Assembly: GCA_035293105.1 (NCBI GenBank)
Contig: DATDOV010000100.1
Location: 90,857 to 154,856 of the forward strand
Reading direction: 5' to 3'
DNA: 64,000 nt
DNA from: Blastocatellia bacterium
GTDB lineage: Bacteria; Acidobacteriota; Blastocatellia; UBA7656
This document shows, piece after piece, positions 1 to 64,000 of this stretch. The notes below the pieces were generated by a model. That model saw only the letters and a program-made list of their open reading frames with translations. It had not been told where the DNA came from and searched no databases. Positions within the stretch are counted from its first letter, which is position 1, and each line of letters begins with the position of its first letter. The position numbers and the translations under genes were made by a program.

Positions 1-519
1 ACGACCTGCCATAATCCGCACTCATCGGATGTGTCGGATATGTTGAAGGCTCCGGCAATCGACCTGTGCTTTGCTTGTCACACCGATAAGCAAGAAGAGT
101 TCAACACCAAGAAATTCACGCACGCGCCGCTGAAGGACTTGGGTTGCCCGACCTGTCACAACCCGCACGCCTCCGATGTCGCTCCTATCTTGAAGGCGGA
201 AAAGAACACTATTTGCACGTCGTGCCATAAGCTAAACGCCAAACTTCAGAGGAAAGCGGAAGGCACGTTCGTCGCCTTCGGCGACACCGTCGTGACAGCA
301 GAGTATCTCAGCAGGGCCAAGAAGATTCTCCTGAGTCCTGACGGAAAGGGTCATCCGTATGTCGGGCACCCGGTTAGCGGGGTTGCCGATCCTTCAGCAA
401 AGGAGAAACATCTGGCCTGCACGAGCTGCCACAACCCGCATTTCGGCAATTATGTCCAGAGATTTCAGAAGGACCTCAGAGGTCAGGCCTTGTGCGACAC
501 GTGCCACAAGCAGCAATGA
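1..519 (+). CDS. multihaem c-type cytochrome, 5'-truncated by window edge
   Basis: Frame is open from nt 1 (TTCHNPH...) and carries CFACH, CPTCH, CTSCH, CTSCH and CDTCH motifs, giving >=5-6 CxxCH haem sites in 172 aa. Confidence 0.8.
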   Translation, partial: TTCHNPHSSDVSDMLKAPAIDLCFACHTDKQEEFNTKKFTHAPLKDLGCPTCHNPHASDVAPILKAEKNTICTSCHKLNAKLQRKAEGTFVAFGDTVVTAEYLSRAKKILLSPDGKGHPYVGHPVSGVADPSAKEKHLACTSCHNPHFGNYVQRFQKDLRGQALCDTCHKQQ

Positions 520-530
520 CGAGGTGACGA

Positions 531-1616
531 ATGGCCCCAGTTAATGCACCAGCAAGCCGCGGACGCGGGCTTATCCTGCTCGCGCCCGTCGTGCTCCTGC
601 TGGCAGTTCCTTCACTGCTAGCTTCGGACAAAAAGAAGAATGAGAAGGTCAGGAAAGACGTACCGGACCTAGTGTGGCCACTTCCACCCGAGAAGCCCCG
701 CATCAAGTATGCAGGTTGGGTTTCAGATAACACGGACGTCGAACCTCCGCAGAAGAAGGGATGGCTATCGAAGCTTATCAATGAAGAGGAAACACGCAGG
801 GTGTTCGGGATGACGCGGCCCGCCGGCATCGCGGTCGACTCGTCGGGGAGGATCTACGTCGCCGATACGCTCAAGGCGGTTGTCTTCGTGTTTGACATGG
901 ACAAGAAGAGGCTCAGTTTGCTGGGCGGTGATGCACGCGGCAGACTTGCCGGGCCGTTCGGGATCGCAATAGACGATAAGGACAACGTCTACGTTTCGGA
1001 CACTGGGCTAAAGCGAGTCAATGTTTACGACAAGAGCGGGAAACTGACCGCTGCAATCAAGAAGGTGGGGAGTGAAACTATAGTCAATCCTGCGGGGCTT
1101 GCGATCGACCCGGGCAGAGGCCGCTTGTACATCGTCGATTCCCAGGGCCATAGGGTTTTCTGGGCCGATTTGAATCAACTCGACAAAGGAGGCTCTTTTG
1201 GCACGAGGGGAGAAGACGACAATGAGTTCAACTTTCCCTCGTACGTCGCCGTAGACCCGCAGGGCAATCTCTACGTCACGGACACGTTGAATTTCTGCGT
1301 CAAGGTGTTCGACAAAGACTTCAAATTCACGAGGCGAATCGGAGAACACGGTACAGGGTTCGGCATGTTCGATCGCCCGAAAGGAATTGCGCTCGACAGC
1401 GAAGGCAATATCTACGTTGTCGACGCAACATTCAGCAACTTCCAAATCTTCAATCCCGAAGGCCAGCTACTGCTTTTCGTAGGTGGCTTCGGGGAGGAGC
1501 CGGGTTCCTTCCGCCTACCGTCTGGAATATTCATAGATAAAAAAGACCGGATTTACGTTTCGGATCAGATAAACAGACGGCTGCAGATCTTTCAGCTTCT
1601 AAGAGGAAAATCATAA
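531..1616 (+). CDS. secreted NHL-repeat (six-bladed beta-propeller) protein
   Basis: N-terminal signal peptide (LILLAPVVLLLAVPSLLAS). Repeated ~45-aa units with YV[AS]D..N.R[IV].V[FY]D pattern (e.g. IYVADTLKAVVFVFD, VYVSDTGLKRVNVYD, LYIVDSQGHRVFWAD, LYVTDTLNFCVKVFD, IYVVDATFSNFQIFN, IYVSDQINRRLQIFQ). Confidence 0.75.
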   Translation: MAPVNAPASRGRGLILLAPVVLLLAVPSLLASDKKKNEKVRKDVPDLVWPLPPEKPRIKYAGWVSDNTDVEPPQKKGWLSKLINEEETRRVFGMTRPAGIAVDSSGRIYVADTLKAVVFVFDMDKKRLSLLGGDARGRLAGPFGIAIDDKDNVYVSDTGLKRVNVYDKSGKLTAAIKKVGSETIVNPAGLAIDPGRGRLYIVDSQGHRVFWADLNQLDKGGSFGTRGEDDNEFNFPSYVAVDPQGNLYVTDTLNFCVKVFDKDFKFTRRIGEHGTGFGMFDRPKGIALDSEGNIYVVDATFSNFQIFNPEGQLLLFVGGFGEEPGSFRLPSGIFIDKKDRIYVSDQINRRLQIFQLLRGKS

Positions 1617-1648
1617 GCGCCGCTGTGAAACCAGTGGGCGCTTTTCAT
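1616..1648 (+). terminator. rho-independent terminator-like hairpin after NHL gene
   Basis: AAGCGCC-gctgtgaaaccagt-GGGCGCTTTTC sits immediately after the TAA stop at 1614-1616. Confidence 0.5.
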
Positions 1649-1671
1649 AATCTCGGAAAGGAGAAGCTGTA

Positions 1672-2385
1672 ATGTTGATCAAAAGGCTTCTGGTGTTGGT
1701 GTTTGTCTTTGCGCTCGGTGGTTATGCATACGCACAATACACTGGCGATGGGTCGAAGTCGGCGATCGTAGGCACCAACCACGACCTGAGGAGCGAATTC
1801 AGCGGTGCGACGGCAGTCTGCGAATTCTGCCACGCTCCGCACAAACTCAGTAACCCGACGATCACGGCTCCATTACTATGGAACGTTCAGGTGAAGACGG
1901 GGAGCTACGGCACCTACAGTAGCTCGACGTTGGATGCCACGGATGTTCGCAACCCGGCTTCGGCTAGCAGCGCCAACAGCGCGGCATTCATGAGCCTGCT
2001 GTGTCTCAGTTGCCACGATGGCACGGTCACTGAAGCCGCTTTCTACAACAGGGAAGGCCTTGGAGGATCGGGTTCCTTCAGCCCTCCCAATATCGGCGAA
2101 CAATCGACGGCTGGCTTGACTAACGACCATCCAGTCGATTTTACGTACAGCGCCGCATTAGCAACGGCGGATGGGGGGCTCGCGACACCAACAGAAGGAA
2201 CCGGTGTCAGGGTTCCGTATGTTGGAAGCGGGGCCAACAGCCTACCGCTTTTCAAGGATGCCTCGACCGACGCCAGCGGGCGTCTGGAGTGCGCTACGTG
2301 TCACAATCCTCATAACAACGCCAACGACCCCTTCCTGAGAAGGAGTAATGGCGCAAGCGCTCTCTGTACGTCGTGTCATACCTAA
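1672..2385 (+). CDS. tetrahaem c-type cytochrome (secreted)
   Basis: Signal peptide MLIKRLLVLVFVFALGGYAYA. Carries CEFCH, CLSCH, CATCH and CTSCH. Ser/Thr/Gly-rich linker. Confidence 0.8.
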   Translation: MLIKRLLVLVFVFALGGYAYAQYTGDGSKSAIVGTNHDLRSEFSGATAVCEFCHAPHKLSNPTITAPLLWNVQVKTGSYGTYSSSTLDATDVRNPASASSANSAAFMSLLCLSCHDGTVTEAAFYNREGLGGSGSFSPPNIGEQSTAGLTNDHPVDFTYSAALATADGGLATPTEGTGVRVPYVGSGANSLPLFKDASTDASGRLECATCHNPHNNANDPFLRRSNGASALCTSCHT

Positions 2386-2440
2386 CAACGGTGCAGAGGT
2401 GTGAGGGGCAGGCCTCACACCTCGCTGTTGCTCCAGAGAG

Positions 2441-3550
2441 GTGTCCATGAAAAAGAAAGCGGTAGTGTACCTAGTCGGCGCTTCGTCGCTCGCCGTTCTT
2501 CTCGCTCTGTATTTCCTGGCCAAGGGCAACGGCGTTGCCGAATCCCCAGAGCTGAGCACTCCCATCGAATCCGGGAGTGCCAAGCCGGCGCTTCATGAGC
2601 AAGTCTCATCCCGGTTCCCGCTTGCTTTGCCGCTCCCCGCCAAACCCGAAGACACAGGCAAAAACTCTGCGAGTCCCGGCGTTGTGGCGACCGTGAACGG
2701 CATTCCGATAACGGCAAAGGAGGTCGAAGAAGAACTCAACAGGCTCCTGATGTCCCCGACAGCCCACGGCGGGATGGACGCGAGAAGGAAAGATGATGTG
2801 CGAAAGTCCGCGCTTGACGAACTGATTGTCCGCGAACTGGCGTTTCAAAGGGCCAAGGCGATGAGATTGACGGTCGACGCGGATGAGGTCGCCGCTTCGA
2901 TCAAGACAATAAGACAGCGTTACAACTCGGAGCAGCGTTTCCAGAGAGCACTAAAGATCGAAGGGATGACCGAAAACGAGTTTCAGCAGAGAGTTGAGAG
3001 AGATCTCCTTCTCAAGAAGATTCACCAGGTGGAAATCGAGGACAAAGCTCAAGTCGGCGAAGACGAAGTAAGAAAATACTACGAGGAGAACAAGGTTAAG
3101 TTTTTGCTCCCCGAGTCCATTCAACTGAAACACATCGTCGTCAGGATCGGCGCGCGGAAAGAGCCCGAGGCCAAAAAGCTGATCGACACGATCAGCGAGA
3201 AGCTGAAGAAGGGAGAAGACTTCTTCGACCTGGCCTACAAGTTCTCAGAGGACGAGTATCGCGTCGTTGGCGGTGATTACGGCTCGGTGCATCTGGGACA
3301 ATTGGATCCCGAACTTGAGGCAGTCGCGTTTGCTGCTGCGGTGAACCAATTGACGGGTCCGTTCAAGACCAGCCGCGGCTGGCACATCATCAGCCTCGAG
3401 AAGAAGCAGGCCGAGCGGCAACTGAAGTACGAAGACGTAAAGGAAAAGATCAAAGGCGGCCTCCAACAGAAGCTGCGGAGCAAGAGGCGGTCGGAGTTCG
3501 TCAGTGAGTTGAGGGCTTTGGCCCAAATCCAGTACCTGAGCCGCCGCTGA
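2441..3550 (+). CDS. SurA-like periplasmic chaperone / PpiC-type (parvulin) peptidyl-prolyl isomerase
   Basis: Signal/anchor, then a SurA_N-like helical region, then a parvulin rotamase signature (GGDYGSVHLGQLDPELEAVAFAAAVNQLTGPFKTSRGWHIISLEKK). Confidence 0.7.
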   Translation: MSMKKKAVVYLVGASSLAVLLALYFLAKGNGVAESPELSTPIESGSAKPALHEQVSSRFPLALPLPAKPEDTGKNSASPGVVATVNGIPITAKEVEEELNRLLMSPTAHGGMDARRKDDVRKSALDELIVRELAFQRAKAMRLTVDADEVAASIKTIRQRYNSEQRFQRALKIEGMTENEFQQRVERDLLLKKIHQVEIEDKAQVGEDEVRKYYEENKVKFLLPESIQLKHIVVRIGARKEPEAKKLIDTISEKLKKGEDFFDLAYKFSEDEYRVVGGDYGSVHLGQLDPELEAVAFAAAVNQLTGPFKTSRGWHIISLEKKQAERQLKYEDVKEKIKGGLQQKLRSKRRSEFVSELRALAQIQYLSRR

Positions 3551-3565
3551 TCAAAGAATGTGTGA

Positions 3566-5437
3566 GTGCGCGCAATGAAACGCCCGGTGTCACAACTTGC
3601 CGTCTTGATGCTGATCGCTCAGTGCTTCGCTCCTGCCTACTCGCAGGAGAGACTAAACCTGAGCGGGGTACTGACCATGGGCTACTCCAAGACGCAGCAG
3701 ACCGCTCAGGCCGTGAACCCTGATGTCGTCACCGAGAATCAATCGCGCGAATTCGGTATCGGTCTTGACTTGAACCTGGGCGCATATATCATCGACCCTC
3801 GTTTCATTAAGGTCTCGTTCGAGTCGAGCTTTCTTCGCAACAAGGGGGCCTTCGATGAATTCCAGACGCGGTACGGTATAACAGGGAAGAATGTCTATGT
3901 TGATTTCCTCCCGACCTCGCCTTATCCATTCAGGTTTCACTACATCAATCAGAGCAGCAACTATCTCCAGAGGCCGATTGCCTCGGCGGCCACCGGGCGC
4001 CGGAGCCTGGGCTTCAACTGGGCGCTGAGATTGCCAAAGTATCCCAAGCTCAGTGTGAGCTACGACAGCACGAGTTTTGACTACAGCTTTACTTCAGGCG
4101 TTATGGCCAAGAGTCACACCAGGACGTTCAACGCCGGAGTTTCGGGTAGCTATAGAGGGTGGGACTTCACCTCCGGATATGACAACCAGACGACGACCGA
4201 TGGGCGCTTGCAGCTAGGAACGTATCAGAACCTTTGGCGCCTCGACGCACGCAAGCCTGTATCGAAGAAGTCAAACCTGTACGTCGGCACTTTCTACCAG
4301 GGACTTAGGTTTTCGAGCGAGGTTACGGGGTTGAGACAACGATTGTCATTCTTCGATATTCACTCGGAGTTCAGCACTCAACACACTAACAAGCTCAGCA
4401 GCAGATTCGCGCACCAGTTCTATTACAACACCAGCACCCAGGAGACTGATCAGCAAGGCGTTCGACCCGAAGCGGGAGCCGTCGCTGCTCCAGCGGTGCC
4501 GGCGCTACGTCCCACGCGCACAACTACACAGTTCAACGTCGTCGATGGCCTGGTGGCCTACCGAGTACGGTCGGAGGTCACGGTCAGCGGGACCCTCAGC
4601 ACCCGGCTGACGAATGCTCCGAACGAATCAACCGAAGCAGCGACTCGATTCTTCGATCTTGGAGGAACAATCACCTGGAACAGGAGAATCGCCTTCGCCG
4701 AAACAAGGGCTGCCTACAGCCAGGGCCTCGAATACGCCGGGTCGAACATGGGCAGTAGCCGAAGGACCGAGCACCATAGCCTCGCGGCGGGCCTTAGTCT
4801 GGGTAACAGGAAGCGCGCCCTCGTCACCGCTGATTTCAACCTGTCTTATCGCCCCGATATTTTTCAAGCCGGCGGATTCTTCTCACAGAAGTACTTCAAC
4901 GCCGGTGTCGAGAGCGAAGCGTTGAGGGCTCTCAGGTTGAGCGCGTCGGTCGGGAAAAACGAGGTCGAATACCTGACTTTCAACGGACGTGAGCACTTGC
5001 GCCGCACGTCGTATTCGGCCGGCGTGGATCACCGGCGATTCACGCTGGTCTTCTCACGAAACTCGAACGCCGGATTGCGAGACGTCTTCGCGATCCCCGT
5101 ACCGTTGGAGCCAAATCGGATCTTCAGAGTTCTGCCCGTCGGTTCGCTGATCAGCAATCCCCTATTAAACACCTCCGCGTTCAATACCTTTGCTCTGCTG
5201 AGAGTGCGGCCCAGAAGGAATCTGGACCTGGAAGCGAGGTATTACCAGGACAGGGCGCTGTTCGTGACAACAAACAATGTCTTCGTCAAGCAGTGGGACG
5301 TGATCGCTACATACAAACTCGGGAAGTTCACCTTCTACGGGGGCGCGCTGTTTTACAAGCAGACAACCGAGGGATTGTTGTCCAGAGACAGGACGTACTA
5401 TTTCGTCCGGGTAACTCGGCCGTTCAAGGTGCTTTGA
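3566..5437 (+). CDS. putative outer-membrane beta-barrel (porin-like) protein
   Basis: Signal peptide MRAMKRPVSQLAVLMLIAQCFAPAYSQ. 623 aa rich in S/T/N/G/Y/R with alternating amphipathic beta-strand-like stretches. C-terminus is ...YYFVRVTRPFKVL. No enzymatic motifs were seen. Confidence 0.5.
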   Translation: MRAMKRPVSQLAVLMLIAQCFAPAYSQERLNLSGVLTMGYSKTQQTAQAVNPDVVTENQSREFGIGLDLNLGAYIIDPRFIKVSFESSFLRNKGAFDEFQTRYGITGKNVYVDFLPTSPYPFRFHYINQSSNYLQRPIASAATGRRSLGFNWALRLPKYPKLSVSYDSTSFDYSFTSGVMAKSHTRTFNAGVSGSYRGWDFTSGYDNQTTTDGRLQLGTYQNLWRLDARKPVSKKSNLYVGTFYQGLRFSSEVTGLRQRLSFFDIHSEFSTQHTNKLSSRFAHQFYYNTSTQETDQQGVRPEAGAVAAPAVPALRPTRTTTQFNVVDGLVAYRVRSEVTVSGTLSTRLTNAPNESTEAATRFFDLGGTITWNRRIAFAETRAAYSQGLEYAGSNMGSSRRTEHHSLAAGLSLGNRKRALVTADFNLSYRPDIFQAGGFFSQKYFNAGVESEALRALRLSASVGKNEVEYLTFNGREHLRRTSYSAGVDHRRFTLVFSRNSNAGLRDVFAIPVPLEPNRIFRVLPVGSLISNPLLNTSAFNTFALLRVRPRRNLDLEARYYQDRALFVTTNNVFVKQWDVIATYKLGKFTFYGGALFYKQTTEGLLSRDRTYYFVRVTRPFKVL

Positions 5438-5438
5438 C

Positions 5439-6524
5439 ATGCGCTTAGCGATGAGTTCAAACAAGCCGAAGCTCACTAAGCTTGTCGCTGCCACTCTCTT
5501 TGGCGTTGCACTCGTTTTCTCGCTCTTCATAGCGTCAAACGGCGAGCACGGCGACAAAGAGAAAGAGCTGTACTGGCCCAGCCCGCCTGATCCGCCGCGA
5601 ATCAAGTACGTGCGCAGCATCGCGTCTCCGCGGGACCTTAAGCTCAAGCAGTCGTCGTTTCTCAAACGCGTGGTCAAGAAGATCATCGGGACCGAGGATC
5701 CCGAACCAGCCATGATGTCGCCATACGGCATCGTCACCGACAGCCGCCAGCGCATCATCGCAGTCGATTCAAAGGCGAGGATGATACACGTCTTCGATCC
5801 GCAGGAGAAGAAGTACGTCGCCATCAGGGCGCCGAAGAAAGAGATGTTCGTCTCGCTGGTCGGCGTAGCCGTCGACGGACAGGACAACATCTACGTCTCG
5901 GACTCGTACACCGGGAAGATATTCATCTTTGATCGAAACGGCAAACTCATTAAGAGGATTGGTTCCGAGGAAGGAAGCTTCAATCGGCCCACCGGCATTG
6001 CGATAGACAAGGCTTCGCGGCGCCTGTACGTCGTCGAAACCGTGAAAGGCGAGGTCGACGTGCTGGACCTTGACGGGATTGGATTATTCAAGTTCGGCAA
6101 GCGCGGAGAAGGCCAGGGCGAGTTCAATCACCCGACGCAAATATGCGTCAGCGGCGACAGCGTGTATGTCACCGACACGCTGAACGCTCGCATTCAAGTC
6201 TTCGACAAGGACGGACATTTTATTTCGGTGGTGGGGCGGCACGGCGATGGCATTGGGGATTTGGACAAACCCAAAGGCGTCGCGATCGATAGCCACGGGC
6301 ACATCTATGTCGTCGAAGGGCTTCGCGACCGGGTTCAGATATTCGATAAGGAAGGGAACCTTCTCCTCGTGTTCGGCGAGACGGGATCCGACAGAGGAGA
6401 GTTCTACTTGCCGACGGCCATCCACATAGACGCCGACGACAATATCTACATCTCCGATTCCAGCAATCGGAGAATCCAGGTCTTTAGGTACCTGAGAACG
6501 CCAGGGGCAGCGATAAGGGATTGA
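5439..6524 (+). CDS. secreted NHL-repeat protein, paralog of 531..1616
   Basis: Same length (361 aa) and same repeat pattern (IYVSDSYTGKIFIFD, LYVVETVKGEVDVLD, VYVTDTLNARIQVFD, IYVVEGLRDRVQIFD, IYISDSSNRRIQVFR). Signal anchor present. Confidence 0.75.
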   Translation: MRLAMSSNKPKLTKLVAATLFGVALVFSLFIASNGEHGDKEKELYWPSPPDPPRIKYVRSIASPRDLKLKQSSFLKRVVKKIIGTEDPEPAMMSPYGIVTDSRQRIIAVDSKARMIHVFDPQEKKYVAIRAPKKEMFVSLVGVAVDGQDNIYVSDSYTGKIFIFDRNGKLIKRIGSEEGSFNRPTGIAIDKASRRLYVVETVKGEVDVLDLDGIGLFKFGKRGEGQGEFNHPTQICVSGDSVYVTDTLNARIQVFDKDGHFISVVGRHGDGIGDLDKPKGVAIDSHGHIYVVEGLRDRVQIFDKEGNLLLVFGETGSDRGEFYLPTAIHIDADDNIYISDSSNRRIQVFRYLRTPGAAIRD

Positions 6525-6527
6525 TCT

Positions 6528-8423
6528 ATGAGAGCGAGGAGATTGCTGCTAATAGGTTTTTTCTGTTGCGTGCTCGGCGAAGTGGTCCATAGCCAGAGTT
6601 CCAAGGCGCAGTTGTTCAACTCAAAGCACGACTTCAGGGTCAACAGCAGCGCCGCCATTCGCTCCACAGCGGAAGGCCGAATCTGCGTTTTCTGCCACTC
6701 GCCCCACAACGGCAATCCGAGCCCCCAGATATGGAACCACAAGACGTCATCGGTTTCGAACTATCCCCTCTACGGCAGCACGACCATGCGGGCGACCACC
6801 ACCCAACCGACTAGTTCAGACTCGTCGAAATTGTGCCTGAGCTGTCACGACGGAACCGTGGCGCTGGGTGATACGGTGAACAACGGCCTCATTCCTTTCA
6901 TTCAGGGTTCGAACTTCACGCTTCCCGCGTCTTCGTCTTCGAACCTTCATAAAGGCGTCGGTTTTTCCGATGATCACCCGTTCGCTTTTCTGCCGGTCAC
7001 CGGCTCGGAGATAAGAAACCCGCCTGCGGGTGACGCGGTGAAGCTGGACCGATCGGGCAAGATGCAGTGCACGTCCTGTCACGATCCTCACGTTCAATCG
7101 AAGGACGCAACCGTCGGCAAGTTTCTCGTCGAATCGAATCTGAAATCGGCCCTTTGCACCACCTGTCATACTAAGACAGGCTGGACTGCGGCATCGCACA
7201 AACAGCCTGCAAGCGGTGCGAATGACAACAGGTACGGAACCTCGCAGGGCGCGCACACCGGTTACACGGGCGTGTCGAACAACGGCTGCGAAAGTTGTCA
7301 TCGCCCGCACTCGCCCGCGGTGGGACAGCGTCTGCTCAAGTTTGTGGAGGAAGACACTTGTTACAAGTGCCATAACGGTTCGGTCGCAGACACCAACAAG
7401 AACATACAATCGGAGTTCCAGACTAAGACGTACCGGCATCCGGTGTCGACCACGCCATCGGTGCACGACGCATCAGAAGGTCCGGCCTCGCTGACCTATA
7501 AACTGCCGGAGAGTTCGTCGGGAGCCGCGCGGCACGCCGAATGCGCGGACTGCCACGACCCTCACGCCGCGAATCCGCAAACCGGTTCGCCGCCGTCCGT
7601 CGCCGGCTACTTGCGTGAAGTCGCGGGCATTTCATCCTCGGGCACGGAAGCTTCGAGCGCGAATTACGAATACGAGGTGTGTTTCAAGTGTCACGCCGAC
7701 AGCGCGAACAAACCACAGCTTCTCGGCGGTGTGAGCTTTGGCCGGAATCCGCTGCGACAGACCGACGATAACAATCCCAGCCGCTTCAATTCCCGATTTG
7801 AGTTCAACTCGAGTGTCGCCTGGCATCCGGTGATAAACCCACGAGGCCTCTCAACAGGAACGAGCGGGTTCGTTCCGAGCCTCAGGTCAGCGCCGCTTGG
7901 GACCAACGGCCAGCCGCTGCCGGGAAGGTCGCTCTCGGCAAGCAGCTTCATATACTGCACCGACTGCCACAACAACAGCTCGGGAAGGAACCTCGGAACG
8001 GGAACGGGTCCCAGCGGCCCGCACGGCTCGAACATCATTCACCTGCTCGAGCGCAACTACTCATACAACACGCCTCCTGCAAATCCGGGCGGGACGATGG
8101 GACAGGTGACTTACTCGACCGCCGCTTATGCTCTGTGCAACAAGTGCCACGACGTCGACGGCAGCATCGTACAGAACCGAAGCTTCAAGGAGCACGACAA
8201 GCACATTCGTGGAGAAGGGGCCTCGTGCTCGGTATGTCACGACTCGCATGGGATCAACGGCGGCAACGCGACCAACAACAAGTTTCTGATCAATTTCGAT
8301 CTGAGCATAGTCGGCCCGGACAGCAGCGGCCGGCTCAGGTATGAATCGACTGGTTTTCGACGAGGCAGTTGTTACCTGACCTGCCACGGCGAGGAGCACA
8401 ACCCTAAGACATACAGTCAGTGA
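6528..8423 (+). CDS. large multihaem c-type cytochrome (~12 haems), secreted
   Basis: Signal peptide. Carries CVFCH, CLSCH, CTSCH, CTTCH, CESCH, CYKCH, CADCH, CFKCH, CTDCH, CNKCH and CSVCH, plus a C-terminal CX3CH variant (CYLTCH). Confidence 0.85.
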   Translation: MRARRLLLIGFFCCVLGEVVHSQSSKAQLFNSKHDFRVNSSAAIRSTAEGRICVFCHSPHNGNPSPQIWNHKTSSVSNYPLYGSTTMRATTTQPTSSDSSKLCLSCHDGTVALGDTVNNGLIPFIQGSNFTLPASSSSNLHKGVGFSDDHPFAFLPVTGSEIRNPPAGDAVKLDRSGKMQCTSCHDPHVQSKDATVGKFLVESNLKSALCTTCHTKTGWTAASHKQPASGANDNRYGTSQGAHTGYTGVSNNGCESCHRPHSPAVGQRLLKFVEEDTCYKCHNGSVADTNKNIQSEFQTKTYRHPVSTTPSVHDASEGPASLTYKLPESSSGAARHAECADCHDPHAANPQTGSPPSVAGYLREVAGISSSGTEASSANYEYEVCFKCHADSANKPQLLGGVSFGRNPLRQTDDNNPSRFNSRFEFNSSVAWHPVINPRGLSTGTSGFVPSLRSAPLGTNGQPLPGRSLSASSFIYCTDCHNNSSGRNLGTGTGPSGPHGSNIIHLLERNYSYNTPPANPGGTMGQVTYSTAAYALCNKCHDVDGSIVQNRSFKEHDKHIRGEGASCSVCHDSHGINGGNATNNKFLINFDLSIVGPDSSGRLRYESTGFRRGSCYLTCHGEEHNPKTYSQ

Positions 8424-8543
8424 AGTGAGCCGACTCCGGACGCGGAGAGGATCGGTGGGAGTCCGAATGAAGCCGACATGTTCGACAGGCCACACCAAGT
8501 CCCGAGACATCGCTCGGCCGAAGTTGATGGGCTAACCAGCGCA

Positions 8544-8618
8544 GCAATGAGCCACCTGCCCGCGCGTCACAAAGAGCCGTGATGGCTGTCATAGATTCCC
8601 TCAAAGCCAAATCTCTAG
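8544..8618. repeat. direct repeat, copy 1 (~76 bp) upstream of TPR gene
   Basis: gcaatgagcc..ccgcg.gtcac...agccgtgatggctgtcatagattccCtcaaagccaaatctctag. It is ~85% identical to 11344-11421, and the 45-bp core differs by a single base. Confidence 0.6.
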
Positions 8619-8680
8619 ACTCACTTCACGTTGGCAAAGCCAACAGGTGAGGGTGCATTCACAGTCATCGGAGGTAGCTA

Positions 8681-11161
8681 ATGAAGCGCGCGGTCTTGTA
8701 CGTCGTTGTCACGATGCTCATCTGCTTTTCGTTCAACGTCCCTGCGGTCGCGCAAGACACTCAGGGATCCTATTCCCTGCCGCCGGGCCATGTCATCCCC
8801 GGCCGGCCCTGGTCCAGCATTATCCCCGATCCCGACAGGTTCGACTGGACAGCTCGCGACGGCGGCCGGCCAGGTTACCGGTACCGCGGGATGCTGCCCA
8901 TGCAGCAGCGGTTCTACGACTACATCCAGCAGCAGCGACGTGCCAACATACCCCTGAGTTGGGCGGAGCAGGCGACGATCCGCTGGCTCATCTCGTCTCG
9001 GCGGTGGCCCGAAGCGCCCCGGCCCAACGCTTTCTGGTCGGCTTTCATGCGCTACCTCCGCGACCAACCGACCAGGAACCTCAACATCGCCCAGTCCATC
9101 ATGCTGGACCAGCTACGCTCGCGTGGCCTCGTGCCCGTCGACAGGGCTCCTGATCCCAATTTCGCGCGCATACGCGACTACCTCAACTCCGGTCCCTTTC
9201 ATTCGCGCAACTGGTTCGAGCGCGTTTTCGGCCGCGCCGAGCCTTGGATGGACAATCTCTACGCGGGTTGGGGGTATGACCTTCGGCCCAGCGCGCCGTC
9301 CGGCAATTCCTTCCCTGCGGGCGACCCTTTCAACGGCTTGAAGATCACTTATAACGTCAGCGGCGCGACGCTGAGCGCACCTGTCGACAGCGGGAGCTTC
9401 ACCATCAATCGCAGCTTCAAAGGAGTCCTGGGAACCGGCATGCTCGCCATTTCCGGCACGGTTCGCGTCGGCGGCTACGGCGCGGACGTCAGCCTCAGCG
9501 TCTGGGCGGGCGACAAGAAGGAAGAGAAGAAGTTCTACGTCGAGAACAAGGGCAGCAACGGCAACCCTCAGAACTTCAACCTCTCGGTGCCGATCCCCGG
9601 GGGGGCGCGCACCGGCGGCTTCGCCATTCGACTAGACGGCCGCTACTCGATGGGCGGCGGCCACCGCGGCTGCTACGTGACGGGTGAGTTCGGTCCCTCA
9701 CAAGCCCAGATCGACGCCGATCGCGCCGCTGCCGACGCCAAGTGGCGCCGGGAGGTCGAGGACACCCTCGCCCGCCTCGGTTATCAGAACACGCCCGAGG
9801 GCAAAGAGATCGAGGAGATGCGCAAAGCCCTGGCCGGCGGCGACGCGGCATGGAAGGCCTTCGTTGATGACCGTCTCGAACGGATGCGCGGGGACGACTC
9901 TCCCGAGATTGCGGAGTACAAGGAACTGGAGAACGCGATGACGGCCGGCGGCGCGGAGTGGGATAAATACGTCGCGGCTCATGGCACGTCCGGATCGACC
10001 GGTAGTCGCGGCAACGCCGTGGCGGCTTCGTCACTCATAAAACAGGGCCGCGACTACTACGAGAAGAACAAGTACAACGAAGCCGCCGATGCCTTCACGA
10101 AGGCGATCGAAGCCAATCCTGATTCGGCGGAAGCCTACACGGGCCGCGGCAACGCCAGGCGCAGCTTGCGCGACTATGCAGCCGCAAGCGCCGACTTCAA
10201 CAAGGCGATTGCACTCGATGCGCGAGCTTCCGAAGCCTATCGCGGTCGCAGCATGGTCAAGCGCGCGCAGAATGATTTCAGCGGCGCGCTGGCGGACGCG
10301 AATCGCGCGATCGATCTCGCGCCGAATTTCGATCGCGGTTATTTGACGCGGGGACTCGCGCGCGAAGGTCTGAAGGACCTCGCCGGCGCGCTCTCCGATT
10401 ACAACCGCGCGATCTCGCTTGATCCGAGCTACGCTATGTCCCACTACTATCGCGGCCGCGTGCTATTTGAGAGCAAGGACTACGCGAGGGCGATCCCGGA
10501 CTTCAACCGCGCGATCTCGCTCGACCCAAGTTACGCGATGTCCTATTTCCAGCGCGGACGCGCGCGATATGCGAGCAAGGACTACGATGGCGCGCTTGCA
10601 GACTACAACCGTTACATCGAGATGAACGCGACCGACAGCGCTGCGTTCAACAATCGCGGCCTGGTGAAGGAACGACTGGGAGACAAGAACGGGGCTATCG
10701 CTGATTACGAAAAAGCAGTCAGCATTAATCCTCAGAACGAAATCGCGAAGGGAAACCTCAGTCGTTTGCGAGCGACCTCCACAGCGACAAACCCATCCGG
10801 CTATCCCGATGTCGCGGGCGAGTGGGTTGAAGTATCGGGATATCCCTCGAACGGGAGCCCGATCACTATCACTCAATCCGGCGCTAACATTGTCGCAGTC
10901 GGTCGCTACACCATCGGGAATACTGCAATTGCATATAGAGTCGACGGGACCCTGACGCGTGACGGAGTGATCACTGGGCGGCTGGTCCACACCAAGGGCG
11001 TCTCGCCCGGTTCGCCGGGATTTGCCCAGGACCGGCGGATGACGCTCACGCCAGACGGCAACACCCTCAACATCTCGACAGCGTCGGTGGGTGGTGGAGG
11101 CGCGCATCAACTGAGTTGGCGGCGACGGGATCCAACGTCAACGAAGACAACCCCGCCTTAG
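8681..11161 (+). CDS. secreted TPR-repeat protein (826 aa) with unknown N- and C-terminal domains
   Basis: Signal peptide MKRAVLYVVVTMLICFSFNVPAVAQD. About 10 TPR units in aa ~450-700 (AEAYTGRGNARRSLRDYAAASADFNKAIALD..., YYRGRVLFESKDYARAIPDFNRAISLDP..., FNNRGLVKERLGDKNGAIADYEKAVSINP). Confidence 0.7.
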   Translation: MKRAVLYVVVTMLICFSFNVPAVAQDTQGSYSLPPGHVIPGRPWSSIIPDPDRFDWTARDGGRPGYRYRGMLPMQQRFYDYIQQQRRANIPLSWAEQATIRWLISSRRWPEAPRPNAFWSAFMRYLRDQPTRNLNIAQSIMLDQLRSRGLVPVDRAPDPNFARIRDYLNSGPFHSRNWFERVFGRAEPWMDNLYAGWGYDLRPSAPSGNSFPAGDPFNGLKITYNVSGATLSAPVDSGSFTINRSFKGVLGTGMLAISGTVRVGGYGADVSLSVWAGDKKEEKKFYVENKGSNGNPQNFNLSVPIPGGARTGGFAIRLDGRYSMGGGHRGCYVTGEFGPSQAQIDADRAAADAKWRREVEDTLARLGYQNTPEGKEIEEMRKALAGGDAAWKAFVDDRLERMRGDDSPEIAEYKELENAMTAGGAEWDKYVAAHGTSGSTGSRGNAVAASSLIKQGRDYYEKNKYNEAADAFTKAIEANPDSAEAYTGRGNARRSLRDYAAASADFNKAIALDARASEAYRGRSMVKRAQNDFSGALADANRAIDLAPNFDRGYLTRGLAREGLKDLAGALSDYNRAISLDPSYAMSHYYRGRVLFESKDYARAIPDFNRAISLDPSYAMSYFQRGRARYASKDYDGALADYNRYIEMNATDSAAFNNRGLVKERLGDKNGAIADYEKAVSINPQNEIAKGNLSRLRATSTATNPSGYPDVAGEWVEVSGYPSNGSPITITQSGANIVAVGRYTIGNTAIAYRVDGTLTRDGVITGRLVHTKGVSPGSPGFAQDRRMTLTPDGNTLNISTASVGGGGAHQLSWRRRDPTSTKTTPP

Positions 11162-11343
11162 AACGCGATCAACATTATTGGCGAGGATTGCGTGGAACAT
11201 GATGGAGCGCGCCAAAGCCGTGACTTTCACCGGGAAGTAGCCGTCAGGCTACTTGCGCGGATTCATACTATGGGCTTGGTGCGTCGGGGCAATTCGAGCA
11301 TCTGGAATTCAGTTACTAACCCTGGATCTCGCTTGCCGGCGTG

Positions 11344-11421
11344 GCAATGAGCACCCACGCGCCCGCGAGTCACTGACAGCCGTGATGGCTGTCATAGATT
11401 CCATCAAAGCCAAATCTCTAG
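11344..11421. repeat. direct repeat, copy 2 (~78 bp) downstream of TPR gene
   Basis: Matches 8544-8618. It lies in the convergent intergenic region between the TPR gene and the STAND NTPase gene. Confidence 0.6.
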
Positions 11422-11504
11422 CACGACCGAGGCTGAGCTGCTAGTTCTTTCGGGCACGTGACTGGCAGGGGAGCAGCCGAAAGCGGACTGACGAACCGTC
11501 AGTC

Positions 11505-13481
11505 TCAACGTTGAGAGTCTACAGGTCGCACCGGTCCGCCCGTCACGATCTCCCTTATCTTTCTCACTTCCGCTTCAGCCTTATTCAACTCGTCGTAGGA
11601 AGATTTGCGGAGGGCGAGGTAACTATTGCAATCCACGGGCAATCGATACGCGCTCTTCAGACGATTTATTTCGCCTTCGGCCCTCAATCCTTGTTGCTCT
11701 ATTTGTCTCGACAGTTGTCTCAATCTGTCCACCTCAGCGACCATTCTCATTTCATCCCGTCCATTGGTTGCATCGGCTATTGCCTCGTCTCTTTCTTGCT
11801 CAAGCGCCGCCGCCTTGGTAGTCAGCGCACTCACCTTGCCGTCAAGTTCTTTCCTGGCCTTCTCAGCCTCCTGGTACGCCGCCAGCGCTGCCTCCTCCGC
11901 AAACAATGCGTCCGCACGCCCCATTTCCGCAAACGCCCTCGCATCGTCGGCTTTCTTCACGAGGTCGTCCCGCACCGCCTTCTCGTACGCGGCCTGACCC
12001 CTCGCCTCGATTTCTTGACGTGCCGAGTCACGATCAGCAAGCGCATCTCTAACTTCGGTTCTAGCGATAGCCGCCTCAGTCCTAGTTTGAATCACCAGGA
12101 CGGCCACTGAAGCTATTACGAGAGCGGCCATTAGACAGATACCAACCAGCCAGTACAACCGTCGTCTCCTGACTCGGTCCGCTTCCTCAAGTCTACGGCG
12201 CTCGATCTCCGCCAGTCGTTCCACCTTCTTTTGACTTATCCATGGAACGAGAAACTCACTGACGATGTCATAGAAGTAGGTATTGTACCGTCGTTCCCGA
12301 CGGACAAGTTTGGTGTCCTCCACCAAGGCATTCAAAGCAGCTTTCAACCGGCCTTCAGGGATGTTCTCGCCGTCAGGCGCCCGACCGATCAGGTCTTCTT
12401 CGGAAACGACGTTGCGTGTACCGGCGGCGGTTACGAGGCGGCTTAGCAAAGCTACAGCCGGGTCTCGGAGATCATCTGCACGACGCGAGCTGTCGCTGGC
12501 TAACCGGGCACCGGAAAGCAACGCCATGGCCGGACTCGGCGGATCACCTGCAAGCTGGTTAAGAGCGTCCGATAGATAGTCCTCCAGAAGACCCTGAACG
12601 CCTCTCTGTTTGAACAAGCCTCCGGGGTCGGGGGACTCCCACAGCCTTCGGCAGGCAATCTGAACCTCGGACAAGCTGAGCGCCCCGGATTCCGTTCGCT
12701 CATCAATGGCGGCTGCCAAATCCTGAGCCAGTTCCGGTGAGAGTTCCGCCCTAAAGCTCCCTGGGAACCTCTCGAAAGGTCCACGGATAATGTTATCCAA
12801 TGCCTTCGTACGCAGCGTCGTTAGCCGCAGGTATTGATCCGGCAATTCGGGGCAGAGCACGAATAACTTCGTGAGCTTCGCCAGGTAGTCTTCCCTGAAT
12901 GTGAACAGGAGCTTCACCCCAAGCCGCGGGTCGCGCATCAACTCGACCACAGCCTGGAGAATCGCCTGCTGCGCGGCTTGAGCTTCTTTCAAAGCCTCGC
13001 CTCGCGGGGCTTCCTCGAACAAGGTGACGAACTCTTCAAACTGGTCGAAGATCAACAACGGTTGCCGGTCGGCCGCTGCGGCCCTGAGCTTCTCCATGAA
13101 AGCGCTAATAGAGAGCACGATGCGCGGGCGCTCCTCGTCATCGGCGAAGACCGACGGCAGGAACGGTGCCTTGCCGTCGCCGGGAATCGAGATGCGCTCG
13201 ACGACGATCTCCTCATTGCGGGGAGGCTGAACGCGTAGTCTTTCCGGCGTAAAGCCCTCGGTGATCGTCGCTGGGATCAATCCCGCGTTGATCAGAGAAG
13301 ACTTGCCCGAGCCCGATTCGCCGTAGAACAACACGCCGCGATAGATCGTGACGTAGCGCAGCAGCTTCCTAGTTTCTTCCTCTCGCGCGAAGAAGATCGC
13401 TTGATCGGCATAGCGGAAGGAGTCGATTCCGCGGTAGGGCGACTCGGGCAGCGAAAGCGGCGCGGTTGCAGAGCTTGTCAT
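11505..13481 (-). CDS. nSTAND/NACHT-like P-loop NTPase with C-terminal transmembrane helix and long coiled coil
   Basis: The N-terminus PYRGIDSFRYADQAIFFAREEE...VLFYGESGSGKSSLINAGLIP (Walker A) and Walker-B-like LLIFDQFEEFVTLFEE are the pattern of bacterial STAND NTPases usually fused to WD40/TPR. Here aa ~447-470 form a TM helix (LYWLVGICLMAALVIASVAVLVI) followed by ~190 aa of heptad-rich coiled coil. The start overlaps the stop of the upstream SIR2 gene (ATGA). Confidence 0.75.
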   Translation of the reverse strand: MTSSATAPLSLPESPYRGIDSFRYADQAIFFAREEETRKLLRYVTIYRGVLFYGESGSGKSSLINAGLIPATITEGFTPERLRVQPPRNEEIVVERISIPGDGKAPFLPSVFADDEERPRIVLSISAFMEKLRAAAADRQPLLIFDQFEEFVTLFEEAPRGEALKEAQAAQQAILQAVVELMRDPRLGVKLLFTFREDYLAKLTKLFVLCPELPDQYLRLTTLRTKALDNIIRGPFERFPGSFRAELSPELAQDLAAAIDERTESGALSLSEVQIACRRLWESPDPGGLFKQRGVQGLLEDYLSDALNQLAGDPPSPAMALLSGARLASDSSRRADDLRDPAVALLSRLVTAAGTRNVVSEEDLIGRAPDGENIPEGRLKAALNALVEDTKLVRRERRYNTYFYDIVSEFLVPWISQKKVERLAEIERRRLEEADRVRRRRLYWLVGICLMAALVIASVAVLVIQTRTEAAIARTEVRDALADRDSARQEIEARGQAAYEKAVRDDLVKKADDARAFAEMGRADALFAEEAALAAYQEAEKARKELDGKVSALTTKAAALEQERDEAIADATNGRDEMRMVAEVDRLRQLSRQIEQQGLRAEGEINRLKSAYRLPVDCNSYLALRKSSYDELNKAEAEVRKIREIVTGGPVRPVDSQR

Positions 13482-14359
13482 AGCGGCATCTCCTCGCCCG
13501 TAACGGCACGGTACAGTTTCGGAAGGAAAGTCCAGACGTCCTGCGCGATGAACTTGACGTACTGCTCCTGGTCGGCCAATACCTTAACTAACAAGAGGTC
13601 GGGATGGGGATCCACGGAATACGTGTTCGGGCGGTTCGCTTTATCGATCCGCCAGCGCAGGGTCTTGAACAGCAGCCGGAGGTTGTAATCCATGAGGCTG
13701 TAACCCACGAACAACGTCGGCCAGCGCTTGAAGTTGTAGCGGAAGGTCTCCGGCACCGGGTGGTAGGGGTCCTTGTCGCTCATACGCAAGACGAACTGAA
13801 TGTAGTCTTCATCGGTGACGACGATGGATTCGGGTTTCTGGATATCGCCATGAATCTTGAAGACGAAAGGCCGCGTGCTGGTCGCGTCAGTGTAGTCGGC
13901 CGTCACGGTGTACTCTTCCTTGCTGTAGACGCCGATGTATGGGTCCTTTGCCGCGTCCCACAGCGCTCTTTCATAGAGTTGGTCGTAGTTGGTGGTGATG
14001 ACGAGCGGAAAGTTCAATCGCGCGAGCGCGCGAAGCACGGGCGAAGGCTTCTTCCCGACCTGCACAGCACTGACCATCTCTTCGACCAACTCGCGCCGCG
14101 AGCGTTTCGTCTCGTAGTACAGCGACACTCTTTGGAGATTGCCCGTGCTCTCGCGGGGGAACTGCTCGGCAAAGCCGCTCTTGGCGGCGAGCCGCTCGGA
14201 GAGCGCGCGGCCGAGCGGCGGGCGCTCGGATTCAGGGTAGCTGTACTTCGAACCTTCGGGCGGCGGGTAATGCACACCAGCTCCCATGAAGAGAATACAC
14301 TGACCGTTGTTCACCTTCTCGGCAATCGCAGCAATCGTCGCCTCGTCGGCATGCTCCAT
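13478..14359 (-). CDS. SIR2-like (SIR2_2 / DSR-ThsA-type) NADase-domain protein
   Basis: Motifs CILFMGAGV, NFPLVITTNYDQLYERA, FKIHGDIQKPESIVVTDEDY and LFVGYSLMDYNLRLLF are characteristic of the SIR2_2 family. The start was chosen at MEHADE (ATG 14359), with RBS AAGGAG 8 nt upstream. The longer ORF (to 14626) would overlap the vWA gene. Confidence 0.8.
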   Translation of the reverse strand: MEHADEATIAAIAEKVNNGQCILFMGAGVHYPPPEGSKYSYPESERPPLGRALSERLAAKSGFAEQFPRESTGNLQRVSLYYETKRSRRELVEEMVSAVQVGKKPSPVLRALARLNFPLVITTNYDQLYERALWDAAKDPYIGVYSKEEYTVTADYTDATSTRPFVFKIHGDIQKPESIVVTDEDYIQFVLRMSDKDPYHPVPETFRYNFKRWPTLFVGYSLMDYNLRLLFKTLRWRIDKANRPNTYSVDPHPDLLLVKVLADQEQYVKFIAQDVWTFLPKLYRAVTGEEMPL

Positions 14360-14538
14360 CGTAGTCCGCTCCTTCGTGACGGTCAGGTGACTTGCAATGA
14401 GATTTATGATTGCGCGGCGGATATCGACAGGGGTTACATCCGCGTCGTGGCTAATCCTACTACAAAAAGCAGCGTGACTGATAGTAGGGAGGAGGTGGCC
14501 GTCAAAAGGGACTCTGGGAATCGAGAGGTCCGGAGGAG

Positions 14539-16230
14539 TCAACGCTTCGCCCGCAGGACAACCACTTTGTCTTCGCCTTCCTTGACCTCGAAGTCTATGC
14601 GGTCGTACTCGCCCTTCTGCCTCCAACCGGTGACGCTGTATCGCCCGGGAGTAAAGGGGTACTTTTCGTTCGAGTTCCTGAAGATTCTCTCATTGCCGTT
14701 GGCTGTGCTGGCGAAGCACCGATCGGGTTTATCCGGCGTGCCATCGGCCTTCTGATAGACGAAGGTCACGTGGCCGACCGGAACCGTGATGTCGAAGTGC
14801 TGCTGCTTCTGGTCGGTCACCACGATCCCGGTCTTGACGTACGGTGTCAGAGCGTTGGGCAAACGCACATCGTAGACGCCGGGAAGCACAGTCTCGCCCA
14901 GCGTCATGTGCACGCGGTACCTCTTCTCGCCGTTTTGCCATAGCTCGTAGTTCTCGCGAAACCATATTCCCGAGCCCGACGCCACCATCTTCACCGTCAC
15001 CCGAACCGTGTGGGCCATGCCGAAGACGATTTCTTTGCGTTCTCCGGCGGCGATTGTTGCCGTCGTCGAGAGATCATTCGCAGCGTTAGGCCGCGCGCGA
15101 AACTCGTAGGCGCCTTCATCGACGAAGACCTCATCAAAATAGCGGAAACTGAAGACCTCTTTGCCGTCTTGAAAAGCATGGACCAGCGAGCCGCGCTGAT
15201 CCTCGCCCTGGTCGGTGAATCGCGCTCTCACGGTTGGCGGCGTGGGGACCTCGACCTTGACCACAGTCGCGCCGGTATCCGCGACTTGGACGCTCTTGGT
15301 CACGGGCCTGTACATATTGCCGTTAGCCGTCGGAACCCCGGCCGTCAGCGTGTACTGGCCGGCCTCGACGCGGCCGGCGCTGCTGCTTGTAACTTTGTAA
15401 AGGTCCCGGCCCTCGCGCGAGAGAACGCCGACGACTCTTATGCGGCTCCCCGCTGCGTCGACGCCCTGTAACCAGAATCCCGCGAGGGCTGCTTGCGCTT
15501 GCTTATGGATCTTCCCCATTTCATCAGCCAGCGTTAAAGCCGACTGGGCATCGTGATACTGGGTGCCTGCTGCGTTGGAGATGCACTCGAGGGTCTGTCG
15601 CTCTTTTTCGCCGAGTCCGAAGCCGACGACGTGAACCTTGATCTTCACGTTTTTGTTTTTCCACTCGCGGACCAGCGCGCACGGGTCGGCTTCGCAAGAC
15701 TCGATGCCGTCGCTGATGAGGATAATCTCGCCGGGCCGGTCGCCGAAATCTTTGAGGGCCTCAGCGAGGCTGTACGTTATCGGCGTTCTGCCAATCGCGT
15801 TTATTCGCTTGATCGACTCCTTGAACTGAGCGACGACTTTTTCGGGAGGGCCGAAGGGAATTAGAAGCTCAGAATCCGCGCAATCCTCTTTTCTCCGGTG
15901 GCCGTAGACTCGAAGCGCGAGGTCGTAACCGGGAAAATCCTTGGCGACGAAATCCTGGAGTACCTGTTTGGCCGCATCGATCCGGCGCGACTTGTCGGGC
16001 AAACGCGCCATCATCGAGCCCGACGCGTCGAAGATGATATAGATGCCGGCCGCTTTGTTTTCCTGCTGGGCAGCTTGAGCCGCAGAGTCGGGTGAGGGGG
16101 CATCATCGCTGCGCTTCTCAACTACCGGTGTAACCACCGCCGGGTTGTTGCCCGCGTCGCCTGACGGCGGAGCGGTGGAGCAACCGGCGATGGCGCATAC
16201 GACCGCGATGTAAATCAGTTCAATCTTCAT
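14539..16230 (-). CDS. von Willebrand factor A (vWA) domain lipoprotein with C-terminal beta-rich domains
   Basis: Lipoprotein signal MKIELIYIAVVCAIAGCS. vWA MIDAS-type start IYIIFDASGSM...LISDGIESCEADPC...VHVVGFGL. Confidence 0.7.
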   Translation of the reverse strand: MKIELIYIAVVCAIAGCSTAPPSGDAGNNPAVVTPVVEKRSDDAPSPDSAAQAAQQENKAAGIYIIFDASGSMMARLPDKSRRIDAAKQVLQDFVAKDFPGYDLALRVYGHRRKEDCADSELLIPFGPPEKVVAQFKESIKRINAIGRTPITYSLAEALKDFGDRPGEIILISDGIESCEADPCALVREWKNKNVKIKVHVVGFGLGEKERQTLECISNAAGTQYHDAQSALTLADEMGKIHKQAQAALAGFWLQGVDAAGSRIRVVGVLSREGRDLYKVTSSSAGRVEAGQYTLTAGVPTANGNMYRPVTKSVQVADTGATVVKVEVPTPPTVRARFTDQGEDQRGSLVHAFQDGKEVFSFRYFDEVFVDEGAYEFRARPNAANDLSTTATIAAGERKEIVFGMAHTVRVTVKMVASGSGIWFRENYELWQNGEKRYRVHMTLGETVLPGVYDVRLPNALTPYVKTGIVVTDQKQQHFDITVPVGHVTFVYQKADGTPDKPDRCFASTANGNERIFRNSNEKYPFTPGRYSVTGWRQKGEYDRIDFEVKEGEDKVVVLRAKR

Positions 16231-16355
16231 CGGACCCTCTGTTCGCTTGTCTTCCTTCGCAGTGGTTCGTCTCCGAATCAGTAGGCGCGACAACTTGGTG
16301 GATAAAAGCCAGTGTGAATAAACCGTAGTCGCGGCGCCGGCAAGCCCGCCGGGAA

Positions 16356-16958
16356 TCAGAATGACACCTGGATGCGTATCTCTATCTTGACGCTGCCGGA
16401 GCCATGCTTCCCGTAGTCATCGGCGGCCTTGCGGTTCATCTCAACGCCCAGCTTGATCTTGTAGTTGGCCCCGACCTTCCACTCGCCCAGATCGGCTTTG
16501 GCCCTATTGAGAAACTTCCGGGCCTTGTCGTTCTTGTCTCTCTCGTCTCTGGCGGGCGGGTCCTGCAGGCTGATCGAATCGAGCTGCTTTTCCAGGTCGT
16601 CGAGTTTCTTCTTAAGCACGTCTGCCTTAGCTTTCAAGCTCCGCATGCAGCCGACGAAGGTCTCAGCCACCAATCGATATGCCTTGGCCCAGTCGTCCCA
16701 CTCTTCTTTCGGCGCGCCGTCCGCCGGACGATTCGCCTTCGCAAACTGTTGGAAGGTGTCAAAATTCAACGAGCACTGTTCAAGCTGGTTCAGCGTCTGA
16801 TTATAAGCGGCCACCGTCGCATCGTAGGTTTCTTCGACCGACTGTTCCCGGCCGAACGCAGACGCGGGAAACGCGAGCGCGACGACAATCGCCGCGAGCA
16901 CTACGACCGCCGTATAGCGAGCGCCCCTTCTGTCACCGTCGGTCAACACGCTTCTCAT
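16356..16958 (-). CDS. small secreted coiled-coil protein (hypothetical)
   Basis: Signal peptide MRSVL...AFPASAFG. EEWDDWAKAYRLVAETFVGC motif shared with 18797..19285. Confidence 0.45.
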   Translation of the reverse strand: MRSVLTDGDRRGARYTAVVVLAAIVVALAFPASAFGREQSVEETYDATVAAYNQTLNQLEQCSLNFDTFQQFAKANRPADGAPKEEWDDWAKAYRLVAETFVGCMRSLKAKADVLKKKLDDLEKQLDSISLQDPPARDERDKNDKARKFLNRAKADLGEWKVGANYKIKLGVEMNRKAADDYGKHGSGSVKIEIRIQVSF

Positions 16959-16988
16959 GATGCCCTCCTTCCATCCAATCATCCGTGG

Positions 16989-17690
16989 TCAGTCTTTGTT
17001 TCCTCGCTTCAGCCCTTCCAACGCCTTTTTTACATCCGCGCCTTCCGTGATTGTCACATCTGACGGGATTGCGAACTTATCGGCGGGAATCGAGGCGTCC
17101 GCGTCGAATCTCGTAGCCGTACTCGTGATCTCCATCCCGGCCATCTTCGTTTGCACCTTCAAGGTCACAGAGTTCCAGACCCAGCTCTTGCTGCCGAGGT
17201 TTTTCACCTCCCAGACGTCGCACATCTTGCCGGCTACCTCTTCAGAGCCGGTCTTCACTCCTCCCATGTCTCTCATCATCTTTTCGCCAAGCTCGGCCAG
17301 GTCTTTCGTACCGGCACGGTCGGTGATCTGTTTGAACAAGGGGTTCTGTGTTTTCGCGCCGGTCCTTTTGTCGAGGTCGATCGCGTAAATCCACTCGCCG
17401 TCCAACAACGTCAGCCTGTTGGATCTCTGAGTCATTCCTGCGACGGTTAATTCGCTCCTGGTGTACTTTGCTTCGCGCATTCCCCATCGGTCGAAGTACA
17501 CGGTTTCGGCGCCCTTCTGCGCGCCGCTCATCGTGTACTCAACGATGCCGGACTCTATCTGATATCGCTTAAAGCCGGCGTCCTTCATTCCCTCGCTCTT
17601 CATCTCGCCGCTGCTTGTGCCACTCGGTTTACTGCATGCGCTTGCGAGCGACACTAGCAACAGAAGGGCAAACAGGCTCCACGTTTTCAT
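16989..17690 (-). CDS. hypothetical lipoprotein
   Basis: MKTWSLFALLLLVSLASACS lipobox. ATG at 17690. Confidence 0.5.
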   Translation of the reverse strand: MKTWSLFALLLLVSLASACSKPSGTSSGEMKSEGMKDAGFKRYQIESGIVEYTMSGAQKGAETVYFDRWGMREAKYTRSELTVAGMTQRSNRLTLLDGEWIYAIDLDKRTGAKTQNPLFKQITDRAGTKDLAELGEKMMRDMGGVKTGSEEVAGKMCDVWEVKNLGSKSWVWNSVTLKVQTKMAGMEITSTATRFDADASIPADKFAIPSDVTITEGADVKKALEGLKRGNKD

Positions 17691-17730
17691 GAAAACTCTC
17701 CTCCGTGACTGGTTTGAATGAACCGGTGGA

Positions 17731-18768
17731 TCAAGGCTTCTGCGGCTGTCCTCTGAACCGCACCAGGTGGTTTCTGGCAAGGCCGCTGCCCGAAGTTATT
17801 TCCGCGACTGAGTACTTCTCTTCAACAGTGGTTACCCTGAGCGTGCCGACCTTTCGATCCGGCGTGCCGAGCGTCTTTCCGGTCTCAGGATCCACGAGGG
17901 GCGGCTGCTGATGATAGACGTCAAACTCCATTCCAGGGCGAATGCCTTGTTCCGATCCGGCGTTGATGTAGACAAGCCCCTCGCGCACGTCGATGACGCG
18001 TCCCGACCACGGGACCGCCTTCATTCCCGAGACGATCGCCGCCACGGCGTTTTCGATTGCCTCGCGCGAGGCGTGGCCGAGCGGCGTGTTCTTGAAGCCC
18101 GACACGCTGAACTCCTGATCGCGGCGTGTAAGCTCCGCGCTGGCGCCCGTCATCGACGCCTTCCCCTCCGCGCGTTGTGAGAAGATCACTTCGCTGGTTA
18201 CCGCGTCGACGAGCCGGATGTCGAGGGCCACCATCGCCGTCACCCGGTCCGATTTCGCCTTCAGTATCTTTATCGGTTTGAAAGTGCCGCCGATCGATGT
18301 CTGGTTGTAGGCGAACTCCGTTATGTCACCGGTGATGAGGGTCTGCGCCCCGATGACGCGGCCACTGGCGGCTGCCGTTTCCTTGTTGACCCGCCCCGAA
18401 GCGCCGAAGTCCTGCTCGCCGGTTACGTCCTTGATGGATGCGCGCTCGACGACGATGAACCGGCCCGTCTTCACCAACTCGGTCGTGAGCATCTCGGTGA
18501 GCCCAAGCGCAAATTCAGCCGGGGGGGGAAGCGCGATGGTCGTGCTGCGAGAATCACGGTCCTCTTTGACATACTCCCTGAAGGCGGTGCCCGAGATGCT
18601 CATTACCGCGATGCGCAGCTTCGGGCCGGTCCAGGGCGGCTGTACTTCCTTCTGCCCGAATGTCGCCGGCGGAAGAAACGCCAGTAGACAAAGGGTCGCC
18701 GTGGCACAGGCCATAAGCTGAAAGTTGCCGGTACGGTCGATTCCTGACCTGTCGAGCATTCGATTCAC
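17731..18768 (-). CDS. CsgG-like (curli-secretion-channel family) lipoprotein with extra C-terminal domain
   Basis: LTEMLTTELVKTGRFIVVERASIKDV...ASGRVIGAQTLITGDITEF...VALDIRLVDAVTSEVIFS matches the CsgG-family core pattern. Signal peptide present. Confidence 0.55.
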   Translation of the reverse strand: MNRMLDRSGIDRTGNFQLMACATATLCLLAFLPPATFGQKEVQPPWTGPKLRIAVMSISGTAFREYVKEDRDSRSTTIALPPPAEFALGLTEMLTTELVKTGRFIVVERASIKDVTGEQDFGASGRVNKETAAASGRVIGAQTLITGDITEFAYNQTSIGGTFKPIKILKAKSDRVTAMVALDIRLVDAVTSEVIFSQRAEGKASMTGASAELTRRDQEFSVSGFKNTPLGHASREAIENAVAAIVSGMKAVPWSGRVIDVREGLVYINAGSEQGIRPGMEFDVYHQQPPLVDPETGKTLGTPDRKVGTLRVTTVEEKYSVAEITSGSGLARNHLVRFRGQPQKP

Positions 18769-18796
18769 TCTTTCCTCCTAAGCGGCTCTCGGACGC

Positions 18797-19285
18797 TCAC
18801 TTCTTCTTCCTGGCTCGAAGCCGGTCGAGCCTGGCTCTAAGCTGCTTTATTATCGGAGGCTGCTGGTCAATTCGCTTCTGCTGGTCGAGAAGCTTTTGTC
18901 TCATTCTCGCCATCGCCTCGTCCTCTCTTTCACCCACCGCGATGTTGGGAAGCCTCGACAGGAGTTCGGCGACTCTCTTCTTCAAAGCGCCGATTGCGCT
19001 TTCCAGATTGGCGACACACTTCTCAGCTTCGTCAACCTTCTGCTTGTATTTCTCCCACTCTTCATCCGGCGCATCCTCAGCAGGCACCGCGATCAATTGA
19101 ATGCTCGCGTCGCAGAGTTCCACACCGTAACGAAAGCCGAGTATTTGCTGCTCGAGCCTTTCAATCTCCTTGGCAATATCGCCCTGAGCGGCGAAAGAGC
19201 GAGGCGGGAGCACTAGTACACACGTCAGCGCAAGTCCGACAATCAGGGTCTCAAGCGTTCTCGTTCTCATCATTCTCTCCTTCAT
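18797..19285 (-). CDS. small secreted coiled-coil protein, paralog of 16356..16958
   Basis: Signal peptide. DEEWEKYKQKVDEAEKC... aligns with EEWDDWAKAYRLVAETFVGC of the other gene. Confidence 0.45.
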   Translation of the reverse strand: MKERMMRTRTLETLIVGLALTCVLVLPPRSFAAQGDIAKEIERLEQQILGFRYGVELCDASIQLIAVPAEDAPDEEWEKYKQKVDEAEKCVANLESAIGALKKRVAELLSRLPNIAVGEREDEAMARMRQKLLDQQKRIDQQPPIIKQLRARLDRLRARKKK

Positions 19286-19323
19286 TGAAATCTGCGAATA
19301 GCAGGTTGTTCAATGCTTCGATC

Positions 19324-19731
19324 TCATTCTTCCTCCTGGATGATGATCTTGGGCGTTACCAAGAGGACCAGGCATTTGCTTCTGGTTTCAGAGTTTCCCT
19401 TGTTGAAAAAGATCCTCTGGATATAAGGAATCTTGTCGCAGACTATCTCGACATCGTGCTTGCCTCCCAGAGGCTTTCCGGTGCCGGGATGCCGGACATT
19501 GATGGCTCGGAACAGAAACACCTTGTTGTGCTCGGTTATGGTATAGCCGTTCACGCGCGCGTCGTTTGTCAGGTCGACGGTCTTTCCCTTCTCCTCTCTC
19601 TGCGCAGCCGGTCCGGCGACGTGGGCAGCGGCCGTCCAGGTAGCCACAGAGAAGACCATCAAAGACGCGATTGCGATTAAACAACTCGATGCTCGAAAAA
19701 CGGCGTTTGCCGTCTTGCTACTATTTTTCAT
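19324..19731 (-). CDS. small exported protein with secretin-like C-terminal motif
   Basis: Signal anchor. C-terminal DKIPYIQRIFFNKGNSETRSKCLVLLVTPKII resembles the secretin C-domain signature (PvLgdiPvlGwLFrs....tELlifiTPrIv). Confidence 0.45.
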   Translation of the reverse strand: MKNSSKTANAVFRASSCLIAIASLMVFSVATWTAAAHVAGPAAQREEKGKTVDLTNDARVNGYTITEHNKVFLFRAINVRHPGTGKPLGGKHDVEIVCDKIPYIQRIFFNKGNSETRSKCLVLLVTPKIIIQEEE

Positions 19732-19996
19732 CTCATTCTCCTTACTCAGAGCCAAACGCCCAAAAGCCGTCTTTCCGCATCAGGATGGTTCGCCCGCTGA
19801 AAGCTACAAGAACAGCAGCGAGCGCAGTCGGCTGGGCTTCGCAAGCGTTTCACTGCGTTTCATCGAGTTGGGGACTCAACTGGCGCTCAACGTCAGCTTC
19901 GCCTTGAATGCCCCATCCTTCGTCGCATCAAGCGTGACCACAACTTTGCCTTTGCCCACGCCGCGAGTCTCACCACCGACCACAGGCAATGATGCC

Positions 19997-20398
19997 TTAA
20001 CAGTCCCCCCGCTTCTGTTCCAGTTTCAGGTTTACCTTGTACGTGCCCTCGTGTCTGGTAGACAGCGTGACCTCTACCTTGTCACCCTTTTTCAGGGCCG
20101 GACTAAAAGTTATGGTTGGCCTGGTGCTGTCATTCGTACCAGCCTTAACTGTGTAGGCGGTGGTCAATTGACCATTGATCTTAACTTCCAAGACCGTCAT
20201 CCCACCCGTGTCCACGCCACTTGGCTTCGATATTTTTCCGCAGTTAGTGCCGTCTGCGGCGGCCGTGGCCGAAGCCGTGGCCGTGCCCGAAGCAAAAGCT
20301 TCCTTCACCCCGAGGGCCAGAACGACGACGCCGACCATCAACAACGCGCCCATGGATCTTCGAGTGCTCACCGAACTACTCTTGATTGTTCGTTTCAT
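19997..20398 (-). CDS. small secreted protein (hypothetical)
   Basis: Start MKRTIKSS at 20398, with RBS AAGGAGA 7 nt upstream. Signal peptide present. Confidence 0.5.
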   Translation of the reverse strand: MKRTIKSSSVSTRRSMGALLMVGVVVLALGVKEAFASGTATASATAAADGTNCGKISKPSGVDTGGMTVLEVKINGQLTTAYTVKAGTNDSTRPTITFSPALKKGDKVEVTLSTRHEGTYKVNLKLEQKRGDC

Positions 20399-20552
20399 AC
20401 TGATTCTCCTTATCGACAGTTTTGCCGGAAAGACGCGCGACGGCCCTTTCTGCTTTACAGCCATCGCTTCGCCTTCGGTAGTCCAAAGTTTGGCCGAACT
20501 AACTTCAACCCCAAGCCGGCCTCGTCAAAAGCCGGCCAGTATAGCTGCACGC

Positions 20553-20640
20553 ATTTACCTTCAACAGACATTTTTGATGTTTGATGCCTGGCTGAACAGA
20601 TCATTTCTCGCCCTCAGGGAATCGGGATGACGGTGCTCAA
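20553..20640 (-). promoter_or_regulatory. conserved ~88-nt upstream element, copy A
   Basis: ~70% identical to 22733-22820. On the minus strand it ends in AAAATGTCTGTTGAAGGTAAA. It lies 155-240 nt upstream of the 19997..20398 start. Confidence 0.5.
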
Positions 20641-20662
20641 CGCGTCAAGCCACAATGAACAA

Positions 20663-22126
20663 TCACCTTCGCGGTGGATGAACCACTTCATACGAGATCG
20701 AAAAGGCGCCGGCGCTCAGGCCCCTGAGGTTCACTGGGATGCTCCCATTAGGGTCTCTTACGGTCAGCACTGCCTCGTCACCGGCGGTTCTCGCGCCGGC
20801 GACGTTCATGGTGACCACTCCGGGCGTGTTGTTCTTAAAGCGAATCTCTGAACCACGTCGCAACGATTGGTACTGTGCGGTAGCGGTTAGTTGTTCGCCG
20901 CGGCGAATCGTCGTCCGGGGCGCGCTCACCTCGAAGCTGAAGACGTTTGTCTCAAAGCTCTTGCTCTCACCATAGGGGTTGCGAACCCACGCTTCCTGCG
21001 GGCCGAGTTTGGGCGTATCCACGTAAGCGGTCACCTGGTTCACAGAGGAAGCCAGCGTCTCCTGAATCTGATTACCGACGACCACGTCGCATTGCCTGCC
21101 AAGACTGCTGCCAGGAATCGTGACCACGTCGCCTCGGCGGAGATCGGTAGGAATGTCATTGATGATTGGCCGGCTGACAACATCCGGCGCCGGTCCAGGC
21201 AGCACGCGGGTCTGAGTGCGCGCTATCTCTTTGCCGGTGGAATCGAACACTCGCACAATTGCCGTGGTAGCCGTCGTCAGCCTGGCCACGGAGTCGGGAA
21301 GCGAAAGTAATGCGCCGCCACGCTGATCAGTTTTAGCCTCGGCGGTTTGTCCGGCTACTTCCGTAGTTACGACGCAGCCCTCAAGCGTGCGCGGGCCGCG
21401 AACCGTCGTGGTTGCGACTTCGTCAGCGTAAACCTCTCCCGACACGAAGATCGCCGGCTGGCCGATCAAAGCAGTTTTCGAGTTTTCTGCCGGCGGCAGC
21501 AAGACCAGAGTGTAGTCACCTTTGTCGATCTTCTTCTTGTTTGCCTCGTTGAGTTGGTCGTACCACTCCTGGCGCCGCTTCTTGAGCTCGTCGATCTCGC
21601 CTTTGGATAGTCCGGTCGTTTCGGCGTTCTTGATCTCGAGGTCGTAGGCTTCGATTTCGTTGATAGCGGCCCCTTTGTCGTCGGTGTACCATTTGCCGTC
21701 GGCGGCTTGCGCGCCGTGGCCGCCGATCTCGTGGATCTTCGTGGACGCAAGCCAGCCGATTGAAGGGGTTTTGCCATCAGTCGGATCAAAGAAGGCCGGT
21801 TCACCTATGGTCGTCTTGACCTTCTTCTTGTCGTCGCCCGCGCGTACCGTCTCGCCTTCTCCTTCTACGTCCGGATCGTAAGATGGCTCTTCGCTGAGAT
21901 TGCCCGATGGGATCTTGTAATGCTTGTCCGTCAACTGGATGAGCTTGTTCTTGGCGTCCTTTATCTTGGCGGCGTCACCGTCCTTGAGGGCTTTCTGAAC
22001 TTCGTCCATCGCCTGCTGGAGTTCTTTCATTTGCTCCGCGCTCGGTTTGACTTGCGCGGACGCACCAAACGCCACTGCCAGCGACAGCCCTACGACAGCG
22101 AATAACTTCAAGGCAACTCTTAACAT
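20663..22126 (-). CDS. secreted protein, 487 aa (hypothetical, beta-rich C-terminal half)
   Basis: Signal peptide MLRVALKLFAVVGLSLAVAFGASAQ. No recognisable catalytic motif. Confidence 0.5.
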   Translation of the reverse strand: MLRVALKLFAVVGLSLAVAFGASAQVKPSAEQMKELQQAMDEVQKALKDGDAAKIKDAKNKLIQLTDKHYKIPSGNLSEEPSYDPDVEGEGETVRAGDDKKKVKTTIGEPAFFDPTDGKTPSIGWLASTKIHEIGGHGAQAADGKWYTDDKGAAINEIEAYDLEIKNAETTGLSKGEIDELKKRRQEWYDQLNEANKKKIDKGDYTLVLLPPAENSKTALIGQPAIFVSGEVYADEVATTTVRGPRTLEGCVVTTEVAGQTAEAKTDQRGGALLSLPDSVARLTTATTAIVRVFDSTGKEIARTQTRVLPGPAPDVVSRPIINDIPTDLRRGDVVTIPGSSLGRQCDVVVGNQIQETLASSVNQVTAYVDTPKLGPQEAWVRNPYGESKSFETNVFSFEVSAPRTTIRRGEQLTATAQYQSLRRGSEIRFKNNTPGVVTMNVAGARTAGDEAVLTVRDPNGSIPVNLRGLSAGAFSISYEVVHPPRR

Positions 22127-22145
22127 TGCTGGGCCTCCTTTGTTC

Positions 22146-22640
22146 TCACTTGATGGAGAACTTCACAGGGGTTGACTTCAATCGCCCCTTCCACGCCGGC
22201 GGCAGTTTCAGCGCGGGCGGCGCGTCCTGTTTGTTCTCGTAGAACGCCGTGACCGTGTACTCGCCCGGCGTTTCGAACGTGTGTGAGCGCGCGAGATTGT
22301 AAAGCCTGCCAAAAATCTGCTTGGTCTCGAGGGTCATGAACTCGCGGCTTTCGAAGCTCTCTCGGATGCGCGCTTCGAAAGGGACCAGCTTGCCGTCAGG
22401 CCCGGTTATCTGGAAGAAGATCTCATGCGGGCCGATCGGACGATTCACCAATAGTCGTCGGTTGATGACAACGTCGGTCGGGCTGAGGTTCTCAATCAAG
22501 ACCCGAGCGATGATCGGCTCGCCTGCGCTGTACTGAGTCTCTTCGAGTTGAAGCGTCAGGCGGAGTTCGGGCGCTCTTGCTTGAAAAGAACTTCCGGCCA
22601 CGCTTGCCGCAAGAAACGCTATGGAGATCAAAGCTTTCAT
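22146..22640 (-). CDS. secreted protein, 164 aa (hypothetical)
   Basis: Signal peptide MKALISIAFLAASVAGSSFQA. Confidence 0.5.
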   Translation of the reverse strand: MKALISIAFLAASVAGSSFQARAPELRLTLQLEETQYSAGEPIIARVLIENLSPTDVVINRRLLVNRPIGPHEIFFQITGPDGKLVPFEARIRESFESREFMTLETKQIFGRLYNLARSHTFETPGEYTVTAFYENKQDAPPALKLPPAWKGRLKSTPVKFSIK

Positions 22641-22732
22641 TTGGACCTACTTTCCACCTCATCCGACGAGGTTTGATGCGACGCCGCGGAGTAGCGGACC
22701 GTCATCGCCACGACCAGCCGGAAAACTCCGCT

Positions 22733-22820
22733 GTTTATCTTCAACAGACATTTTCTCTGTTTGGGCCTCGGCGCAAACGGATTCTTTCTCACCTCAGGGA
22801 ACGACAATGACCGTGCTCAC
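22733..22820 (-). promoter_or_regulatory. conserved ~88-nt upstream element, copy B
   Basis: Aligns with copy A, including AAAATGTCTGTTGAAGATAAA and TGAGCACGGTCAT...TTCCCTGAGG. It lies 95-180 nt upstream of the 22146..22640 start. Confidence 0.5.
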
Positions 22821-23150
22821 GTAAGGCCCACCCGCCGTTTGCGTGAGCTTGGCGTTTCCCCTGTAGATCGTCTTCGAGCTTCCGGAGCCCACCTCAGCCC
22901 TGGCGATCGCCCTGCACCTGGTTGTATCAATCGCGCCGCAAGCGGCACGGATGACGAGGGTCACGTATCCGCGGCCGTCTGTTCGTCCGCTGACCGACCC
23001 CGTTTTGCAATCGCAGCCGTCCCCGTCCACGCTCACCTGAACCGTCGTGCCTTCGGGCAGCGCTGAATTGCCCGCCTTAATCCTAACCGTCGCATCTCCA
23101 CCTTCGATAAACAGACCCACGACGATCAGGCATATGAGCGCCAGCTTCAT
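22794..23150 (-). CDS. small secreted Cys-containing protein (hypothetical)
   Basis: Signal peptide MKLALICLIVVGLFIEGGDA. RBS GAGAGGG. Confidence 0.45.
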   Translation of the reverse strand: MKLALICLIVVGLFIEGGDATVRIKAGNSALPEGTTVQVSVDGDGCDCKTGSVSGRTDGRGYVTLVIRAACGAIDTTRCRAIARAEVGSGSSKTIYRGNAKLTQTAGGPYVSTVIVVP

Positions 23151-23204
23151 ATCGCCCTCTCGTCACGTACAACAGACAAATCTGACGACCAGGCCGGGAA
23201 TCGC

Positions 23205-26051
23205 TCACCGGTGATTGCCGGCCAGTACGAACGGCGCCCAGTAACGAGGGTGGGAGAGCTCTCTGCGGTTGCCCGCTTCGACGAACGGAAGCTCGCCTCT
23301 GATCATCGCCCTCTGGGTCTCGGCGAGGGCCTCGCTCGTTTCTTTCGTTTGCAGGTTCTTGTAGAAAGCCTTCATGAACTCGGTCGTTGGCCGGTCGCTG
23401 ACGGGCAGAAGGCTGGCCATCACGCTTCTGGCTCCCGCGTGCAGGAACGCTTCGATCAGTCCGATGCGGTCTGCTTCGGCCAGCTCGTCTCCGGTGGATG
23501 AATAGCTCTGACCGGTTTGGCAGGCCCCGAGCGTCACAAGCTCCGCTTCGAGCCCCAGATCGAGTATTTCGCGGGCCGTCAGGTTGCCATCGTCTTCGAC
23601 TGTGCTCTGGAGCTTCAGCCGGCTCAGCAAGGGCATCTCGGGCTCGGAAACGGCGTGCGTGGCAAGATGAACGTACTTGAAGTGCGGAGCAAGCTGTTTC
23701 AACTCGCTCTCGCTTGCTTCCTGATCGCTGCGCGTGTCGCCCCCGAACATCCCGGCCACGGCGCGAGCTTCTTCAACGGCGAACTCAAGCGGCAGTAGCT
23801 CCGGTTCGTCCGATTCGTTCCTCCCGAAGCTGAGCATTCCGAGCTGCGGTCGAGTTGTTTGTCGCTGAGGTTGACGTGAAACGTTCGCCAGGTAGGTCGC
23901 GGACGGCGTGCGGAATATCGAATAGTCTTCGACCAGAAACCTGATTCCATCTCCTTCTGCCCGAGCCAGCGCAGCAAAGGGAAGATCGTGAAGCGAGCCA
24001 AATGGAACGACTCCCAGCCGGCGAATGCCCGCGAGCGAGCCTGTTCGCTCGATCGGCTCAATCAACGAGCGATGCAGATCTTCGGCAACGGGCTTCCAGT
24101 CAAATCCCCCTCGATCATCCTGCGAACCATCGAATATCAGCGAGCGGAATAGCTTCACCTTGGACGACAGGTTGGTCCTGGTGACCGGTAAAGCTACGCT
24201 TGCACAAGTCGATCGAGTGATGACAAGCGCGAAGACCTTCTCGCCCGCGAACACGTATTCGACCAGCGCGGTGTCGGGGCTCAAAGCGCTCTGCGCAGCT
24301 TCAAGCTCGACCGGCTGCGCTTCGCGAACAAGCCTGTATCGTGGCTCGTTCAACACCGATCTCAAAGTCTGGTCTTCATAGTCGCTGTAGGCCCGCCGAA
24401 GCCGCGCTCTCATCTCAGCGCTGCCTTCGCCCTTGAAGCTGTTGAAAGCCTTTTCGATCCGCGACAGCGCCTCTTTTTCCTCGCCAGCAGGCCGCGCGTT
24501 GGATTTCTTCTCGCTCAGTTGCAGCACGAGATTTCTGAATGAGCTGTATCTCAACTGTTCAAGGAAGCGAAAGGCCAACTCCAGCTCCGGGCCGTTTCCT
24601 CCCCGGCCAAGCAAGAGTTCGAAGGTGCGGTCATACAACATTCTGCTCTGGCCCGAGACGAGTATCGTCCCGCTCGATCGAAACCGCTCCGATTGCATCT
24701 CTGCTGCTTCGGCCAGATAACTCAGAGCCTCGGTGCGCCGGCCCTGAAGCTCCATGAACTCGGCCATCAACAAACTGTGGCCAAGCGAGCGATCAGCGGC
24801 CTCCTCTTTCGCTCTGATGGTTTCGGCTTGGTCGAACAGCTCGCCCGCCTTCGGCATGTTGCCAAGCTGCATATACGCTTCCCCCAGGAACATCGTCGTC
24901 GTTCCGGTCGATCTGATGTCGGGATCGCCTATCAACCGCTCCAGCTCGAGCACCTTCTCAAAGTACTGGCGGGCAGTTTCAGCGTCCCCTTTGAGCAAGT
25001 GGCAATACGCCAGGCCGCCCAGGTACCGCTTGGCGTGAAATGGATTCTCGCGCTCTCGCTCGAGCACGCGATTGAGCAATCCGATAACCCGGTCGTACTC
25101 ACCCAGGCGCGTGTAGATGCTCGCCAGCACGTCTTCTTCTTTGGGGCCCAGGCCGTATCCGATTTGCCGGCTGATCTCGACGCTCTTCAAGTAGTATTCA
25201 CGCGCTTTTCTGTAATTGCCCATCCCCTCATACGAGCTGCCGAGGAAAAAGTAGGAATCGCAAAGCCCCGCCTTGTCGCCGACACGGAGCTTAAGCTCGA
25301 CGCTTTCATTCTGATATTTGAAGAACTGAAACAAGTCGCCTTTCAGCGAATGAACCAGCGCGATGTTGCAAAGCGTGATTGCGGCGCTGCGCCACTCGCC
25401 CAGCCGTCTGTATATCTCAAGCGCGGGATCGTAGTAGTCGGCAAGCGGGCGGTCGAGTTCACCCTTGAACCACCAGTAGACGACTCCGATATTGCGAAGC
25501 GCGTCAGCCTCGATGATCTCGTCGCCGGTTTCGCGTCCGATTACGAGCGCCTCCCCGAGGTGCTCGAGCGCCTTGTCCGACTTGCCTTTGAGGTGATAGA
25601 GCACGCGGCTCAGATCGATCAGCGCGTGGCCTTCAATCCGCTGGTCTCCGATCTCTCTCGCGAGTTCCAGGCTCTGGATGTGACGTTGAACGGCCGCATC
25701 GGCTTCGTTGGAATTAAAATGGTTGACTCCCGCGGCGTTGAGCACGCGAGCGCGCAGCCGCGCGTCGAGCGGCTCGTCGATCAGGCGGTGAATCTCCTGT
25801 TGAGACGCGGTGAATTCGCCGCGAAGCTGGTGGCACAGGGCTATCTCAAACCGCACGTCCGCGGCGCGCGGGTCGAGCATTAGCGCCCATCGCAGTCTCT
25901 CAAGGGCATCGTCGAGCCGCCACTCACGTTTGGCTTCGATGGCCTGAGCGAAGAGGTAGCTCGCGACGGGCTTGCGCATGAGGACCCCGGCTGCCGACAG
26001 GGTCACCGTTGCCGCGATGATTATGAGCCACCTGCGGATTCTTGAACTCAC
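23205..26051 (-). CDS. CHAT-domain (caspase-like) protein with N-terminal TPR array
   Basis: C-terminal HLATHAVSE...LVTLGACQTGQS supplies the His/Cys dyad of the CHAT peptidase fold. Many TPR-like repeats in the N-terminal ~600 aa. GTG start. Confidence 0.75.
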   Translation of the reverse strand: MSSRIRRWLIIIAATVTLSAAGVLMRKPVASYLFAQAIEAKREWRLDDALERLRWALMLDPRAADVRFEIALCHQLRGEFTASQQEIHRLIDEPLDARLRARVLNAAGVNHFNSNEADAAVQRHIQSLELAREIGDQRIEGHALIDLSRVLYHLKGKSDKALEHLGEALVIGRETGDEIIEADALRNIGVVYWWFKGELDRPLADYYDPALEIYRRLGEWRSAAITLCNIALVHSLKGDLFQFFKYQNESVELKLRVGDKAGLCDSYFFLGSSYEGMGNYRKAREYYLKSVEISRQIGYGLGPKEEDVLASIYTRLGEYDRVIGLLNRVLERERENPFHAKRYLGGLAYCHLLKGDAETARQYFEKVLELERLIGDPDIRSTGTTTMFLGEAYMQLGNMPKAGELFDQAETIRAKEEAADRSLGHSLLMAEFMELQGRRTEALSYLAEAAEMQSERFRSSGTILVSGQSRMLYDRTFELLLGRGGNGPELELAFRFLEQLRYSSFRNLVLQLSEKKSNARPAGEEKEALSRIEKAFNSFKGEGSAEMRARLRRAYSDYEDQTLRSVLNEPRYRLVREAQPVELEAAQSALSPDTALVEYVFAGEKVFALVITRSTCASVALPVTRTNLSSKVKLFRSLIFDGSQDDRGGFDWKPVAEDLHRSLIEPIERTGSLAGIRRLGVVPFGSLHDLPFAALARAEGDGIRFLVEDYSIFRTPSATYLANVSRQPQRQTTRPQLGMLSFGRNESDEPELLPLEFAVEEARAVAGMFGGDTRSDQEASESELKQLAPHFKYVHLATHAVSEPEMPLLSRLKLQSTVEDDGNLTAREILDLGLEAELVTLGACQTGQSYSSTGDELAEADRIGLIEAFLHAGARSVMASLLPVSDRPTTEFMKAFYKNLQTKETSEALAETQRAMIRGELPFVEAGNRRELSHPRYWAPFVLAGNHR

Positions 26052-26100
26052 ACTTTGAGTCAGGCGTTCAGAGTACCGGCTTCAGCCGGGCAGTTTCGTC

Positions 26101-26757
26101 TCACCGCTCGAATGAGAACTTGGATATCAGCGAAACGACCGCAACACCGTCGGGCGATTTGGCGGTCACGTACCAGAAGTAGCTCTTCCCGCTCTCGAAC
26201 CGCCCCGCCGCATTCATAACCGCGCGTTCCTCGATCGCAGTAACACTGACGAGGACATCGCCCTTTTCGTTCAACAGAGTAAGCGAATAACTCTCCGCGC
26301 CCTGGACCTTCGCCCAACGGAACTCAATAAGATCGGACGACAGTCTGGCCCCGGTGACAGGAGCCAGCAATTTGGGCGCGGTCGAGATTTGCTCTTCCTG
26401 GCGCAGGCGATCATTCGGAAGGCGTTCGGATGGGCCGATGAGAAGAACCGCCGACAGCCCTATCGCGAGTAGCACCGCCGCGGCGGCTCCCGCATACCGC
26501 ATCCGCGCGCCGAATACGAAAGACGGTCTCTTGATTCTCCCGCCCGGCGACATGGATCTAACGCGCGCCTTGAGCCAACGCGGAAGCGGCGCCGCCGCCT
26601 GCTCGGGTCTCGACGCGACGTAACCAATAGCGAGTCCACGGCAGCACGCGCGACAGCGGCCGAGATGAGTCTCGAACCTATCGCGCGCATCGTCGGCCAC
26701 CGATCCCGCAAGGTAGCTATTCATGTCTTCGTTGGTCAAGCAGTCCATCGCTGACAT
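26101..26757 (-). CDS. anti-sigma factor (zf-HC2 type) with TM helix and periplasmic domain
   Basis: N-terminal HLGRCRACCRG zinc-finger anti-sigma motif, a TM segment AAAAVLLAIGLSAVLLIG, and a beta-rich C-terminus. Confidence 0.65.
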   Translation of the reverse strand: MSAMDCLTNEDMNSYLAGSVADDARDRFETHLGRCRACCRGLAIGYVASRPEQAAAPLPRWLKARVRSMSPGGRIKRPSFVFGARMRYAGAAAAVLLAIGLSAVLLIGPSERLPNDRLRQEEQISTAPKLLAPVTGARLSSDLIEFRWAKVQGAESYSLTLLNEKGDVLVSVTAIEERAVMNAAGRFESGKSYFWYVTAKSPDGVAVVSLISKFSFER

Positions 26758-26788
26758 CCCTAAACAATTACAACAGACAAAACAGAGA

Positions 26789-27628
26789 TCACTTCACTGC
26801 GCGCTTCAGCTCTTTCAGCGCGTCCCTGAGCAGAATCTTGATCTCCTTTTCCGTCGCGTGAAGCACGCGGGCCGTATCCTTCAGGCTCAGCCCTTCTTCG
26901 TAGCGAAACTCGACGGCGAGTCGCTGGCGCGCCGTTAGGCACTCCATCGCCCGGTTCATCCGGGCTTCGGCTTCCCGTTCGAGCAACGCCATTTCGGGAT
27001 CGGTTCTGTAGTCGAGGAGCTGAACGGCGAACCCCGTCTCTTCGTCGACTTCATCGATTGAAACTTCACCACGCGCCCGAGCGAGGTTGCCCATCAGCCG
27101 CCAGAGTTTCTTTCGGCTCAAGAGGGAAAAAATGCGCTCGAGAGAATCCAGCACGGAGACGAGGTCGGTGTCGGTGTTGGTTTCCAGGTGCAACTGTTCG
27201 CGGATCGCCGAGGGAGTCAGCCCCTTCCAGAAGTAGAGCTCGAAGATGCGCTGTTCTCGCAGCGGCAGCCGCGTAATAGGCTTGAGCAGCCGTTTTCGTC
27301 CTTCTTCCGACCAGGCCCAGTTGATCGAGAGGTTCCTGACGACTTGAAGCAACCAGGGCGTCAACTCGCCGCTGTTGCCGGCATAACGAACCGATTTCAA
27401 CCTTCGAAAATCCTGCTCCGAGAGCTTTTCGCAGATGTAAACGAACCGGTCCATCGCCCGGTCGTAATCGAAGCCCTGCCGCTGAAGGAACGCGAATATG
27501 ACGTCGGAATAGCGATCTATGAAGACCTCCCACGCGCGCTGCGGGTCGGAGTGAAAGAGCGCGATAAGCTCCGCGTCAGGCGGCGTGGCAGCGACAATCG
27601 CGTCACCAGAGGCCTCGCTTGTCTTCAT
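26789..27628 (-). CDS. sigma-70 family (ECF-like, extended) RNA polymerase sigma factor
   Basis: Region-2-like LTPWLLQVVRNLSINW and region-4 HTH LTARQRLAVEFRYEEGLSLKDTARVLHATEKEIKILLRDALKEL. Confidence 0.65.
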   Translation of the reverse strand: MKTSEASGDAIVAATPPDAELIALFHSDPQRAWEVFIDRYSDVIFAFLQRQGFDYDRAMDRFVYICEKLSEQDFRRLKSVRYAGNSGELTPWLLQVVRNLSINWAWSEEGRKRLLKPITRLPLREQRIFELYFWKGLTPSAIREQLHLETNTDTDLVSVLDSLERIFSLLSRKKLWRLMGNLARARGEVSIDEVDEETGFAVQLLDYRTDPEMALLEREAEARMNRAMECLTARQRLAVEFRYEEGLSLKDTARVLHATEKEIKILLRDALKELKRAVK

Positions 27629-27735
27629 TATCGGCTAAGAATAGTCCGAGCGGCCTCGCCTGTCACCTCCGAACTGGCCGTCGAGCCGATGGCCGCAAGC
27701 GCCCGGCCCCTCAGATAGGTCCGATGTCTGCGGAC

Positions 27736-28212
27736 TCAATCTCCAACTTTTCGGATCCTCTCGATGATCTCAGTTGTCGACGAGCCGGCCACAAAAGGCA
27801 GCGATACCACCGATCCGCCCGCGGCTTCGACTTCATCCCGGCCGACTATCTGCTCAACCGGCCAATCGCCGCCCTTGACCAACACATCAGGTAAGAGCAC
27901 GGCGATCAACTCGCGCGGCGTCTCCTCTTCGAAGATCACGACATAGTCGACGGCTTCGAGCGCCGCTATTACCTCAGCCCGCTCCCGCTCGTTGAGTATC
28001 GGCCGCCCCGCGCCCTTGAGCGAGCGCACAGAGCGGTCACTGTTGAGGGCCACAACCAAGGCATCTCCCAGCGCACGGGCCTGGCAAAGGTAACGCACGT
28101 GGCCGGCGTGCAGCAGGTCAAAGCAGCCATTGGTGAAGACGACGCGTTTGCCTTCAAGGCGCAAACGCCGCCGTTCTTCCTGGAGAGACGCCCTGTCCAG
28201 AATCTTGGTCAT
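27736..28212 (-). CDS. D-beta-D-heptose 1-phosphate adenylyltransferase (RfaE/HldE domain II-type cytidylyltransferase)
   Basis: [36 protein letters not shown] nucleotidyltransferase HxGH motif. 158 aa single domain. Confidence 0.7.
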
Positions 28213-28365
28213 CGCCGATAACCAGTCTTATAGCATACGGCCCCGAGTCTACGCACCAGGGTAGCCGCGCGCAATCGGCGGGTTCCTGAACGAGTCGCCT
28301 CCAGCAGCGTTTGACAGACTCGGAGGAACCTGACAGTTTGCCTCTCGTCCGCGACTCCACGAGTT

Positions 28366-29334
28366 ATGCGATCAACCTTCGCGTCATTCTTCAATACCCG
28401 GCACAAGCTCAGCTTGCTCAACTGGGCGGCGTTTGTAAAAAACCTACGGAGCAGCAAGAATGTCGGCTGGCGCCTGGCACGCATCGGTCTGATGACCTTC
28501 GCCGGCGTCGCGATTCTCATAATGGGATTTGAAGACAGGCTTATTTACTTCCCGTCGAAGTACCCCGAAGGCTTGTGGGATGTCAGTCGGATTCCCCAAG
28601 TAGAAGGTGAGATTGTCCCAAACATCGAGGACTGCTACTTCGTGACGAGCGATGGCGTGAAGCTCCACGGGTGGTTCTGCACTCCTCGCCGGACGGCACG
28701 TGGTTCGCTCGAGCCAATCCCGGCCGACATGGTGCTGTTGTGGTTTCACGGGAACGCCGGCAACGTGACCGACCGCTACGATATGATTCGAGTAATGATG
28801 GGAATCCCGGTGCAGGTGTTCATCGTCGATTATCGCGGCTACGGCAAGAGCGAGGGCAGCCCGTCGGAGCAGGGTCTGTACCTCGACGCGCGCGCGGCCT
28901 GGGATTACCTTGTCTCCGAGCGCGGCGTCCGGCCCGGGAACATCATCATTCTTGGTAAATCACTCGGCGGCGTGCCGGCGATAGACCTTGCGAGTAAGGT
29001 TGACCCCGCCGGGCTGATCGTTCAGTCGAGCTTCACGTCTGCTCACGATATGGCTGCGGCGGTGATGCCGCTGCTGCCGCGCTTTCTGATTCACAGCAGG
29101 ATGGAATCGGTGAAGAAGATCCCGGTGGTGCGCTGTCCGAAGTTGTTCATTCACAGCCCGCGCGACGAAGTCGTGCCGTATGAACTTGGCCGCCGCCTGT
29201 TTGACGCCGCTTCCGAACCGAAACAGTTCTACACCGTCGAAGGCGCAGGTCACAACGAGACTTACTTTGTGGGTGGCAACCGGTATGTCGAAGCGGTTCG
29301 TCAGTTTGTCGAGTCGTGCCGTCCGCCGGAATAG
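28366..29334 (+). CDS. alpha/beta hydrolase (BAAT/Bem46-like)
   Basis: HGNAGN oxyanion region, nucleophile elbow GKSLGG, C-terminal His. N-terminal TM. Start codon uncertain. Confidence 0.6.
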   Translation: MRSTFASFFNTRHKLSLLNWAAFVKNLRSSKNVGWRLARIGLMTFAGVAILIMGFEDRLIYFPSKYPEGLWDVSRIPQVEGEIVPNIEDCYFVTSDGVKLHGWFCTPRRTARGSLEPIPADMVLLWFHGNAGNVTDRYDMIRVMMGIPVQVFIVDYRGYGKSEGSPSEQGLYLDARAAWDYLVSERGVRPGNIIILGKSLGGVPAIDLASKVDPAGLIVQSSFTSAHDMAAAVMPLLPRFLIHSRMESVKKIPVVRCPKLFIHSPRDEVVPYELGRRLFDAASEPKQFYTVEGAGHNETYFVGGNRYVEAVRQFVESCRPPE

Positions 29335-29359
29335 GCGCGACCACCGCTGCAAATAACCG

Positions 29360-30037
29360 CTAATCGAAAAGCCTCTCAAGCTCCTCGATCGAGAGTCCGA
29401 CGAGGCTGTCGCGCACGAGATCGGCGCGCCGGAGTTGCTCTCGAGAGTAGGAGTTGCAAACGGCCAGGCTCCTCATTCCGGCGTCGAGGGCCGCTTGAAT
29501 GCCTGGAATGGAATCCTCGATGACCAGGCACTCCGCGGGCTGGATCGGCTGCGCCTCTGCCGCGTTAAGAAGCGCCAGAGCGCGAAGAAACGGATCCGGG
29601 TGCGGCTTTCCGCGCGCGGTGTCGCCGGCGCAAACCAGTTCCTGAAAGCAGCCGCGAATGTCGCCGTGCGCGAGGATCGCTTCGACTTCGTGGCGAACCG
29701 CGCCGGAAGCGATGGCGAGGGGGTACCGCTCAGCCGCCAGCCGCACGAAATCAACAACGCCAGGGAATATCCGAAGTTTAGCGCGCAAGACCGGCTCGAA
29801 GTTCTCCCCTTTTCGGCGAAGCAGCGACTGCAGTTCCGATTCCGGCAGCGGGCGCTCGCGGTCGGCATAGACCTGAAGGAAACAGTGTCGGTCGTCGAGC
29901 GCGAGGTAGCGGCTGTAGTAGTCATCCTCGGTGAGAGTAATGCCTTCCGCGTCAAGCACGCTGCGAAACGCGGCCAGGTGAAGCGGTTCAGTGTCGGCGA
30001 TAACGCCGTCGCAATCAAGGACTATTGTCCGAAGCAT
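29360..30037 (-). CDS. HAD-superfamily hydrolase (beta-phosphoglucomutase-like)
   Basis: Motif I LDCDGVIADTE. Start set at MLRTIV (ATG 30037). The longer ORF to 30205 is an unlikely extension. Confidence 0.65.
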   Translation of the reverse strand: MLRTIVLDCDGVIADTEPLHLAAFRSVLDAEGITLTEDDYYSRYLALDDRHCFLQVYADRERPLPESELQSLLRRKGENFEPVLRAKLRIFPGVVDFVRLAAERYPLAIASGAVRHEVEAILAHGDIRGCFQELVCAGDTARGKPHPDPFLRALALLNAAEAQPIQPAECLVIEDSIPGIQAALDAGMRSLAVCNSYSREQLRRADLVRDSLVGLSIEELERLFD

Positions 30038-30214
30038 CGGGTAGAGAGTACGGCAGGGACAGACGCAAGACAAGACGGGTGGATAGTTGCGATAGTTGCT
30101 GAAGGGTGGATAGTTCCGGCGGAGGCCGCGCCGATCCCGCGCAAAAAAATGCCGGGGCCATCCGAACCCGGCCCCGGCAGTCGCACACCCCAGTCCCCAC
30201 CCCATTCTGTTCTG

Positions 30215-30910
30215 TTACTGGGGCTGGGCTTGTTGCTGCTTCTTCTTGGCCGCGTCGGCCATCTGCTTCATCGCTTGCGCGGCTTCGTCCCGCGGGATTG
30301 AGCCGTCCTTGTTAAGATCGAGCGCTTTGAACATCTTCTCGTTGGTCAGTTCATCGGGAGTGATCTTGCCATCTTTGTTCTTGTCGTTGTTCGCGAAGAA
30401 ACTGCCAACGTCGACGCCGCCAGTCGCCTGGGCTTGCGCCTCGTTTACCGCTTGAAGGAAGCGGCCCAGTTCTTCTTGATTGACCTGTCCATCGTGATCT
30501 TTGTCGAGGACGTCGAACAACTGGAGCAGCTTTGCAAACTCCTCGCGTGATACTTTCGTGTCGGCGTCAGCGTCGAGGAATTTGGTGAGGTTCTCGTTAA
30601 GGCGCATTCCGCCGCCGCCCGGTCCGCCCATCATCATCCTCGACCTCGAGCGGTTGACTTCTTCCTCGTCGAGAACGCCATCTTTGTTTTCGTCGAGGCG
30701 ATCGAAGAACTGCTGCGGACCCGGGAATTCATCCTTGCTGATCTTCTTGTCCTTGTTCTTGTCCATTTCCTCGAAGGTCGGCATCTGAAATCGCATCGTC
30801 TGCATACCGCCCGGGGGCGGCATTGGAGGCGGCTCTTGCGCTGGCACAACAGCGACGCAGCCGGCAACCGCAATCGATGCGAGTGCAAGGCGACATAGAA
30901 TCCTGATCAT
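30215..30910 (-). CDS. secreted EF-hand calcium-binding repeat protein
   Basis: Six DxDxDG-type loops (DKNKDKKISKDEF, DENKDGVLDEEE, DADADTKVSREEF, DKDHDGQVNQEEL, DKNKDGKITPDEL, DLNKDGSIPRDE). Signal peptide with AGC lipobox. Confidence 0.7.
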   Translation of the reverse strand: MIRILCRLALASIAVAGCVAVVPAQEPPPMPPPGGMQTMRFQMPTFEEMDKNKDKKISKDEFPGPQQFFDRLDENKDGVLDEEEVNRSRSRMMMGGPGGGGMRLNENLTKFLDADADTKVSREEFAKLLQLFDVLDKDHDGQVNQEELGRFLQAVNEAQAQATGGVDVGSFFANNDKNKDGKITPDELTNEKMFKALDLNKDGSIPRDEAAQAMKQMADAAKKKQQQAQPQ

Positions 30911-30941
30911 ATCAACTCCCCCTCTCGTTTCAGTGACTCAG

Positions 30942-33900
30942 TTAGAAGCTGAACCTCATCGCGAGCTCGATCCTGCGAGGCTGGCCCGCGCGGTTCGCTC
31001 TCCCGAAGAAGGACGACGTGAGAACGCCGTTGTAGTTCATGAAGTTCGTGTGGTTGAAGATATTATTCGCGTTGACGCTGATGGTGACGTTGTACTTGTG
31101 CCGGTTGTTGCCGAAGAACCCGGCCATCGCACCGGCCATCCCTCCGCCTCCGCCCCCGCCGCCGCGCGGCATCCCTCCGCCGATCGCGCCGGGAATGGCG
31201 AAGCCACCCCCGCCCTGACCGCCGCGGTTACCGCCGCCCTGGTTTCCCCCCCGGCCGCCGCCGCCCCGGCCTCCCTGATTCTGCGCTTGTTGGCCGGTTT
31301 GCGGTTGCGCTTGACCTTGACCACCTTGTCCGCCGCCGGCAGCACGCGCCCCAAAAGCGTTGTTCGGAGGCGGCCCGAAACCAAACGTCTTCGAGACGCT
31401 GACGTTCGCATTGAACGCGCCGGGTCCCTGACCGAAGTTCCGCGGGATGATCTCGTCACTCGGAAGCGGATTCGGATTGAAGACCCCGAAGCGAGTGACC
31501 ACGGCTCCGCTCTGCCCGACTCTGCCAAAGGCCGGCCGGTCCGTTGTGACTACGTTATCGCGATTGTTGTCCCGGCCGGTGGTGATGTTGAAAGGACGGC
31601 CCGAGTTCGCGGTGACGAACGGGCTTATTCGCAAACCCCACGGCAGCGAGATCGATCCGCCGACGAATACCTGATGCCGGGCATCCGAGCCGGCGCGGCC
31701 ATACTCTGAAGACAGATCGTAGGAATTGGCTGGGAAGCTCCCCGCGCCATCCGCGTCGCTTCGGGTCGAGGCGAGCGTGTAGTTGCCGAACAATGAAAAC
31801 GTGCGGCTGATGTTGGTCCTGATCCCGAACCTCAGCTCGTGCCGGTTCGACAAGCCAGTAGACTCGTACTGATAGATAGGTCCCTTGTCGGGGAAAGGTC
31901 GGGCCAGCGGGTCCGAAGAACCCAAGAACGGCACGTTGATGTTCCGACTTCTCAACAAGTGTACGCCGCGACTAAACGAGTAGCCCACAGACCCGAACAG
32001 CTTCAGGGGTAACTGCCGCTCGTAGTTGACCTGCGAAACGATCACGTATGGAGCGTTGAGGCCCTCTGACTTCTGACGCGTGGTCGGCTGGCGGGCCGCG
32101 CCGAACGAATCCGGAATTTTGGGAAAGAAATTCGGTGACGGAATCACGAATTGCTGCTGCCGAGCCGGATCGGACCTGAGAACACTGAACGTGATTCCGC
32201 TATCGATCTGGCTGTAGAAGATCCCGGCTCCCAATCGAATCGTGCTTTTCGCCTTCTTGTCCGGCACCCACGCCAGCCCGAATCGCGGCGCGAAATTGAG
32301 CTTGTCCTGAAGGTGCGTCTGGAACTCATGACGAACCCCGTACGACAGCGTCAGCCTGGGTGAGATTCTCCAGTCGTCCTGGACGAACCAGCCCATCTCC
32401 CACTGCGAGAGTCCGACGAACGGGTCGCCGCGGTTTATGGAGAACTGAGTCGGGTTATAGCCGGGCCGCGCGGCCAGCACACGGCGATAGAGTTCAATCG
32501 GCCGGATCGGAACCGGCGCCTTGCCGCTCAACGCCGATGGATTTCCATCCTCGTCGATCGGACGGCCTTGAGCGTCGCGCTCGAAGTCCGAGCCGAACGT
32601 AAATGTCCCGCCGAAGTTTCCCCGGTCCAGGTTCTCCAGGTGAACACCTTCGGCGCGATAACCAGCTTTGATGGTGTGCTTCTTGTAGGTGTAGGTAACG
32701 GTGTCAGTGAAGTCGAGGTTGTCGTTCGAATTGTCCTGAAACAACGATCCTTGATTACCGCCGCGGTTGAACGACTCAAGGACGACGATTGCCGTCTCAT
32801 CAGTCAGAGCCCGTGAATGCGTAGTCCTTCGGCTGAGCTGGAGCCGCGCCTCGTTGACTGAGTGCTCAGAGACTATCGTAGTGAGCGAGAATCTCAACGT
32901 GTGTTCCCGCGAAGAGCGGTTGAAGGCTCGCTCCGGAAGGTCGAATCCGCTGCCCAGCCCCTGATTCAACGCCGTGTTCTTGAAAACCCTGTAGCCAAAC
33001 CCCACAGTGTGTTTCTTCGTGGCGAGGTAGTCCGTTCGAATATCAAAATTGACGACCCTCGTCGGCGTTATCACCGTGGTGACGAAGGGCACGGCAGCGA
33101 AGCTCGCCGGATCGAGCACCGTTGCGTTGACAACGTCGTTCTCGCTCTGATCGCGCCGGTCAAGGTTCACGAAGAAGCCCCATCGGTTCCTGATGATCGG
33201 CCCGTTGAAGTTGCCGCCGTAGTTCTTCACCTGAAGCGGATCGCGTTGCGTGGCAAACGCATTGCGGCCGTTGAGCGACTCATCGTTGAAATTGAATCTG
33301 AACCCGCCGTGGAACGTGTCGGTACCCGGTTTAGTGACGATCTCGATTCGCATGTTGCCCGGTTCGGAGAACTCGGCCGAAAACGGATTGGCGTTTATGC
33401 GAATCATCTGGATCGCTTCCTTTGGCGGGATGCGGCCGCGCTCGCGGAAGCCTCCGACGTAGATTGCGGCGTCGTCGGACCCCCCGGCGGCGCCCGCCAT
33501 TGCCTTGAGCTGCGCCAGCATCTCGTCCGGGTCGTCGGGAAGCGCCTCAAGGTCCTTCTCGGTCAGCGTGATCGACGAGAGGTTTTTATCAGGTTCGGTC
33601 GAGACGCCGGCCGCCTCGTCCTTTACTTCCATCTGTTCGGCGATGAAAACCTTGAGCTTTATGTCCAGAGCGGTGGCGCGCCTGGAGGTGAGTTCGACTT
33701 GCTGGGTGAACTTCGCGAAGCCCTCGACTTCGACGGTCAGCGTGTAGGCGCCCGGTCTGATGCCGGTGATTCGATACCGGCCCTTCTCGTCTGTTTGCGC
33801 CGTGTACTTGTGTCCCTTCCCATCGTCAAGGACCACCGGCGCGGCCGCCAGAAAAGCGCCCGTCTCGTCAATCACCGTGCCGTGAACCTCCAACGTGGCT

Positions 33901-33998
33901 TGCGCGTAAGCGGTCCCGCGCGGATCGAGTCCACCGTAACCGGCCGCCAATAAAAGCAGGCTGAGGGTTGCTGCGATTGTTCTTTTCATCATCTTCAA
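30942..33998 (-). CDS. TonB-dependent-receptor-like outer-membrane protein with N-terminal CarboxypepD_reg domain
   Basis: Signal peptide. VHGTVIDETG...KGRYRITGIRPGAYTLTVEVEGF (carboxypeptidase-regulatory fold). 1018 aa with a C-terminal ...RRIELAMRFSF beta-barrel terminus. Gly/Gln-rich low-complexity insert. Confidence 0.7.
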   Translation of the reverse strand: MKMMKRTIAATLSLLLLAAGYGGLDPRGTAYAQATLEVHGTVIDETGAFLAAAPVVLDDGKGHKYTAQTDEKGRYRITGIRPGAYTLTVEVEGFAKFTQQVELTSRRATALDIKLKVFIAEQMEVKDEAAGVSTEPDKNLSSITLTEKDLEALPDDPDEMLAQLKAMAGAAGGSDDAAIYVGGFRERGRIPPKEAIQMIRINANPFSAEFSEPGNMRIEIVTKPGTDTFHGGFRFNFNDESLNGRNAFATQRDPLQVKNYGGNFNGPIIRNRWGFFVNLDRRDQSENDVVNATVLDPASFAAVPFVTTVITPTRVVNFDIRTDYLATKKHTVGFGYRVFKNTALNQGLGSGFDLPERAFNRSSREHTLRFSLTTIVSEHSVNEARLQLSRRTTHSRALTDETAIVVLESFNRGGNQGSLFQDNSNDNLDFTDTVTYTYKKHTIKAGYRAEGVHLENLDRGNFGGTFTFGSDFERDAQGRPIDEDGNPSALSGKAPVPIRPIELYRRVLAARPGYNPTQFSINRGDPFVGLSQWEMGWFVQDDWRISPRLTLSYGVRHEFQTHLQDKLNFAPRFGLAWVPDKKAKSTIRLGAGIFYSQIDSGITFSVLRSDPARQQQFVIPSPNFFPKIPDSFGAARQPTTRQKSEGLNAPYVIVSQVNYERQLPLKLFGSVGYSFSRGVHLLRSRNINVPFLGSSDPLARPFPDKGPIYQYESTGLSNRHELRFGIRTNISRTFSLFGNYTLASTRSDADGAGSFPANSYDLSSEYGRAGSDARHQVFVGGSISLPWGLRISPFVTANSGRPFNITTGRDNNRDNVVTTDRPAFGRVGQSGAVVTRFGVFNPNPLPSDEIIPRNFGQGPGAFNANVSVSKTFGFGPPPNNAFGARAAGGGQGGQGQAQPQTGQQAQNQGGRGGGGRGGNQGGGNRGGQGGGGFAIPGAIGGGMPRGGGGGGGGMAGAMAGFFGNNRHKYNVTISVNANNIFNHTNFMNYNGVLTSSFFGRANRAGQPRRIELAMRFSF

Positions 33999-34072
33999 GT
34001 CTCACTGTTCTCGCCGAGCGAGTTTGACTCCACTGTGTACAACTATCAGCAGGGACTATGAGAATGCCGCGG

Positions 34073-34480
34073 TCATCTCTTTTGACCCTGGTGCCCTTTC
34101 TCGCGATCCTTACCGCGGTCATCCTGTCTCCTGAGCATCTCTTCGAATTTGGGCACCTGTTGCGGCGTGAGGATGGCGCGAATCTTCTCGCGGCCTTGTT
34201 GTCGAACAGCCGTCATACGCGGCTCCATTTCTTTTCGAATCTCGCTGTAACGGGAGAAGGTCTCATCGAGCACCGCGCCGATCTGTTCCCGCTGTTCGGG
34301 AGCGAGCGCAAGTTCGTCGGTCATCTTCTTGAGGATGAACTCCCGCGGGTTCCCGCGAGGTCCGGGTCCTCCGGCGCGAAGGTAGAGGTTCATCGAGAGC
34401 CCCCCGGCCGCGAAGCCGATCACGAAGATCGCCAACACTACAAACCCCGCCTTTGTCTTACTCGTAGCCCTACTTTCCAT
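34073..34480 (-). CDS. Spy/CpxP-family periplasmic protein (LTxxQ motif)
   Basis: LAPEQREQIGAVLDE and LTPQQVPKFEEMLRRQ LTxxQ-type repeats. Signal anchor present. Confidence 0.55.
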   Translation of the reverse strand: MESRATSKTKAGFVVLAIFVIGFAAGGLSMNLYLRAGGPGPRGNPREFILKKMTDELALAPEQREQIGAVLDETFSRYSEIRKEMEPRMTAVRQQGREKIRAILTPQQVPKFEEMLRRQDDRGKDREKGHQGQKR

Positions 34481-35006
34481 CTTCCCTCTCCTCGACCGCC
34501 ACTAACCTTTCGAGCTCGTCGGCCGGCGTCGGCACCGGAGCCTCGAACGCGCGGATCATCGCTGAATCGACGGACTGGCTGACTGAGACCGGCGCAGATG
34601 GCGACCAACGCTCGATCAGCAAGGTTGCCCCGATGATCAGCACCAGCAGCATCGCCATCGCGGGTATCAATTGGCGGGCGGCCAGCGTGAGCACCGCCGC
34701 CCACGAATCGTCGCGACTCGCGGCGAGTTGTTCTTCGTCGTTGGGTCCGCGCGCGATTCTCGCACGCAAGAGAGCGAAAAACTCCCTGCCCGGTTCGATC
34801 ACGTCCGGCGCCGCCGCTGCGTCGAGCGCCGCCCGGCTCAGGAGAAAGACCTCATGCTCACGCGCGCACGCGGGACACCCCTCCAGATGATCGCCGAGCG
34901 CGAGCCGGACTTCCGGCGGCAACTTGGAGTTTGGCGCGGCCAGCGCGCCGAATGATCTACGCGTCTGCCTGCATCCAATTCGCGTCTCTCTACCTTGTCT
35001 GTTCAT
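34470..35006 (-). CDS. anti-sigma factor (zf-HC2)
   Basis: HLEGCPACAREHE motif and a TM helix LIPAMAMLLVLIIGATLLI. It overlaps the upstream sigma gene by 4 nt. Confidence 0.55.
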   Translation of the reverse strand: MNRQGRETRIGCRQTRRSFGALAAPNSKLPPEVRLALGDHLEGCPACAREHEVFLLSRAALDAAAAPDVIEPGREFFALLRARIARGPNDEEQLAASRDDSWAAVLTLAARQLIPAMAMLLVLIIGATLLIERWSPSAPVSVSQSVDSAMIRAFEAPVPTPADELERLVAVEEREDGK

Positions 35007-35770
35007 TTGTTCATCCTCTGCTTGTGCTCGGCGCTCAACAGCAACCGTTTCATCGCCGATCGCAGCGTCCGGCGCGCGCGAAAGGCGCGCACCTTAACTT
35101 TCGAGATTCCCCATCCAGTCATCTCGGCCACTTCCTTCACCGAGAATCCGTCCCTGTCAATCAGCACCAGCACCAATCGATCCTCGGGGTCGAGCTTTGC
35201 CAGCAACCGCTCTGCAACCGCGGCCGCCTCACGCTGCCGCTCCGCGCTTTCATGCCTGTCGCGCGCAACGGTCAGCATCTGGACTTCGAGCCACTCGTCT
35301 TCCTGCTCGACCGTCCGCGGCATCTGGTACTCGATGCGGCGGCGTTGCGCCCTCAGGTGATCGTAGCACGCGTTGACCGCGATCTTTGCGACCCACGCCT
35401 CGAACGACCGTCCTTGAGTGAAGCTCCGAAGTGAGAAGTACGCTCGGGCGAAGACTTCTTGCGCGATGTCCTCAACCACGTCCCGCCGCCGAAAAAAGCT
35501 GGCGATGATGCTGAAGACTCGCGGGCTGAACCGCCGGACCAGCACCTCGAATGCGTCGTGATCCCCTTCGAGGCTCCGATTGATCAACTCATCATCAGGA
35601 GCATCCTGCAGCGACCCGGCCGGAGGCTCTGCTTCCAGACGGCTGCTCCCCGCATCGATCCCACCGTCTTTCAGCGCTTCCCGATCCGAGCGGACCGTCG
35701 GTTCCGCGTGTCCCCTACTATGCGCGTGCTGAACCTCGGCCTCGATCTGGCTTTTAGGCTGCCCTCGCAA
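35003..35770 (-). CDS. ECF RNA polymerase sigma factor
   Basis: Region 2 FEVLVRRFSPRVFSIIASFFRRRDVVEDIAQEVFARAY...AWVAKIAVNACYDHLR and region 4 FSVKEVAEMTGWGISKVKVRAFRARRTLR. The N-terminal extension may be shorter than the ORF. Confidence 0.75.
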   Translation of the reverse strand: MRGQPKSQIEAEVQHAHSRGHAEPTVRSDREALKDGGIDAGSSRLEAEPPAGSLQDAPDDELINRSLEGDHDAFEVLVRRFSPRVFSIIASFFRRRDVVEDIAQEVFARAYFSLRSFTQGRSFEAWVAKIAVNACYDHLRAQRRRIEYQMPRTVEQEDEWLEVQMLTVARDRHESAERQREAAAVAERLLAKLDPEDRLVLVLIDRDGFSVKEVAEMTGWGISKVKVRAFRARRTLRSAMKRLLLSAEHKQRMNK

Positions 35771-36129
35771 CTGATTCTGCCTTCCTTATCTTTCGCGCCT
35801 GTAAAGCCGGCGCGAACGGGTGGTCCTGCCTTGGTGTCAATCCCGACTAACGCATCAACGTTAACTTTGTTCTGGTTTTTCCTCAACCACGAACACCGCT
35901 GCGAGCAGCCCGGCCTGTCTCTTCTGTTGACAAAGAACGGTTCGATCGCCGACCGAGCTCGATTTGATGCGGCCAGCCAGCGAAGGAAATCTCAATGGAT
36001 ATTCAACCGCCGGCCGTGCTTCCGCGGCCTCCCACACGGCCAACACCCTTATAGACGCACACTAAATCCGCATGGTTACGGAAAATACCGTTACCGTGGG
36101 TGAGGCGGAATCAAATTCCGGCGTGCGGG

Positions 36130-36789
36130 CTACGCGTTGTTGGGGATGACGTAAAACAGCACCGCGAAGTAGTGACAGATGCTCCCGCCAAGGACGAAGA
36201 CGTGCCAGATTGCGTGGTTGAAGGGAACCCGCTTCCACGCATAGAACACCACTCCGGTTGTATACAGGAGGCCACCCGCGAACAGCCACACGATTCCACC
36301 AAGCGCAACGTAGGTGAACAACGGCTTGACCGCGACGACCGCAAGCCAGCCCATCAGCACGTAGATCGCAGTGGACAGGATTGGGAATCTGTTCACGTGA
36401 AAAACCTTGAACAGCATCCCGAGGAGGCACAGGACCCAGATCACACCCAACAGCGCCCAGCCCCACGACCCCCTCAGATTGACCAGCGTGAACGGCGTGT
36501 AGGTCCCGGCGATGAGCAGGTAAATCGCGGCATGATCTACGATCTTGAGAACGTGCTTTGCCCGCGGGGAGCGTGAGCTGTGGTAGAGAGTGGAAGCGGC
36601 GTAGAGAGACACCAGACTTACGCCGAAGACGCTGCATCCCACTATGTGCCACGCGGTGCCGCGAAGGACCGCCAGCACGACGAGAAGGATCAGACCGGCA
36701 ACGCTCAGACCAAGCCCGACGCCGTGAGTGACGCTGTTCGCGGCCTCCTCTACCAAGTTCTTTCGGTGTTCGTGCATCCGCCCAGCCAA
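36130..36789 (-). CDS. hemolysin III / PAQR family channel protein
   Basis: Seven predicted TM helices. N-terminal EEAANSVTHGVGLGLS and C-terminal HAIWHVFVLGGSICHYFAV are characteristic of the HlyIII family. Confidence 0.7.
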   Translation of the reverse strand: MAGRMHEHRKNLVEEAANSVTHGVGLGLSVAGLILLVVLAVLRGTAWHIVGCSVFGVSLVSLYAASTLYHSSRSPRAKHVLKIVDHAAIYLLIAGTYTPFTLVNLRGSWGWALLGVIWVLCLLGMLFKVFHVNRFPILSTAIYVLMGWLAVVAVKPLFTYVALGGIVWLFAGGLLYTTGVVFYAWKRVPFNHAIWHVFVLGGSICHYFAVLFYVIPNNA

Positions 36790-36870
36790 CGCCCCTCTGC
36801 TTGAAGTTCCTCACTCGCGCCGGTCGCGCCTGGGTTAGCCGTGGTAGGCTCCATTTCCGAGGCGCGCCCG

Positions 36871-38577
36871 CTACTTTATGAACGAGCGAAGCTCCTCGAT
36901 TCGCTTGCCCAACTCGACCGGTGAGAGATGACGGTATGCTTCTGGAATCATCTCGCGCGAAGTAGCCTCGCGCGCCGCAACCAGGATCTGATACTCGACC
37001 GCGATCTCGTCACGCGCAGGACTGAACTCGTTAGCCACCCGCTCGACGTCCTCTTGAGTGACAACCGTGCGGCCAGCGGTCCGGCTCAGGCGGCGCGACC
37101 GGATCAGCATCGACTCGATGTCGGCGCCTGAGAGCGTGATTTCATTGCGAGTGATCGGCGACCAGTCGGTCACTTCGTGGGCGATCTTGTTCTTGCGGAG
37201 CATCGCGTCGACGATCGCCGCCCGGTCCCCTTCGGAATCGGGATAAAAGAGCGAGATGTGTTCTTCGGCCCGCCCTTGCCGCTTCAAGTCGATCGGCAGC
37301 AGATCGGGCCTGCTCGTCATCAGAATCCAGAGAACCCGTCCGCGGTTCCGCGTATCGCCCATTGCCCCGGCGAGCTTCGAGAATATCCGCGCATCGACGC
37401 CCGAGTCGCCTCCGCTCTCGCGCGACCCCAGCGTCGCGTCCGCTTCGTCGACCAGCACCACGATGGGGGCAAGCGTCTGCACCAGGTTGAGTATCTTTTC
37501 GAGGTTCGCCTCGCTCGACCCGACCCACCGCTCGCGAAAGTTCTTGAACGCGACGACGTTCAGCCCGCAATCGTGCGCGAAGCACTCGGCGAGAAAAGTC
37601 TTGCCGGTCCCGACCGGACCCGATATCAGAATGCCCATCGGCGCTTCTTCAACCAAACCATCGCGGATCGTTCTGGCGATGATTTCGAGAAACTCCTTCG
37701 CCTTAGCCATCCCGCCTACGGAATCCAGACCGAAGCGGGGTTGGACGAATTCAACGAGGCCGACGCACTCGGTTTCGATCAACTCCTTTTTTTTCTGCCG
37801 AATCTTGTCGAGCGTCAGTCCGTCTTTTTCGGCAGCCGCGCTCCGGAGCAGTGAGTTGAGGTGCACGCGGTTGAGCCCCGAGGTCATCAGCGACAGTTGC
37901 TCATCGGTCACGTCCATCTGCAGTTGTGGAAGCTGGGCCCGCACGTGCTTGATGAATTCACACCGCTCGGCGTCGTCGGGATACGGAACTTCGATCGCGA
38001 CCATCCGCGAGTTCTGACGTATGCGCGGGTGTATCTCGGCCAGGCTCTCGGCAACCAGGATGACGATATTGTCCTTCTTGAGCAGCCGCGAGCTGGTAAT
38101 CCATCGCTGGATAGCGACCATGTTCGTGCGATCGTCGCCCGACATATAGCTCACGTCGCCGGCGGGGATGACGGTGTCGAGGAAGTTGATGATGACCGCG
38201 ACCTGGTCCCCCGCCAACAGAAAATGCTCTATCAATGGCAGCGCGCGCGCCGGGTCTTTCGGAAGTTGCTTCATCGCGTCGCGTCCTCCGATGGGATCGG
38301 CGACCCGCAGGAGGGCAGCGAAGGCGCGCTCGGCTTCAGGCGACCCGAACTTGATGCCCTCGCTGCGATTGTAGGTGACCAGCAGTTTAGTGCCGACCAG
38401 CTCGCGTTGAAGGTAATTCAGGAGGCTGATGTACTCGGACGCCGATCGAACAAGGTCGTAGATGTTGTTGTGCAGCAGGAAGTGACTGGCCTCGCCCGCA
38501 TAATACTTGCGGGCCATCTTCGCGCCCCACCCGGGCAACTGGTCTATCTCGTCAAGTAGTAATCGCGTTCGTGACAT
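36871..38577 (-). CDS. AAA+ family ATPase
   Basis: Walker A GILISGPVGTGKTFLAE and Walker B IVVLVDEAD, with the second region of homology. N-terminal ~300 aa unknown. Confidence 0.7.
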   Translation of the reverse strand: MSRTRLLLDEIDQLPGWGAKMARKYYAGEASHFLLHNNIYDLVRSASEYISLLNYLQRELVGTKLLVTYNRSEGIKFGSPEAERAFAALLRVADPIGGRDAMKQLPKDPARALPLIEHFLLAGDQVAVIINFLDTVIPAGDVSYMSGDDRTNMVAIQRWITSSRLLKKDNIVILVAESLAEIHPRIRQNSRMVAIEVPYPDDAERCEFIKHVRAQLPQLQMDVTDEQLSLMTSGLNRVHLNSLLRSAAAEKDGLTLDKIRQKKKELIETECVGLVEFVQPRFGLDSVGGMAKAKEFLEIIARTIRDGLVEEAPMGILISGPVGTGKTFLAECFAHDCGLNVVAFKNFRERWVGSSEANLEKILNLVQTLAPIVVLVDEADATLGSRESGGDSGVDARIFSKLAGAMGDTRNRGRVLWILMTSRPDLLPIDLKRQGRAEEHISLFYPDSEGDRAAIVDAMLRKNKIAHEVTDWSPITRNEITLSGADIESMLIRSRRLSRTAGRTVVTQEDVERVANEFSPARDEIAVEYQILVAAREATSREMIPEAYRHLSPVELGKRIEELRSFIK

Positions 38578-38584
38578 AACGAAA

Positions 38585-38840
38585 GGATTTAGGAGCTAGG
38601 ATTTAGGGGCTAGTAGTTAGTAGGGGGCTAGGATCATAGAATTGATGCGCACGGCATCGTCGGCACCAATCCTCGTTGTAGGAAATCCTTGCTCACGGAG
38701 GCTCTCGATCCACGAGATTTTCCCAATCGTCCGTTGCGCCCCCCCTCGCGGCCACTAACAACCGCTCACTCCTAGCTAGATCCCAGTCCTAAATCCTAAA
38801 TCCTAAATCCTAAATCCTAAATCCCAGTTCCTAAATCCTA
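38585..38840. repeat. (CCTAAAT)n heptamer tandem repeat with an inverted (AGGATTT) arm
   Basis: 38788-38838 holds cctaaat x5-6. 38585-38635 holds aggatttagg units in opposite orientation. Both flank a ~150-bp unique segment. Confidence 0.6.
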
Positions 38841-39676
38841 TTCTGCACTATCGGGGGCCGCATGGCTTGCTGTGAACTACGTTCGGCCGCATCAAGCTGA
38901 TTCAGCACCGGGGCTGTCTCTTCCAGTATTTCCTTCGTCATCTCAATCGACGACAGCAGCGAGTCGAAATCGAGCGACGATATATGTTCGGGGCTCGGCA
39001 TTGTGATCACCTGATCGTTGACCAGCCCGAAGAAGCTCTCGATCGACTGAAGCTGGGCCTCGACTTGCTTCATCGACCGCTCGATGTCGGTGGAGGTCTG
39101 TAATCGCTTTTGAAGGAACTCCAGGTTCTTCTCGAACAGGCGCTGCGTGCTCTCATCGGAAGCCGCCGCAATGGACCGCTCGGTCTGCTGAATCTGATTC
39201 TGTATCGTCTGGCGGTTGATCGACCTCAGGTGGTTCTTTCGGCGGCGATAGGTGTCGAGAAAATCGACGTAGGACTCCCACGCGTTCTCCAGCCCCTGAA
39301 TATTGTTTGGAAGGGTCGAGATGCCGGTGACCTTCTGAAAGTTCTGATAGATCTGGTTCTTCATCCAGCGAAGGTACTCGACGGCTTCGCGCTCGCGCGG
39401 GTCGAAGGTCTTTATCAGCTCCTCCCGCCTGCGCCCCCGGTCGGCCAGTTCTCTTCGCCGCGCGCGCCGGTCAACCAGCCTCCGATAGGCGCTCGTTGCG
39501 GGTAGGGCCGCGAGGTAGAGCGTTTCGGCGGCCGCTCCAGCGGCGAGCGGCACCCACGCGAGAATACCGATGTCATTAGTGGCGGCGAGAACCGACCCGG
39601 CCAGACAGATGACGATACCCCAAATGTTCAGCGGTTCTTTGAACGCCTCTTTAACGTAGTTTGGGTTTTCAGACAT
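38831..39676 (-). CDS. PspA-associated membrane / coiled-coil protein (hypothetical)
   Basis: Two N-terminal TM helices then a coiled coil. Located directly downstream of pspA. Confidence 0.5.
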   Translation of the reverse strand: MSENPNYVKEAFKEPLNIWGIVICLAGSVLAATNDIGILAWVPLAAGAAAETLYLAALPATSAYRRLVDRRARRRELADRGRRREELIKTFDPREREAVEYLRWMKNQIYQNFQKVTGISTLPNNIQGLENAWESYVDFLDTYRRRKNHLRSINRQTIQNQIQQTERSIAAASDESTQRLFEKNLEFLQKRLQTSTDIERSMKQVEAQLQSIESFFGLVNDQVITMPSPEHISSLDFDSLLSSIEMTKEILEETAPVLNQLDAAERSSQQAMRPPIVQNRI

Positions 39677-39680
39677 AGGG

Positions 39681-39808
39681 TGAATTGGGTCATTGGGTCA
39701 TTGAGTCATTGAGTCATTGAGTCATTGAGTCATTGGGTCGTTGATTCATTGGGCCATCGCTTCATTGTTTCATCAGATTCACTGGCTCAATGACCCAATG
39801 ACTCAATC
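39681..39808. repeat. (GTCATTGR)n octamer tandem repeat (~11 units) plus downstream inverted partial copy
   Basis: gggtcattgggtcattgagtcattgagtcattgagtcattgagtcattgggtcgttgattcattggg... with inverted ctcaatgacccaatgactcaatcc at 39786-39808. It abuts the start codon (39674-39676) of 38831..39676. Confidence 0.65.
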
Positions 39809-39811
39809 CCT

Positions 39812-40573
39812 TCATTCCAGCGCCTTGGCCTTGTCCGAGGGTCCGAGCGACTTCTCGCCCGGGCCGCTCTCGACAGCCAGAGGTGCGGGGGCGGGCGCCG
39901 CGACTTCGGGCTCGAGCCCCATCTGTTTCTTGTAGGCCGAGAGCGTATCTTCAATCTGGAAGTTGAGCGACTCGCGTTCGATGTCCTGAATCTGGGCCTC
40001 GACGCCACCGGTTGCAAGCTCCATCCGCGCTTCGGCCGACGCAGCCCGCCGCTGTATCCGCTCGCGCATCTCGCCGAAGGTGCCTGCGTCGTCTCCAATC
40101 TGAAACGACGCCATCGTCTGCGAGAGTTGCTCCTGCATCTTTGCTGCGCGGGCTTCGTTAACCAGTTGCTGGGCCTCGGCCGTGCGCTTCTTGACTTGGA
40201 GAATGTAGTTGTCGAGGAACTTCTTCGCCTGGGCCGAGGCGACGGTCGCAGTCTCGAGCTGCGCGCGGGACCGGTCAAGCGCCGTTTGTTTCTCCTGAAG
40301 CGCGGTGATGTAAGTCCGCGCGATGTCGTCCCGGTTCTGCTTGATGGAGGCCTTGACCTTTGCGTCGTAGTCAACGATCTCTCTTTCCAGCGTCGTGACT
40401 TCCTTCTGGAGCAGCTTCTCGGTTGCCATCACCTGCGCGACGTTGCTCTGCATCTGCGGGACCTTCTCGCGCATGTCGCGAATGGTCTGTTGCAGTATCA
40501 GCTCGGGGTCTTCGGCTTTCTCGATCAGTCCGCCGAATATCGCTCGGAACAGCCGCTTGAGTCTATTCCACAT
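39812..40573 (-). CDS. pspA: phage shock protein A (PspA/IM30/Vipp1 family)
   Basis: MWNRLKRLFRAIFGGLIEKAEDPELILQQTIRDMRE... is a typical PspA N-terminus, with coiled coil throughout. Start set at ATG 40573. Confidence 0.75.
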   Translation of the reverse strand: MWNRLKRLFRAIFGGLIEKAEDPELILQQTIRDMREKVPQMQSNVAQVMATEKLLQKEVTTLEREIVDYDAKVKASIKQNRDDIARTYITALQEKQTALDRSRAQLETATVASAQAKKFLDNYILQVKKRTAEAQQLVNEARAAKMQEQLSQTMASFQIGDDAGTFGEMRERIQRRAASAEARMELATGGVEAQIQDIERESLNFQIEDTLSAYKKQMGLEPEVAAPAPAPLAVESGPGEKSLGPSDKAKALE

Positions 40574-40933
40574 CTCCCCTCCTAAGGTTCCGACCCTCGG
40601 TCGACTCTCGAGAACATCAATGCCGGTGAGCGCAACTCCCGCCCAAGCATAACGAGGCGCACGGCGCGAGGCATCTAGGATTTCAAACCAGTCTATCATA
40701 CCAGCCAACTATCCAGAGTTTAAGCCGGCTTGCGACCCCGCCCGCCGCGGCACAAACCGAAAGCACCATACGTCGCTGGCGCGGGGCTTGTTCTGACGCG
40801 CCGGCAGGTCCACCGTGAAGATGCGGAGGATGTGATATGGTTGCCGACCCATTTCCGGTTTGTTATGATTGCGCGCGTTAACAACGTGAAGTGGCGTAGC
40901 ATGTTGTGCGGGGACTCGCCGGAGACTCACTCA

Positions 40934-41962
40934 TCCATGTCTAGTGGCCTACAGATTGGACCGCCCAATGCAACCGACGACTTGATGACACCGGAAGAAA
41001 TCTTCTCGCTGGTTCGAGACGACCTCCCGCTTGTTGAGCAGGAGTTCGAGCAACGAATCACCGACGCTTCTCCGGTTGTCGCTTCTGTGGCGCGCTACCT
41101 CCACGAAGGCGGCGGCAAGCGCATTCGGCCCTCGCTGCTCCTGCTTGCGTGCAGGCTCGTGAGCGGCGAAGCGCCGCCCTCCGCCATCCGGCTCGCGGCG
41201 GTGATGGAGATGCTGCACACCGCCACGCTTATGCACGACGACATAATAGATGAAGCGGGCGTCAGACGCGGACGCGAATCGGCAAACGCAAGGTGGGGAA
41301 ACGATGTAACTGTTCTCATCGGCGACTGGCTCTACATGACGGCGTTCGACATGAGCCTGCGGGAACGGAACTTCGAGATCCTCGACGCGCTTACGACGAT
41401 GACCCGGCTGATGGTCGAAGGTGAAATACTCCAACTCTCCTTGATCGGCAACAGCAGGATAACGGAGGCGCAACACCTCGAAATCGTAAGCCGCAAGACC
41501 GCCTTCATGTTCAGCACGTGTGCCGAAGTAGGCGCACTAGTCGCAGGCGCCCGACGCGACCAACAGCGGACGCTCGCGCGTTACGGCCTGTCGGTTGGGA
41601 TCGCTTTTCAACTGACCGACGACGTGCTGGATTTTGTCTCCACCGAGGCCAAACTCGGCAAGCCGGTCGCGAGCGACCTCCGCGAAGGCAAGCTCACGCT
41701 GCCTCTTATTTATCTTATGGAGGAAGGAAGCGAGGAAGACCGCTCTATGATAGAAACCGTCATGCGCGAGCGCGGTTTCGAGTCGGTGAGCCGCGAAGAG
41801 GTGCTCCGCCTTATTCACGAACGCGGCGCCCTGGAGCGCGCGCGAGTTGAGGCGCGACGTCACGCAGAGGAGGCGATCGATGCCCTCGGCATCTTCCCGC
41901 CGTCGCCATACCGCCAGGCCCTGCTGAGTGTGCCCCGGTTCATAGTCGAACGCGAAACTTAG
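40934..41962 (+). CDS. polyprenyl diphosphate synthase (trans-IPPS, IspB-like)
   Basis: FARM LHTATLMHDDIIDEAGVRRG and SARM FQLTDDVLDF. Start uncertain, between 40901 and 40985. Confidence 0.75.
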   Translation, partial: SMSSGLQIGPPNATDDLMTPEEIFSLVRDDLPLVEQEFEQRITDASPVVASVARYLHEGGGKRIRPSLLLLACRLVSGEAPPSAIRLAAVMEMLHTATLMHDDIIDEAGVRRGRESANARWGNDVTVLIGDWLYMTAFDMSLRERNFEILDALTTMTRLMVEGEILQLSLIGNSRITEAQHLEIVSRKTAFMFSTCAEVGALVAGARRDQQRTLARYGLSVGIAFQLTDDVLDFVSTEAKLGKPVASDLREGKLTLPLIYLMEEGSEEDRSMIETVMRERGFESVSREEVLRLIHERGALERARVEARRHAEEAIDALGIFPPSPYRQALLSVPRFIVERET

Positions 41963-42121
41963 GTGAATCACAGGCTATGAGTGATGGACGATGGGCCGGC
42001 CTGCCGTTTGTCATTCATCAGCTTCTCTAGCTTCTCTAATGAACTATCAGATGCTCGGCACTTATCGCTCGTCGCCCGTGTCTGATATATTTGACCCGTT
42101 CGTGCTGTTACCGGAGAGGAA

Positions 42122-44116
42122 ATGTACTGTAGTAACTGCAACGTAGAGTTTTTGGAAGGTCTTCGGTATTGCAAGTGGTGCGGCGGGCCGCTCATCGAAC
42201 GGCCGCGTGTGACCAGCGAGTTGTTGTCTTGTTCGGCATGTTTGGCGCCGGTGCAGCCTGGATGGGCTTTTTGTAAAGCATGCGGGGCGAAGCTCGCAGT
42301 AGCGCCTCCGCCTCCCCCGTCCCTCGCCGCGTGTCCGCGATGCGCCGCGCCGATCGAACGTGGCGTGCGGCGCTGCCCGAGTTGTGGCCAGGAGCTGACC
42401 CAGGAATTGGTTTCAGGCCCGGACGAGGCGACGACTCGCACTTACGCGCCGCTGCACTGTAGCTCTTGCGGCGAGACCGTCGAGTTCGGCGCCGCGTACT
42501 GCAAAGCGTGCGGTGAACCCGCTGGCGCACCTCAAGCACCCCCGACGTACACGCGAGTCTGCGCCGCGTGTCACAGTCACAACCTGCTCGGGTCGGACAC
42601 GTGCAGGATATGTGGCGCCGCTCTCCCCGATATGCCGACCGTCCCGTTTGACTCCGTTGCTCCGAGAGTTTCGGCGACGGTCGCCGAACAGCCCCGCCCA
42701 TCGGAACCGGCGCCCCGGAGATCGGGTGAGCAGCCGACGCTTGATATGTCCGCAGCGACGTTCGATCGAGGCGAGGCGCCCACGGTTGGGACGCCGATTC
42801 CCGCTTTGCCAGCCGCCTTGCACCGGGATACGGTAGCGCCCGCCGCCGGTCCGACCCCGCCGGCCGCAGCGGATACCAGCGCGCTTCCGGGAGTCGCCGG
42901 CTCAAAGGCCGAACACCAATTGCCGACCGGAGTGATCAAGAAAGCGCGTACAACCAGTCCCGTTGATGAAGAGTCCATCGAAGCCGAGTTGTCGGCTTCC
43001 GGCCCGCCTTCCGCCGACCTATTTGCTACCCGGACCGACGTCCCGATCCCGACTGAGTTTCAGCCTCAAGGTCACACGGGCAGCGACCTGATCGGCGTCA
43101 CCGAAACCGCCCAGCCTACGCCGGCTGAGATCGCTACGACGCGCGAAGTAAAGCTGGGCGAGTGGGCGGTCACCGGCGCCCAAGCAGCAACTCCGCAGCC
43201 CGCGGACCAGATCGCGGTTCCACCCACTGGCGCGCTGGCGGCTGTTCCGAAGACGAGGGTCGCCGGGGTTGTGGTGTCGATCGCCGCAGCGATCGTTGTG
43301 CTTGTCGTCTCGGCCTACCTGGTGTGGACTTTCGCCTTCTCAAAAAGCAAGTCTCAGACAGGCACAATTCAGCCGGGTCCGCCAGTGGCCGAAGCGCCGT
43401 CTGCACCCGCGCCCGGGCCGGACACCGAAGCAACGCCAACGCCGCCTGAGGGCATGGTATACGTCGCGGCCGGAACCTACATCGTGGGCAGAGACGATCG
43501 TGATCCGCTCGAGTCGCCAAAGCACAGCGTTCAGCTTTCAGCGTTCTTCATCGACAAGACCGAAGTGACTAACGCGGCTTACAAGAAGTTCGTCGATGCC
43601 ACGGGGCGTAGCGCGCCAAGCGGATGGGAAGGCGGCGTGCCGCCTCCGGGCGCCGACGACCTGCCGGTCACCGGCGTCACGTGGCAAGACGCCGCTGATT
43701 ACGCCGACTGGGTCGGCAAGCGGCTGCCTACCGAGGCTGAGTGGGAGGCGGCCGCGCGCGGGCTCGAAGGGCTCAATTATCCTTGGGGCAACCAATGGCG
43801 CAGTGACGTGGCCAATATAGGCGCGCTCGCTCGTGGAATTGACGCGGTTGGGACACACAAAGAAGGCGCGAGCCCCTCGGGTGCTTTGGACATGATCGGG
43901 AACGTGTGGGAGTGGACTGCCGATGAGTTCAGTCTGTACCCCGGCAGTAAGGCTCCGACGCCCAAGGTGATCGTGCCCGGGGCGAGCTTCCGCGTCATTA
44001 GAGGCGGCGCCTACGACGGCAAGGAGATTCACGATGCGTCATACCGCGGGTTCGTCGATGCCGCTCAGGGTTATCCAAAGACGGGATTCCGATGCGTGAA
44101 GAGCGCGCCCCGCTAG
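42122..44116 (+). CDS. zinc-ribbon / TM / FGE-sulfatase (SUMF1-like) domain protein
   Basis: Five CxxC...CxxC zinc-ribbon pairs at the N-terminus, a Pro/Ala-rich linker, a TM helix VVVSIAAAIVVLVVSAYLVW, then an FGE-sulfatase domain (VTGVTWQDAADYADWVGKRLPTEAEWEAAARG...GNVWEWTADEF...IRGGAY). Confidence 0.7.
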   Translation: MYCSNCNVEFLEGLRYCKWCGGPLIERPRVTSELLSCSACLAPVQPGWAFCKACGAKLAVAPPPPPSLAACPRCAAPIERGVRRCPSCGQELTQELVSGPDEATTRTYAPLHCSSCGETVEFGAAYCKACGEPAGAPQAPPTYTRVCAACHSHNLLGSDTCRICGAALPDMPTVPFDSVAPRVSATVAEQPRPSEPAPRRSGEQPTLDMSAATFDRGEAPTVGTPIPALPAALHRDTVAPAAGPTPPAAADTSALPGVAGSKAEHQLPTGVIKKARTTSPVDEESIEAELSASGPPSADLFATRTDVPIPTEFQPQGHTGSDLIGVTETAQPTPAEIATTREVKLGEWAVTGAQAATPQPADQIAVPPTGALAAVPKTRVAGVVVSIAAAIVVLVVSAYLVWTFAFSKSKSQTGTIQPGPPVAEAPSAPAPGPDTEATPTPPEGMVYVAAGTYIVGRDDRDPLESPKHSVQLSAFFIDKTEVTNAAYKKFVDATGRSAPSGWEGGVPPPGADDLPVTGVTWQDAADYADWVGKRLPTEAEWEAAARGLEGLNYPWGNQWRSDVANIGALARGIDAVGTHKEGASPSGALDMIGNVWEWTADEFSLYPGSKAPTPKVIVPGASFRVIRGGAYDGKEIHDASYRGFVDAAQGYPKTGFRCVKSAPR

Positions 44117-44175
44117 CCGAACGAAAACGTGAATAGGGGAAGATTGATCTTCTCCCCGGTTGCATCCCTGCCAAT

Positions 44176-45471
44176 ATGCGCTTGAGCCAGAAGCTTGGAG
44201 CCCTGTGCGCGGTCGCAGCAGCCGCGCCGATCGTCGCTGTATCGGTTCTGGTGCACTACCAGGTGTCTTCCTCATGGCGAGACCAGGTTGACCAGCGGCT
44301 CCAGAGCGACGCTCGCGCTGCTGAAGCCATCTACGAGCGGAGGCTCAGCGAATTGGTTTCGGCGGTCCAGCGGCTGGCTGAGGAAGTCGGCGAGAAAGCC
44401 GTCGTCAGCAGCACGCGCACCGAGAGGGAGGGCAGCAGCGCCCTTGCCCGGCTTCAGGACATGCTCCCCCGGGCCCAAAACGAGATGGGGCTCGATTTCG
44501 TGCTCATCACCGATCCGTCAGGCCGCGTCATCGCGCGAAACAACGACAAGCCCGCGGCCGGCGAAACCGTGATGGGTCCGAACGACAAGAACCCTATAGC
44601 CGAGCGAGTGATCGGCGAAAGCTCACAGCGGCGTAACTCGCCCGCGGCGGCTTGCGTCGTCGAAAGTGGCGACAGGCTCACGCGGATGGGGCTGGATTTG
44701 GTCGCCCAAGTGAAGAGGCCGGATGGCACAAGCGTGGACGGGGCGCTGATGCTGGAAGCCGGGGCGCCGGTAATCGCCGGCGGTAAGTTCGTCGGAGTCG
44801 TGCTCGCCGGTCAAATGCTCAACAACCTGTTCAAGATGAGGCCCGGCGCCTCTCACCTGCAAGCGCCCCTGGTCGCCGATATACGACAGTCGTTGTTTCG
44901 CGACTCAGACCCCAATTCCAACTCGAATTCGATCGAAGACGGAGGCGCTGTCATTGCTCTCGGCGACACCATAATTTCGTCGAGCGTGCCGCCGTCCGGT
45001 TCGGCGAGCGAGGTGGCGCTCAGGGGGCTCCGCCGCGATCCGGCGAGCTCGCTGGAAATCCTGCAAGATCAGGGTCGAGCGTACTCGCTTGCGTGGCGGC
45101 CGATCAGGTCGCTTGAGGGCGGCGCGATCGGAGCCGTCGGCATTGCCGTTCCGACGGAAGACCTCGCCGGTCCTATCCCCCCGCTGGACACGGCACTGCT
45201 GGTGACTGGGTTGATCGCACTTGTCCTGGCGGGCGCGGCAGGATTCGTATTCGGCCGCGCATTGGGAACACGTCTCTCGTGGTTGGCGGACGCGGCCAAT
45301 CGCATGAGTCTTGGGGAACTCACAACCCCGGTTGTCGACCCGACGGTGCCGCAACCAACTCGAGGGCTTCTGAACTTTCTCGTCCGCGATGAGGTCACCC
45401 GCCTCGCGGATCAGCTCGAGCAGTTGCGCGACAGCTTCAGAGGTGCGATCGAGCGAATGCGAAAGCGGTGA
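44176..45471 (+). CDS. membrane protein with periplasmic sensor-like domain (hypothetical)
   Basis: N-terminal signal anchor, a ~330-aa periplasmic region, a second TM LLVTGLIALVLAGAAGFVFG, and a short cytoplasmic tail. Confidence 0.5.
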   Translation: MRLSQKLGALCAVAAAAPIVAVSVLVHYQVSSSWRDQVDQRLQSDARAAEAIYERRLSELVSAVQRLAEEVGEKAVVSSTRTEREGSSALARLQDMLPRAQNEMGLDFVLITDPSGRVIARNNDKPAAGETVMGPNDKNPIAERVIGESSQRRNSPAAACVVESGDRLTRMGLDLVAQVKRPDGTSVDGALMLEAGAPVIAGGKFVGVVLAGQMLNNLFKMRPGASHLQAPLVADIRQSLFRDSDPNSNSNSIEDGGAVIALGDTIISSSVPPSGSASEVALRGLRRDPASSLEILQDQGRAYSLAWRPIRSLEGGAIGAVGIAVPTEDLAGPIPPLDTALLVTGLIALVLAGAAGFVFGRALGTRLSWLADAANRMSLGELTTPVVDPTVPQPTRGLLNFLVRDEVTRLADQLEQLRDSFRGAIERMRKR

Positions 45472-45686
45472 CCGACCTTGGAGCGCGGCGACGTGGCCCC
45501 GCTTTGGTAGTCCCTTCAAATGCGGCCGTCTCCGATGACCTTGTCGCGCTCATGCCGCTCTACCTTGAAGCGTCAGCCTGGACATCTGGACTACCACAGC
45601 GGCGCGCGCCTTGCTCCTCGATGCCCTCTCGCTTGTATAATTGCGGCTCGATCCAACCTTACTTCGGAATCCGAACGGAGGTTCTT

Positions 45687-46124
45687 ATGAAGAACAAACT
45701 CGTGCCGCTTGGCGTGATCTTGGGAATCGCTGTTGCGGCAACACTCGGCCTGACGGGTGTCTCAGCGTCGGGGCAGGGAACCGCGCAAGCCGAGAAACCA
45801 AAACCGGCCCCTACAGCCAAACCGAAGCCCCGGCCCAAGAAAAAAGTCCAGGCGATGCGCGGCGTGCCCAAGGGTGTTGGCGCGTGTTTGGATCATCTGG
45901 TCCAAATGGCGTCCGCTGATCCGCTGATCGACTACGCCGGTCATCCGGAGGAAATCGTCAACAATGGTTTGCTCTGGAACAACCCAAAATCCAGGTGCTC
46001 GATAGGCAGCGACGCGGCCCTCAGGAAGAAGGTCCTGGATATGGCCGCCGCCTGGCGCCGAAAGGACTCTGCGTCCGTTCGCTCGCTTTTGGCGGAGATC
46101 AAGGGCGCGGCGCCACAAAAGTAG
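45687..46124 (+). CDS. small secreted Lys/Pro-rich protein (hypothetical)
   Basis: Start MKNKLVPLGVILGIAVAA with a GGAGG RBS. The longer ORF from 45468 lacks an RBS. Confidence 0.45.
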   Translation: MKNKLVPLGVILGIAVAATLGLTGVSASGQGTAQAEKPKPAPTAKPKPRPKKKVQAMRGVPKGVGACLDHLVQMASADPLIDYAGHPEEIVNNGLLWNNPKSRCSIGSDAALRKKVLDMAAAWRRKDSASVRSLLAEIKGAAPQK

Positions 46125-46240
46125 TTCCGCCTGATAGTGCCGGTTCGGACCGGTCCTTGACCGTGGTGTCGAGCGTGCCTCAGCAGCGATCACTCGATTC
46201 GACTGTCGTCGGGCAGCCGTGTTTGTCAAAATAGGATCGA

Positions 46241-47266
46241 ATGGTGACGAGGGTTTTAGTTGCGGGGTTGATAGCGCTGGCCGGACTGTGTCTGGCTGGA
46301 TGCGGGATGCTGGGCGGGGATCAACAGATCGATGAAGGCGTCGTCATCGCGCCGAAGCTCAAGATAAAGTCGTCAACGGCCATGGTCGCGCTCGATCTCG
46401 CGGAACTGAAGCGCGGAGACCGGCTCGAGATACTTGAACAAACCGAAGTGAAGACGCCGACCAGGACTGACGAATGGTATAAGGTCCGGACAAAGGCGAA
46501 GGACCCGATCATCGGATGGGTCGAGGCTCGTTACGTCATCAACAAAGCCGTCGTCGACAAGATCGATGATCTGTACGAGAAGTCGAAGCAGACCCCGTCA
46601 CAGGGCATCGGCCGGTTGAAAGTCCAAACGAAGCTTCGCATCGAACCCGGCGGCGACGTTGCTACCCACCTGAGCCGCGGCACCTACGTTGACATCGTCG
46701 GCAAAGCGCGCACGATCGTGAAACCCGAGAAACAGCAAACCAGCGAAGGTAACGATGAACCGGCGGAGGAACCCGAAGCTCGCACGGTTCTCTGGTATCA
46801 GATTCGTCTCGGCGATTCCGATGTGCTGCGCGCGGGCTGGGTGGGCGCGCAACAGGTGCAGCTAGACGTGCCCGATGAGATTCTCCACCTGGAGGGCGAG
46901 GGCCGGAGGTTCACCGGCTGGATCGTGTTCGATCAGACGAGAACAAAAAAGGGCGAGCCCAGGAATACCTACATCGGATTGATGAAGAGCCTCAGCACCG
47001 AAGGCCCGATTGATTTCACCCGAATCTGGGTGTTGAACTACGCCCCGGACGAGGGCCGCTATATCGGCTCATACATCGAAGACAAGTTGCGCGGCATGTT
47101 GCCGGTCACCATCAGCCCTAGAGGGTTTACGATTCACGAGCTGGACGAGAACGACAAGCCGGTGCCGGTCCAATACGAAGCGATTCGCCGCGATCCCGCC
47201 CACCTGGTTGTGCATCGCCTCGCGCCGAAGTTCCAGTTCAAGCCGGTGAAAAAAGTGAAGCGATAG
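46241..47266 (+). CDS. lipoprotein (hypothetical)
   Basis: LAGC lipobox MVTRVLVAGLIALAGLCLAGC. Confidence 0.5.
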   Translation: MVTRVLVAGLIALAGLCLAGCGMLGGDQQIDEGVVIAPKLKIKSSTAMVALDLAELKRGDRLEILEQTEVKTPTRTDEWYKVRTKAKDPIIGWVEARYVINKAVVDKIDDLYEKSKQTPSQGIGRLKVQTKLRIEPGGDVATHLSRGTYVDIVGKARTIVKPEKQQTSEGNDEPAEEPEARTVLWYQIRLGDSDVLRAGWVGAQQVQLDVPDEILHLEGEGRRFTGWIVFDQTRTKKGEPRNTYIGLMKSLSTEGPIDFTRIWVLNYAPDEGRYIGSYIEDKLRGMLPVTISPRGFTIHELDENDKPVPVQYEAIRRDPAHLVVHRLAPKFQFKPVKKVKR

Positions 47267-47327
47267 TTCTTTCGCGACGCTGAGAGATCGAGGCCGCATA
47301 ACCAATCGATAACCCAGGGCGAGACCT

Positions 47328-48110
47328 CTAGCCCCGAACAATCTCAATCAATTTGCCCAGGCTCCGGTCGACTGTTTCAGCCAGCAACTCAACCATCGGT
47401 TTGGTATTCGCCGTATAGCCTTCTTCAACGGCTGCGCGGTAGGACGGAACCGTGTCGGGACTGATGATTATCGGCGGCAAGCCGACCCGCACGGTGAAGA
47501 GGGTCGCGGCCAGGAGCGCAACGGCTGCGTTGGCGACCTCGAACGGCTGAAGCTCGGTCAACCGCAGTAAGACAATGGCGGCCTGCTCAATCGGATTCAA
47601 TTCCGTGAACGACTCGGCGGCAAACCACTGGCACGTCGTCTCTAGTAGCACCGGCACGTGTTCGCCGGCGGGTGGTTTGACCGGACGAGTCGGTTCACCC
47701 GCGCCCGTGCGCAAACCCGCCGAGGCGCTGGTTAGAGCTTGATGCAGTCTCAAGAGCAGGGAAGGGGTCAGGGCGGCGGTGGCCCCGGATGATCGAGCAA
47801 ACGAATCAAGCAACCGAACCGCGGTGAGCATTCGCGCGATTGCCTGTTCCCCGTCGCTCAATTGTGAGCCGTCCCGTGAGGGGCCGTAAGCAACTCGAGC
47901 TACCTCCTCCTTCGAGACGCCGACACCTTCCACGAGCAACGTTGCATGCGCAAACCCGACTTCGGTCCAGCGGATCAATCGCTCGTGCTGTTCTGCCGAA
48001 GGTCTAAGCGCGACGAGTTCCTTGTGTTTCTGGTTGACGCGGTTGATCCACTCGTACGTCGGGAGTTGGAACAGAATCGGAGGCCGCCGTGAATCGGGAG
48101 GTCGCTGCAT
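47328..48110 (-). CDS. hypothetical protein
   Basis: ORF only. A weak Fic-like HPFxx motif (LQPFEVANAAV) lacks the full HxFx[DE]GNGR signature. Confidence 0.4.
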   Translation of the reverse strand: MQRPPDSRRPPILFQLPTYEWINRVNQKHKELVALRPSAEQHERLIRWTEVGFAHATLLVEGVGVSKEEVARVAYGPSRDGSQLSDGEQAIARMLTAVRLLDSFARSSGATAALTPSLLLRLHQALTSASAGLRTGAGEPTRPVKPPAGEHVPVLLETTCQWFAAESFTELNPIEQAAIVLLRLTELQPFEVANAAVALLAATLFTVRVGLPPIIISPDTVPSYRAAVEEGYTANTKPMVELLAETVDRSLGKLIEIVRG

Positions 48111-48294
48111 ACGTTGTCAATCTTGAAGGGGGCACGCTTGTGAGTCAACGCGCAGACCACACTCGCCGCACCCGCGCTTGACACCAACCCACTTCGCACG
48201 GGACACTTGGATCGCAATCGTAGCCCGTTGCAACGCAGGCATACTGGCGGGCATCAAGCGGGCATCAACGATCTTCGGCAGCCCGCGGCTAACC

Positions 48295-49128
48295 ATGCAC
48301 ACTGAGCGCGAAACCCGAAAGCAGATCGTCGAAATAGGCCGGGCCATCTACGAGAACGGCTTTGTCGCGGCGTCCGACGGCAATATCAGTGCGAGACTCG
48401 AAGACGGCAACATCCTCACGACGCCCACCATGGTGTGCAAGGGGAAGATGACCGAGGATATGCTCGTGCTGGTCGATATCGACGGCCGAAAGCTGCGCCG
48501 GGATGAGCGCAATCCGTCGTCGGAATTCGCAATGCATCGCGAGATCTACCGGCTGCGGCCCGACGTGCACGCCGTCGTCCATGCCCACCCGCCATTCGGA
48601 ACCGGCTTCGCGGTTGCTAACGTCCCGCTGGACAAGCCGCTGCTTTCCGAAGTAATCCTGACGCTCGGCTGCATTCCGCTGACGGCTTACGGTACGCCGT
48701 CGACGACCGAGTTGTCAGAATCGCTGACGCCGTTCATTCCCCACCACGACGCGCTGTTGCTCGCGAATCACGGCGCCGTGGCTTATGGCCCGGATCTGGA
48801 GACGGCTTACGCGCGAATGGAGACGCTCGAGCACTTCGCTAAGATCACTTTGATCGCGCGGCTGGTAGGCAGGCCGAAGGAACTGCCCGCCGAGGCAATT
48901 GAAAAACTGCTTGACGTACGCGAGCGGGCGGGGTATATGCCCGCCGAGGCGCGAAGCTGTCAGGCTTGCGGGTTTGTGAAAGGCCACGCCTCGACGTGCG
49001 CGCTCGGCGCCGCTACAGAGTCGTGGCGCGCTGGCAACGGAGATGAATCCGTCACCCTGACGCGCCGGGAGCTGACGGCGTTGATAACCGAAGCGGCGCG
49101 GCTCGTCGCGCGCGAGATGAAGAGTTGA
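48295..49128 (+). CDS. class II aldolase/adducin-family enzyme (fuculose/rhamnulose-1-P aldolase-like) with C-terminal extension
   Basis: GNISARL, metal-binding HAVVHAHPP...LLANHGAVAYG...H motifs. An ~85-aa C-terminal tail ends in the amphipathic helix LTRRELTALITEAARLVAREMKS. ATG at 48295. Confidence 0.8.
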   Translation: MHTERETRKQIVEIGRAIYENGFVAASDGNISARLEDGNILTTPTMVCKGKMTEDMLVLVDIDGRKLRRDERNPSSEFAMHREIYRLRPDVHAVVHAHPPFGTGFAVANVPLDKPLLSEVILTLGCIPLTAYGTPSTTELSESLTPFIPHHDALLLANHGAVAYGPDLETAYARMETLEHFAKITLIARLVGRPKELPAEAIEKLLDVRERAGYMPAEARSCQACGFVKGHASTCALGAATESWRAGNGDESVTLTRRELTALITEAARLVAREMKS

Positions 49129-49170
49129 GCCGTCACTGTGAAACGTCACTACTAGCGACATGGAGGAGAG

Positions 49171-49461
49171 ATGATGGAAGCGCTTGGAATGATCGAGACC
49201 AAGGGTCTCGTGGCAATGATAGAAGCCGCCGATGCGATGGTTAAGGCCGCAAACGTCACGCTCATCGGTTATGAGAAGATCGGAGCGGGACTCGTGACCG
49301 CCATCGTGCGCGGCGACGTCGCGGCGGTAAAGGCCGCCACGGATGCCGGCGCGGCGGCAGCGCGGCGAGTGGGCGAACTAGTCAGCGTTCACGTAATACC
49401 GCGCCCACACGCCGCGGTGGACGAGAACATGCCGGTGACTTACGACTCGCGCGCGAAGTAG
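49171..49461 (+). CDS. bacterial microcompartment shell protein BMC-H (PduA/CcmK/EutM family)
   Basis: [60 protein letters not shown] is the canonical Pfam00936 signature. Confidence 0.85.
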
Positions 49462-49572
49462 TGAGGCGCGAAACATGAGTTGCGATGCGCGATCGGGACG
49501 GTGGCGACTCGCTGAAGCCCGACCGGGACTCACGAACTCCGCATCGCGAATTAGGAATCTTCCTATTCGATT

Positions 49573-49845
49573 ATGATCCTTGCTCGCATAGTTGGAACGG
49601 TGGTCGCAACGCGGAAGGACGAGCGACTGCATGGCCGTAAGCTCCTCGTCGCGCGGCTGGTCGGTGTCGACGGCAAGGACGAGAAGGGTCATCTGATTGC
49701 CGTCGACACGGTTGGGGCCGGCGTGCGTGAAGTCGTCCTCATCGTCCAGGGCAGTTCGGCGCGCATGGCTTTCGGTTGCAAAGAGTGTCCGATCGACGCC
49801 GCCGTCGTCGGCATCGTAGACACGGTCGAGGTGAGTGATGCGTGA
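49573..49845 (+). CDS. bacterial microcompartment vertex protein BMC-P (EutN/CcmL/PduN family)
   Basis: MILARIVGTVVATRKDERLHGRKLLVARLV...VAVDTVGAGVREVVLIVQGSSARMA...DAAVVGIVD matches the Pfam03319 pattern. Confidence 0.8.
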   Translation: MILARIVGTVVATRKDERLHGRKLLVARLVGVDGKDEKGHLIAVDTVGAGVREVVLIVQGSSARMAFGCKECPIDAAVVGIVDTVEVSDA

Positions 49846-49918
49846 GAAGAACACGATGGAGAATCATTGTTCATGATTCCTCATTCATTACTCACCATTC
49901 ATCGTTTATCATTCATCC

Positions 49919-51652
49919 GTGAGCACCATCCGAATAGCACTCGCGCAGATCAACCCGACGGTAGGTGACCTCGCTGGGAACGTCGATCTCGCCCTCGATT
50001 ACGTCCGCCGCGCTCGCGAGCTTGAAGCCGAGATCGTCGCCCTTCCGGAACTCGCCCTCACCGGATACCCGCCGGAAGACCTCCTGCTCAAACCGCATTT
50101 TGCGCGCGACTGCCGCGCGGCGCTCGACCGGATTATACCCGCGACCTCGGACATCGTGGCCATCATCGGATTCGTCGATGGCGACGGGTCGGCCATCTAC
50201 AACGCCGCGGCGGTCATCGCGAACGGGCGGCTCGTGGACATCTACCACAAGTCTTTCCTTCCCAACTATGGCGTCTTTGACGAAGAACGCTATTTTCAAT
50301 CGGGCACGCGGTGTCCGGTATTCACGCTGGGCGACGCTCGCGTCGGCGTGAACATCTGCGAAGACATCTGGTATCCCGGCGGCCCGACAAGGCTTCAGGC
50401 GCAGGCCGGCGACGCCCATCTGATCGTTAACATATCGTCATCCCCGTATCACGCCGGCAAGACCCTGGACCGCGAGCGAATGCTGTGCACGCGTGCCGAG
50501 GACAATGCGGTCGCGGTGGCCTACTGCAACCTGATCGGCGGACAGGATGAGCTGGTCTTCGACGGCAACAGCCTGATAATCGGCGAATCGGGGAACATCA
50601 TCGCGCGCGGCCGGTCCTTCGAGGAAGATCTGGTCGTCGCGGACCTCAACGTCGAGCGCGTCTTCGCCGAACGGCTTCGCGACCCGCGGCGTCGGCGCGA
50701 AAAAGTAGACGTCGATGCGGACGATTCGCTCTACTTCATCAATATCGATGTCGCGCGTCGCGGCGAGCGCCCGGCTCTGCCTGCGAGAGTCGTCGAACAG
50801 TTGGAGGAGCCTGCCGAAGTGTACAAGGCTCTCGTCGTCGGGACGCGTGATTACGTGCGAAAGAACGGCTTCGACAAGGTGTATCTGGGGCTGTCAGGCG
50901 GGATCGACTCGGCGCTGACGGCGGTGATCGCGGCGGATGCTATCGGCCCCGAAAACGTGAACGCGGTCTTCATGCCTACGCGGTATTCCGCGTCGGAGAG
51001 CGGCCGGGACGCCCGGCTGCTGGCTGAGGCTCTAGGAATCGGCTTTCAGGTCATCCCGATCGAAGAGACCCTCAACGCGTACTCCAAGATGCTGGCGCCC
51101 GCGTTCGATGGGCTTCCCGAGGACACGACGGAAGAGAACATTCAGGCTCGCATCCGAGGGAACATCTTGATGGCATTGTCGAACAAATTCCAGGGCCTAG
51201 TGATTTCAACAGGTAATAAGAGCGAGATGAGTGTTGGATACTCGACGCTGTACGGCGATACGGCCGGCGGATTCGCATTGTTGAAGGACGTGCCGAAGAT
51301 GCTCGTCTACAAGCTTGCCGATTACGTCAACGCCCGACCGCCGCGCCCCGTGATACCGGAGTACGTCATCAAGCGCCCGCCCTCAGCGGAGCTGCGCGCC
51401 AACCAGACCGATCAAGACACGCTGCCGCCCTACGCCGTGCTGGACGCGATACTGGAAGCCTATGTTGAGAAGGACCTCAGCGCGGAGTCGATCGTCGCGA
51501 TGGGTTACCCGGCGGAAACGGTTCAATGGGTCATCGCGCGAGTCGACGCCGCCGAGTACAAGCGCCGCCAGTCGCCTCCCGGGATCAAGATCACTCCGCG
51601 CGCATTCGGCCGCGACCGCCGCATGCCGATCACAAACAAGTATCACGGCTGA
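49919..51652 (+). CDS. nadE: glutamine-dependent NAD+ synthetase
   Basis: N-terminal CN-hydrolase (nitrilase) domain, then a C-terminal NAD-synthase PP-loop VYLGLSGGIDSALTA. GTG start. Confidence 0.85.
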   Translation: MSTIRIALAQINPTVGDLAGNVDLALDYVRRARELEAEIVALPELALTGYPPEDLLLKPHFARDCRAALDRIIPATSDIVAIIGFVDGDGSAIYNAAAVIANGRLVDIYHKSFLPNYGVFDEERYFQSGTRCPVFTLGDARVGVNICEDIWYPGGPTRLQAQAGDAHLIVNISSSPYHAGKTLDRERMLCTRAEDNAVAVAYCNLIGGQDELVFDGNSLIIGESGNIIARGRSFEEDLVVADLNVERVFAERLRDPRRRREKVDVDADDSLYFINIDVARRGERPALPARVVEQLEEPAEVYKALVVGTRDYVRKNGFDKVYLGLSGGIDSALTAVIAADAIGPENVNAVFMPTRYSASESGRDARLLAEALGIGFQVIPIEETLNAYSKMLAPAFDGLPEDTTEENIQARIRGNILMALSNKFQGLVISTGNKSEMSVGYSTLYGDTAGGFALLKDVPKMLVYKLADYVNARPPRPVIPEYVIKRPPSAELRANQTDQDTLPPYAVLDAILEAYVEKDLSAESIVAMGYPAETVQWVIARVDAAEYKRRQSPPGIKITPRAFGRDRRMPITNKYHG

Positions 51653-51763
51653 GGAACCATCGAACGCCGACTGAGCGCGCTTGAGCGGGCCCTCGTCGCT
51701 CGCGCGCCGGTGCGAACGGTCTGCTCTTGAGGTCCGGGTGGCCTAGAAGCTTGTTGGAAGGAT

Positions 51764-51850
51764 CCTTCGTAGTAACGGATTCATTCGTTCCCACGTTGGC
51801 GAGAGGCGTATTCCTCAACAAACAGAACGAATGAACTCGTTACTACGAAG
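51764..51850. terminator. long inverted repeat (26-nt arms) between convergent genes; putative bidirectional terminator
   Basis: ccttcgtagtaacggattcattcgttc ...35 nt... gaacgaatgaactcgttactacgaag. Confidence 0.5.
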
Positions 51851-51871
51851 ACGCGTGATTCCGAGAGCCTT

Positions 51872-52870
51872 TTAGCGCGGCTCGGGAACAAGTTCAACCT
51901 TGCCTGCGGCACGGTAACGTCGCACGAAGAACCGGATCACGAGTCCCATCGGCAGCAGGATCAACACAGCGACCGGAACCAACACGATGATCAAGCGAAT
52001 GAGTCCGGTGACAATCGAAGCCGCAACGTCGACGCCGTCGCCAAAAGCTTGCTTGATGTCGTGGCCAAAACCTGCGGTGGTCGCGGTGACTAGCGGCGCC
52101 GCTGGCTGCAGAGTAACTGTGATCGTCGAGTAGCTCGATTGATTCTGAAGGAACCGGCGGCGCCCTTCGAGTCGCTCGATTTCAGTGCGGACGTTGGCAA
52201 TCTCGTTTTGCACCTCGAGCGCGTCGGAGACCTTCCGCGCCTGCTTCATGATTTCGAGGAACTGAGCCTCGAGTGCTTTCTTGGTGCGGATGCGGGCTTC
52301 GAGGTCGATGAATTCCTCGGTGACGTCCTGACCGGTGACCTTCTCTTGAACCACGCGCTGACCGACGTTGCGGATTCCTTCGAGGGCGCGGTTGAACTGG
52401 GCGGCCGGGACGCGAGCGACGAGGGTCACGACCTGATTGGGTTTCGATTGGCCGGCGCCTGCGCCCTGTCGGGAATCAGAGGAAACGATGAAGCCGCCAA
52501 GGATCTCCGCGATTGACGTGATCTTGCGTTGTCCCTCCGCGGCCGAGTCGATCTCGAGGCTCAACTCGGCGTTGCGAATGATCTTCCGGTCATCAGCGTG
52601 AGTTGCGGCCTGAATGGTTCCGAGATCGGCCTGGAGGTCAGATTGCACCGCCCTCCCGCCGACCGTTGTCGTCACCGCCGCCGACAAGGCACCTTCAGCA
52701 CCAACCTCTCTACGCAACGTCGCGTCAAGCTCGACGTTCTCTGAGGCGGGGCGGGCTGACGACGTCTCGTTGTTGCCCCCGGCAGGTCCGGCGGAGCTCT
52801 TGCTTCTAGTCTCATTACAGCCGGAAAACGCGAGTACCGTTCCCAAAACTACTGCCGTTGCAAGTTTCAT
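51872..52870 (-). CDS. lipoprotein with coiled coil and C-terminal TM segments (hypothetical, DUF4349-like)
   Basis: MKLATAVVLGTVLAFSGC lipobox. C-terminal hydrophobic helices. Confidence 0.5.
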   Translation of the reverse strand: MKLATAVVLGTVLAFSGCNETRSKSSAGPAGGNNETSSARPASENVELDATLRREVGAEGALSAAVTTTVGGRAVQSDLQADLGTIQAATHADDRKIIRNAELSLEIDSAAEGQRKITSIAEILGGFIVSSDSRQGAGAGQSKPNQVVTLVARVPAAQFNRALEGIRNVGQRVVQEKVTGQDVTEEFIDLEARIRTKKALEAQFLEIMKQARKVSDALEVQNEIANVRTEIERLEGRRRFLQNQSSYSTITVTLQPAAPLVTATTAGFGHDIKQAFGDGVDVAASIVTGLIRLIIVLVPVAVLILLPMGLVIRFFVRRYRAAGKVELVPEPR

Positions 52871-53045
52871 GTGTCACCTCCTCTGCTCCGCAACGCAGAT
52901 GGCCGGTGAATGTTCCTGGAACTCCGAGGGCTTTCGCGTCGGATGTGAAGGGCGGGATGCCGGCAGGGGTCCGATCCCAAATAAAAGAGGGCTATCGCGA
53001 TAGCCCTCAATCTCAGCAGCCTATGTTAATCGGCGGTTGGTTGTT

Positions 53046-53495
53046 CTACTTCTCGACGATGTCCTTCTTCAAACCCGCCAGCGCGGCGACCACTTCGTCC
53101 TGCTCCTTCTTCGGGACCTTGAACTGGTCGAGCGTCGCGCCGAGGTGCTTCACCGCGGTGTCCCAGTCCTTCTCGGTTATGCCGAGCCCTTTGTGGGCCG
53201 TCTTCATGTCGCGACCGATGTACACGCAAGGACCGCCCGTAGCCGCGCACAACTGATCGACGACGAGTTGACGGATTCTCATCTTGGAATTATCACTCGC
53301 GCCGATGAAGAAGCGGCCGAGGTCTTTGTCAGTCGCCAGCCGGGTGATGAATTCGTCGGTGACCGCCGCGAGCGCATCGTAGCCGCCGAGCCGTTTGTAA
53401 AGCGAGTCCCCCTTCATCTGAGCCGACACTGACGGCCCAAGCATGGAAAGGAAGAGTGCCGCGATTGAAACGTAAAGCGAGATTCTCTTATTCAA
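53046..53495 (-). CDS. truncated (2/2, group I-like) haemoglobin, exported
   Basis: LYKRLGGYDALAAVTDEFITRLATDKDLGRFF...GGPCVYIGRDMKTAHKGLGITEKDW matches trHb signatures (proximal His in HKGLGI). TTG start at 53495 with AAGGAGA RBS and signal peptide NKRISLYVSIAALFLSMLGPSVSAQ. Confidence 0.65.
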   Translation of the reverse strand: MNKRISLYVSIAALFLSMLGPSVSAQMKGDSLYKRLGGYDALAAVTDEFITRLATDKDLGRFFIGASDNSKMRIRQLVVDQLCAATGGPCVYIGRDMKTAHKGLGITEKDWDTAVKHLGATLDQFKVPKKEQDEVVAALAGLKKDIVEK

Positions 53496-54147
53496 TGTCT
53501 TGTCTCCTTTAAGGTGTTTCGAGTTAACATCACACAGGGCGAAAACAGTGCGAGTTCCGAATCCCATTTCCCGAAGATCAAGGGCACGTCCGACTCCGCA
53601 CTTCGCCGTGCCCGGACAGTACGGGACGGACCACCGGTTTGGATTGGTTCGGATGAAGCAACGAGTTACTTGCCCTGAAATGGGGAAGGGCACGACAAGC
53701 GGGACTGCTTCTCGTGCCCCAGGTTGAGCCTCCCCGGTTATCGGGCGACAACCGGATTACAGGCAGGGTTGAGGCTCATTCTCCTGAGCACGGGGAGGGG
53801 ATAGTCACCGCGCCCAGGATGTCAATGGCTGGCCAATGCAGGAACCAGCCGATACTGGCGGCATCGTTGCTTGAGCGGAAGGTCGCCGCCAAATACTAGT
53901 CCAAATCTCGTCATTACCCGTTACCCGACGATTCGTGCTATCAGTTCTGCATATCCCCTTCACCATTCATTGACGGAATCACCTTCGCAGTTTTTGCAGA
54001 CCGACAGAAAAAACTGAAAAAAACTTTGGTGGTGGATACTACGGGTGGGTAAGGCGGTTGTGTGGGCCTTATTGAGCCATCAGAAACAGCGCTAGCCCTA
54101 GGTCGGAAGATCGTGGATCAGAGTCGAGACCACGTCAGCAGAATAAT

Positions 54148-54186
54148 GACAACAAAAACGGGCCAGCCGTTGCCGGTTGGCCCGCA
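54148..54186 (-). terminator. rho-independent terminator for the BNR-protein gene
   Basis: On the minus strand: CGGGCCAACCGGCAACGGCTGGCCCG followed by TTTTTGTTGT, 25 nt after the stop. Confidence 0.55.
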
Positions 54187-54212
54187 TTGGTCCGATTATC
54201 GGGGATAGACAC

Positions 54213-57200
54213 TCACCGGTCCTTCCACTCCGGGATGCGCCCTGGGGTCCAGGGAGCGCCGGCGGCTTCCATCGCCTTTTCCAGCTTCATCAGGTCCACT
54301 TCGATCACGGAACGCAGCCTCGCCAGCACCTGCTCGAATTCCTGGCCCGCGTGTCGATACTGGTCGATTTGAGTCTGGGTCGGCCGCGAGGTCGACATCC
54401 GTTGCGCGCCGACGATTCCAAAAACCCGCCCGTTTATCGAGGGAGGTGTGTTCTCGTTTCGAGCCCGTGCGGTATTGTCACCGCGCAACGCCCGGAGGAT
54501 TTCGTTTGTGCGCTTCTCGATGGAAGCCGCATCTTGAGCCAGCCTGGCTTCCGCGGCGGGAGTTTCCTGAAGCGCTCGCTTGATCAACCCTATCCGCGTT
54601 CTCAAACCGTTCGCGCTTTCAACAGCGCCCGACACCGCGCGCTGAAGCCGAGCAACCTTCTGTTGAAACTCCACCAAAGCGGCACGGTCCGCGGCGGGCA
54701 AGGACGCCGCGCCATCCACAACGACCGCGAAGTCCTGCGGACCTGAGAGCTGGCTCACCACGCCGCCGACCCTCTTGGCCAGTGTTACTCTATATCGGCC
54801 CGGCATGACCAGCGGGCCGCCCGGAGGTTCGGCGAAGGGCTCGTCGTCAGCCTCCGGCGGGCGAGGTGGGGGAAGCGATGGCGCCGGCTCGCGCAGGTCC
54901 CAGTTGATTCGATGAACACCGGAGGTCAAGGGACCCGTCAATCTGCGGACGACCCTGCCCGCGGCGTCCAGAACAGTGACGAGCACCAGGGGCGGTTCCT
55001 CCTCTTCTTCCTCGCGAAGCTGGTCCCGCCCCGGCACTGGCGGAGCGGTCTTCTTTCTTTCGGCCTCTTTCTCAGCTTCTTGTCGCAGTTGCTTTTTCGT
55101 CTTGAGCGCATCCTTCAGATAGTACGTGAAGGTCGCGCCATAGGGCGCATTCTCCGCAGTGTAGAACGACTCGCCCTGAAAACTCTTGCCGCGCCCGCCC
55201 AACGGCTGCGACTGGATGTACATCAGCGCGTCTTTTGCGGGAAAGAGCAGACTGTCAGACGCGAGGGCTTCGGGCCGCAGGCCGCGAAGCGGCGTGTAGT
55301 TGTCCAGTACGTATATTCCGCGGCCGAACGTCGCGATGACCAGATCGTTTTCGCGCTTCTGGATGGCGATATCCCGGACGGCGATCGTCGGCAGGCCGCC
55401 CTTGAGCTGGACCCACTTCTGCCCGCCATCCATCGAAAGGAACAAGCCGAACTCGGTCCCGGCGAACAAGAGATTCGAATCGACATGGTCTTCGGCGACC
55501 GCGAGCACAGGACCGTTCGCGGGCAGGTTGCCTTTGATCGAATTCCACGTCCGGCCGGCATCGGTACTCTTCAACAAGTAGGGCGAAAAGTCCGCGTTCT
55601 TGTGGTTATCGAAAGCTGCATACACGGTGCCGGCGTCGTGGTTCGAGGCGGCGATCCGGCTGACGTACGTCGCGTCGGGAACGCTCGGGAACTTGTCGAT
55701 CTTGCGCCAGTTCTTGCCGCCGTCTTCGGTCACCTGGATCAAGCCATCGTCGCTGCCGACGTAGAGCACGCCCTCTTTTTTCGGCGACTCCGCCAGCGCC
55801 GTAACATTGCCGTAGAACGAGGTCGAAGCATGTCTGGCAACCGCATCGACGCCCCAAACTTTTCCCATCACCGGCAGCTTGTCGCGGTCGATGGCGCGCG
55901 ATAGCTCGCCGCTGACCGCGCGCCAACTGTCTCCCCGGTCGTCGGAACGAAACAGCTTGTTGGCGGCGAAGTAGAGGCGCGTGTGCGCATGCGGGCTGAT
56001 GATGAAAGGCGAGTCCCAATTCCACCGGAGTGGCTCTTCGCCGCTTCCGACCTCAGGTTGAATGCCCATTCGCTCGCCGCTTCGGCGATCAAAGCGGACG
56101 AGGCCGCCGTATTGGGATTCGGCATAAATGATATTTGGGTCCTCGGGGTCTACCTGCGAGCGAAAGCCGTCGCCGCCCTGGGTCACAAACCAATCGGAGT
56201 TCGTGATGCCCGAAGCGGACCGCGTCCGCGCCGGCCCGCCCATGCTGTAATTGTCCTGAGTGCCGCCGTATACGTTGTAGAACGGCGATGCGTTGTCGAC
56301 GGTGACGTCGTAGAACTGAGTGATGGGAAGATTGCTCTTGAACGACCACGTGGCGCCTCGATCAAAGCTCTCGTAGACTCCGCCGTCACATCCCGACAGG
56401 TAGTAATTCGTGTTCTTCGGGTCGACCCATAACGCGTGGTTGTCTACGTGTTTGGACCGCTCTCCCAGCCGCCGAAGCGTTCTTCCGCCGTCGTCGGACA
56501 CCATGTTGAAGACGTTCATCACGTAGATGCGATCAACATCCTTCGGGTCGGCAACGATCTGAGCGTAGTACATCGCGGTCGTGTCGAATTCGTTGCGCCG
56601 CTCCCAACTCGCGCCGCGGTCGGTCGAGCGGAAGATCCCGCCCTTTCGGTCGGCGGCTTCGATTGTCGCGTACACGACGTTGGGATCGGCAGGCGAGGCC
56701 GCCAGCCCGATTCTTCCCAGTTCGACCGTGGGCAGACCCGCCCTCAGTTTCGCCCACGTCGCGCCGGCGTCCGTCGACTTGTATAGCGCGCTCTCCGGGC
56801 CGCCATTGATGAGCGTCCAAACGTGCCGCCGCCGCTGATACGAGGCCGCCAACAACGTGTCCGGATTCTGAGGATCGATGACGACGTCGGTGACACCCGT
56901 GTTCTCGCTGATCGACAGCACGTTCTTCCACGTCTTCCCGCCATCGGTGGTCTTGAACAGTCCTCGGTCACCGCCGGGACCCCAGAGCGGCCCTTGCGCG
57001 GCGACATAAACCGTCTCTGAACTGCGGGGGTCGATGACGATGCGGCCGATATGTTCAGAAGACTTGAGGCCGACGTTTTTCCATGTCTTTCCGCCGTCGT
57101 CGGAGCGGTAAACTCCGTCGCCGTACGAGACGCTTCGCTGAGAGTTGTTCTCACCTGTGCCGACCCACACCGCAAGCGGGTTCTTCGGGTCGAGGACAAC

Positions 57201-57587
57201 GGCTCCAATCGAGTATGACCCTTCACTATCGAAGACCGGGGTCCACGTAGTGCCCGCGTTGGTGGTCCTCCAAACGCCGCCCGAAGCCGCCGCGACAAAG
57301 TAACTGCTGCGATCGTTGGGATCGACGGCGAAACCAACGACGCGCCCCGAGGTGAACGCGGGTCCGATCGACCGAAGTCTCAGACCGGAAAAAGTCGCCG
57401 ATGACATCGGGTCCGGTTTTTTTGGCTCTTCATTCTTGGGTTCTTCCTGTTGCGGCGGCTTTTCGGAAGTTGTTCGCTCAGCCTGGGCGAGCGCGCCGAG
57501 CGGCGCGAGCAAAAAGGCGAGCATCACGCAGGTCGCTACGAAACCTCGAAGTTTCAACGTTGTGTCCTCCTTGGAACGTCCGGGCAA
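54213..57587 (-). CDS. secreted BNR/Asp-box repeat (sortilin/Vps10-like beta-propeller) protein, 1124 aa
   Basis: Signal peptide. Multiple S-x-D-x-G-x-T-W Asp-boxes (ASGGVWRTTNAGTTW, SDDGGKTWKNV, TTDGGKTWKNV, STDAGATW, STDRGASW, TEDGGKNW, STDAGRTW, SMDGGQKW). C-terminal coiled-coil region. Confidence 0.65.
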   Translation of the reverse strand: MPGRSKEDTTLKLRGFVATCVMLAFLLAPLGALAQAERTTSEKPPQQEEPKNEEPKKPDPMSSATFSGLRLRSIGPAFTSGRVVGFAVDPNDRSSYFVAAASGGVWRTTNAGTTWTPVFDSEGSYSIGAVVLDPKNPLAVWVGTGENNSQRSVSYGDGVYRSDDGGKTWKNVGLKSSEHIGRIVIDPRSSETVYVAAQGPLWGPGGDRGLFKTTDGGKTWKNVLSISENTGVTDVVIDPQNPDTLLAASYQRRRHVWTLINGGPESALYKSTDAGATWAKLRAGLPTVELGRIGLAASPADPNVVYATIEAADRKGGIFRSTDRGASWERRNEFDTTAMYYAQIVADPKDVDRIYVMNVFNMVSDDGGRTLRRLGERSKHVDNHALWVDPKNTNYYLSGCDGGVYESFDRGATWSFKSNLPITQFYDVTVDNASPFYNVYGGTQDNYSMGGPARTRSASGITNSDWFVTQGGDGFRSQVDPEDPNIIYAESQYGGLVRFDRRSGERMGIQPEVGSGEEPLRWNWDSPFIISPHAHTRLYFAANKLFRSDDRGDSWRAVSGELSRAIDRDKLPVMGKVWGVDAVARHASTSFYGNVTALAESPKKEGVLYVGSDDGLIQVTEDGGKNWRKIDKFPSVPDATYVSRIAASNHDAGTVYAAFDNHKNADFSPYLLKSTDAGRTWNSIKGNLPANGPVLAVAEDHVDSNLLFAGTEFGLFLSMDGGQKWVQLKGGLPTIAVRDIAIQKRENDLVIATFGRGIYVLDNYTPLRGLRPEALASDSLLFPAKDALMYIQSQPLGGRGKSFQGESFYTAENAPYGATFTYYLKDALKTKKQLRQEAEKEAERKKTAPPVPGRDQLREEEEEEPPLVLVTVLDAAGRVVRRLTGPLTSGVHRINWDLREPAPSLPPPRPPEADDEPFAEPPGGPLVMPGRYRVTLAKRVGGVVSQLSGPQDFAVVVDGAASLPAADRAALVEFQQKVARLQRAVSGAVESANGLRTRIGLIKRALQETPAAEARLAQDAASIEKRTNEILRALRGDNTARARNENTPPSINGRVFGIVGAQRMSTSRPTQTQIDQYRHAGQEFEQVLARLRSVIEVDLMKLEKAMEAAGAPWTPGRIPEWKDR

Positions 57588-57677
57588 GTTTCAGTTTGTC
57601 GCATACATCCGAAATCCTCGGCGACGACGGCTCAGCGACAAACTCTCATTTGTCGAATGTCGCCGCGCCGCTCAGAT

Positions 57678-58136
57678 TCACGGAAGTCGCTCGAATGTGA
57701 ACTCAACTCCGGGATTGGCCACCGGTTTGACCGAGAGCTTGTTGCCTTCGAGCTTGAACTCCCATTTCACGGTTGTTCCCATCGAAGCCGGACTGGCCTG
57801 AGCAACTTGCGTCAACGTAATGATGTTGCCCTGTACCTCGAAGGTGCCGGCCGTTGCCGCAAGACCCTGATACGCGGCGATTATCTTCTTCGTACGATCC
57901 GCCTCAGCGTCTTGCTGGCTCCACCCTTCGCGGCCAACGCCGGCGCGCACGAAAGCCAGGTGCTTTCCGTGGACGACGAGCATTCCCTTGGCGTCGGCTT
58001 CAGTTTGTCCGCCACCCGGAAATGTAAGGCCGACGAACTTGTACGCGCCGTCGAGTTTTGGTTCCGCCGCAAGGCTCGCGCCCACGGCCGCCGACATCAC
58101 AATGATCGCAAAAACAGCAGTCCTGATTCTCACCAC
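57678..58136 (-). CDS. small secreted protein (hypothetical)
   Basis: GTG start with GAGGAGG RBS. Signal peptide VRIRTAVFAIIVMSAAVGASLAA. Confidence 0.45.
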   Translation of the reverse strand: MVRIRTAVFAIIVMSAAVGASLAAEPKLDGAYKFVGLTFPGGGQTEADAKGMLVVHGKHLAFVRAGVGREGWSQQDAEADRTKKIIAAYQGLAATAGTFEVQGNIITLTQVAQASPASMGTTVKWEFKLEGNKLSVKPVANPGVEFTFERLP

Positions 58137-58336
58137 TTTTCCTCCTCGGTTGTTAGCGTTCGCTTGGATCGGTAGGAATCTTCCACTGGCATCTGAGCGC
58201 GCAATCATACAAGCTGGTTCCCCTGGCGTTCAAGCGCGATGGATGGATGATGGATGACGAGATGGTCTATATCGGAATGCGGTTCCACCTTGCCTGCTTG
58301 CCCGCGGTCTTTACCCCCCGTGAGCATGCGACTACA

Positions 58337-58989
58337 ATGCGGGCATCATCGCTTCGCGAACCACTCTTGTTGCTGTTGCAGGCCTGTCATCGGGGACGGG
58401 CAAGACGACGCTGGTTTGCGAGTTGCTCCGGCGTTTTTCCGGCTGGGAAGCTATCAAGGTATCTCGCGGCCACTACCGGTCGTGCGGAAAGGACCCGAAA
58501 GCGTGCTGCGTCAGCCCGATGCTTGGCGAAAGACCCACGGTGTTAAGCAGCCGCGATGAAACCTACGCTCGCGGTAAGGACACCGGGCGATACTGGGACT
58601 CGGGCGCCGGCAATGTCCATTGGGTGATCTGCACGAGCGAGCAGGTGGCGGCCGGCGTGGAAACGGCCCTCGAGAGGGTGCAATCCGACGGCGTATTCGT
58701 CGAGGGAACCAGCGTGCTGAACCACGTCCAAGCTGACTACTCGATCATGGTAGTCGGGAAGGCGGTTGGCGAAATAAAACCTTCGGCTTCGCGGGTTCTG
58801 GAGAGAATCGACGCATTGTACTCGCCAGGGGGCGACGGCGACGTCAGAACCGAACTCGGTGAACGGCTGCTGAGGCGGGGGAAAGCGCTTCCGGCAGTGC
58901 CTCTGTACCTGGAGCGGGACCTTGACGCTCTAGCTGCCGAGGTCGGTCGCATCCACGCAGCACGCCGACCATTGCGGCCCCTCGGCTAG
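58337..58989 (+). pseudogene. MobB-like P-loop NTPase, apparently frameshifted or mis-sequenced at a G3 tract near the start
   Basis: ATG 58337 reads M-R then shifts. The -1 frame continues IIASRTTLVAVAGLSSGTGKTTLVCELLRRF... (Walker A) into ORF 58423..58989. Inserting one G into atgcGGGcatc would restore MRGIIAS... Confidence 0.4.
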
Positions 58990-59066
58990 AGCAACTCGGC
59001 CGACAATCGGCTTGAAATGTTCGTTTTTAAGGCGATCGCAACCCCTCGGCCAGCGTAGGGCCAGGG

Positions 59067-59372
59067 TCAGCAGGGAAGGAGCGACAGAATGTCCAGCGTG
59101 ATCTCCTGCTCCGAGTACTGCCGATCGAGGTAAACGTTGAATCGCTGGGTCGCGAGCAAAAAGAGGAAGATGTCCTGAGTCATCAGGTTGAAGTCCCGTT
59201 CACCTCCAGGGGCTTGCGCTTTGACCAGATTGGAAATCTTGCTCCAGATTGCATCTGAATCGTCTTCAAGTAACAGTTCCCGCCAGTTCCGCTCTTGTAC
59301 CGAGGCCGGCCTTGTCGGCAACAGCCTCAGACTCGCGCGCTGGGCAACCGACGTGAGGGCTTTCGTTGCCAT
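59067..59372 (-). CDS. hypothetical protein
   Basis: ORF only. Confidence 0.3.
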   Translation of the reverse strand: MATKALTSVAQRASLRLLPTRPASVQERNWRELLLEDDSDAIWSKISNLVKAQAPGGERDFNLMTQDIFLFLLATQRFNVYLDRQYSEQEITLDILSLLPC

Positions 59373-59603
59373 AGCGCCTCTCCTCTCTATTCCGTTAAGC
59401 CGGTTTGGGGGCCCAAACAGCCGCTAACAGCCGCCCCTTTCGAGGGGCGAGACCGTCACCCGCCGGCAGGGGACTATTATTAGCACACAGTTTATTCAAG
59501 CATCAAGGAACTTTGTACGGATTGCGAATTTATTTGCACTGTAAGGGAACCGGGGACGATCCAGCAAAAAGGCCGTTTGCGGCCAAAATACCAAACCGGT
59601 TAG

Positions 59604-59924
59604 ATGGAGGGCGAGTTGCCCGAGCGAAGGTTAGCGCGAAGATTCAGGGTTGGGTGGACGGTGACCGTGCGGGGCATCGACAGCGCAGGAGCCGCCTACG
59701 ACGAACCATCCCACCTCGAGAATCTCAGCTCGACCGGCGCATTCGTGTACCTCACGAAACCGGTAGGCGTGGGGGCAGAACTCGAGGTCCGCATTAAGGT
59801 GCCCTTCAAGAAGGAAAACTGGATGAGGTATCCAGCCGAAGTAGTCCGCGTCGAGAATGCGCCGAGCAAGGTCGGCGTTGCCGTCCGATTCGGCGCCAGT
59901 CGGCCGGTCTTCGTCGCCCACTAG
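59604..59924 (+). CDS. PilZ-domain protein
   Basis: RRLARRFRV (RxxxR) and NLSSTGAFV (D/NxSxxG) c-di-GMP-binding motifs. Confidence 0.6.
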   Translation: MEGELPERRLARRFRVGWTVTVRGIDSAGAAYDEPSHLENLSSTGAFVYLTKPVGVGAELEVRIKVPFKKENWMRYPAEVVRVENAPSKVGVAVRFGASRPVFVAH

Positions 59925-59941
59925 GTCGCGTCCCCATTGTC

Positions 59942-60496
59942 TCAACCGCGAGACGAGTGCTCCTTTGCATTCAGCCGCAAAAGGTTCTCCTTCAGTGACC
60001 TAATCAAGGAATCCCTCGCGCCCTGTGTATCGCAGCTTCTAAGCTCATCAACCAGACGATCGACTTCGCTGATGATTGCACGCCCCTCGTCGTCGCTCGA
60101 CTCCCTGTCGGGCGGGGGGAGCGGCCCGGCGGGGCGACCTAACAACTGGTCTACAGCGGTCCAGAATTCGTGGATATGAATGGGTTTCTCCAGGCAGCGA
60201 TCGGCTCCCGCAGCTTCGGCTTCGACGAGTATCATCGGTCCGCATCCGCTGATGACCAGTACCGGCGTAGACTTGATCACCTCGTCCTTTCGGACGTTAC
60301 CAATGAAATGCAGTCCGCTCTTTCCCGGCAATGCGATGTCGGTAATGATGAGGTCCGGCTGCGCGCCGACGGCCAGCTTCAACGCATGCTCGGCATCCGA
60401 CGCTGTGATGACTCCAAAGCCCTTGAGCCGTAACAGCTCGGCCAGCGGGTGCAATGTGTCGAAGTCATCCTCAACAATCAAGACCGATGTTGTCAT
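59942..60496 (-). CDS. response regulator receiver (CheY-like) protein with C-terminal extension
   Basis: VLIVEDDFD...DLIITDIALPGKSG...PVLVISG carry the receiver Asp pocket and the phospho-acceptor D in ITDIALP. Confidence 0.7.
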   Translation of the reverse strand: MTTSVLIVEDDFDTLHPLAELLRLKGFGVITASDAEHALKLAVGAQPDLIITDIALPGKSGLHFIGNVRKDEVIKSTPVLVISGCGPMILVEAEAAGADRCLEKPIHIHEFWTAVDQLLGRPAGPLPPPDRESSDDEGRAIISEVDRLVDELRSCDTQGARDSLIRSLKENLLRLNAKEHSSRG

Positions 60497-60758
60497 TTCG
60501 TCCTCGCAACTGAAAACTGTTACCGGTTCGTGAGGAAATCAAGTGAGGTCGTCGGAACGTAGTCCGCGGGGCGGATGCTTCGATCAGAATATACACGCGA
60601 ACGCGGCGGTGAACAATGGTGCGGCGGTGCAACGCTGTGAATGTGCAACGCGGTGAAGTTGAAAACGCGCCGGTACCGATGCTAGGCTATCCGCCAGCTA
60701 AGACCCCAACACATCGACTTGAGAGTTCTGCGTAGGCAGCGGGAGGTAGAAGCAAGTA

Positions 60759-63161
60759 GTGGGATCTGAACACTCGGTTAGCAGGGCGCGAGTATATTTC
60801 GGTGTCTTCCTGGTCAGCCTTTCCGTGTTGATGCTCGAGCTCGTTCTTACTCGAATATTCTCGGTAACGATGTATTATCACTTCGCCTTTATGGCGATAT
60901 CCCTCGCGCTGTTCGGCTCGGGCGCCAGCGGCGTGTTCGTCTACCTTCGCGCCGACCGCTTCACAGAAGAACGCGCGCAGAGACACATGGCCATCAGTTC
61001 GATGGCCATGGGCGTGTCGATAGTCGGCGGGCTTGTGGCCCTGCTGAACGTCGGAGTCGGACTTCTGCCGTCCCCGCGCACCTACCTGACGCTCGCCGGT
61101 CTCTACCTCGTATGCGCCGCGCCCTTTTTCTTCGGCGGCATCTGTCTATCGCTGGCAATGAAACACCTGGCTTCCCGATCAGGGAAGCTCTACTTCTTCG
61201 ATCTGGTTGGTGCAAGCTGCGGGTGCCTTTTGGTGATTCCGGCCTTGGGGCTGCTCGGCGGCCCGACCGCCATGTTACTCGTAGCTGCGCTAGCCGCCGC
61301 GAGCGCCGTCGCCTTTTCGCGCGGAGTGAGCCGGCGGCTGACTTCATGTGCGGTCGGGGTCGTCATCGCCATCTCCGCGCTCGCGGCGACAAACCAGCGC
61401 TTCGATCTGCTCACGATAGTGTGGGTCAAGGGCACTCGCGAGAAGCCTACACTGTTCACGAAGTGGAATTCATTCTCTCGCGTGACGGTGTCGGGCGACC
61501 CGAACGACCTCAAGCCTCTATGGATAACGATTGACTCAGACGCGGCGAGTTCGATACTGCGCTACAGCAACAACCCCGACGCGATGGAGTATGTCGAGGA
61601 GAAGGTCTCGGCCCTCGCCTATCAGATCAAGAGCGAGCCGTCGGTGCTGGTCATCGGTCCCGGCGGCGGCCGTGAGGTGGTCACCGCCCTTGAATCGGGC
61701 AGCCGCAACATCACCGCCGTCGAAGTCAATCCCATAATCGTCAACGACGTGATGCTGGCCGAGCCCTATCGCAGCTTTTCCGGCAATCTCTACGCGCGCC
61801 CGGAAGTGAAGGCCATCGTGGACGAAGGCCGGAGCTTCGTGCGCGGAAGCAGCGAACGGTTCGACATCATTCAGGCGTCCCTCATCGACACGTGGGCGGC
61901 GAATGCCGCCGGCGCATTCGCGCTCACCGAAAACAACCTCTATACCGTCGAGGCGTTCAAGCAGTATTCCGATCATTTGACCGACGACGGCATCCTGACC
62001 ATGACGCGGTGGCTGCTCGACCCGCCGCAGCAAGAACTCAGGCTGGTGAGCCTCGCGCGGGAGCTGATGGACCGAGAGCGAGTACCAAGGCCCGAACGCC
62101 ACCTTTGCGTCTTCAAGGGACAGGGCCGCGGCGAGCGGATCGAGACCAGCTTCTTGTTCAAGAAGAGCGAGTTCACCGACGACGAGATTCGCAAACTGGA
62201 AGCGCATGCCGCCGAAACCGGCTGCGAGGTCCTGTACACTCCTCTCACCCGGCCGGCCAATGTCTTCACCGAACTGGCGACCACCGGGAACCGCGAGGCG
62301 TTCTATGCTCGCTATCCGATTAACGTCCGGCCGACCTTTGACGACAGCCCCTTCTTCTTCTATCACCTCGCGGTCGAAGACATACCCAAGGCGTTTCGCC
62401 TGACCAACGAATCCCAGAAGACCAACATGGGCGTCTTCGTTCTGTTCAGCCTCATGATCATCACCGCCATCCTCGTCCTGGTTTTCATTCTCGGCCCGCT
62501 TGCGATTGCCCGGAGGCGGTCGCTCTACATCTCGTCGCGAACGACGGTGGGACGGCTGATCTACTTTGGCGGACTCGGAGTCGGCTTCATCGTCATCGAA
62601 ATGGCCATGATTCAACGGTTCATACTCTTTCTCGGCCGCCCGGTCTACGCGCTCGCCGTGGTCCTGTTTTCACTCTTGCTATTCAGCGGCGTTGGCAGCT
62701 TGCTGTCGTCAAAGGTGGCCGACACGCGTCTCGAGAAGACGGCGGCAAAGGTCCTCATGGCAATAGCCGGGATCACTCTCGCGTACGTTGCGTTGCTGCC
62801 GGCCGTCTATGATGGCTTTGGGGGGCATGCCCTCGTCTGGCGCGTATTCGTTTCAGTCGTGCTTCTGCTGCCGTTGGCGTTGCTGCTGGGAATGCCGATG
62901 CCGCTCGGGATCAGAATGCTCAGCCTGCGCGCGCCGGAGCTTGTTCCCTGGGCGTGGGGAATAAACGGCTCGGCGTCGGTGATGGGATCAGTCGCCGCGG
63001 TCATTATCGCGATGCACTGGGGATTCGGCGCGGCGCTCGTCGTCGGCGCGCTCGCCTATCTCTGCTCGACGGTACTGGTTGGCTTTGATCGTCGCGTCGA
63101 GCGCGAGCCGTCCGACCGGATCGAAGAACCGGCGCCCGCGCTCGCCTCAGCCGGCGACTGA
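60759..63161 (+). CDS. polytopic membrane protein fused to a spermidine/spermine-synthase-like (aminopropyltransferase fold) domain
   Basis: ~8 N-terminal TM helices, then VLVIGPGGGREVVTAL...NITAVEVNP...FDIIQASLIDTW (SAM-MTase/spermidine synthase motifs), then further C-terminal TM helices. Confidence 0.65.
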   Translation: MGSEHSVSRARVYFGVFLVSLSVLMLELVLTRIFSVTMYYHFAFMAISLALFGSGASGVFVYLRADRFTEERAQRHMAISSMAMGVSIVGGLVALLNVGVGLLPSPRTYLTLAGLYLVCAAPFFFGGICLSLAMKHLASRSGKLYFFDLVGASCGCLLVIPALGLLGGPTAMLLVAALAAASAVAFSRGVSRRLTSCAVGVVIAISALAATNQRFDLLTIVWVKGTREKPTLFTKWNSFSRVTVSGDPNDLKPLWITIDSDAASSILRYSNNPDAMEYVEEKVSALAYQIKSEPSVLVIGPGGGREVVTALESGSRNITAVEVNPIIVNDVMLAEPYRSFSGNLYARPEVKAIVDEGRSFVRGSSERFDIIQASLIDTWAANAAGAFALTENNLYTVEAFKQYSDHLTDDGILTMTRWLLDPPQQELRLVSLARELMDRERVPRPERHLCVFKGQGRGERIETSFLFKKSEFTDDEIRKLEAHAAETGCEVLYTPLTRPANVFTELATTGNREAFYARYPINVRPTFDDSPFFFYHLAVEDIPKAFRLTNESQKTNMGVFVLFSLMIITAILVLVFILGPLAIARRRSLYISSRTTVGRLIYFGGLGVGFIVIEMAMIQRFILFLGRPVYALAVVLFSLLLFSGVGSLLSSKVADTRLEKTAAKVLMAIAGITLAYVALLPAVYDGFGGHALVWRVFVSVVLLLPLALLLGMPMPLGIRMLSLRAPELVPWAWGINGSASVMGSVAAVIIAMHWGFGAALVVGALAYLCSTVLVGFDRRVEREPSDRIEEPAPALASAGD

Positions 63162-63202
63162 CATCGAACACGGACGGATACTCAAACCTTGCTCGCTTCA
63201 TA

Positions 63203-64000
63203 ATGCCCGGGTCACTATCCGACATCGCATCCTCGATCTCATCGCCCGTTGAAGCGCGTCTGTTCGCTGAGTACGGCGCCATCTTCGCGACCACGGCGAC
63301 GCCGCCTCCGGCGATCGTTTTCCCTGACGCCGATGCGGTTCGCGCGTACCAATCCCAACTCTGCATCCGCCGGGCAAGGCTCGGCGCGTGGGACCTCGAA
63401 CTGCAAGAGCCGGCGATGGACGCGCTCCTGGCTGCCACGGCGGAGGGGGCTGCAAGAGGTGCAAGCCTCACACCACGCGCAGCCGATGCGGCGAGACGAG
63501 ACTACGATGACACTGTGAGGCTTTGGAATCGAAACGTGACGCGCGGCCTCGAACACTGGCGCCGTGTCGGACGACTATCGGAGGACCGCGCGGAGGCGAT
63601 TCGTCGGCTTTCTCGGCTGGATCAAGTCGCAACCGTTTTGTCGATCGAAGACGGCGAGCAACTCTACTTCGGCACCTTCTTTGATCGATCCATACTCTAT
63701 TCAGTTGCGGCCCCTGGAGCGTCGCAGCACCTGTCGCTGCTCGCCTTCGATGTCGCCGAGCACGATGACCCAACCGTGGAACGCGTTCTCAACGAGCTCG
63801 GCTGGTTCCGCACCGTTGCCAACGACCTCCCGCACTTTACCTATCTGGGACACGAGTCGGACAATCTGCCAATCCTTGGACTGAGATTGGTCGAGCGGGA
63901 CGCTGGCGACCGCCGTTACAGCTTCTGGGTTCCCGACACGAACTTCCAACGTGGCCTTGGCGAAGGCCGACCCGACGATGGCAAAGATGTCTCATGTCTG
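63203..64000 (+). CDS. hypothetical protein, 3'-truncated by window edge
   Basis: Uninterrupted frame from ATG 63203 to the window end (MPGSLSDIASSISSPVEARLF...). It is absent from the ORF track because no stop falls inside the window. Confidence 0.45.
   Translation, partial: MPGSLSDIASSISSPVEARLFAEYGAIFATTATPPPAIVFPDADAVRAYQSQLCIRRARLGAWDLELQEPAMDALLAATAEGAARGASLTPRAADAARRDYDDTVRLWNRNVTRGLEHWRRVGRLSEDRAEAIRRLSRLDQVATVLSIEDGEQLYFGTFFDRSILYSVAAPGASQHLSLLAFDVAEHDDPTVERVLNELGWFRTVANDLPHFTYLGHESDNLPILGLRLVERDAGDRRYSFWVPDTNFQRGLGEGRPDDGKDVSCL

What the first reader, a model, noticed from the sequence alone, without database searches (positions are those of the whole stretch)
16356..27628. 11-kb same-strand array: ECF-like sigma, anti-sigma, CHAT-TPR peptidase, then 8-9 small secreted/lipoproteins and a CsgG-like channel
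Every gene from 27628 down to 16356 is on the minus strand with short gaps. The downstream genes almost all encode 130-490-aa signal-peptide proteins without known domains. Among them are two paralogous EEW-motif coiled-coil proteins, a CsgG-family lipoprotein and a mini-protein with a secretin-like C-terminus. CHAT-TPR proteins next to sigma/anti-sigma pairs point to a regulated proteolytic switch. The array looks like a dedicated envelope/secretion regulon of unknown function, possibly an amyloid/curli-like or surface-layer export pathway given CsgG.
Basis: inference. Interest (0 to 1): 0.6.

Follow-up and report, generated by a model that had tools for sequence, protein, structure and literature searches.

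The report
Sigma, anti-sigma, caspase-like protease regulon
A soil acidobacterium encodes a gene switch (a sigma factor, its membrane inhibitor and a separate caspase-like protease) that probably turns on a variable set of exported envelope proteins through a shared DNA motif, and it is a two-protein version of a switch so far known only as one fused protein in Myxococcus.

Summary
The gene array is real.

Conserved core: three genes, for a sigma-70-family factor, a zinc-finger single-pass anti-sigma, and a membrane-anchored TPR-CHAT protease with an invariant His/Cys dyad. Of 31 related loci with enough sequence, 24 have this trio in this order. The loci come from Acidobacteriota, Ignavibacteriota-type MAGs and Salinivenus MAGs.

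A 9-mer, TGTCTGTTG, occurs four times in the 64-kb window. All four copies lie on the gene strand in gaps of this array: before the anti-sigma gene and before three cargo units. Related loci carry it at the same places, and the distant phyla carry the variant TGTCCGTAT. I read it as the sigma's promoter element; this is inferred.

The cargo genes differ between genomes but draw on one pool: CsgG-like, VWA lipoprotein, lipo233, p133, p135, coiled-coil and Ig proteins. Some of these are fused into one protein in other genomes. There are no curli subunits and no true secretin.

Closest known system: Myxococcus DdvS/DdvA, where the TPR-CHAT is fused to the anti-sigma. This is a split variant of it. 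The cargo function is unknown.

The parts
27638..27666 (-). Candidate housekeeping-type promoter of the sigma gene (GTGACA-N17-TATTCT), followed by a very short leader
   Evidence: Consensus scan. The same GTGACA/ATGACA-N17-TATyCT block and TAGCCGnTAATG start are conserved upstream of the sigma gene in L004, L007 and L009. Inference only.
26789..27628 (-). Sigma-70-family factor, 279 aa: sigma-2-like domain (18-119), extra sigma-4-like three-helix domain (123-184), disordered linker (186-209), sigma-4 (211-278)
   Evidence: Pfam r4 and TIGR02937. About 110 homolog clusters, almost all about 280 aa. AF2 model, pLDDT 72. Foldseek hits to SigB, sigmaE, FliA and WhiG. Middle segment gives weak Sigma70_r4_2, E = 0.006.
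26771..26779 (-). Motif copy 1 (TGTCTGTTG), 13 nt before the anti-sigma start codon
   Evidence: 25.0 bits with a PWM built from other loci.
26101..26757 (-). Anti-sigma factor, 218 aa: zinc-finger anti-sigma domain (H31, C35, C38), one TM helix (88-108), invariant Arg119, conserved ~90-aa C-terminal beta domain
   Evidence: Pfam zf-HC2 and NCBIfam antisigma. Alignment of 34 homologs. Numbering.
23205..26051 (-). TPR-CHAT protease, 948 aa, with one N-terminal TM anchor; catalytic His799 and Cys844
   Evidence: Pfam CHAT 4e-62 and TPR. Dyad invariant in 30 of 30 homologs, all with an N-terminal hydrophobic helix. CHAT profile hits Craspase Csx29 at 3e-13 and the 991-aa chain 8rot_B at 7.5e-9.
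23170..23178 (-). Motif copy 2, between CHAT and p118
   Evidence: 20.7 bits.
22794..23150 (-). p118, small secreted Cys-containing beta protein
   Evidence: Signal peptide. Homologs after the trio in L004, L007, L009, L053. No family hit.
22742..22750 (-). Motif copy 3, about 100 nt before p164
   Evidence: 28.9 bits.
22146..22640 (-). p164, secreted protein of unknown family
   Evidence: 60% identical homolog next to a p487 homolog in L016.
20663..22126 (-). p487, secreted protein: helical N-terminal part and a C-terminal half that matches the Ig-like (weak IPT/TIG hit) middle part of fused relatives
   Evidence: L016 homolog 59%. C-terminal half matches the middle of the fused 592-aa protein of L042. 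Weak TIG hits in fused relatives.
20562..20570 (-). Motif copy 4, about 164 nt before p133
   Evidence: 28.2 bits.
19997..20398 (-). p133, small secreted beta protein with one Cys near the N-terminus and one at the C-terminus
   Evidence: Homologs in L011, L019, L020, L053, L054.
19324..19731 (-). p135, small exported all-beta domain protein with a tail resembling the end of the Secretin model
   Evidence: 62 representatives among 1.84 billion. AF2 pLDDT above 90 for residues 50-120. No PDB fold match.
18797..19270 (-). EEW157, secreted coiled-coil protein
   Evidence: Separate homolog in L053. The same module forms the N-terminus of the fused 592-aa protein in L042.
17731..18768 (-). CsgG/HfaB-family protein with a FlgT_C-like C-terminal domain
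   Evidence: Pfam CsgG 6e-34. 433 homolog clusters. In related arrays in L011, L042, L053, L054.
16989..17690 (-). lipo233, lipoprotein of unknown family (invariant Cys19)
   Evidence: alignment A3. Homologs in 7 loci. No Pfam, NCBIfam or PDB hit.
16356..16958 (-). EEW200, secreted coiled-coil protein
   Evidence: Counterparts at 43-48% identity in L042 and L054.
14539..16230 (-).
   Evidence: Pfam VWA_2. 52-70% identical homologs at the end of the arrays in L004, L006, L007, L009, L011, L053, L054.

Best explanation
The locus is a three-gene envelope signalling module followed by its regulon.

Resting state: the single-pass anti-sigma holds the sigma factor at the membrane through its cytoplasmic zinc-finger domain.

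Activation: the TPR-CHAT protein is anchored by one N-terminal helix, with its TPR and caspase-like domains on the periplasmic side. On an unknown envelope signal it cuts the periplasmic part of the anti-sigma. The best candidate site is the invariant Arg119, 11 residues after the membrane helix. The remaining stub is then removed by the cell's general intramembrane and cytoplasmic proteases, and the sigma is freed.

Output: the freed sigma transcribes from promoters whose main element is the extended -10-like sequence aaaaTGTCTGTTGtAg. In this window such promoters stand before anti-sigma plus CHAT (a negative feedback loop), before p118, before p164-p487, and before p133. No terminator or further motif follows p133, so the last unit probably reads on through p135, EEW157, CsgG, lipo233 and EEW200, and perhaps into the VWA lipoprotein gene. 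The sigma gene itself has an ordinary promoter.

Products: all are exported. They come from a small pool of co-occurring families that likely assemble at the outer membrane around the CsgG-like channel.

Shown: the gene content, the conservation of the trio, the intact catalytic dyad, and the motif with its positions.
Inferred: the topology, cleavage of the anti-sigma by CHAT, the motif being the sigma's promoter, and any function of the cargo.
For: - Trio conserved. CHAT lies directly downstream on the same strand in 24 of 31 loci with at least 4.2 kb after sigma, and elsewhere in the locus in 3 more. The loci span Acidobacteriota at 44-71% sigma identity and Ignavibacteria-type, Melioribacteraceae and Salinivenus MAGs at 27-32%.
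- Protease. His799/Cys844 are invariant in 30 of 30 homologs, all with one N-terminal hydrophobic helix preceded by Arg/Lys.
- Anti-sigma. HxxxCxxC motif, one TM helix, an invariant juxtamembrane Arg and a conserved C-terminal domain are present in all three phyla.
- Motif in the window. Four exact copies in 64 kb, all on the gene strand and all in gaps of this array, with no other exact copy. A PWM built without the window scores them 20.7-28.9 bits against 11 bits for the next best site.
- Motif across loci. The 8-mer occurs 55 times on the gene strand and 8 times on the other strand in 619 kb (about 9.4 expected per strand), at the sigma/anti-sigma gap, after CHAT and before further cargo units.
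- Held-out check. L053 and L054, found through CsgG rather than sigma, have the motif at the predicted places.
- Covariation with the sigma clade. Distant-phylum loci carry TGTCCGTAT, abutting a TATAAT-like hexamer, at the same two positions. GTCCGTAT occurs 7 times on the gene strand and never on the other.
- Precedent. DdvA is an anti-sigma with a periplasmic TPR-CHAT, proposed to self-cleave at its juxtamembrane linker before RseP acts, and DdvS drives four promoters across its locus (PMC11506125, PMC6061681). Csx29 TPR-CHAT cleaves the sigma inhibitor Csx30 (PMC10028731).
Against: - No experiment or transcript data are available.
- No conserved -35 element was found. Only an A-tract just upstream of the motif is enriched.
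- The orientation of the CHAT protein rests on the positive-inside rule alone, and charges flank the helix on both sides.
- Four loci with enough sequence show no CHAT in the DNA held, and in three it lies upstream or is divergently oriented.
- No motif precedes p135 or the VWA gene in the window, so their control rests on assumed read-through.
- By sequence the CHAT domain is no closer to DdvA (7.5e-9) than to CRISPR-linked Csx29 (3e-13). The resemblance to DdvA is one of architecture, not of close descent.
Confidence: 0.55

Rival explanations
1. The TPR-CHAT protease does not act on the anti-sigma. It is instead the first product of the regulon and matures or degrades the exported cargo proteins in the periplasm. 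The anti-sigma would be inactivated by some other route.
For: CHAT lies downstream of the motif together with the anti-sigma, so it is itself a regulon member. Every cargo product is exported to the compartment where the protease is predicted to be.
Against: The cargo differs between loci, while the anti-sigma periplasmic domain and its invariant Arg are conserved together with CHAT across three phyla. The trio persists where the cargo is entirely different, for example a Reprolysin/FG-GAP protein in L003 and BNR/Sortilin proteins in L028. DdvA provides a precedent for action on the anti-sigma (PMC11506125).
Confidence: 0.15
2. The TGTCTGTTG element is not the promoter of this sigma. It is an operator for another DNA-binding regulator, or an RNA-level signal (processing site or protein-binding site) in one long transcript that starts at the sigma gene.
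For: No conserved -35 was found. A few copies can form a hairpin with downstream sequence, for example L025 GTCTGTTG-gtagg-CAACAGAC and window copy 3 CTGTT-N7-AACAG. Gaps are short and terminators are not above chance, so one long transcript is possible.
Against: The distance to the next start codon ranges from 13 to about 165 nt. The element changes with the sigma clade but keeps its positions. In the AT-rich phyla it directly abuts a TATAAT-like hexamer. No Rfam family matches. Most copies have no hairpin partner.
Confidence: 0.2
3. The array is a curli-like or other amyloid export pathway built around CsgG.
For: A CsgG-family protein is present (Pfam 6e-34). It recurs with the same neighbours (VWA563, p133, EEW proteins, lipo233) in L011, L042, L053 and L054.
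Against: No protein in the array hits curlin repeat, CsgE or CsgF models. The small proteins are not Gln/Asn-rich repeat proteins, and p133 has a conserved Cys near each terminus (a possible disulfide), which suits a compact domain better than a repeat fibre. CsgG is found in only 3 of the 45 sigma-anchored loci compared. A lipobox is not evident.
Confidence: 0.07
4. The module controls an anti-phage defence island, as DdvS/DdvA does. The adjacent SIR2 and nSTAND1 genes (11505-14359) would be its true output.
For: The SIR2 protein matches ThsA-type SIR2 models (9e-22). It is followed by an nSTAND1 NTPase on the same strand directly after the array. DdvS/DdvA regulates CBASS and CRISPR-Cas (PMC11506125).
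Against: The SIR2/nSTAND1 pair is found in none of the related loci. No motif copy precedes it. None of the conserved cargo hits PADLOC.
Confidence: 0.05

Closest known systems
DdvS/DdvA of Myxococcus xanthus (ECF sigma plus a transmembrane anti-sigma with a periplasmic TPR-CHAT domain; PMC11506125, PMC6061681)
   Same: Both have a cytoplasmic zinc-finger anti-sigma domain, one TM helix and a TPR-CHAT with a His/Cys dyad (periplasmic in DdvA, predicted periplasmic here). Both have several sigma-dependent promoters spread over the adjacent locus. In DdvA the proposed first cut is in the juxtamembrane linker, followed by intramembrane proteolysis.
   Different: - Here the anti-sigma (218 aa) and the TPR-CHAT (948 aa, with its own membrane anchor) are separate genes. 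Any cleavage must therefore be between two proteins.
- The CHAT domain matches the full Pfam model. DdvA lacks three helices.
- The sigma has an extra middle domain.
- The promoter element differs from the AAc/cGT type reported for DdvS.
- The regulon encodes exported proteins, not CBASS/CRISPR.
- Distribution: Acidobacteriota, Ignavibacteriota-type and Salinivenus MAGs, against Myxococcota plus one Comamonas.
- Sequence relation of the CHAT domains is only E = 7.5e-9.
Type III-E CRISPR Craspase: Csx29 TPR-CHAT cleaving Csx30, an inhibitor of the sigma factor CASP-sigma (PMC10028731)
   Same: A TPR-CHAT protease is linked to release of a sigma-70-family factor. Csx29 is the best PDB sequence match of the CHAT domain (3e-13).
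   Different: Csx29 is cytoplasmic, RNA-activated and bound to Cas7-11. Here there is no CRISPR or cas gene, the protease is membrane-anchored, and the inhibitor is a classical ZAS transmembrane anti-sigma.
SigmaE-RseA-DegS/RseP regulated intramembrane proteolysis (own knowledge; summarised in PMC10028731)
   Same: The logic matches: a single-pass anti-sigma, a first cut on the periplasmic side, then removal of the stub, and an envelope-protein regulon.
   Different: The site-1 protease would be a caspase-like cysteine protease with TPR sensors rather than a PDZ serine protease. The promoter lacks a recognisable AAC -35 element.
CsgG curli channel / HfaB holdfast family
   Same: The Pfam CsgG domain is matched over nearly its whole length (35-208 of 210).
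   Different: There are no CsgA/B/E/F or HfaA/D partners and no clear lipobox. There is an extra FlgT_C-like domain. The neighbours are VWA, coiled-coil and small beta proteins.

Membership tests
DdvA-type TPR-CHAT anti-sigma system | N-terminal cytoplasmic zinc-binding anti-sigma domain (HxxxCxxC) followed by one TM helix | tested here: met
   zf-HC2 4e-4. H31/C35/C38 and TM 88-108 are conserved in 34 homologs.
DdvA-type TPR-CHAT anti-sigma system | TPR-CHAT domain is part of the same polypeptide as the anti-sigma domain | tested here: not met
   They are two genes separated by a 49-nt gap. They are also separate in every related locus.
DdvA-type TPR-CHAT anti-sigma system | CHAT fold with catalytic His-Cys dyad | tested here: met
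   CHAT 4e-62. His799/Cys844 invariant. Profile hit to the 991-aa chain 8rot_B over the dyad region.
DdvA-type TPR-CHAT anti-sigma system | TPR-CHAT located in the periplasm | tested here: inconclusive
   There is one N-terminal hydrophobic helix with Arg/Lys before it. Orientation was not tested by any predictor or experiment.
DdvA-type TPR-CHAT anti-sigma system | Regulon is a phage-defence island (CBASS, CRISPR-Cas) | tested here: not met
   The cargo consists of exported proteins with no PADLOC hits. The SIR2/nSTAND1 neighbours are not conserved with the module.
ECF (group 4) sigma factors | Sigma-4 domain present | tested here: met
   Sigma70_r4 4e-12 and r4_2 1.4e-12.
ECF (group 4) sigma factors | Sigma-2 domain recognisable by the Pfam model (needed for inclusion in ECF classification 2.0, PMC7826278) | tested here: not met
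   No Sigma70_r2 hit even at E = 10 on residues 1-115. The fold-level match to whole sigma factors, and PF04542 on 33-34% identical relatives P0104 and P0105, suggest a divergent sigma-2.
ECF (group 4) sigma factors | Only two domains (sigma-2 and sigma-4) joined by a short linker | tested here: not met
   A conserved three-helix domain occupies residues 123-184, followed by a disordered linker. It is weakly sigma-4-like (E = 0.006).
Curli (Csg) secretion system | CsgG-family outer-membrane channel | tested here: met
   PF03783 5.9e-34, positions 35-208 of 210.
Curli (Csg) secretion system | CsgA/CsgB amyloid subunits and CsgE/CsgF accessory proteins encoded nearby | tested here: not met
   No such Pfam or NCBIfam hit in any of the array proteins.
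Curli (Csg) secretion system | CsgG is a lipoprotein (lipobox Cys) | tested here: inconclusive
   The N-terminus MLDRSG...LMACATATLCLLAFLPPATFGQ has Cys residues but no canonical L-[AS]-[GA]-C box at the end of the hydrophobic core.
Secretins (GspD/PilQ) | Complete secretin domain (Pfam PF00263, about 169 positions) | tested here: not met
   Only model positions about 127-168 are matched: window p135 at E = 0.034, relatives from 1e-5 to 4e-11. A profile search of 1.84 billion proteins returned only 62 proteins, and none of those examined has a complete secretin domain.
Secretins (GspD/PilQ) | Secretin fold | tested here: not met
   The confident AF2 model has no secretin among the Foldseek PDB matches; the best E-value is 0.065.

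The most novel reading that the evidence does not exclude
A previously undescribed signalling system spanning several phyla. Its sigma factor has two sigma-4-like domains and uses a promoter dominated by an extended -10-type element (core TGTCnGT) without a fixed -35. It is released when a separate periplasmic caspase-like TPR-CHAT protease cuts its anti-sigma in trans. Its output is a new CsgG-centred outer-membrane assembly made of VWA, coiled-coil/Ig and p135-type proteins, none of which has a known function.
Probability: 0.3. Interest if true: 0.8.

Novelty: new variant of a known kind. Interest (0 to 1): 0.62.

Why it matters
[quoted passage not shown] The split form found here shows that pairing a caspase-like protease with an anti-sigma is far more widespread, including in abundant soil Acidobacteriota.
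- **It makes an open question testable.** In DdvA the proposed self-cleavage is hard to prove because protease and substrate are one chain. Here they are two proteins that can be purified and mixed. A single invariant Arg marks a candidate cut site.
- **It gives a cheap read-out.** The sharply defined motif predicts the regulon in any genome that carries the trio.
- **It points to unknown envelope proteins.** The cargo pool of about ten families without known function, including a rare all-beta domain found in only 62 representatives among 1.84 billion proteins, marks an uncharted envelope structure in poorly cultured phyla.

Tried and rejected
- Rfam scan of 11000-29000 at E <= 1: only a chance telomerase hit.
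- Terminator and sigma-70 promoter scans: not above the shuffled expectation.
- Search for a fixed -35 element. An EM script timed out. Positional k-mer enrichment found only the A-tract next to the motif, plus weak TCTC at about -19 and TGAA at about -38.
- The fifth-best PWM site (5275, 11 bits) lies antisense inside a plus-strand gene and was discarded.
- PDB sequence searches for lipo233 (profile), VWA563 and p487: nothing.
- The whole CHAT protein against the PDB hit only TPR proteins. Only the CHAT-domain profile found Csx29 and the 991-aa chain I take to be DdvA.
- PADLOC: no hit for sigma, anti-sigma or cargo.
- The supplement of the ECF classification paper is not held, so I could not check whether any ECF group lists CHAT neighbours.
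- The word-indexed search with p135 found only 7 proteins. The full HMMER search was needed.
- BLASTP did not confirm the similarity, seen by eye, between the 35-codon ORF at 19876-19983 and the p133 C-terminus.
- SIR2/nSTAND1 as part of the system: rejected, because the pair is not conserved with the module and has no motif.

Full report
**Observation.** The window comes from a Blastocatellia (Acidobacteriota) metagenome-assembled genome; this is the source name attached to the identical sigma protein P0001. From 27628 down to 11505 every gene is on the minus strand. An independent gene call on an identical contig gives the same products: 948, 118, 164, 487, 133, 135, 157, 345, 233, 200, 563, 293 and 658 aa.

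Pfam and NCBIfam confirm the following:
- a sigma factor (Sigma70_r4 4e-12; TIGR02937 70 bits against a cutoff of 43);
- a zf-HC2 anti-sigma;
- a TPR-CHAT protein (CHAT 4e-62 over the whole model);
- a CsgG-family protein (6e-34) with a FlgT_C-like tail;
- a VWA protein at 14539-16230;
- a SIR2_2 protein and an nSTAND1 NTPase.

The other products have no family hit. All of them begin with a signal peptide or lipoprotein signal. The two EEW proteins are weakly alike (27% over 81 aa).

**The conserved core.** The sigma has about 110 homolog clusters, almost all near 280 aa. I fetched 29 genome loci and 17 metagenome loci with a sigma alignment, plus several loci by exact protein look-up.
- Among 31 non-redundant loci with at least 4.2 kb after the sigma gene, a CHAT homolog follows on the same strand in 24. 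It lies elsewhere in the locus in 3 and is not seen in 4.
- The trio is present in Acidobacteriota (44-71% sigma identity). It is also present at 27-32% identity in Ignavibacteria, Melioribacteraceae and Salinivenus MAGs.

**Anatomy of the three proteins.**
- *Sigma.* The AlphaFold model (24-sequence alignment, pLDDT 72) has a helical N-terminal domain (18-119) and a conserved three-helix domain (123-184). A disordered linker (186-209) and sigma-4 (211-278) follow.
  - Foldseek aligns the model with SigB, sigmaE, FliA and WhiG (E from 2e-4 to 1e-2).
  - Pfam does not recognise the sigma-2 part even at E = 10. The middle segment is weakly sigma-4-like (E = 0.006).
  - ECF classification 2.0 states that factors whose sigma-2 does not hit the Pfam model were left out (PMC7826278). 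So this family is probably unclassified; this is an inference.
- *Anti-sigma.* It has the HxxxCxxC zinc motif (H31, C35, C38) and one TM helix (88-108). An Arg 11 residues later (R119) is invariant in 34 sequences from three phyla. A conserved C-terminal domain follows, with the pattern FxW...Y...GD...YxW.V.A..DG..S..F.
- *TPR-CHAT.* Every homolog has a single N-terminal hydrophobic helix after Arg/Lys residues. His799 and Cys844 are invariant in 30 of 30. A profile of the CHAT domain finds Craspase Csx29 chains (3e-13). It also finds a 991-aa "CHAT domain-containing protein" (8rot_B, 7.5e-9). The length of that chain and the matched region (839-950) fit DdvA, whose dyad is H862/C907 (PMC11506125).

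**A shared regulatory motif.** Reading the intergenic gaps showed TGTCTGTTG four times.
- The copies are at 26771-26779 (13 nt before the anti-sigma ATG), 23170-23178 (before p118), 22742-22750 (before p164) and 20562-20570 (before p133).
- These are the only exact copies in the 64-kb window, all on the gene strand.
- The same 9-mer, in gene orientation, lies in the sigma/anti-sigma gap and just after the CHAT stop codon in most related loci. In L004, L007 and L009, one-mismatch variants (A/CGTCTGTTG) lie before further cargo units.
- Over 619 kb of non-redundant loci the 8-mer GTCTGTTG occurs 55 times on the gene strand and 8 times on the other; about 9.4 are expected per strand.
- A weight matrix built without the window scores the four window sites at 20.7-28.9 bits. 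The next best site scores 11 bits and lies antisense inside a gene.
- L053 and L054 were retrieved through the CsgG protein rather than the sigma. They carry the motif at the predicted places.
- The Ignavibacteria-type loci lack this 9-mer. They have TGTCCGTAT at the same two positions, directly abutting a TATAAT-like hexamer. GTCCGTAT occurs 7 times on the gene strand and never on the other in 112 kb.

An element that changes with the sigma clade but keeps its positions is what a cognate promoter would do. Its distance to the start codons (13 to about 165 nt) also fits a promoter better than a translation signal. No fixed -35 was found; only an upstream A-tract is enriched. I therefore read it as an extended -10-type promoter, which may fit a sigma with an extra DNA-binding-like domain. 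This is inference.

The sigma gene itself has a conserved GTGACA-N17-TATyCT promoter-like block in the four closest loci and no motif. The predicted circuit is therefore constitutive sigma with induced anti-sigma and CHAT (negative feedback), plus induced cargo.

**Cargo.** Cargo differs even between loci whose sigma is 67-71% identical, but it draws on one pool.
- Frequency among 45 sigma-anchored loci, including the window's close relatives: p135 in 9, VWA563 in 8, lipo233 in 6, p118 in 4, p133 in 4, CsgG in 3.
- A subset travels together. The window, L011, L042, L053 and L054 combine CsgG with VWA563, p133-like, EEW-type and lipo233 genes in shuffled order.
- In L042 a single 592-aa ORF carries an EEW157-like coiled coil, a segment like the C-terminal half of p487, and a p135 domain, all in one frame. 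Similar 604-626-aa proteins occur in L014 and L016. The window's separate EEW157, p487 and p135 genes therefore correspond to parts of one protein elsewhere, which argues that they work together.
- Other loci carry a Reprolysin/FG-GAP protein, beta-propeller proteins, or BNR/Sortilin proteins with a type IX secretion tail.
- Every cargo product I examined is exported.

**The CsgG and secretin leads.** The CsgG-like protein belongs to a large Acidobacteriota/Gemmatimonadota subfamily of 433 clusters. No curli or holdfast partner is present, and a lipobox is not evident.

p135 is a rare family, with 62 representatives among 1.84 billion proteins. Its model is a confident all-beta domain with no PDB match and no secretin among the hits. 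The secretin similarity covers only the last ~40 positions of the Pfam model. In other members the same aligned segment is a canonical ABC-ATPase signature plus Walker B sequence. I cannot explain this.

**Mechanism.** The best-supported reading is a split version of the DdvS/DdvA switch. The membrane-anchored periplasmic TPR-CHAT senses an unknown signal and cuts the anti-sigma ectodomain, with R119 as the candidate site. General proteases remove the stub, and the sigma transcribes the motif-bearing units.

| Step | Status |
|---|---|
| Gene content, conservation of the trio, intact dyad, motif and its positions | Shown |
| Topology of the CHAT protein | Inferred |
| Trans cleavage of the anti-sigma | Inferred |
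| Motif as the sigma's promoter | Inferred |
| Read-through from p133 to the VWA gene | Inferred |
| Any cargo function | Inferred |

My confidence by part:
- about 0.8 that the trio is one signalling module;
- about 0.65 that the motif is its promoter;
- about 0.5 that CHAT cleaves the anti-sigma;
- about 0.3 that the cargo forms a CsgG-centred export or surface assembly.

[quoted passage not shown] They found DdvA-like proteins only in Myxococcota and one Comamonas (PMC11506125). Full-text searches for CHAT together with sigma or anti-sigma returned only that work and the Craspase papers. The present system fails the defining DdvA feature of fusion and has a different sigma layout, promoter and regulon. 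I therefore file it as a new variant of a known kind, not as a member. The library searched is limited to open-access papers, so an earlier description elsewhere cannot be excluded.

Noticed in passing
window 11505-14359, minus strand: A SIR2_2 protein (ThsA-type SIR2 match, 9e-22 in PADLOC) is followed by an nSTAND1 NTPase with a long coiled-coil tail, and the two genes overlap by 4 nt. This is a candidate two-gene phage-defence pair. It lies directly after the array but is absent from all related loci.
   Followed up: partly
window 19324-19731 (p135); proteins P0120, P0130, P0150, P0163, P0166: In some members of the p135 family, the segment aligned with the secretin-like tail is a textbook ABC-ATPase signature plus Walker B and D-loop (for example [32 protein letters not shown]). 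P0120 also has a Walker A motif, a signal peptide and three p135 beta domains. This looks like an exported protein family built on remnants of an ABC ATPase. I have no explanation.
   Followed up: partly
window 19876-19983, minus strand (gap between p133 and p135): A 35-codon ORF ends ...GKVVVTLDATKDGAFKAKLTLSAS. By eye this resembles the C-terminus of p133-family proteins (GDKVEVTLSTRHEGTYKVNLKL; ...FTVNLTLSNC), so it may be the remnant of a lost paralog. BLASTP found no alignment.
   Followed up: partly
window 27629-27666 and L004, L007, L009 upstream of sigma: The sigma gene has a conserved GTGACA-N17-TATyCT block followed by TAGCCGnTAATG, with no Shine-Dalgarno sequence. This suggests a nearly leaderless mRNA.
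   Followed up: no
L055 6362-16987: A more distant CsgG-like gene (50% identity) sits in another same-strand run of genes, several encoding small proteins without Pfam hits, together with Coa1-like, GH25, OmpA-like and PrsW-protease genes. The run lies next to a divergent ECF sigma and a Ser/Thr kinase-TPR gene. CsgG-like genes may commonly sit in sigma-controlled envelope arrays in these phyla.
   Followed up: no
L025 9023-9048; window 22728-22750; L037 9836-9853: In a few loci the motif can pair with a nearby inverted copy, for example GTCTGTTG-gtagg-CAACAGAC in L025. Most copies have no such partner.
   Followed up: no
window 8681-11161, plus strand: This gene encodes an 826-aa secreted protein with a central block of TPR repeats and N- and C-terminal regions that match no Pfam family. 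It is convergent with the nSTAND1 gene and was not examined further.
   Followed up: no
L054 7780-9935: In this relative the CHAT gene is truncated (414 aa), lipo233 is split into two ORFs, and a transposase lies nearby. No sigma gene is seen in the 10 kb upstream. It looks like a decaying copy of the module that keeps its cargo.
   Followed up: no

What the first reader, a model, noticed from the sequence alone, without database searches (positions are those of the whole stretch)
20553..22820. Conserved ~88-nt element repeated upstream of two secreted-protein genes
20553-20640 and 22733-22820 align over ~88 nt at ~70% identity. On the minus strand the blocks TGAGCAC.GTCAT, TTCCCTGAGG, GAGAAA and AAAATGTCTGTTGAAG.TAAA stay in the same order. 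Both copies lie 95-240 nt upstream of start codons of small secreted proteins, and copy B overlaps the last 27 nt of the preceding gene. Candidate functions are a shared promoter plus 5' leader (riboregulator), or a small RNA.
Basis: seen in the sequence. Interest (0 to 1): 0.6.

Follow-up and report, generated by a model that had tools for sequence, protein, structure and literature searches.

The report
Duplicated gene junction carrying a regulon motif
The two 88-base copies are the duplicated junction left around a two-gene insertion, and only their last ~20 bases are kept by selection: a short control signal repeated before each gene unit of a sigma factor / protease gene cluster in soil Acidobacteria.

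Summary
The repeat is real. Copies 20553-20640 and 22733-22820 are 57/88 identical without gaps, and identity falls to background outside them.

It is not one functional 88-nt element but three parts:
- **Left 27 nt:** the 3' coding end of a 118-aa gene (..STVIVVP*). It is intact in copy B and a frame-broken relic in copy A.
- **Middle ~39 nt:** drifting spacer, 44% identical.
- **Right ~21 nt:** AAAAWGTCTGTTGWAG, 20/22 identical.

The right block occurs exactly four times in the 64-kb window. All four are on the sense strand and in intergenic regions of one cluster: sigma factor, zinc-binding anti-sigma, TPR-CHAT protease and secreted proteins. It holds the same positions in about 15 related acidobacterial clusters.

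A closer relative lacks the two genes between the copies. That gene pair stands alone elsewhere, without the motif. The repeat is therefore a duplicated junction flanking an inserted module.

No conserved RNA fold and no Rfam match were found. The motif most likely marks the promoter (-10/start-site region) used by the cluster's own sigma factor. That step is inferred, not shown.

The parts
22733..22820 (-). Copy B of the 88-nt repeat: p118 3' end (22794-22820), spacer, then the core motif block.
20553..20640 (-). Copy A of the 88-nt repeat. Weak indel-containing similarity continues upstream to about 20652.
20614..20652 (-). Relic of a p118-type 3' coding end inside copy A. It reads ..LSTVIPIP* in a frame that is +1 relative to p487 and is broken by a 3-nt indel further upstream. 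Differences from copy B fall on wobble positions (ACC/ACG, ATC/ATT).
20554..20575 (-). Motif site 4 (in copy A): AAAAATGTCTGTTGAAGGTAAA, with GTCTGTTG at 20562-20569. PWM score 30.0 bits. It lies 163 nt before the p133 ATG.
22734..22755 (-). Motif site 3 (in copy B): GAAAATGTCTGTTGAAGATAAA, with GTCTGTTG at 22742-22749. PWM score 28.4 bits. It lies 101 nt before the p164 ATG.
23162..23185 (-). Motif site 2: tcagatttGTCTGTTGtacgtg, between the CHAT gene and p118. It lies 19 nt before the p118 ATG with a Shine-Dalgarno sequence in between. PWM score 26.3 bits. The block TCAGATTTGTCTGTTGTACGT is identical in relative L036.
26763..26786 (-). Motif site 1: tctgttttGTCTGTTGtaattg, between the sigma and anti-sigma genes. 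It lies 13-22 nt before the anti-sigma start. PWM score 22.6 bits.
26789..27628 (-). Sigma factor, 279 aa, with three helical domains. It matches TIGR02937 at 70 bits; region 4 is closest to FliA and ECF sigma factors. The predicted fold matches full-length SigB, sigma-28 and sigma-32.
26101..26757 (-). Anti-sigma factor, 218 aa. It has an N-terminal zinc-binding motif (C6, H31-x3-C-x2-C), one transmembrane helix and a small outer domain.
23205..26051 (-). TPR-CHAT protein, 948 aa, with an N-terminal membrane anchor.
22794..23150 (-). p118, a small secreted protein. Its last 9 codons form the left block of copy B.
20663..22640 (-). Inserted two-gene module: p164 (22146-22640) and p487 (20663-22126). 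It is absent from relative L036 and stands alone in L037 and L040.
22641..22700 (-). Native leader of the p164 module (TGACGGTCC..CCTCGTCGGATGAGGTGGAAAGTA). It is homologous to the leader of the stand-alone module in L040. This marks the left junction of the insertion.
19997..20398 (-). p133, a small secreted protein. It is the orthologue (58% identity) of the gene that directly follows p118 in L036.
27638..27666 (-). Sigma-70-type promoter-like site (GTGACA-17-TATTCT) just before the sigma gene. It is conserved in L016.

Best explanation
**What the repeat is.** The two 88-nt copies are the duplicated junction 'end of gene p118 + intergenic spacer + regulatory motif'. They now flank a two-gene module (p164-p487) that entered the cluster between p118 and p133.
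- Copy B is the original junction, and its p118 end is still coding.
- Copy A keeps a decayed p118 end.
- Only the ~21-nt right block (WWWWWT-RTCTGTTG-WA) is under strong selection.

**What the right block is.** It is a cluster-specific cis signal placed before each transcription unit: anti-sigma/CHAT, p118, p164-p487, and p133 onward.

**Proposed mechanism (inferred).**
1. The block is the -10/start-site-proximal part of promoters read by RNA polymerase carrying the cluster's own sigma factor. TGTC and TGTT resemble ECF-type -10 elements, and the conserved A two bases after the core is a candidate start point.
2. The membrane anti-sigma factor, probably acting with the periplasmic TPR-CHAT protein, releases the sigma factor.
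3. All units then fire together, including the anti-sigma gene itself, which gives negative feedback.
4. Duplicating the junction let both the incoming module and the displaced p133 operon keep this signal.
For: **Shown**
- The repeat and its boundaries are real.
- Identity by segment is 74% (relic), 44% (spacer) and 91% (core block).
- The left block is the conserved C-terminus GPYVSTVI(V/L)(V/I)P* of p118 orthologues in L036, L016, L017 and L041.
- L036 (p118 78% identical) has the order CHAT-p118-[motif]-p127-p136-p141, with no p164/p487.
- The p164-p486 pair stands alone in L037 and L040 with sigma-70-like sites upstream and no motif.
- The window leader 22641-22700 matches the L040 leader.
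- Spacers of A and B are each other's closest relatives (z = 5.3, against 1.4-3.4 for orthologues).
- A PWM scan gives exactly 4 sites in 64 kb at 22-30 bits; the shuffle maximum is 15 bits.
- Across 253 kb of related loci there are 23 sense and 3 antisense hits, with about 1.6 expected per strand.
- Further sites occur at the same places in L041 (5 sites), L043 and L044.
- The sigma / anti-sigma / TPR-CHAT triad is present in every locus that has the motif.
- The sigma protein is a true sigma-family fold.

**Inferred**
- The core ends 13-25 nt before start codons, with the Shine-Dalgarno sequence in between, at 15 or more sites. A promoter reading therefore works only if the core is the -10/start region.
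- TGTT, TGTC and CGTC are known ECF -10 elements (PMC3426412).
- Multi-promoter regulons of a sigma paired with a TPR-CHAT anti-sigma are known (DdvS/DdvA; PMC11506125).
Against: - No second conserved block lies at a fixed distance, so there is no recognisable -35 box. There is only a loosely placed GAAAA..TTTTC-like A/T block 26-41 nt upstream. That is unusual for alternative-sigma promoters.
- No motif lies upstream of the sigma gene itself. That gene has a sigma-70-like site instead, so the usual positive autoregulation is absent.
- No transcription start data exist.
- Sequence alone cannot separate a promoter from an operator or from a linear RNA site.
- The duplication mechanism is not resolved. 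It could be tandem duplication of p118 followed by replacement, or recombination with a donor that carried the junction.
Confidence: 0.6

Rival explanations
1. The core motif is an operator for a DNA-binding regulator other than the cluster sigma factor, for example a repressor sitting on or just after each promoter. The 88-nt repeat is still a duplication scar.
For: - The element is a single compact ~16-20 nt block with no bipartite structure.
- Its position close to start codons fits a repressor site that overlaps a promoter.
- An upstream GAAAA..TTTTC-like block could be a second protein site.
Against: - The motif is not palindromic and not a direct repeat, unlike most operators.
- It is strictly strand-specific, with 23 sense and 3 antisense hits.
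- No classical transcription-factor gene is conserved in the clusters, whereas a sigma / anti-sigma pair always is.
Confidence: 0.15
2. The core acts in RNA as a linear (unstructured) site within a long polycistronic transcript. Possible roles are a binding site for a translational regulator or small RNA, or a processing site that separates the units.
For: - The motif is always on the sense strand and always lies between genes.
- At types 1 and 2 it sits immediately 5' of the Shine-Dalgarno sequence.
- The sigma and anti-sigma genes are only about 30 nt apart, so co-transcription is likely.
Against: - At copies A and B, and at the equivalent sites in L016, L017 and L041, the motif is 100-160 nt from the start codon. 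That is too far for direct control of ribosome binding.
- No RNA-binding protein gene is conserved in the cluster.
- The stand-alone p164 module's own promoter region appears to have been replaced by this element, which suggests it supplies transcription.
Confidence: 0.12
3. One reading: the whole ~88-nt element is a structured cis-regulatory leader (riboregulator) or encodes a small RNA.
For: - Copy B folds better than shuffled sequence (z = -2.88).
- The element lies upstream of genes on the sense strand.
Against: - Copy A does not fold better than shuffles (z = -1.06), and its predicted pairs are in a different register.
- The consensus fold of five homologues is -1.36 kcal/mol, with 1 compensatory pair out of 13.
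- There is no Rfam match at the gathering threshold or at E <= 1.
- No terminator is present.
- A third of the element is coding sequence of p118, and the middle is only 44% identical.
- Orthologous spacers vary from 33 to 50 nt.
Confidence: 0.06
4. The copies are ends or remnants of a mobile element (a MITE, an insertion-sequence end or an integron attC site) that carried p164-p487 in.
For: - Direct repeats flank a segment that is absent in a relative and found in unrelated contexts elsewhere.
Against: - There are no terminal inverted repeats.
- No transposase or integrase gene lies in or near the segment.
- The stand-alone modules in L037 and L040 lack the repeat.
- The repeated sequence is native cluster sequence (p118 end plus cluster motif), not foreign DNA.
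- A full-length pattern scan of 185,579 genomes gave only chance hits.
Confidence: 0.03

Closest known systems
DdvS/DdvA regulon of Myxococcus xanthus (ECF sigma plus transmembrane anti-sigma with a periplasmic TPR-CHAT domain; PMC11506125, PMC6061681)
   Same: - A dedicated sigma factor is paired with a zinc-binding, single-pass anti-sigma factor.
- A TPR-CHAT module sits on the outer side of the membrane.
- Several sigma-dependent promoters (P1-P4) head neighbouring operons.
   Different: - Here the anti-sigma factor (218 aa) and the TPR-CHAT protein (948 aa, with its own membrane anchor) are separate genes.
- The sigma factor is a 279-aa three-domain protein, not a two-domain ECF.
- The controlled genes encode small secreted proteins, a CsgG-like lipoprotein and a VWA protein, not CBASS or CRISPR.
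- The motif lies after the sigma gene, not before it.
- The sigma-dependence of the sites is untested.
ECF-type promoters, e.g. ECF41 TGTCACA-N16-CGTC/TGTT (PMC3426412)
   Same: - The core contains TGTC and TGTT, which are known ECF -10 tetranucleotides.
- A short 5' UTR with a ribosome-binding site follows, as described for ECF41 targets.
   Different: - No conserved -35 box lies at 16 +/- 1 nt.
- Conservation is one contiguous ~16-nt block that includes an A/T tract.
Composite or extended -10 promoters of group-3 sigma factors (sigma-28 GCCGATAA, sigma-32 CCCCATNT). This comparison is from my own knowledge and was not tested here.
   Same: - The sigma factor here has a middle domain and a fold like SigB, sigma-28 and sigma-32.
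- An 8-10-nt contiguous conserved block would fit a composite -10 region.
   Different: - The sequence is unrelated to any of those consensus elements.
- Those promoters still have a -35 element.
Promoter capture by segmental duplication around an inserted gene cassette (a general evolutionary pattern)
   Same: - Direct repeats of native sequence flank an inserted module.
- One copy retains a pseudogenised gene end.
   Different: - There is no sign of a mobile-element mechanism.
- The event is old enough that the spacer has drifted to 44-72% identity.

Membership tests
Alternative-sigma-dependent promoter | A dedicated sigma factor (with anti-sigma) is encoded with the target genes. | tested here: met
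   - The 279-aa sigma matches TIGR02937 at 70 bits and has a region-4 match.
- Its predicted fold matches SigB, sigma-28, sigma-32 and sigma-E.
- A zf-HC2 anti-sigma gene lies next to it.
- The triad is present in all motif-bearing loci.
Alternative-sigma-dependent promoter | The same motif, in the sense orientation, lies upstream of several units of the regulon and is rare elsewhere. | tested here: met
   - The window has 4 of 4 sites inside the cluster at 22-30 bits; the next best hit scores 8.4 bits.
- Related loci give 23 sense and 3 antisense hits in 253 kb.
- More sites occur in L041, L043 and L044.
Alternative-sigma-dependent promoter | Bipartite -35 and -10 boxes with a fixed spacer. 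| tested here: not met
   - The information profile of 23 sites shows one block from -6 to +9 and nothing above about 0.6 bit elsewhere.
- The k-mer test finds only a loosely placed GAAA/TTTC enrichment.
Alternative-sigma-dependent promoter | The geometry allows a start site upstream of the ribosome-binding site. | tested here: inconclusive
   - It is met only if the core is the -10/start region.
- The core ends 13-25 nt before the ATG at type 1 and type 2 sites, which excludes a -35 role.
Alternative-sigma-dependent promoter | Mapped transcription start and dependence on the sigma factor. | not testable with these tools
   This needs 5'-end mapping, reporter assays or in-vitro transcription.
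Structured cis-regulatory RNA or small RNA | Match to a described RNA family. | tested here: not met
   - Rfam 15 at the gathering threshold gives 0 matches in 64 kb.
- At E <= 1 the only hit over 20300-23300 is a spurious lncRNA match on the other strand.
Structured cis-regulatory RNA or small RNA | Conserved secondary structure supported by covariation. | tested here: not met
   - RNAalifold on 5 copies gives -1.36 kcal/mol with a covariation term of +0.76.
- The two window copies fold in different registers.
Structured cis-regulatory RNA or small RNA | Own terminator (for a small RNA). | tested here: not met
   No terminator-like site lies in or next to either copy on the minus strand.
Segmental duplication flanking an insertion | The segment between the copies is absent in the nearest relative and exists independently elsewhere. 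| tested here: met
   - L036 lacks p164/p487, while p118, p133, p143 and p162 are collinear.
- L037 and L040 carry the pair in unrelated contexts.
Segmental duplication flanking an insertion | One copy carries a decayed fragment of a gene that is intact at the other copy, and identity drops to background outside the copies. | tested here: met
   - The relic LSTVIPIP* corresponds to STVIVVP* in p118, with an indel upstream.
- The flanks are 14/60 and 11/60 identical.
Mobile element (MITE, insertion-sequence end or integron attC) | Terminal inverted repeats or a palindromic attC core, a recombinase gene nearby, and many copies. | tested here: not met
   - No meaningful inverted repeats are found.
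- No transposase or integrase gene lies among the neighbours.
- There are only two copies, and no true hits in 185,579 genomes.
DdvS/DdvA-type system | The anti-sigma factor is fused to a periplasmic TPR-CHAT domain. | tested here: not met
   Anti-sigma (26101-26757) and TPR-CHAT (23205-26051) are separate ORFs here and in all related loci.

The most novel reading that the evidence does not exclude
The ~16-nt block WWWWWT-RTCTGTTG-WA may be the complete promoter signal, independent of a -35 box (a composite -10 through the start site). It would be read by a previously undescribed three-domain sigma factor family. That sigma would be controlled by a 'split' version of the DdvA system: a zinc anti-sigma factor plus a separate membrane-anchored TPR-CHAT protease. 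Genes would join or leave its secreted-protein regulon by copying the ~100-nt junction that carries the signal, and the window would have caught one such recruitment.
Probability: 0.3. Interest if true: 0.55.

Novelty: new member of a known kind. Interest (0 to 1): 0.36.

Why it matters
**The repeat itself is ordinary.** It is a duplication scar with a pseudogenised gene end.

**What it exposes is useful:**
- It reveals a sharply defined, strand-specific 16-20-nt signal that marks every transcription unit of a widespread but unstudied acidobacterial cluster. The sigma family has more than 100 sequence clusters.
- This gives a ready, testable regulon definition for a sigma / anti-sigma / TPR-CHAT signalling system. 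Its only characterised relative is DdvS/DdvA.
- It also provides a clean example of how a foreign two-gene module is wired into an existing regulon by duplicating a promoter-bearing junction.

Tried and rejected
- **Rfam scans.** The whole window at the gathering threshold and the local region at E <= 1 gave nothing.
- **Single-sequence folds of both copies, both strands.** The structures are inconsistent.
- **RNAalifold on five copies.** There is no consensus structure.
- **Exact-pattern scan of genome contigs with the 21-nt right block.** It returned 8 hits in unrelated, mostly AT-rich genomes, judged to be chance. Only the first (L008) was inspected before the script stopped; it lacked the rest of the element.
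- **Paralogy of the neighbouring proteins.** The downstream genes p164 and p133 are not homologous. p118 and p133 are only marginally similar (E = 0.1).
- **Core as a -35 box.** Rejected, because the core ends 13-25 nt before start codons whose N-termini are fixed by the conserved zinc-ligand Cys (anti-sigma) or by the signal peptide (p118).
- **Core as a sigma-70 -35 box TTGNNN with a -10 box 17 nt later.** There is no consistent -10 box, and the scan tool finds none at the copies.
- **Other readings by eye.** I considered sigma-54, IHF, CRP/NtcA-type palindromes, the Pho box, ops/RfaH-type sites and an RNase E site. None fits the consensus. These were compared from memory, not tested.
- **Short ORFs starting at the ATG inside the core (MSVEGK.. 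/ MSVEDK..).** They are not conserved, and other copies have AAG instead of ATG.
- **-35 search with variable spacing.** Only a weak GAAA/TTTC enrichment appears.
- **Population variation.** Five contigs from other samples are 100% identical over 3.4 kb, so they carry no information.
Full report
**1.

On the minus strand, 20553-20640 (copy A) and 22733-22820 (copy B) are 57/88 identical without gaps. Both ends of the pair show the same offset of 2180 nt (families D8 and D20).

Shuffled sequence gives none. Sixty bases on either side are at background identity, 14/60 and 11/60. Copy B overlaps the last 27 nt of the 118-aa ORF 22794-23150.

**2. The 88 nt are three different things**

- *Left 27 nt (74% identical).* In copy B this is the end of p118: ..GGPYVSTVIVVP, then the stop codon.
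  - The same C-terminus closes the orthologues in L036, L016, L017 and L041.
  - Copy A reads LSTVIPIP-stop in a frame shifted relative to p487, which ends 22 nt upstream. Further upstream the similarity continues only with a 3-nt indel.
  - Two of the A/B differences are synonymous third positions (ACC/ACG, ATC/ATT).
  - Copy A therefore holds a pseudogenised p118-type gene end. Because only the A side is free to drift, 74% identity needs no functional explanation.
- *Middle 39 nt.* It is 44% identical ungapped and 72% with one indel. Orthologous spacers in relatives are 33-50 nt long and barely alignable.
- *Right 22 nt (20/22 identical).* The sequence is AAAAWGTCTGTTGAAGRTAAA.

**3. The right block is a cluster-wide motif**

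GTCTGTTGWA occurs exactly four times in the window. All four are on the minus (sense) strand and all are intergenic:

| Site | Position of first G of GTCTGTTG | Location |
|---|---|---|
| 1 | 26778 | between the sigma and anti-sigma genes |
| 2 | 23177 | between the CHAT gene and p118 |
| 3 | 22749 | copy B |
| 4 | 20569 | copy A |

A weight matrix built from 23 non-redundant sites scores these four at 22-30 bits. The next window hit scores 8.4 bits, and the shuffle maximum is 15 bits.

Homologous clusters were fetched through p118, p164 and sigma homologues. In them the motif sits at the same places: after the sigma gene, after the CHAT gene and after the p118 homologue. L041 has five sites. 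Over 253 kb there are 23 sense and 3 antisense matches, against about 1.6 expected per strand.

The information profile shows one contiguous block: an A/T tract, a T, RTCTGTTG, then WA. No second block lies at a fixed distance. The only other feature is a weakly enriched GAAAA..TTTTC-like A/T block 26-41 nt upstream.

**4. Why there are two copies of the whole junction**

The closer relative L036 (p118 78% identical) has the order CHAT - p118 - motif - p127 - p136 - p141. These are the orthologues of window p133 (58%), p143 (79%) and p162 (77%). L036 has no p164 or p487.

The p164-p486 pair (66-68% identical) stands alone in L037 and L040, between unrelated genes. There it has sigma-70-like sites upstream and no motif.

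In the window, the 60 nt before the p164 ATG are homologous to the L040 leader, and homology to p486 ends at the p487 stop codon. The spacers of A and B are closer to each other (z = 5.3) than either is to any orthologue.

The simplest history is as follows. The junction 'p118 end - spacer - motif' was duplicated. Tandem p118 paralogues do exist, for example L017 p120 and p135. The p164-p487 module then came to lie between the two copies, leaving only the last codons of the second p118. No inverted repeats or recombinase genes point to a mobile element.

**5. What the motif most likely does**

*Genetic context.* The cluster begins with three genes:
- a 279-aa sigma-family protein (TIGR02937, 70 bits). 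Its region 4 is closest to FliA and ECF sigma factors. The AlphaFold model (pLDDT 79) matches full-length SigB, sigma-28 and sigma-32, and partly sigma-E;
- a single-pass zinc-binding anti-sigma factor;
- a membrane-anchored TPR-CHAT protein.

This triad is present in every locus that has the motif. The characterised parallel is DdvS/DdvA of Myxococcus. There, an ECF sigma factor held by a TPR-CHAT anti-sigma factor drives four promoters in neighbouring operons (PMC11506125).

*Geometry.* At sites of types 1 and 2 the core ends only 13-25 nt before the start codon, with the Shine-Dalgarno sequence in between. Those starts are fixed by the conserved first zinc ligand of the anti-sigma factor and by the p118 signal peptide. 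The core therefore cannot be a -35 box.

All sites fit if the core is the -10/start-site region. TGTC and TGTT are known ECF -10 elements (PMC3426412). The conserved A two bases after the core would be a natural start point. The 5' UTRs would then run from about 10 to 160 nt.

*Other supporting points.*
- The sigma gene itself has a sigma-70-type site (GTGACA-17-TATTCT), conserved in L016. The circuit would therefore be a constitutive sigma factor with sigma-dependent anti-sigma/CHAT (negative feedback) and secreted-protein units.
- The stand-alone p164 module's distal sigma-70-like promoter region is not carried into the window. The cluster motif now occupies that region.

All of this section is inference. 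No start site or sigma-dependence has been shown, and the missing -35 box is a real weakness.

**6. What it is not**

There is no evidence for a structured leader or a small RNA:
- Rfam finds nothing.
- The two copies fold differently.
- Five homologues give a consensus of -1.36 kcal/mol without real covariation.
- No terminator follows.
- The transcripts downstream of the two copies share at most about 12 nt.

Small ORFs that start at the ATG inside the core are not conserved.

**7. Verdict**

The repeat itself is an ordinary duplication scar. Its conserved tail defines the cis signal of an uncharacterised sigma / anti-sigma / TPR-CHAT regulon that is common in Acidobacteriota, with more than 100 sigma sequence clusters. 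Interest is modest. It is best filed as a new member of a known kind.

Noticed in passing
window 8540-8618 and 11340-11421 (+): A second direct repeat of about 80 nt (90% identical over 67 nt: ..AGCCGTGATGGCTGTCATAGATTCCMTCAAAGCCAAATCTCTAG) flanks a single 826-aa TPR gene (8681-11161) next to a multihaem cytochrome gene. It may be another duplicated junction around an inserted gene, or a repeated regulatory element.
   Followed up: partly
window 39668-39779 and 38787-38840: Two short tandem arrays lie on either side of ORF 38831-39676 (-): an 8-nt unit ATTGAGTC/ATTGGGTC repeated about 14 times, and a 7-nt unit TCCTAAA.
   Followed up: no
window 26789-27628 (-): The cluster sigma factor is 279 aa with three helical domains. 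Pfam sees only region 4 (two region-4-like stretches). The predicted fold matches group-3 sigma factors (SigB, sigma-28, sigma-32) over its full length, although NCBIfam files it under the ECF superfamily. The family has more than 100 sequence clusters, almost all from Acidobacteriota metagenomes.
   Followed up: partly
window 27629-27666 (-); L016 3455-3492: The sigma gene is preceded by GACA-17-TAT(T/C)CT-TAGCCGATA-ATG, conserved between the window and L016. The -10-like box ends only 9 nt before the ATG, which suggests a nearly leaderless sigma mRNA. The string GCCGATAA also equals the sigma-28 -10 consensus (from memory), probably by coincidence.
   Followed up: no
window 11505-14626 (-): A SIR2_2 gene (382 aa) and an nSTAND1 NTPase gene (658 aa) sit as an overlapping pair at the far end of the cluster. 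This looks like a defence-type pair unrelated to the sigma regulon.
   Followed up: no
window 19324-19755 (-); L018 6126-8000: The small protein p143 is 36% identical to the C-terminal ~120 residues of a 624-aa secretin-like protein in L018. Together with the CsgG/HfaB-like lipoprotein (17731-18768) and the VWA protein (14539-16293), this hints that the regulon builds or exports a surface structure.
   Followed up: no
L041 14428 and 14512; L041 14665-15100: In relative L041 two motif copies lie 84 nt apart after the CHAT gene. They are followed by an unannotated, possibly frameshifted gene of the p134 family. L041 has five motif sites in all, which shows that the regulon's composition is fluid.
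   Followed up: partly
window 20590-20606 and 22770-22786 (-): The middle block of both copies (GAGAAATGATCTGTTCAG and GAGAAAGAATCCGTTTGCG) resembles a degenerate second copy of the core (GAGAAAATGTCTGTTGAAG) about 32 nt upstream. It could be an old internal duplication or a weak second site.
   Followed up: no

Follow-up and report, generated by a model that had tools for sequence, protein, structure and literature searches.

What kind of organelle could be encoded by a single aldolase-family gene followed by one hexameric and one pentameric shell gene? [quoted passage not shown]

The operon and its surroundings

The identity of the three genes (Table 1) was judged against curated HMM thresholds, with wide margins for the Pfam models. 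A BMC main locus is operationally defined by at least one BMC-H (PF00936) and at least one BMC-P (PF03319) gene in contiguity (Sutter et al., 2021; PMC8217296), and here PF00936 (107.5 bits for a cutoff of 24.5) and PF03319 (101.6 bits for a cutoff of 25) are found in one contiguous locus. Both shell-protein assignments of the initial annotation thus passed the HMM check on which it had made them depend, at the positions it gave and with E values of 3e-31 and 3e-29; the BMC-H also exceeds the NCBIfam EutM equivalog threshold (143.9 vs 133). The genes are co-directional and closely spaced as annotated, with 42 bp between aldolase and BMC-H, 111 bp between BMC-H and BMC-P and 73 bp between BMC-P and nadE, and identical gene calls were obtained on three metagenome contigs, one of them the source contig, ENA ERZ27254861 k141_1929578 (207 kb).

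The operon had been proposed to start after a divergent gene, in agreement with the minus-strand Fic gene upstream and with a promoter-like element, conserved in the clade, that lies between them. This element, whose clade consensus is GCTTGACA-N12-CACGTGACACTTTGA, is conserved in the upstream-region alignment of about 30 clade genomes, is matched once in the window against 0.1 expected by chance, and is found exactly once per locus in 16 clade loci, each time just 5' of the aldolase; from its sequence and position, it may act as a promoter or operator. The sequence CACGTGACAC is a candidate regulator-binding sequence for the operon. A Rex operator (TGTGA-N6-10-TCACA) was not found 5' of the aldolase in the clade upstream regions. 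Rfam gave zero matches in 46000-53000, no intergenic fold was better than shuffled sequence, no intrinsic terminator was predicted, and the H-P and P-nadE spacers held no plausible candidate for a hidden small gene.

Table 1. Positions of the operon genes, their flanking genes and the sequence elements discussed, numbered along the window
Feature	Position	Strand	Basis or remark
Fic-domain gene	47328..48110	-	PF02661 E 4.4e-07; divergent, upstream boundary of operon
Promoter-like / operator-like element TTGACA-N13-CACGGGACACTT (putative)	48178..48208	+	~90 bp 5' of aldolase start codon
Class II aldolase/adducin-family enzyme, 277 aa	48295..49128	+	PF00596 E 2.6e-49
Cys/His motif CQACGFVKGHASTC, aa 222-235	48958..48999	+	linker between enzyme core and EP
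C-terminal encapsulation-peptide-like helix DESVTLTRRELTALITEAARLVAREM, aa 250-276	49042..49122	+	motif common to ACI aldolases
BMC-H hexamer shell protein, 96 aa	49171..49461	+	PF00936 E 3.2e-31
BMC-P pentamer (vertex) shell protein, 90 aa	49573..49845	+	PF03319 E 3.4e-29
nadE, glutamine-dependent NAD+ synthetase	49919..51652	+	NF010588 725 bits vs 479

Regarding the host, a soil acidobacterium, the closest genomes are Blastocatellia MAGs, with aldolase identities of 74-85% and identical synteny over 20 kb, Blastocatellia being a class of Acidobacteriota (subdivision 4). The order Fic, aldolase, BMC-H, BMC-P, nadE is common to about 35 species-level Blastocatellia genomes, and the Fic gene keeps its place across the clade but evolves fast (36-54% identity). 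A few clade MAGs are titled 'uncultured Clostridia', which looks like mislabelling.

Predicted cargo enzyme and shell proteins shared with ACI microcompartments

The locus is no oddity outside the BMC catalogue: it is one form of ACI, a type reported in 2021 from Acidobacteria only, mainly subdivisions 4 and 6, in which a PF00596 aldolase bearing a C-terminal encapsulation peptide (EP) is encoded beside BMC-H and BMC-P (PMC8217296). The assignment of the first gene to the class II aldolases, with a C-terminal extension, is well founded: PF00596 scores 168 bits (cutoff 22.2) over aa 10-185, leaving ~80-90 aa that have the architecture of an encapsulation peptide. However, 'aldolase' stands as a family label only. 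No NCBIfam equivalog reaches its cutoff, the best curated match being 3-oxo-tetronate-4-phosphate decarboxylase (OtnC, 137 bits vs a cutoff of 250), with the FucA models close behind (76-109 bits, the best 109 vs 264) and the RhaD equivalog lower (47 vs 170). As no FucA or RhaD cutoff is reached, the enzyme may act on something other than fuculose or rhamnulose phosphate and, with the OtnC decarboxylase scoring slightly above FucA and no equivalog matched, aldehyde production is presumptive. The closest solved structures are 6VOQ/6VOP ('aldolase') and FucA. No variation is seen at E77, H96, H98 or H159 among 44 relatives, and these positions align with the residues that we take to be the catalytic Glu and the three zinc-binding His of FucA.

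Two further elements lie beyond the enzyme core. In the linker, a CxxC...H...C motif is conserved clade-wide and partly in other Blastocatellia ACI aldolases, with C225 and G226 invariant in the 44 relatives; that it binds a metal is only a guess. It is followed by the EP motif, present in ACI-type aldolases across Acidobacteriota. The strongest amphipathic 18-mer of the protein (µH 0.62) sits in this region, where AlphaFold predicts a confident helix (257-276, pLDDT 84-89) after a low-confidence linker (223-252). Only this terminal helix was used from the model, which was built on a shallow alignment (mean pLDDT 57), an overall confidence too low for a fold search. Moreover, the EP HMM matched the aldolase as the sole ORF in the window, and aldolases alone across 95 loci. 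The helix is hence predicted, from sequence motif and model, to target the enzyme into the shell.

Both shell proteins point in the same direction. The BMC-H carries K25, the pore-loop region KIGAGL and the PRPH motif, is 92-98% identical across the clade and shares 84-90% identity with the BMC-H of canonical triplet loci. As for the BMC-P, its identity to the three paralogues of a canonical locus (L039) is 70% for P1 vs 42% for P2 and 37% for P3, and it groups with the P1 orthogroup in an NJ tree; judged by these comparisons, it is orthologous to P1, which comes first in the ACI BMC-P triplet. P1 itself would correspond to the green BMC-P clade of the catalogue, in which grey and orange BMC-P always occur together in triplets, the third type is often alone, and the green type is often the sole pentamer of a locus (PMC8217296). 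The retention of P1 fits this rule.

Missing parts and conservation of the remainder

Features listed for ACI include a BMC-P triplet (green, grey and orange side by side), a hydroxyacid dehydrogenase, and a small protein with an N-terminal EP and conserved C-terminal cysteines, while an aldehyde dehydrogenase (AldDh) with a near-C-terminal EP is characteristically encoded on a distant satellite locus, seen in 'most', not all, ACI genomes (PMC8217296). The window was surveyed by a Pfam scan of every ORF of at least 118 aa. No AldDh, phosphotransacylase (PTAC) or second shell gene of either type was found in the 64 kb, from which the canonical metabolosome set (PF00171 AldDh, PF06130 PTAC, alcohol dehydrogenase) is absent. 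By tblastn, a PF00171 P5C dehydrogenase and a BMC-type EutE-like AldDh as queries found nothing in the window, and BMC-P paralogues found just the one BMC-P. The remark that no aldehyde dehydrogenase was in sight therefore holds for the whole window. The single BMC-P had likewise been counted correctly, but ACI loci normally have three, and the lack of P2, of P3 and of the small EP/Cys protein went unrecognised. An HMM of this small protein (about 80-130 aa), built from 8 sequences, detects those that follow P3 in canonical loci with E values of 1e-19 to 1e-47, against a best E of 0.4 in the window and clade loci. The hydroxyacid dehydrogenase (PF00389/PF02826) is absent from all window ORFs; since the triplet loci examined in Pyrinomonadaceae and Vicinamibacterales lack it too, it is not a universal ACI feature.

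These absences extend to the clade. Within ±10 kb of about 33 clade loci, there is no other BMC gene, EP-bearing ORF, or AldDh, PTAC or alcohol dehydrogenase of the metabolosome set, and neither P2 or P3 nor the small EP/Cys protein; the window and all clade loci have a single BMC-P. Further afield, among the best 120 clusters listed in each case, neither a search with the P2 of L039 nor one with the BMC-type AldDh of a Gemmatimonas locus (L083) gave a match on known clade contigs, such as those of 7,921,682 and 1,314,789 bp; the AldDh matches listed were Gemmatimonadota- and Latescibacterota-like only, and the P2 homologues examined for neighbourhood lay only in canonical Pyrinomonadaceae loci from other assemblies. 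These lists carry no weight for or against P2 or an AldDh elsewhere in the clade genomes. The AldDh of L054, considered as an ACI partner, was rejected, being an ordinary puu-like aldehyde dehydrogenase without EP.

Elsewhere, the canonical order aldolase-H-P1-P2-P3(-small protein) is found in Vicinamibacterales, in Bryobacterales/Solibacter-like and in other Blastocatellia loci, and in Pyrinomonadaceae it reads Rex-TonB_C-aldolase-H-P1-P2-P3-small protein. The clade aldolase-H-P1 unit corresponds to the 5' part of this order. The three genes are orthologous to those of ACI loci, P2, P3 and the small protein have been lost from the locus, and the EP and the promoter element are conserved. We consider it likely that the locus is the main locus of an ACI-type BMC, in a reduced form fixed in one deep Blastocatellia clade. 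It is not a new organelle type; the new point is the reduced form of ACI.

If P2, P3 and the small protein are gone, the locus could be a decaying ACI remnant whose compartment is no longer made. The selection analysis effectively refutes this reading. Indeed, purifying selection on all three genes is strong, with dN/dS in the range 0.02-0.08 (aldolase 0.075, BMC-H 0.020, BMC-P 0.033) over synonymous divergence that is near saturation across about 35 species, reading frames are intact in all clade loci except L038, where the aldolase frame is split, and shell motifs, EP and promoter element are conserved.

The same selection bears on whether the three-gene unit is an accessory second copy beside a full canonical ACI locus, as it is as strong on all three genes as expected of a sole copy. 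Relatives were found by a genome scan with peptide patterns such as VVHAHPPF, which retrieved 80 aldolase loci, and no assembly among them gave two. However, these patterns mismatch the Pyrinomonadaceae-type ACI aldolases (AVCHAHPPH), to which the scan is blind, so that a second canonical locus could be present in clade genomes, and the Fic/nadE neighbourhood does differ from the canonical ruvAB...mraZ site. Single-P loci also occur in several other Blastocatellia lineages (L040-L047), and sister lineages include single-P loci at the canonical ruvA- or Rex-linked site, which shows reduction in place and not duplication; we regard a satellite copy as very improbable.

Reduction could also have gone to completion, with P2, P3, the small EP/Cys protein and any encapsulated AldDh truly lost, and the three genes constituting a whole, non-metabolosome organelle. 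The absence of any further BMC gene, EP-bearing ORF or AldDh from the surveyed surroundings of the clade loci and from the 64 kb of the window is in line with such a self-contained compartment, as are the recurrence of single-P loci, the green-type BMC-P being often a sole pentamer, the sufficiency of H+P shells in vitro (PMC6971018) and the presence of the AldDh satellite in only 'most' ACI genomes (PMC8217296). Yet the ACI AldDh is by definition distant from the main locus, so that its local absence says little, and ACI parts are dispersed in other genomes: in Pyrinomonas no aldolase gene adjoins H-PPP, and the EP-aldolases of Acidoferrales-like genomes have no shell genes in their vicinity. 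A complete loss of this kind is possible but rather unlikely, and it is with similar reserve that we would view the clade as having the smallest natural ACI form, with one hexamer, one pentamer, one EP-tagged enzyme and no encapsulated AldDh genome-wide.

The gene that follows the operon raises one more alternative, in which nadE forms part of the system, feeding or controlling the NAD(H) pool of the compartment. Its annotation as NAD+ synthetase behind a 73 bp gap was right; the suggested link to the cargo is weak. The gene is co-directional with the operon and, among the 33 clade loci with sequence beyond BMC-P, adjoins that gene in 32 (L018 has no nadE downstream), at times only 5-7 bp away, and no terminator is predicted in between. 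In sister Blastocatellia lineages, the NADH-sensing repressor Rex lies directly 5' of the aldolase-H-P genes, and ACI loci thus repeatedly adjoin NAD-related genes. Against this, synteny in the clade extends over all 20 kb of the neighbourhood, so that the adjacency needs no functional reason, nadE is near the operon in no other ACI lineage examined, the spacer varies from 5 to 1363 bp (median 81) with species-specific 7-8 nt tandem repeats, and NadE has neither an EP nor a terminal extension and evolves as a housekeeping enzyme under ordinary constraint (dN/dS 0.11). An NAD-linked role appears improbable; nadE is possibly co-transcribed with the operon and is probably a clade-specific syntenic neighbour, not an organelle part.

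Proposed function and comparison with known microcompartments

For a reduced ACI main locus, the following scheme can be proposed. Transcription from the conserved promoter-like element would cover aldolase, BMC-H and BMC-P and might run on into nadE. BMC-H would tile the facets of a small polyhedral shell whose vertices would be capped by the single P1-type BMC-P, and the C-terminal amphipathic peptide would draw the class II aldolase-family enzyme inside, where it may convert a ketose phosphate, or a related compound, reversibly to DHAP and a reactive aldehyde. If a partner enzyme oxidises the aldehyde, its gene would lie far from the operon, as it does in other ACI systems; with no AldDh tied to the clade genomes, metabolosome-style chemistry is an assumption of this scheme.

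Among the bacterial organelles predicted in soil, ACI BMCs are some of the most abundant. They raise two questions: what their substrate is, and why three pentamer paralogues persist in many BMC types when twelve pentamers suffice for a shell. Blastocatellia offer a natural contrast within one class, between triplet and single-P1 loci with orthologous aldolase, BMC-H and P1, and the three-gene unit is small enough to be synthesised and expressed whole, which makes shell assembly, EP targeting and substrate directly testable. Should an AldDh be present in clade genomes, this would be an ordinary, dispersed ACI system; should it be absent, it would be a natural minimal BMC beyond the metabolosome paradigm, confining a single C-C lyase or decarboxylase reaction and possibly tuned to NAD status via co-transcription of nadE, Rex being upstream in sister lineages.

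A literature search found no paper on ACI function, ACI experiments or Blastocatellia microcompartments. With the catalogued ACI type, the locus shares an acidobacterial host, an EP-tagged PF00596 aldolase directly 5' of a BMC-H with standard motifs and of BMC-P, a main locus without AldDh, PTAC or BMC-T, and an EP motif and aldolase-H-P1 order orthologous to those of canonical loci. It differs in having P1 only, with neither the small EP/three-Cys protein nor the hydroxyacid dehydrogenase, and in lying between Fic and nadE instead of in the ruvAB-Rex ... LemA-mraZ setting.

Other aldolase-containing microcompartments stand further away. The class II aldolases most similar to that of ACI are those of the HO / MIC3 type (Haliangium ochraceum type and relatives) (PMC8217296), and in the HO / MIC3-like Gemmatimonas locus L083, BMC-P genes adjoin an aldolase that is 45% identical and bears a C-terminal helix; such loci, however, have an N-terminally EP-tagged EutE-type AldDh, BMC-T and/or acetate kinase, none of which is in the window. 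The PVM / GRM5 fucose-rhamnose systems also have an encapsulated PF00596 aldolase as signature enzyme, from which the ACI aldolase is 'quite distinct' (PMC8217296), but they are complete metabolosomes, whose loci encode AldDh, PTAC and a kinase besides several shell paralogues.

[quoted passage not shown] This supports, in another system, the earlier statement that H+P-only shells can self-assemble. While the GRM2 minimal shells are laboratory subsets of larger natural loci, the pair encoded in the window appears to be a natural and conserved state.

The aldolase–shell locus and its conservation

[quoted passage not shown] The genes are co-directional (48295-49845), GC content across the region is unremarkable and no plausible small gene was found in the operon spacers. 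The remark that no aldehyde dehydrogenase was in sight holds for the whole 64 kb. A Pfam scan of every ORF of at least 118 aa found no aldehyde dehydrogenase (PF00171), phosphotransacylase (PF06130), 2-hydroxyacid dehydrogenase or iron alcohol dehydrogenase, and PF00936 and PF03319 were each matched by a single gene. Searches by tblastn concur, the queries being a PF00171 protein, a EutE-like aldehyde dehydrogenase of BMC type and several BMC-P paralogues.

Features of the aldolase–shell locus, its surroundings and the loci compared (window positions unless a retrieved locus, L, is named)
Feature	Position	Strand	Details
Multihaem cytochrome cluster	31-8423
nSTAND1 NTPase, VWA-domain protein, TPR-CHAT protease-like protein	11505-13481, 14539-16293, 23205-26051	-	within 15 kb
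Fic-domain gene	47328-48110	-	upstream, divergent; Pfam/NCBIfam search
Upstream motif	48178-48208		GCTTGACA-N12-CACGTGACACTTTGA
Class II aldolase/adducin-family protein	48295-49128	+	277 aa; PF00596 168 bits
Aldolase extension, part 1			conserved helix, ELPAEAIEKLLDVRERAGYM
Aldolase extension, part 2	48958-48999		Cys/His segment, aa 222-235, CQACGFVKGHASTC
Aldolase extension, part 3			terminal segment, DESVTLTRRELTALITEAARLVAREM
BMC-H	49171-49461	+	96 aa; PF00936 107.5 bits; also above NCBIfam EutM equivalog cutoff
BMC-P	49573-49845	+	90 aa; PF03319 101.6 bits
nadE	49919-51652	+	downstream; glutamine-dependent NAD+ synthetase; Pfam/NCBIfam search
Truncated globin	53046-53693	-	PF01152
Rex gene	L087 6230-7051; L088 4526-5209; L090 5200-5907; L092 2689-3399
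Rex gene immediately 5' of aldolase	L040, L043, L044, L047
Pyrinomonas shell cluster	L084 8118-10925		CBXV010000008.1
Gemmatimonas locus	L083 1-3972		CAYRZX010000007.1

An aldolase-based scan of species-representative genomes returned 80 loci, about 35 of which form a clade with aldolases 74-85% identical, nearly all titled Blastocatellia bacterium (Blastocatellia, a class of Acidobacteriota, being subdivision 4) and including 'Chloracidobacterium sp. UBA7656' and Candidatus Onstottus arcticum. Synteny extends over ~20 kb (FGE-sulfatase, dCache, SH3, Fic(-), aldolase, BMC-H, BMC-P, nadE, DUF4349(-), globin(-), BNR(-)), and within-clade identity reaches 92-98% for BMC-H, 84-95% for BMC-P and 72-79% for NadE but only 36-54% for Fic. 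Median dN/dS against the window (pairwise Nei-Gojobori) is 0.075 for the aldolase, 0.020 for BMC-H, 0.033 for BMC-P and 0.109 for NadE, with synonymous sites close to saturation, which indicates that the three genes are functional and old in the lineage and leads us to reject a decaying remnant. The title 'uncultured Clostridia bacterium', borne by several MAGs whose synteny is clearly of the Blastocatellia type (L012, L025, L029, L041, L044, L046, L048), is probably a taxonomic mislabel of the deposited assemblies.

A clade-conserved motif lies 80-110 bp 5' of the aldolase start; its window copy is the sole match in 64 kb (0.1 expected by chance), and each of 16 clade loci has a single exact copy of a 15-mer from it. 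We infer a -35 box together with a weak -10 region on which a palindromic CACGTG operator is superimposed. In or after the operon, neither an Rfam family nor an intrinsic terminator was predicted, and no fold stood out as unusually stable.

Relation to the ACI type

The locus is real, functional and well conserved. Its initial description as an unclassified minimal BMC is correct only in part, because the locus belongs with the ACI type. This type comprises 125 loci, exclusively from Acidobacteria and chiefly from subdivisions 4 and 6, and carries a PF00596 aldolase with a C-terminal encapsulation peptide (EP), a hydroxyacid dehydrogenase and several uncharacterised proteins, among them a short one with an N-terminal EP and conserved cysteines (the catalogue of Sutter et al. 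2021, PMC8217296). In more distant loci of our scan (Vicinamibacterales, Bryobacterales/Solibacter-like, other Blastocatellia) the order is aldolase-H-P-P-P, and in Pyrinomonadaceae loci, found through a P2 homologue search, it is ruvBA(-), Rex, small ORF, TonB_C, aldolase, H, P1, P2, P3 (the successive BMC-P genes), a 109-152 aa protein and LemA(-)...mraZ. The 109-152 aa protein and its 83-aa Vicinamibacterales counterpart are the catalogue's EP/Cys protein, which starts with an amphipathic helix at the N-terminus and bears the motif HPSQERF...C-x-(L/I)EP...C..C..C(S/R)xRG(F/H) at the C-terminus. The window's aldolase-H-P1 order corresponds to the 5' part of the canonical order.

One BMC-P gene, not three, is present in the window and in every clade locus. 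Compared with the nearest triplet locus (L039), the window protein is 70% identical to P1, 42% to P2 and 37% to P3, and a neighbour-joining tree separates three orthogroups, P1, P2 and P3, with all singletons inside P1, among them those of other single-P Blastocatellia lineages (L040, L041, L043, L044). This is consistent with the catalogue rule that grey and orange BMC-P always occur together in triplets, the third type often being the sole pentamer (PMC8217296). An HMM of the small EP/Cys protein finds nothing in the clade, against E-values of 1e-19 to 1e-47 in triplet loci. As the triplet occurs in outgroups from three acidobacterial classes, a single BMC-P is most simply taken as the derived state. 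[quoted passage not shown]

We favour, as the probable reading, a reduced main locus of an ACI-type organelle whose partners, if any, would be encoded elsewhere. Within it, an organelle truly made of these three genes seems doubtful. That the locus duplicates a full ACI locus is improbable. The finding of no second aldolase locus per assembly is weak evidence, because Pyrinomonadaceae-type aldolases (AVCHAHPPH) escape the scan patterns (VVHAHPPF and others). Among the best 120 clusters listed in protein searches with P2 and a BMC-type aldehyde dehydrogenase none lay on a clade contig, a listing too short to count as a negative result.

An evident shuffling of ACI parts among lineages is illustrated by the cultured Pyrinomonas methylaliphatogenes, whose cluster consists of class V aminotransferase, BMC-H, three BMC-P and the small EP/Cys protein, with no adjacent aldolase. 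Bryobacteraceae/Solibacter-like loci (L050-L062, L075) have a tandem pair of class II aldolase paralogues ahead of BMC-H and the BMC-P triplet, and the small EP/Cys protein went undetected downstream of P3.

The aldolase and its C-terminal extension

Residues E77, H96, H98, H159 and N30 are invariant in 44 relatives and presumably align with the catalytic Glu and zinc ligands of E. coli FucA; a HMMER alignment to PDB 6VOQ gives the same conserved blocks. No curated equivalog cutoff was reached, the best model being 3-oxo-tetronate-4-phosphate decarboxylase (137 of 250 bits), followed by FucA models (at most 109 bits), and 'aldolase' is hence a family label. By analogy with PVM and GRM5, the most likely chemistry would be a DHAP-forming lyase reaction releasing an aldehyde.

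The Pfam domain stops at residue 185, and the extension beyond has three parts. The terminal motif, (V/I)TLTRxEL..LI.EA, is common to the aldolases of all ACI lineages retrieved and contains the most amphipathic 18-residue stretch of the entire protein (µH 0.62). In the AlphaFold model a low-confidence linker leads into a confident helix at residues 257-276 (pLDDT 84-89), the model being too poor for use outside this helix. This is standard EP architecture, from which we infer targeting; an EP HMM run on the window and 95 loci matched only aldolases. The linker between core and EP holds a clade-conserved CxxC-x6-H-x3-C motif, retained as CxxC...C in Pyrinomonadaceae and resembling the cysteine-rich C-terminus of the separate small ACI protein, and this is possibly a metal or redox site.

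Acidoferrales/Sulfotelmatobacter-like MAGs (L063-L081) encode, beside glutamate dehydrogenase, aldolases (~10001-10750) with the full ACI-type C-terminal EP, although the ±10 kb around them hold no shell genes; these may be encoded far away, or else the tag serves another role there.

Neighbouring genes and known systems

nadE lies 3' of BMC-P in 32 of the 33 clade loci extending far enough. An NAD-linked function tying the compartment to nadE is nonetheless quite unlikely. Spacers of only a few bases in some loci make co-transcription possible, and by a curious coincidence the gene immediately upstream in sister lineages is that of the NADH sensor Rex. Spacers range from 5 to 1363 bp (median 81) and are packed with species-specific 7-8 nt tandem repeats, one clade locus (L018) lacks nadE within 5 kb downstream, NadE, which aligns end to end with its family model, carries no EP, and nadE was found near ACI genes in none of the other ACI lineages. 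As the whole clade neighbourhood is syntenic, the adjacency requires no functional explanation.

Such repeats occupy intergenic spacers of the window at 49846-49918, 38584-38620, 38776-38840 and 39684-39807, with CATTCAT-like, TCCTAAA (x7.7) and ATTGAGTC (x8.5) units; other species have ACGGACT, CTGACCA, GACTTCT or GGACAAA at the same BMC-P–nadE position, the unit varying by species and the placement upstream of start codons being retained.

In several Blastocatellia lineages, a co-directional Rex-type redox-sensing repressor gene (PF06971 and PF02629) adjoins the 5' side of aldolase-H-P. ACI compartments may hence respond to the NADH/NAD+ ratio; the searchable part of the catalogue's supplementary text does not mention Rex (PMC8217296).

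Elsewhere in the window, genes for two NHL beta-propeller proteins and for a SurA-like chaperone are interspersed among those for multihaem c-type cytochromes (Paired_CXXCH, cytochrome c7/c3-like), possibly as an extracytoplasmic electron-transfer module; on a related contig (L096) a nitrate-reductase-delta-like chaperone and a cytochrome c precede this cluster. Domains of the nSTAND1, VWA and TPR-CHAT kind are found in conflict or signalling systems. The longest ORF for the truncated, bacterial-like globin has a ~95 aa N-terminal extension, and a metagenome gene call of 149 aa makes an internal start probable.

The ACI family is uncharacterised and ecologically abundant, and its three-gene form offers a convenient experimental entry point, the single-P locus being moreover a natural contrast for the unexplained BMC-P triplet. 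The locus is set apart from plain ACI members by the missing BMC-P triplet, small EP/Cys protein and hydroxyacid dehydrogenase. A compact locus in a Gemmatimonas MAG encodes an aldehyde dehydrogenase of EutE type that carries an N-terminal EP, then two BMC-P and an aldolase (45% identical, with a C-terminal helix) followed by acetate kinase; it is an HO/MIC-like relative and illustrates a complete aldolase metabolosome core.
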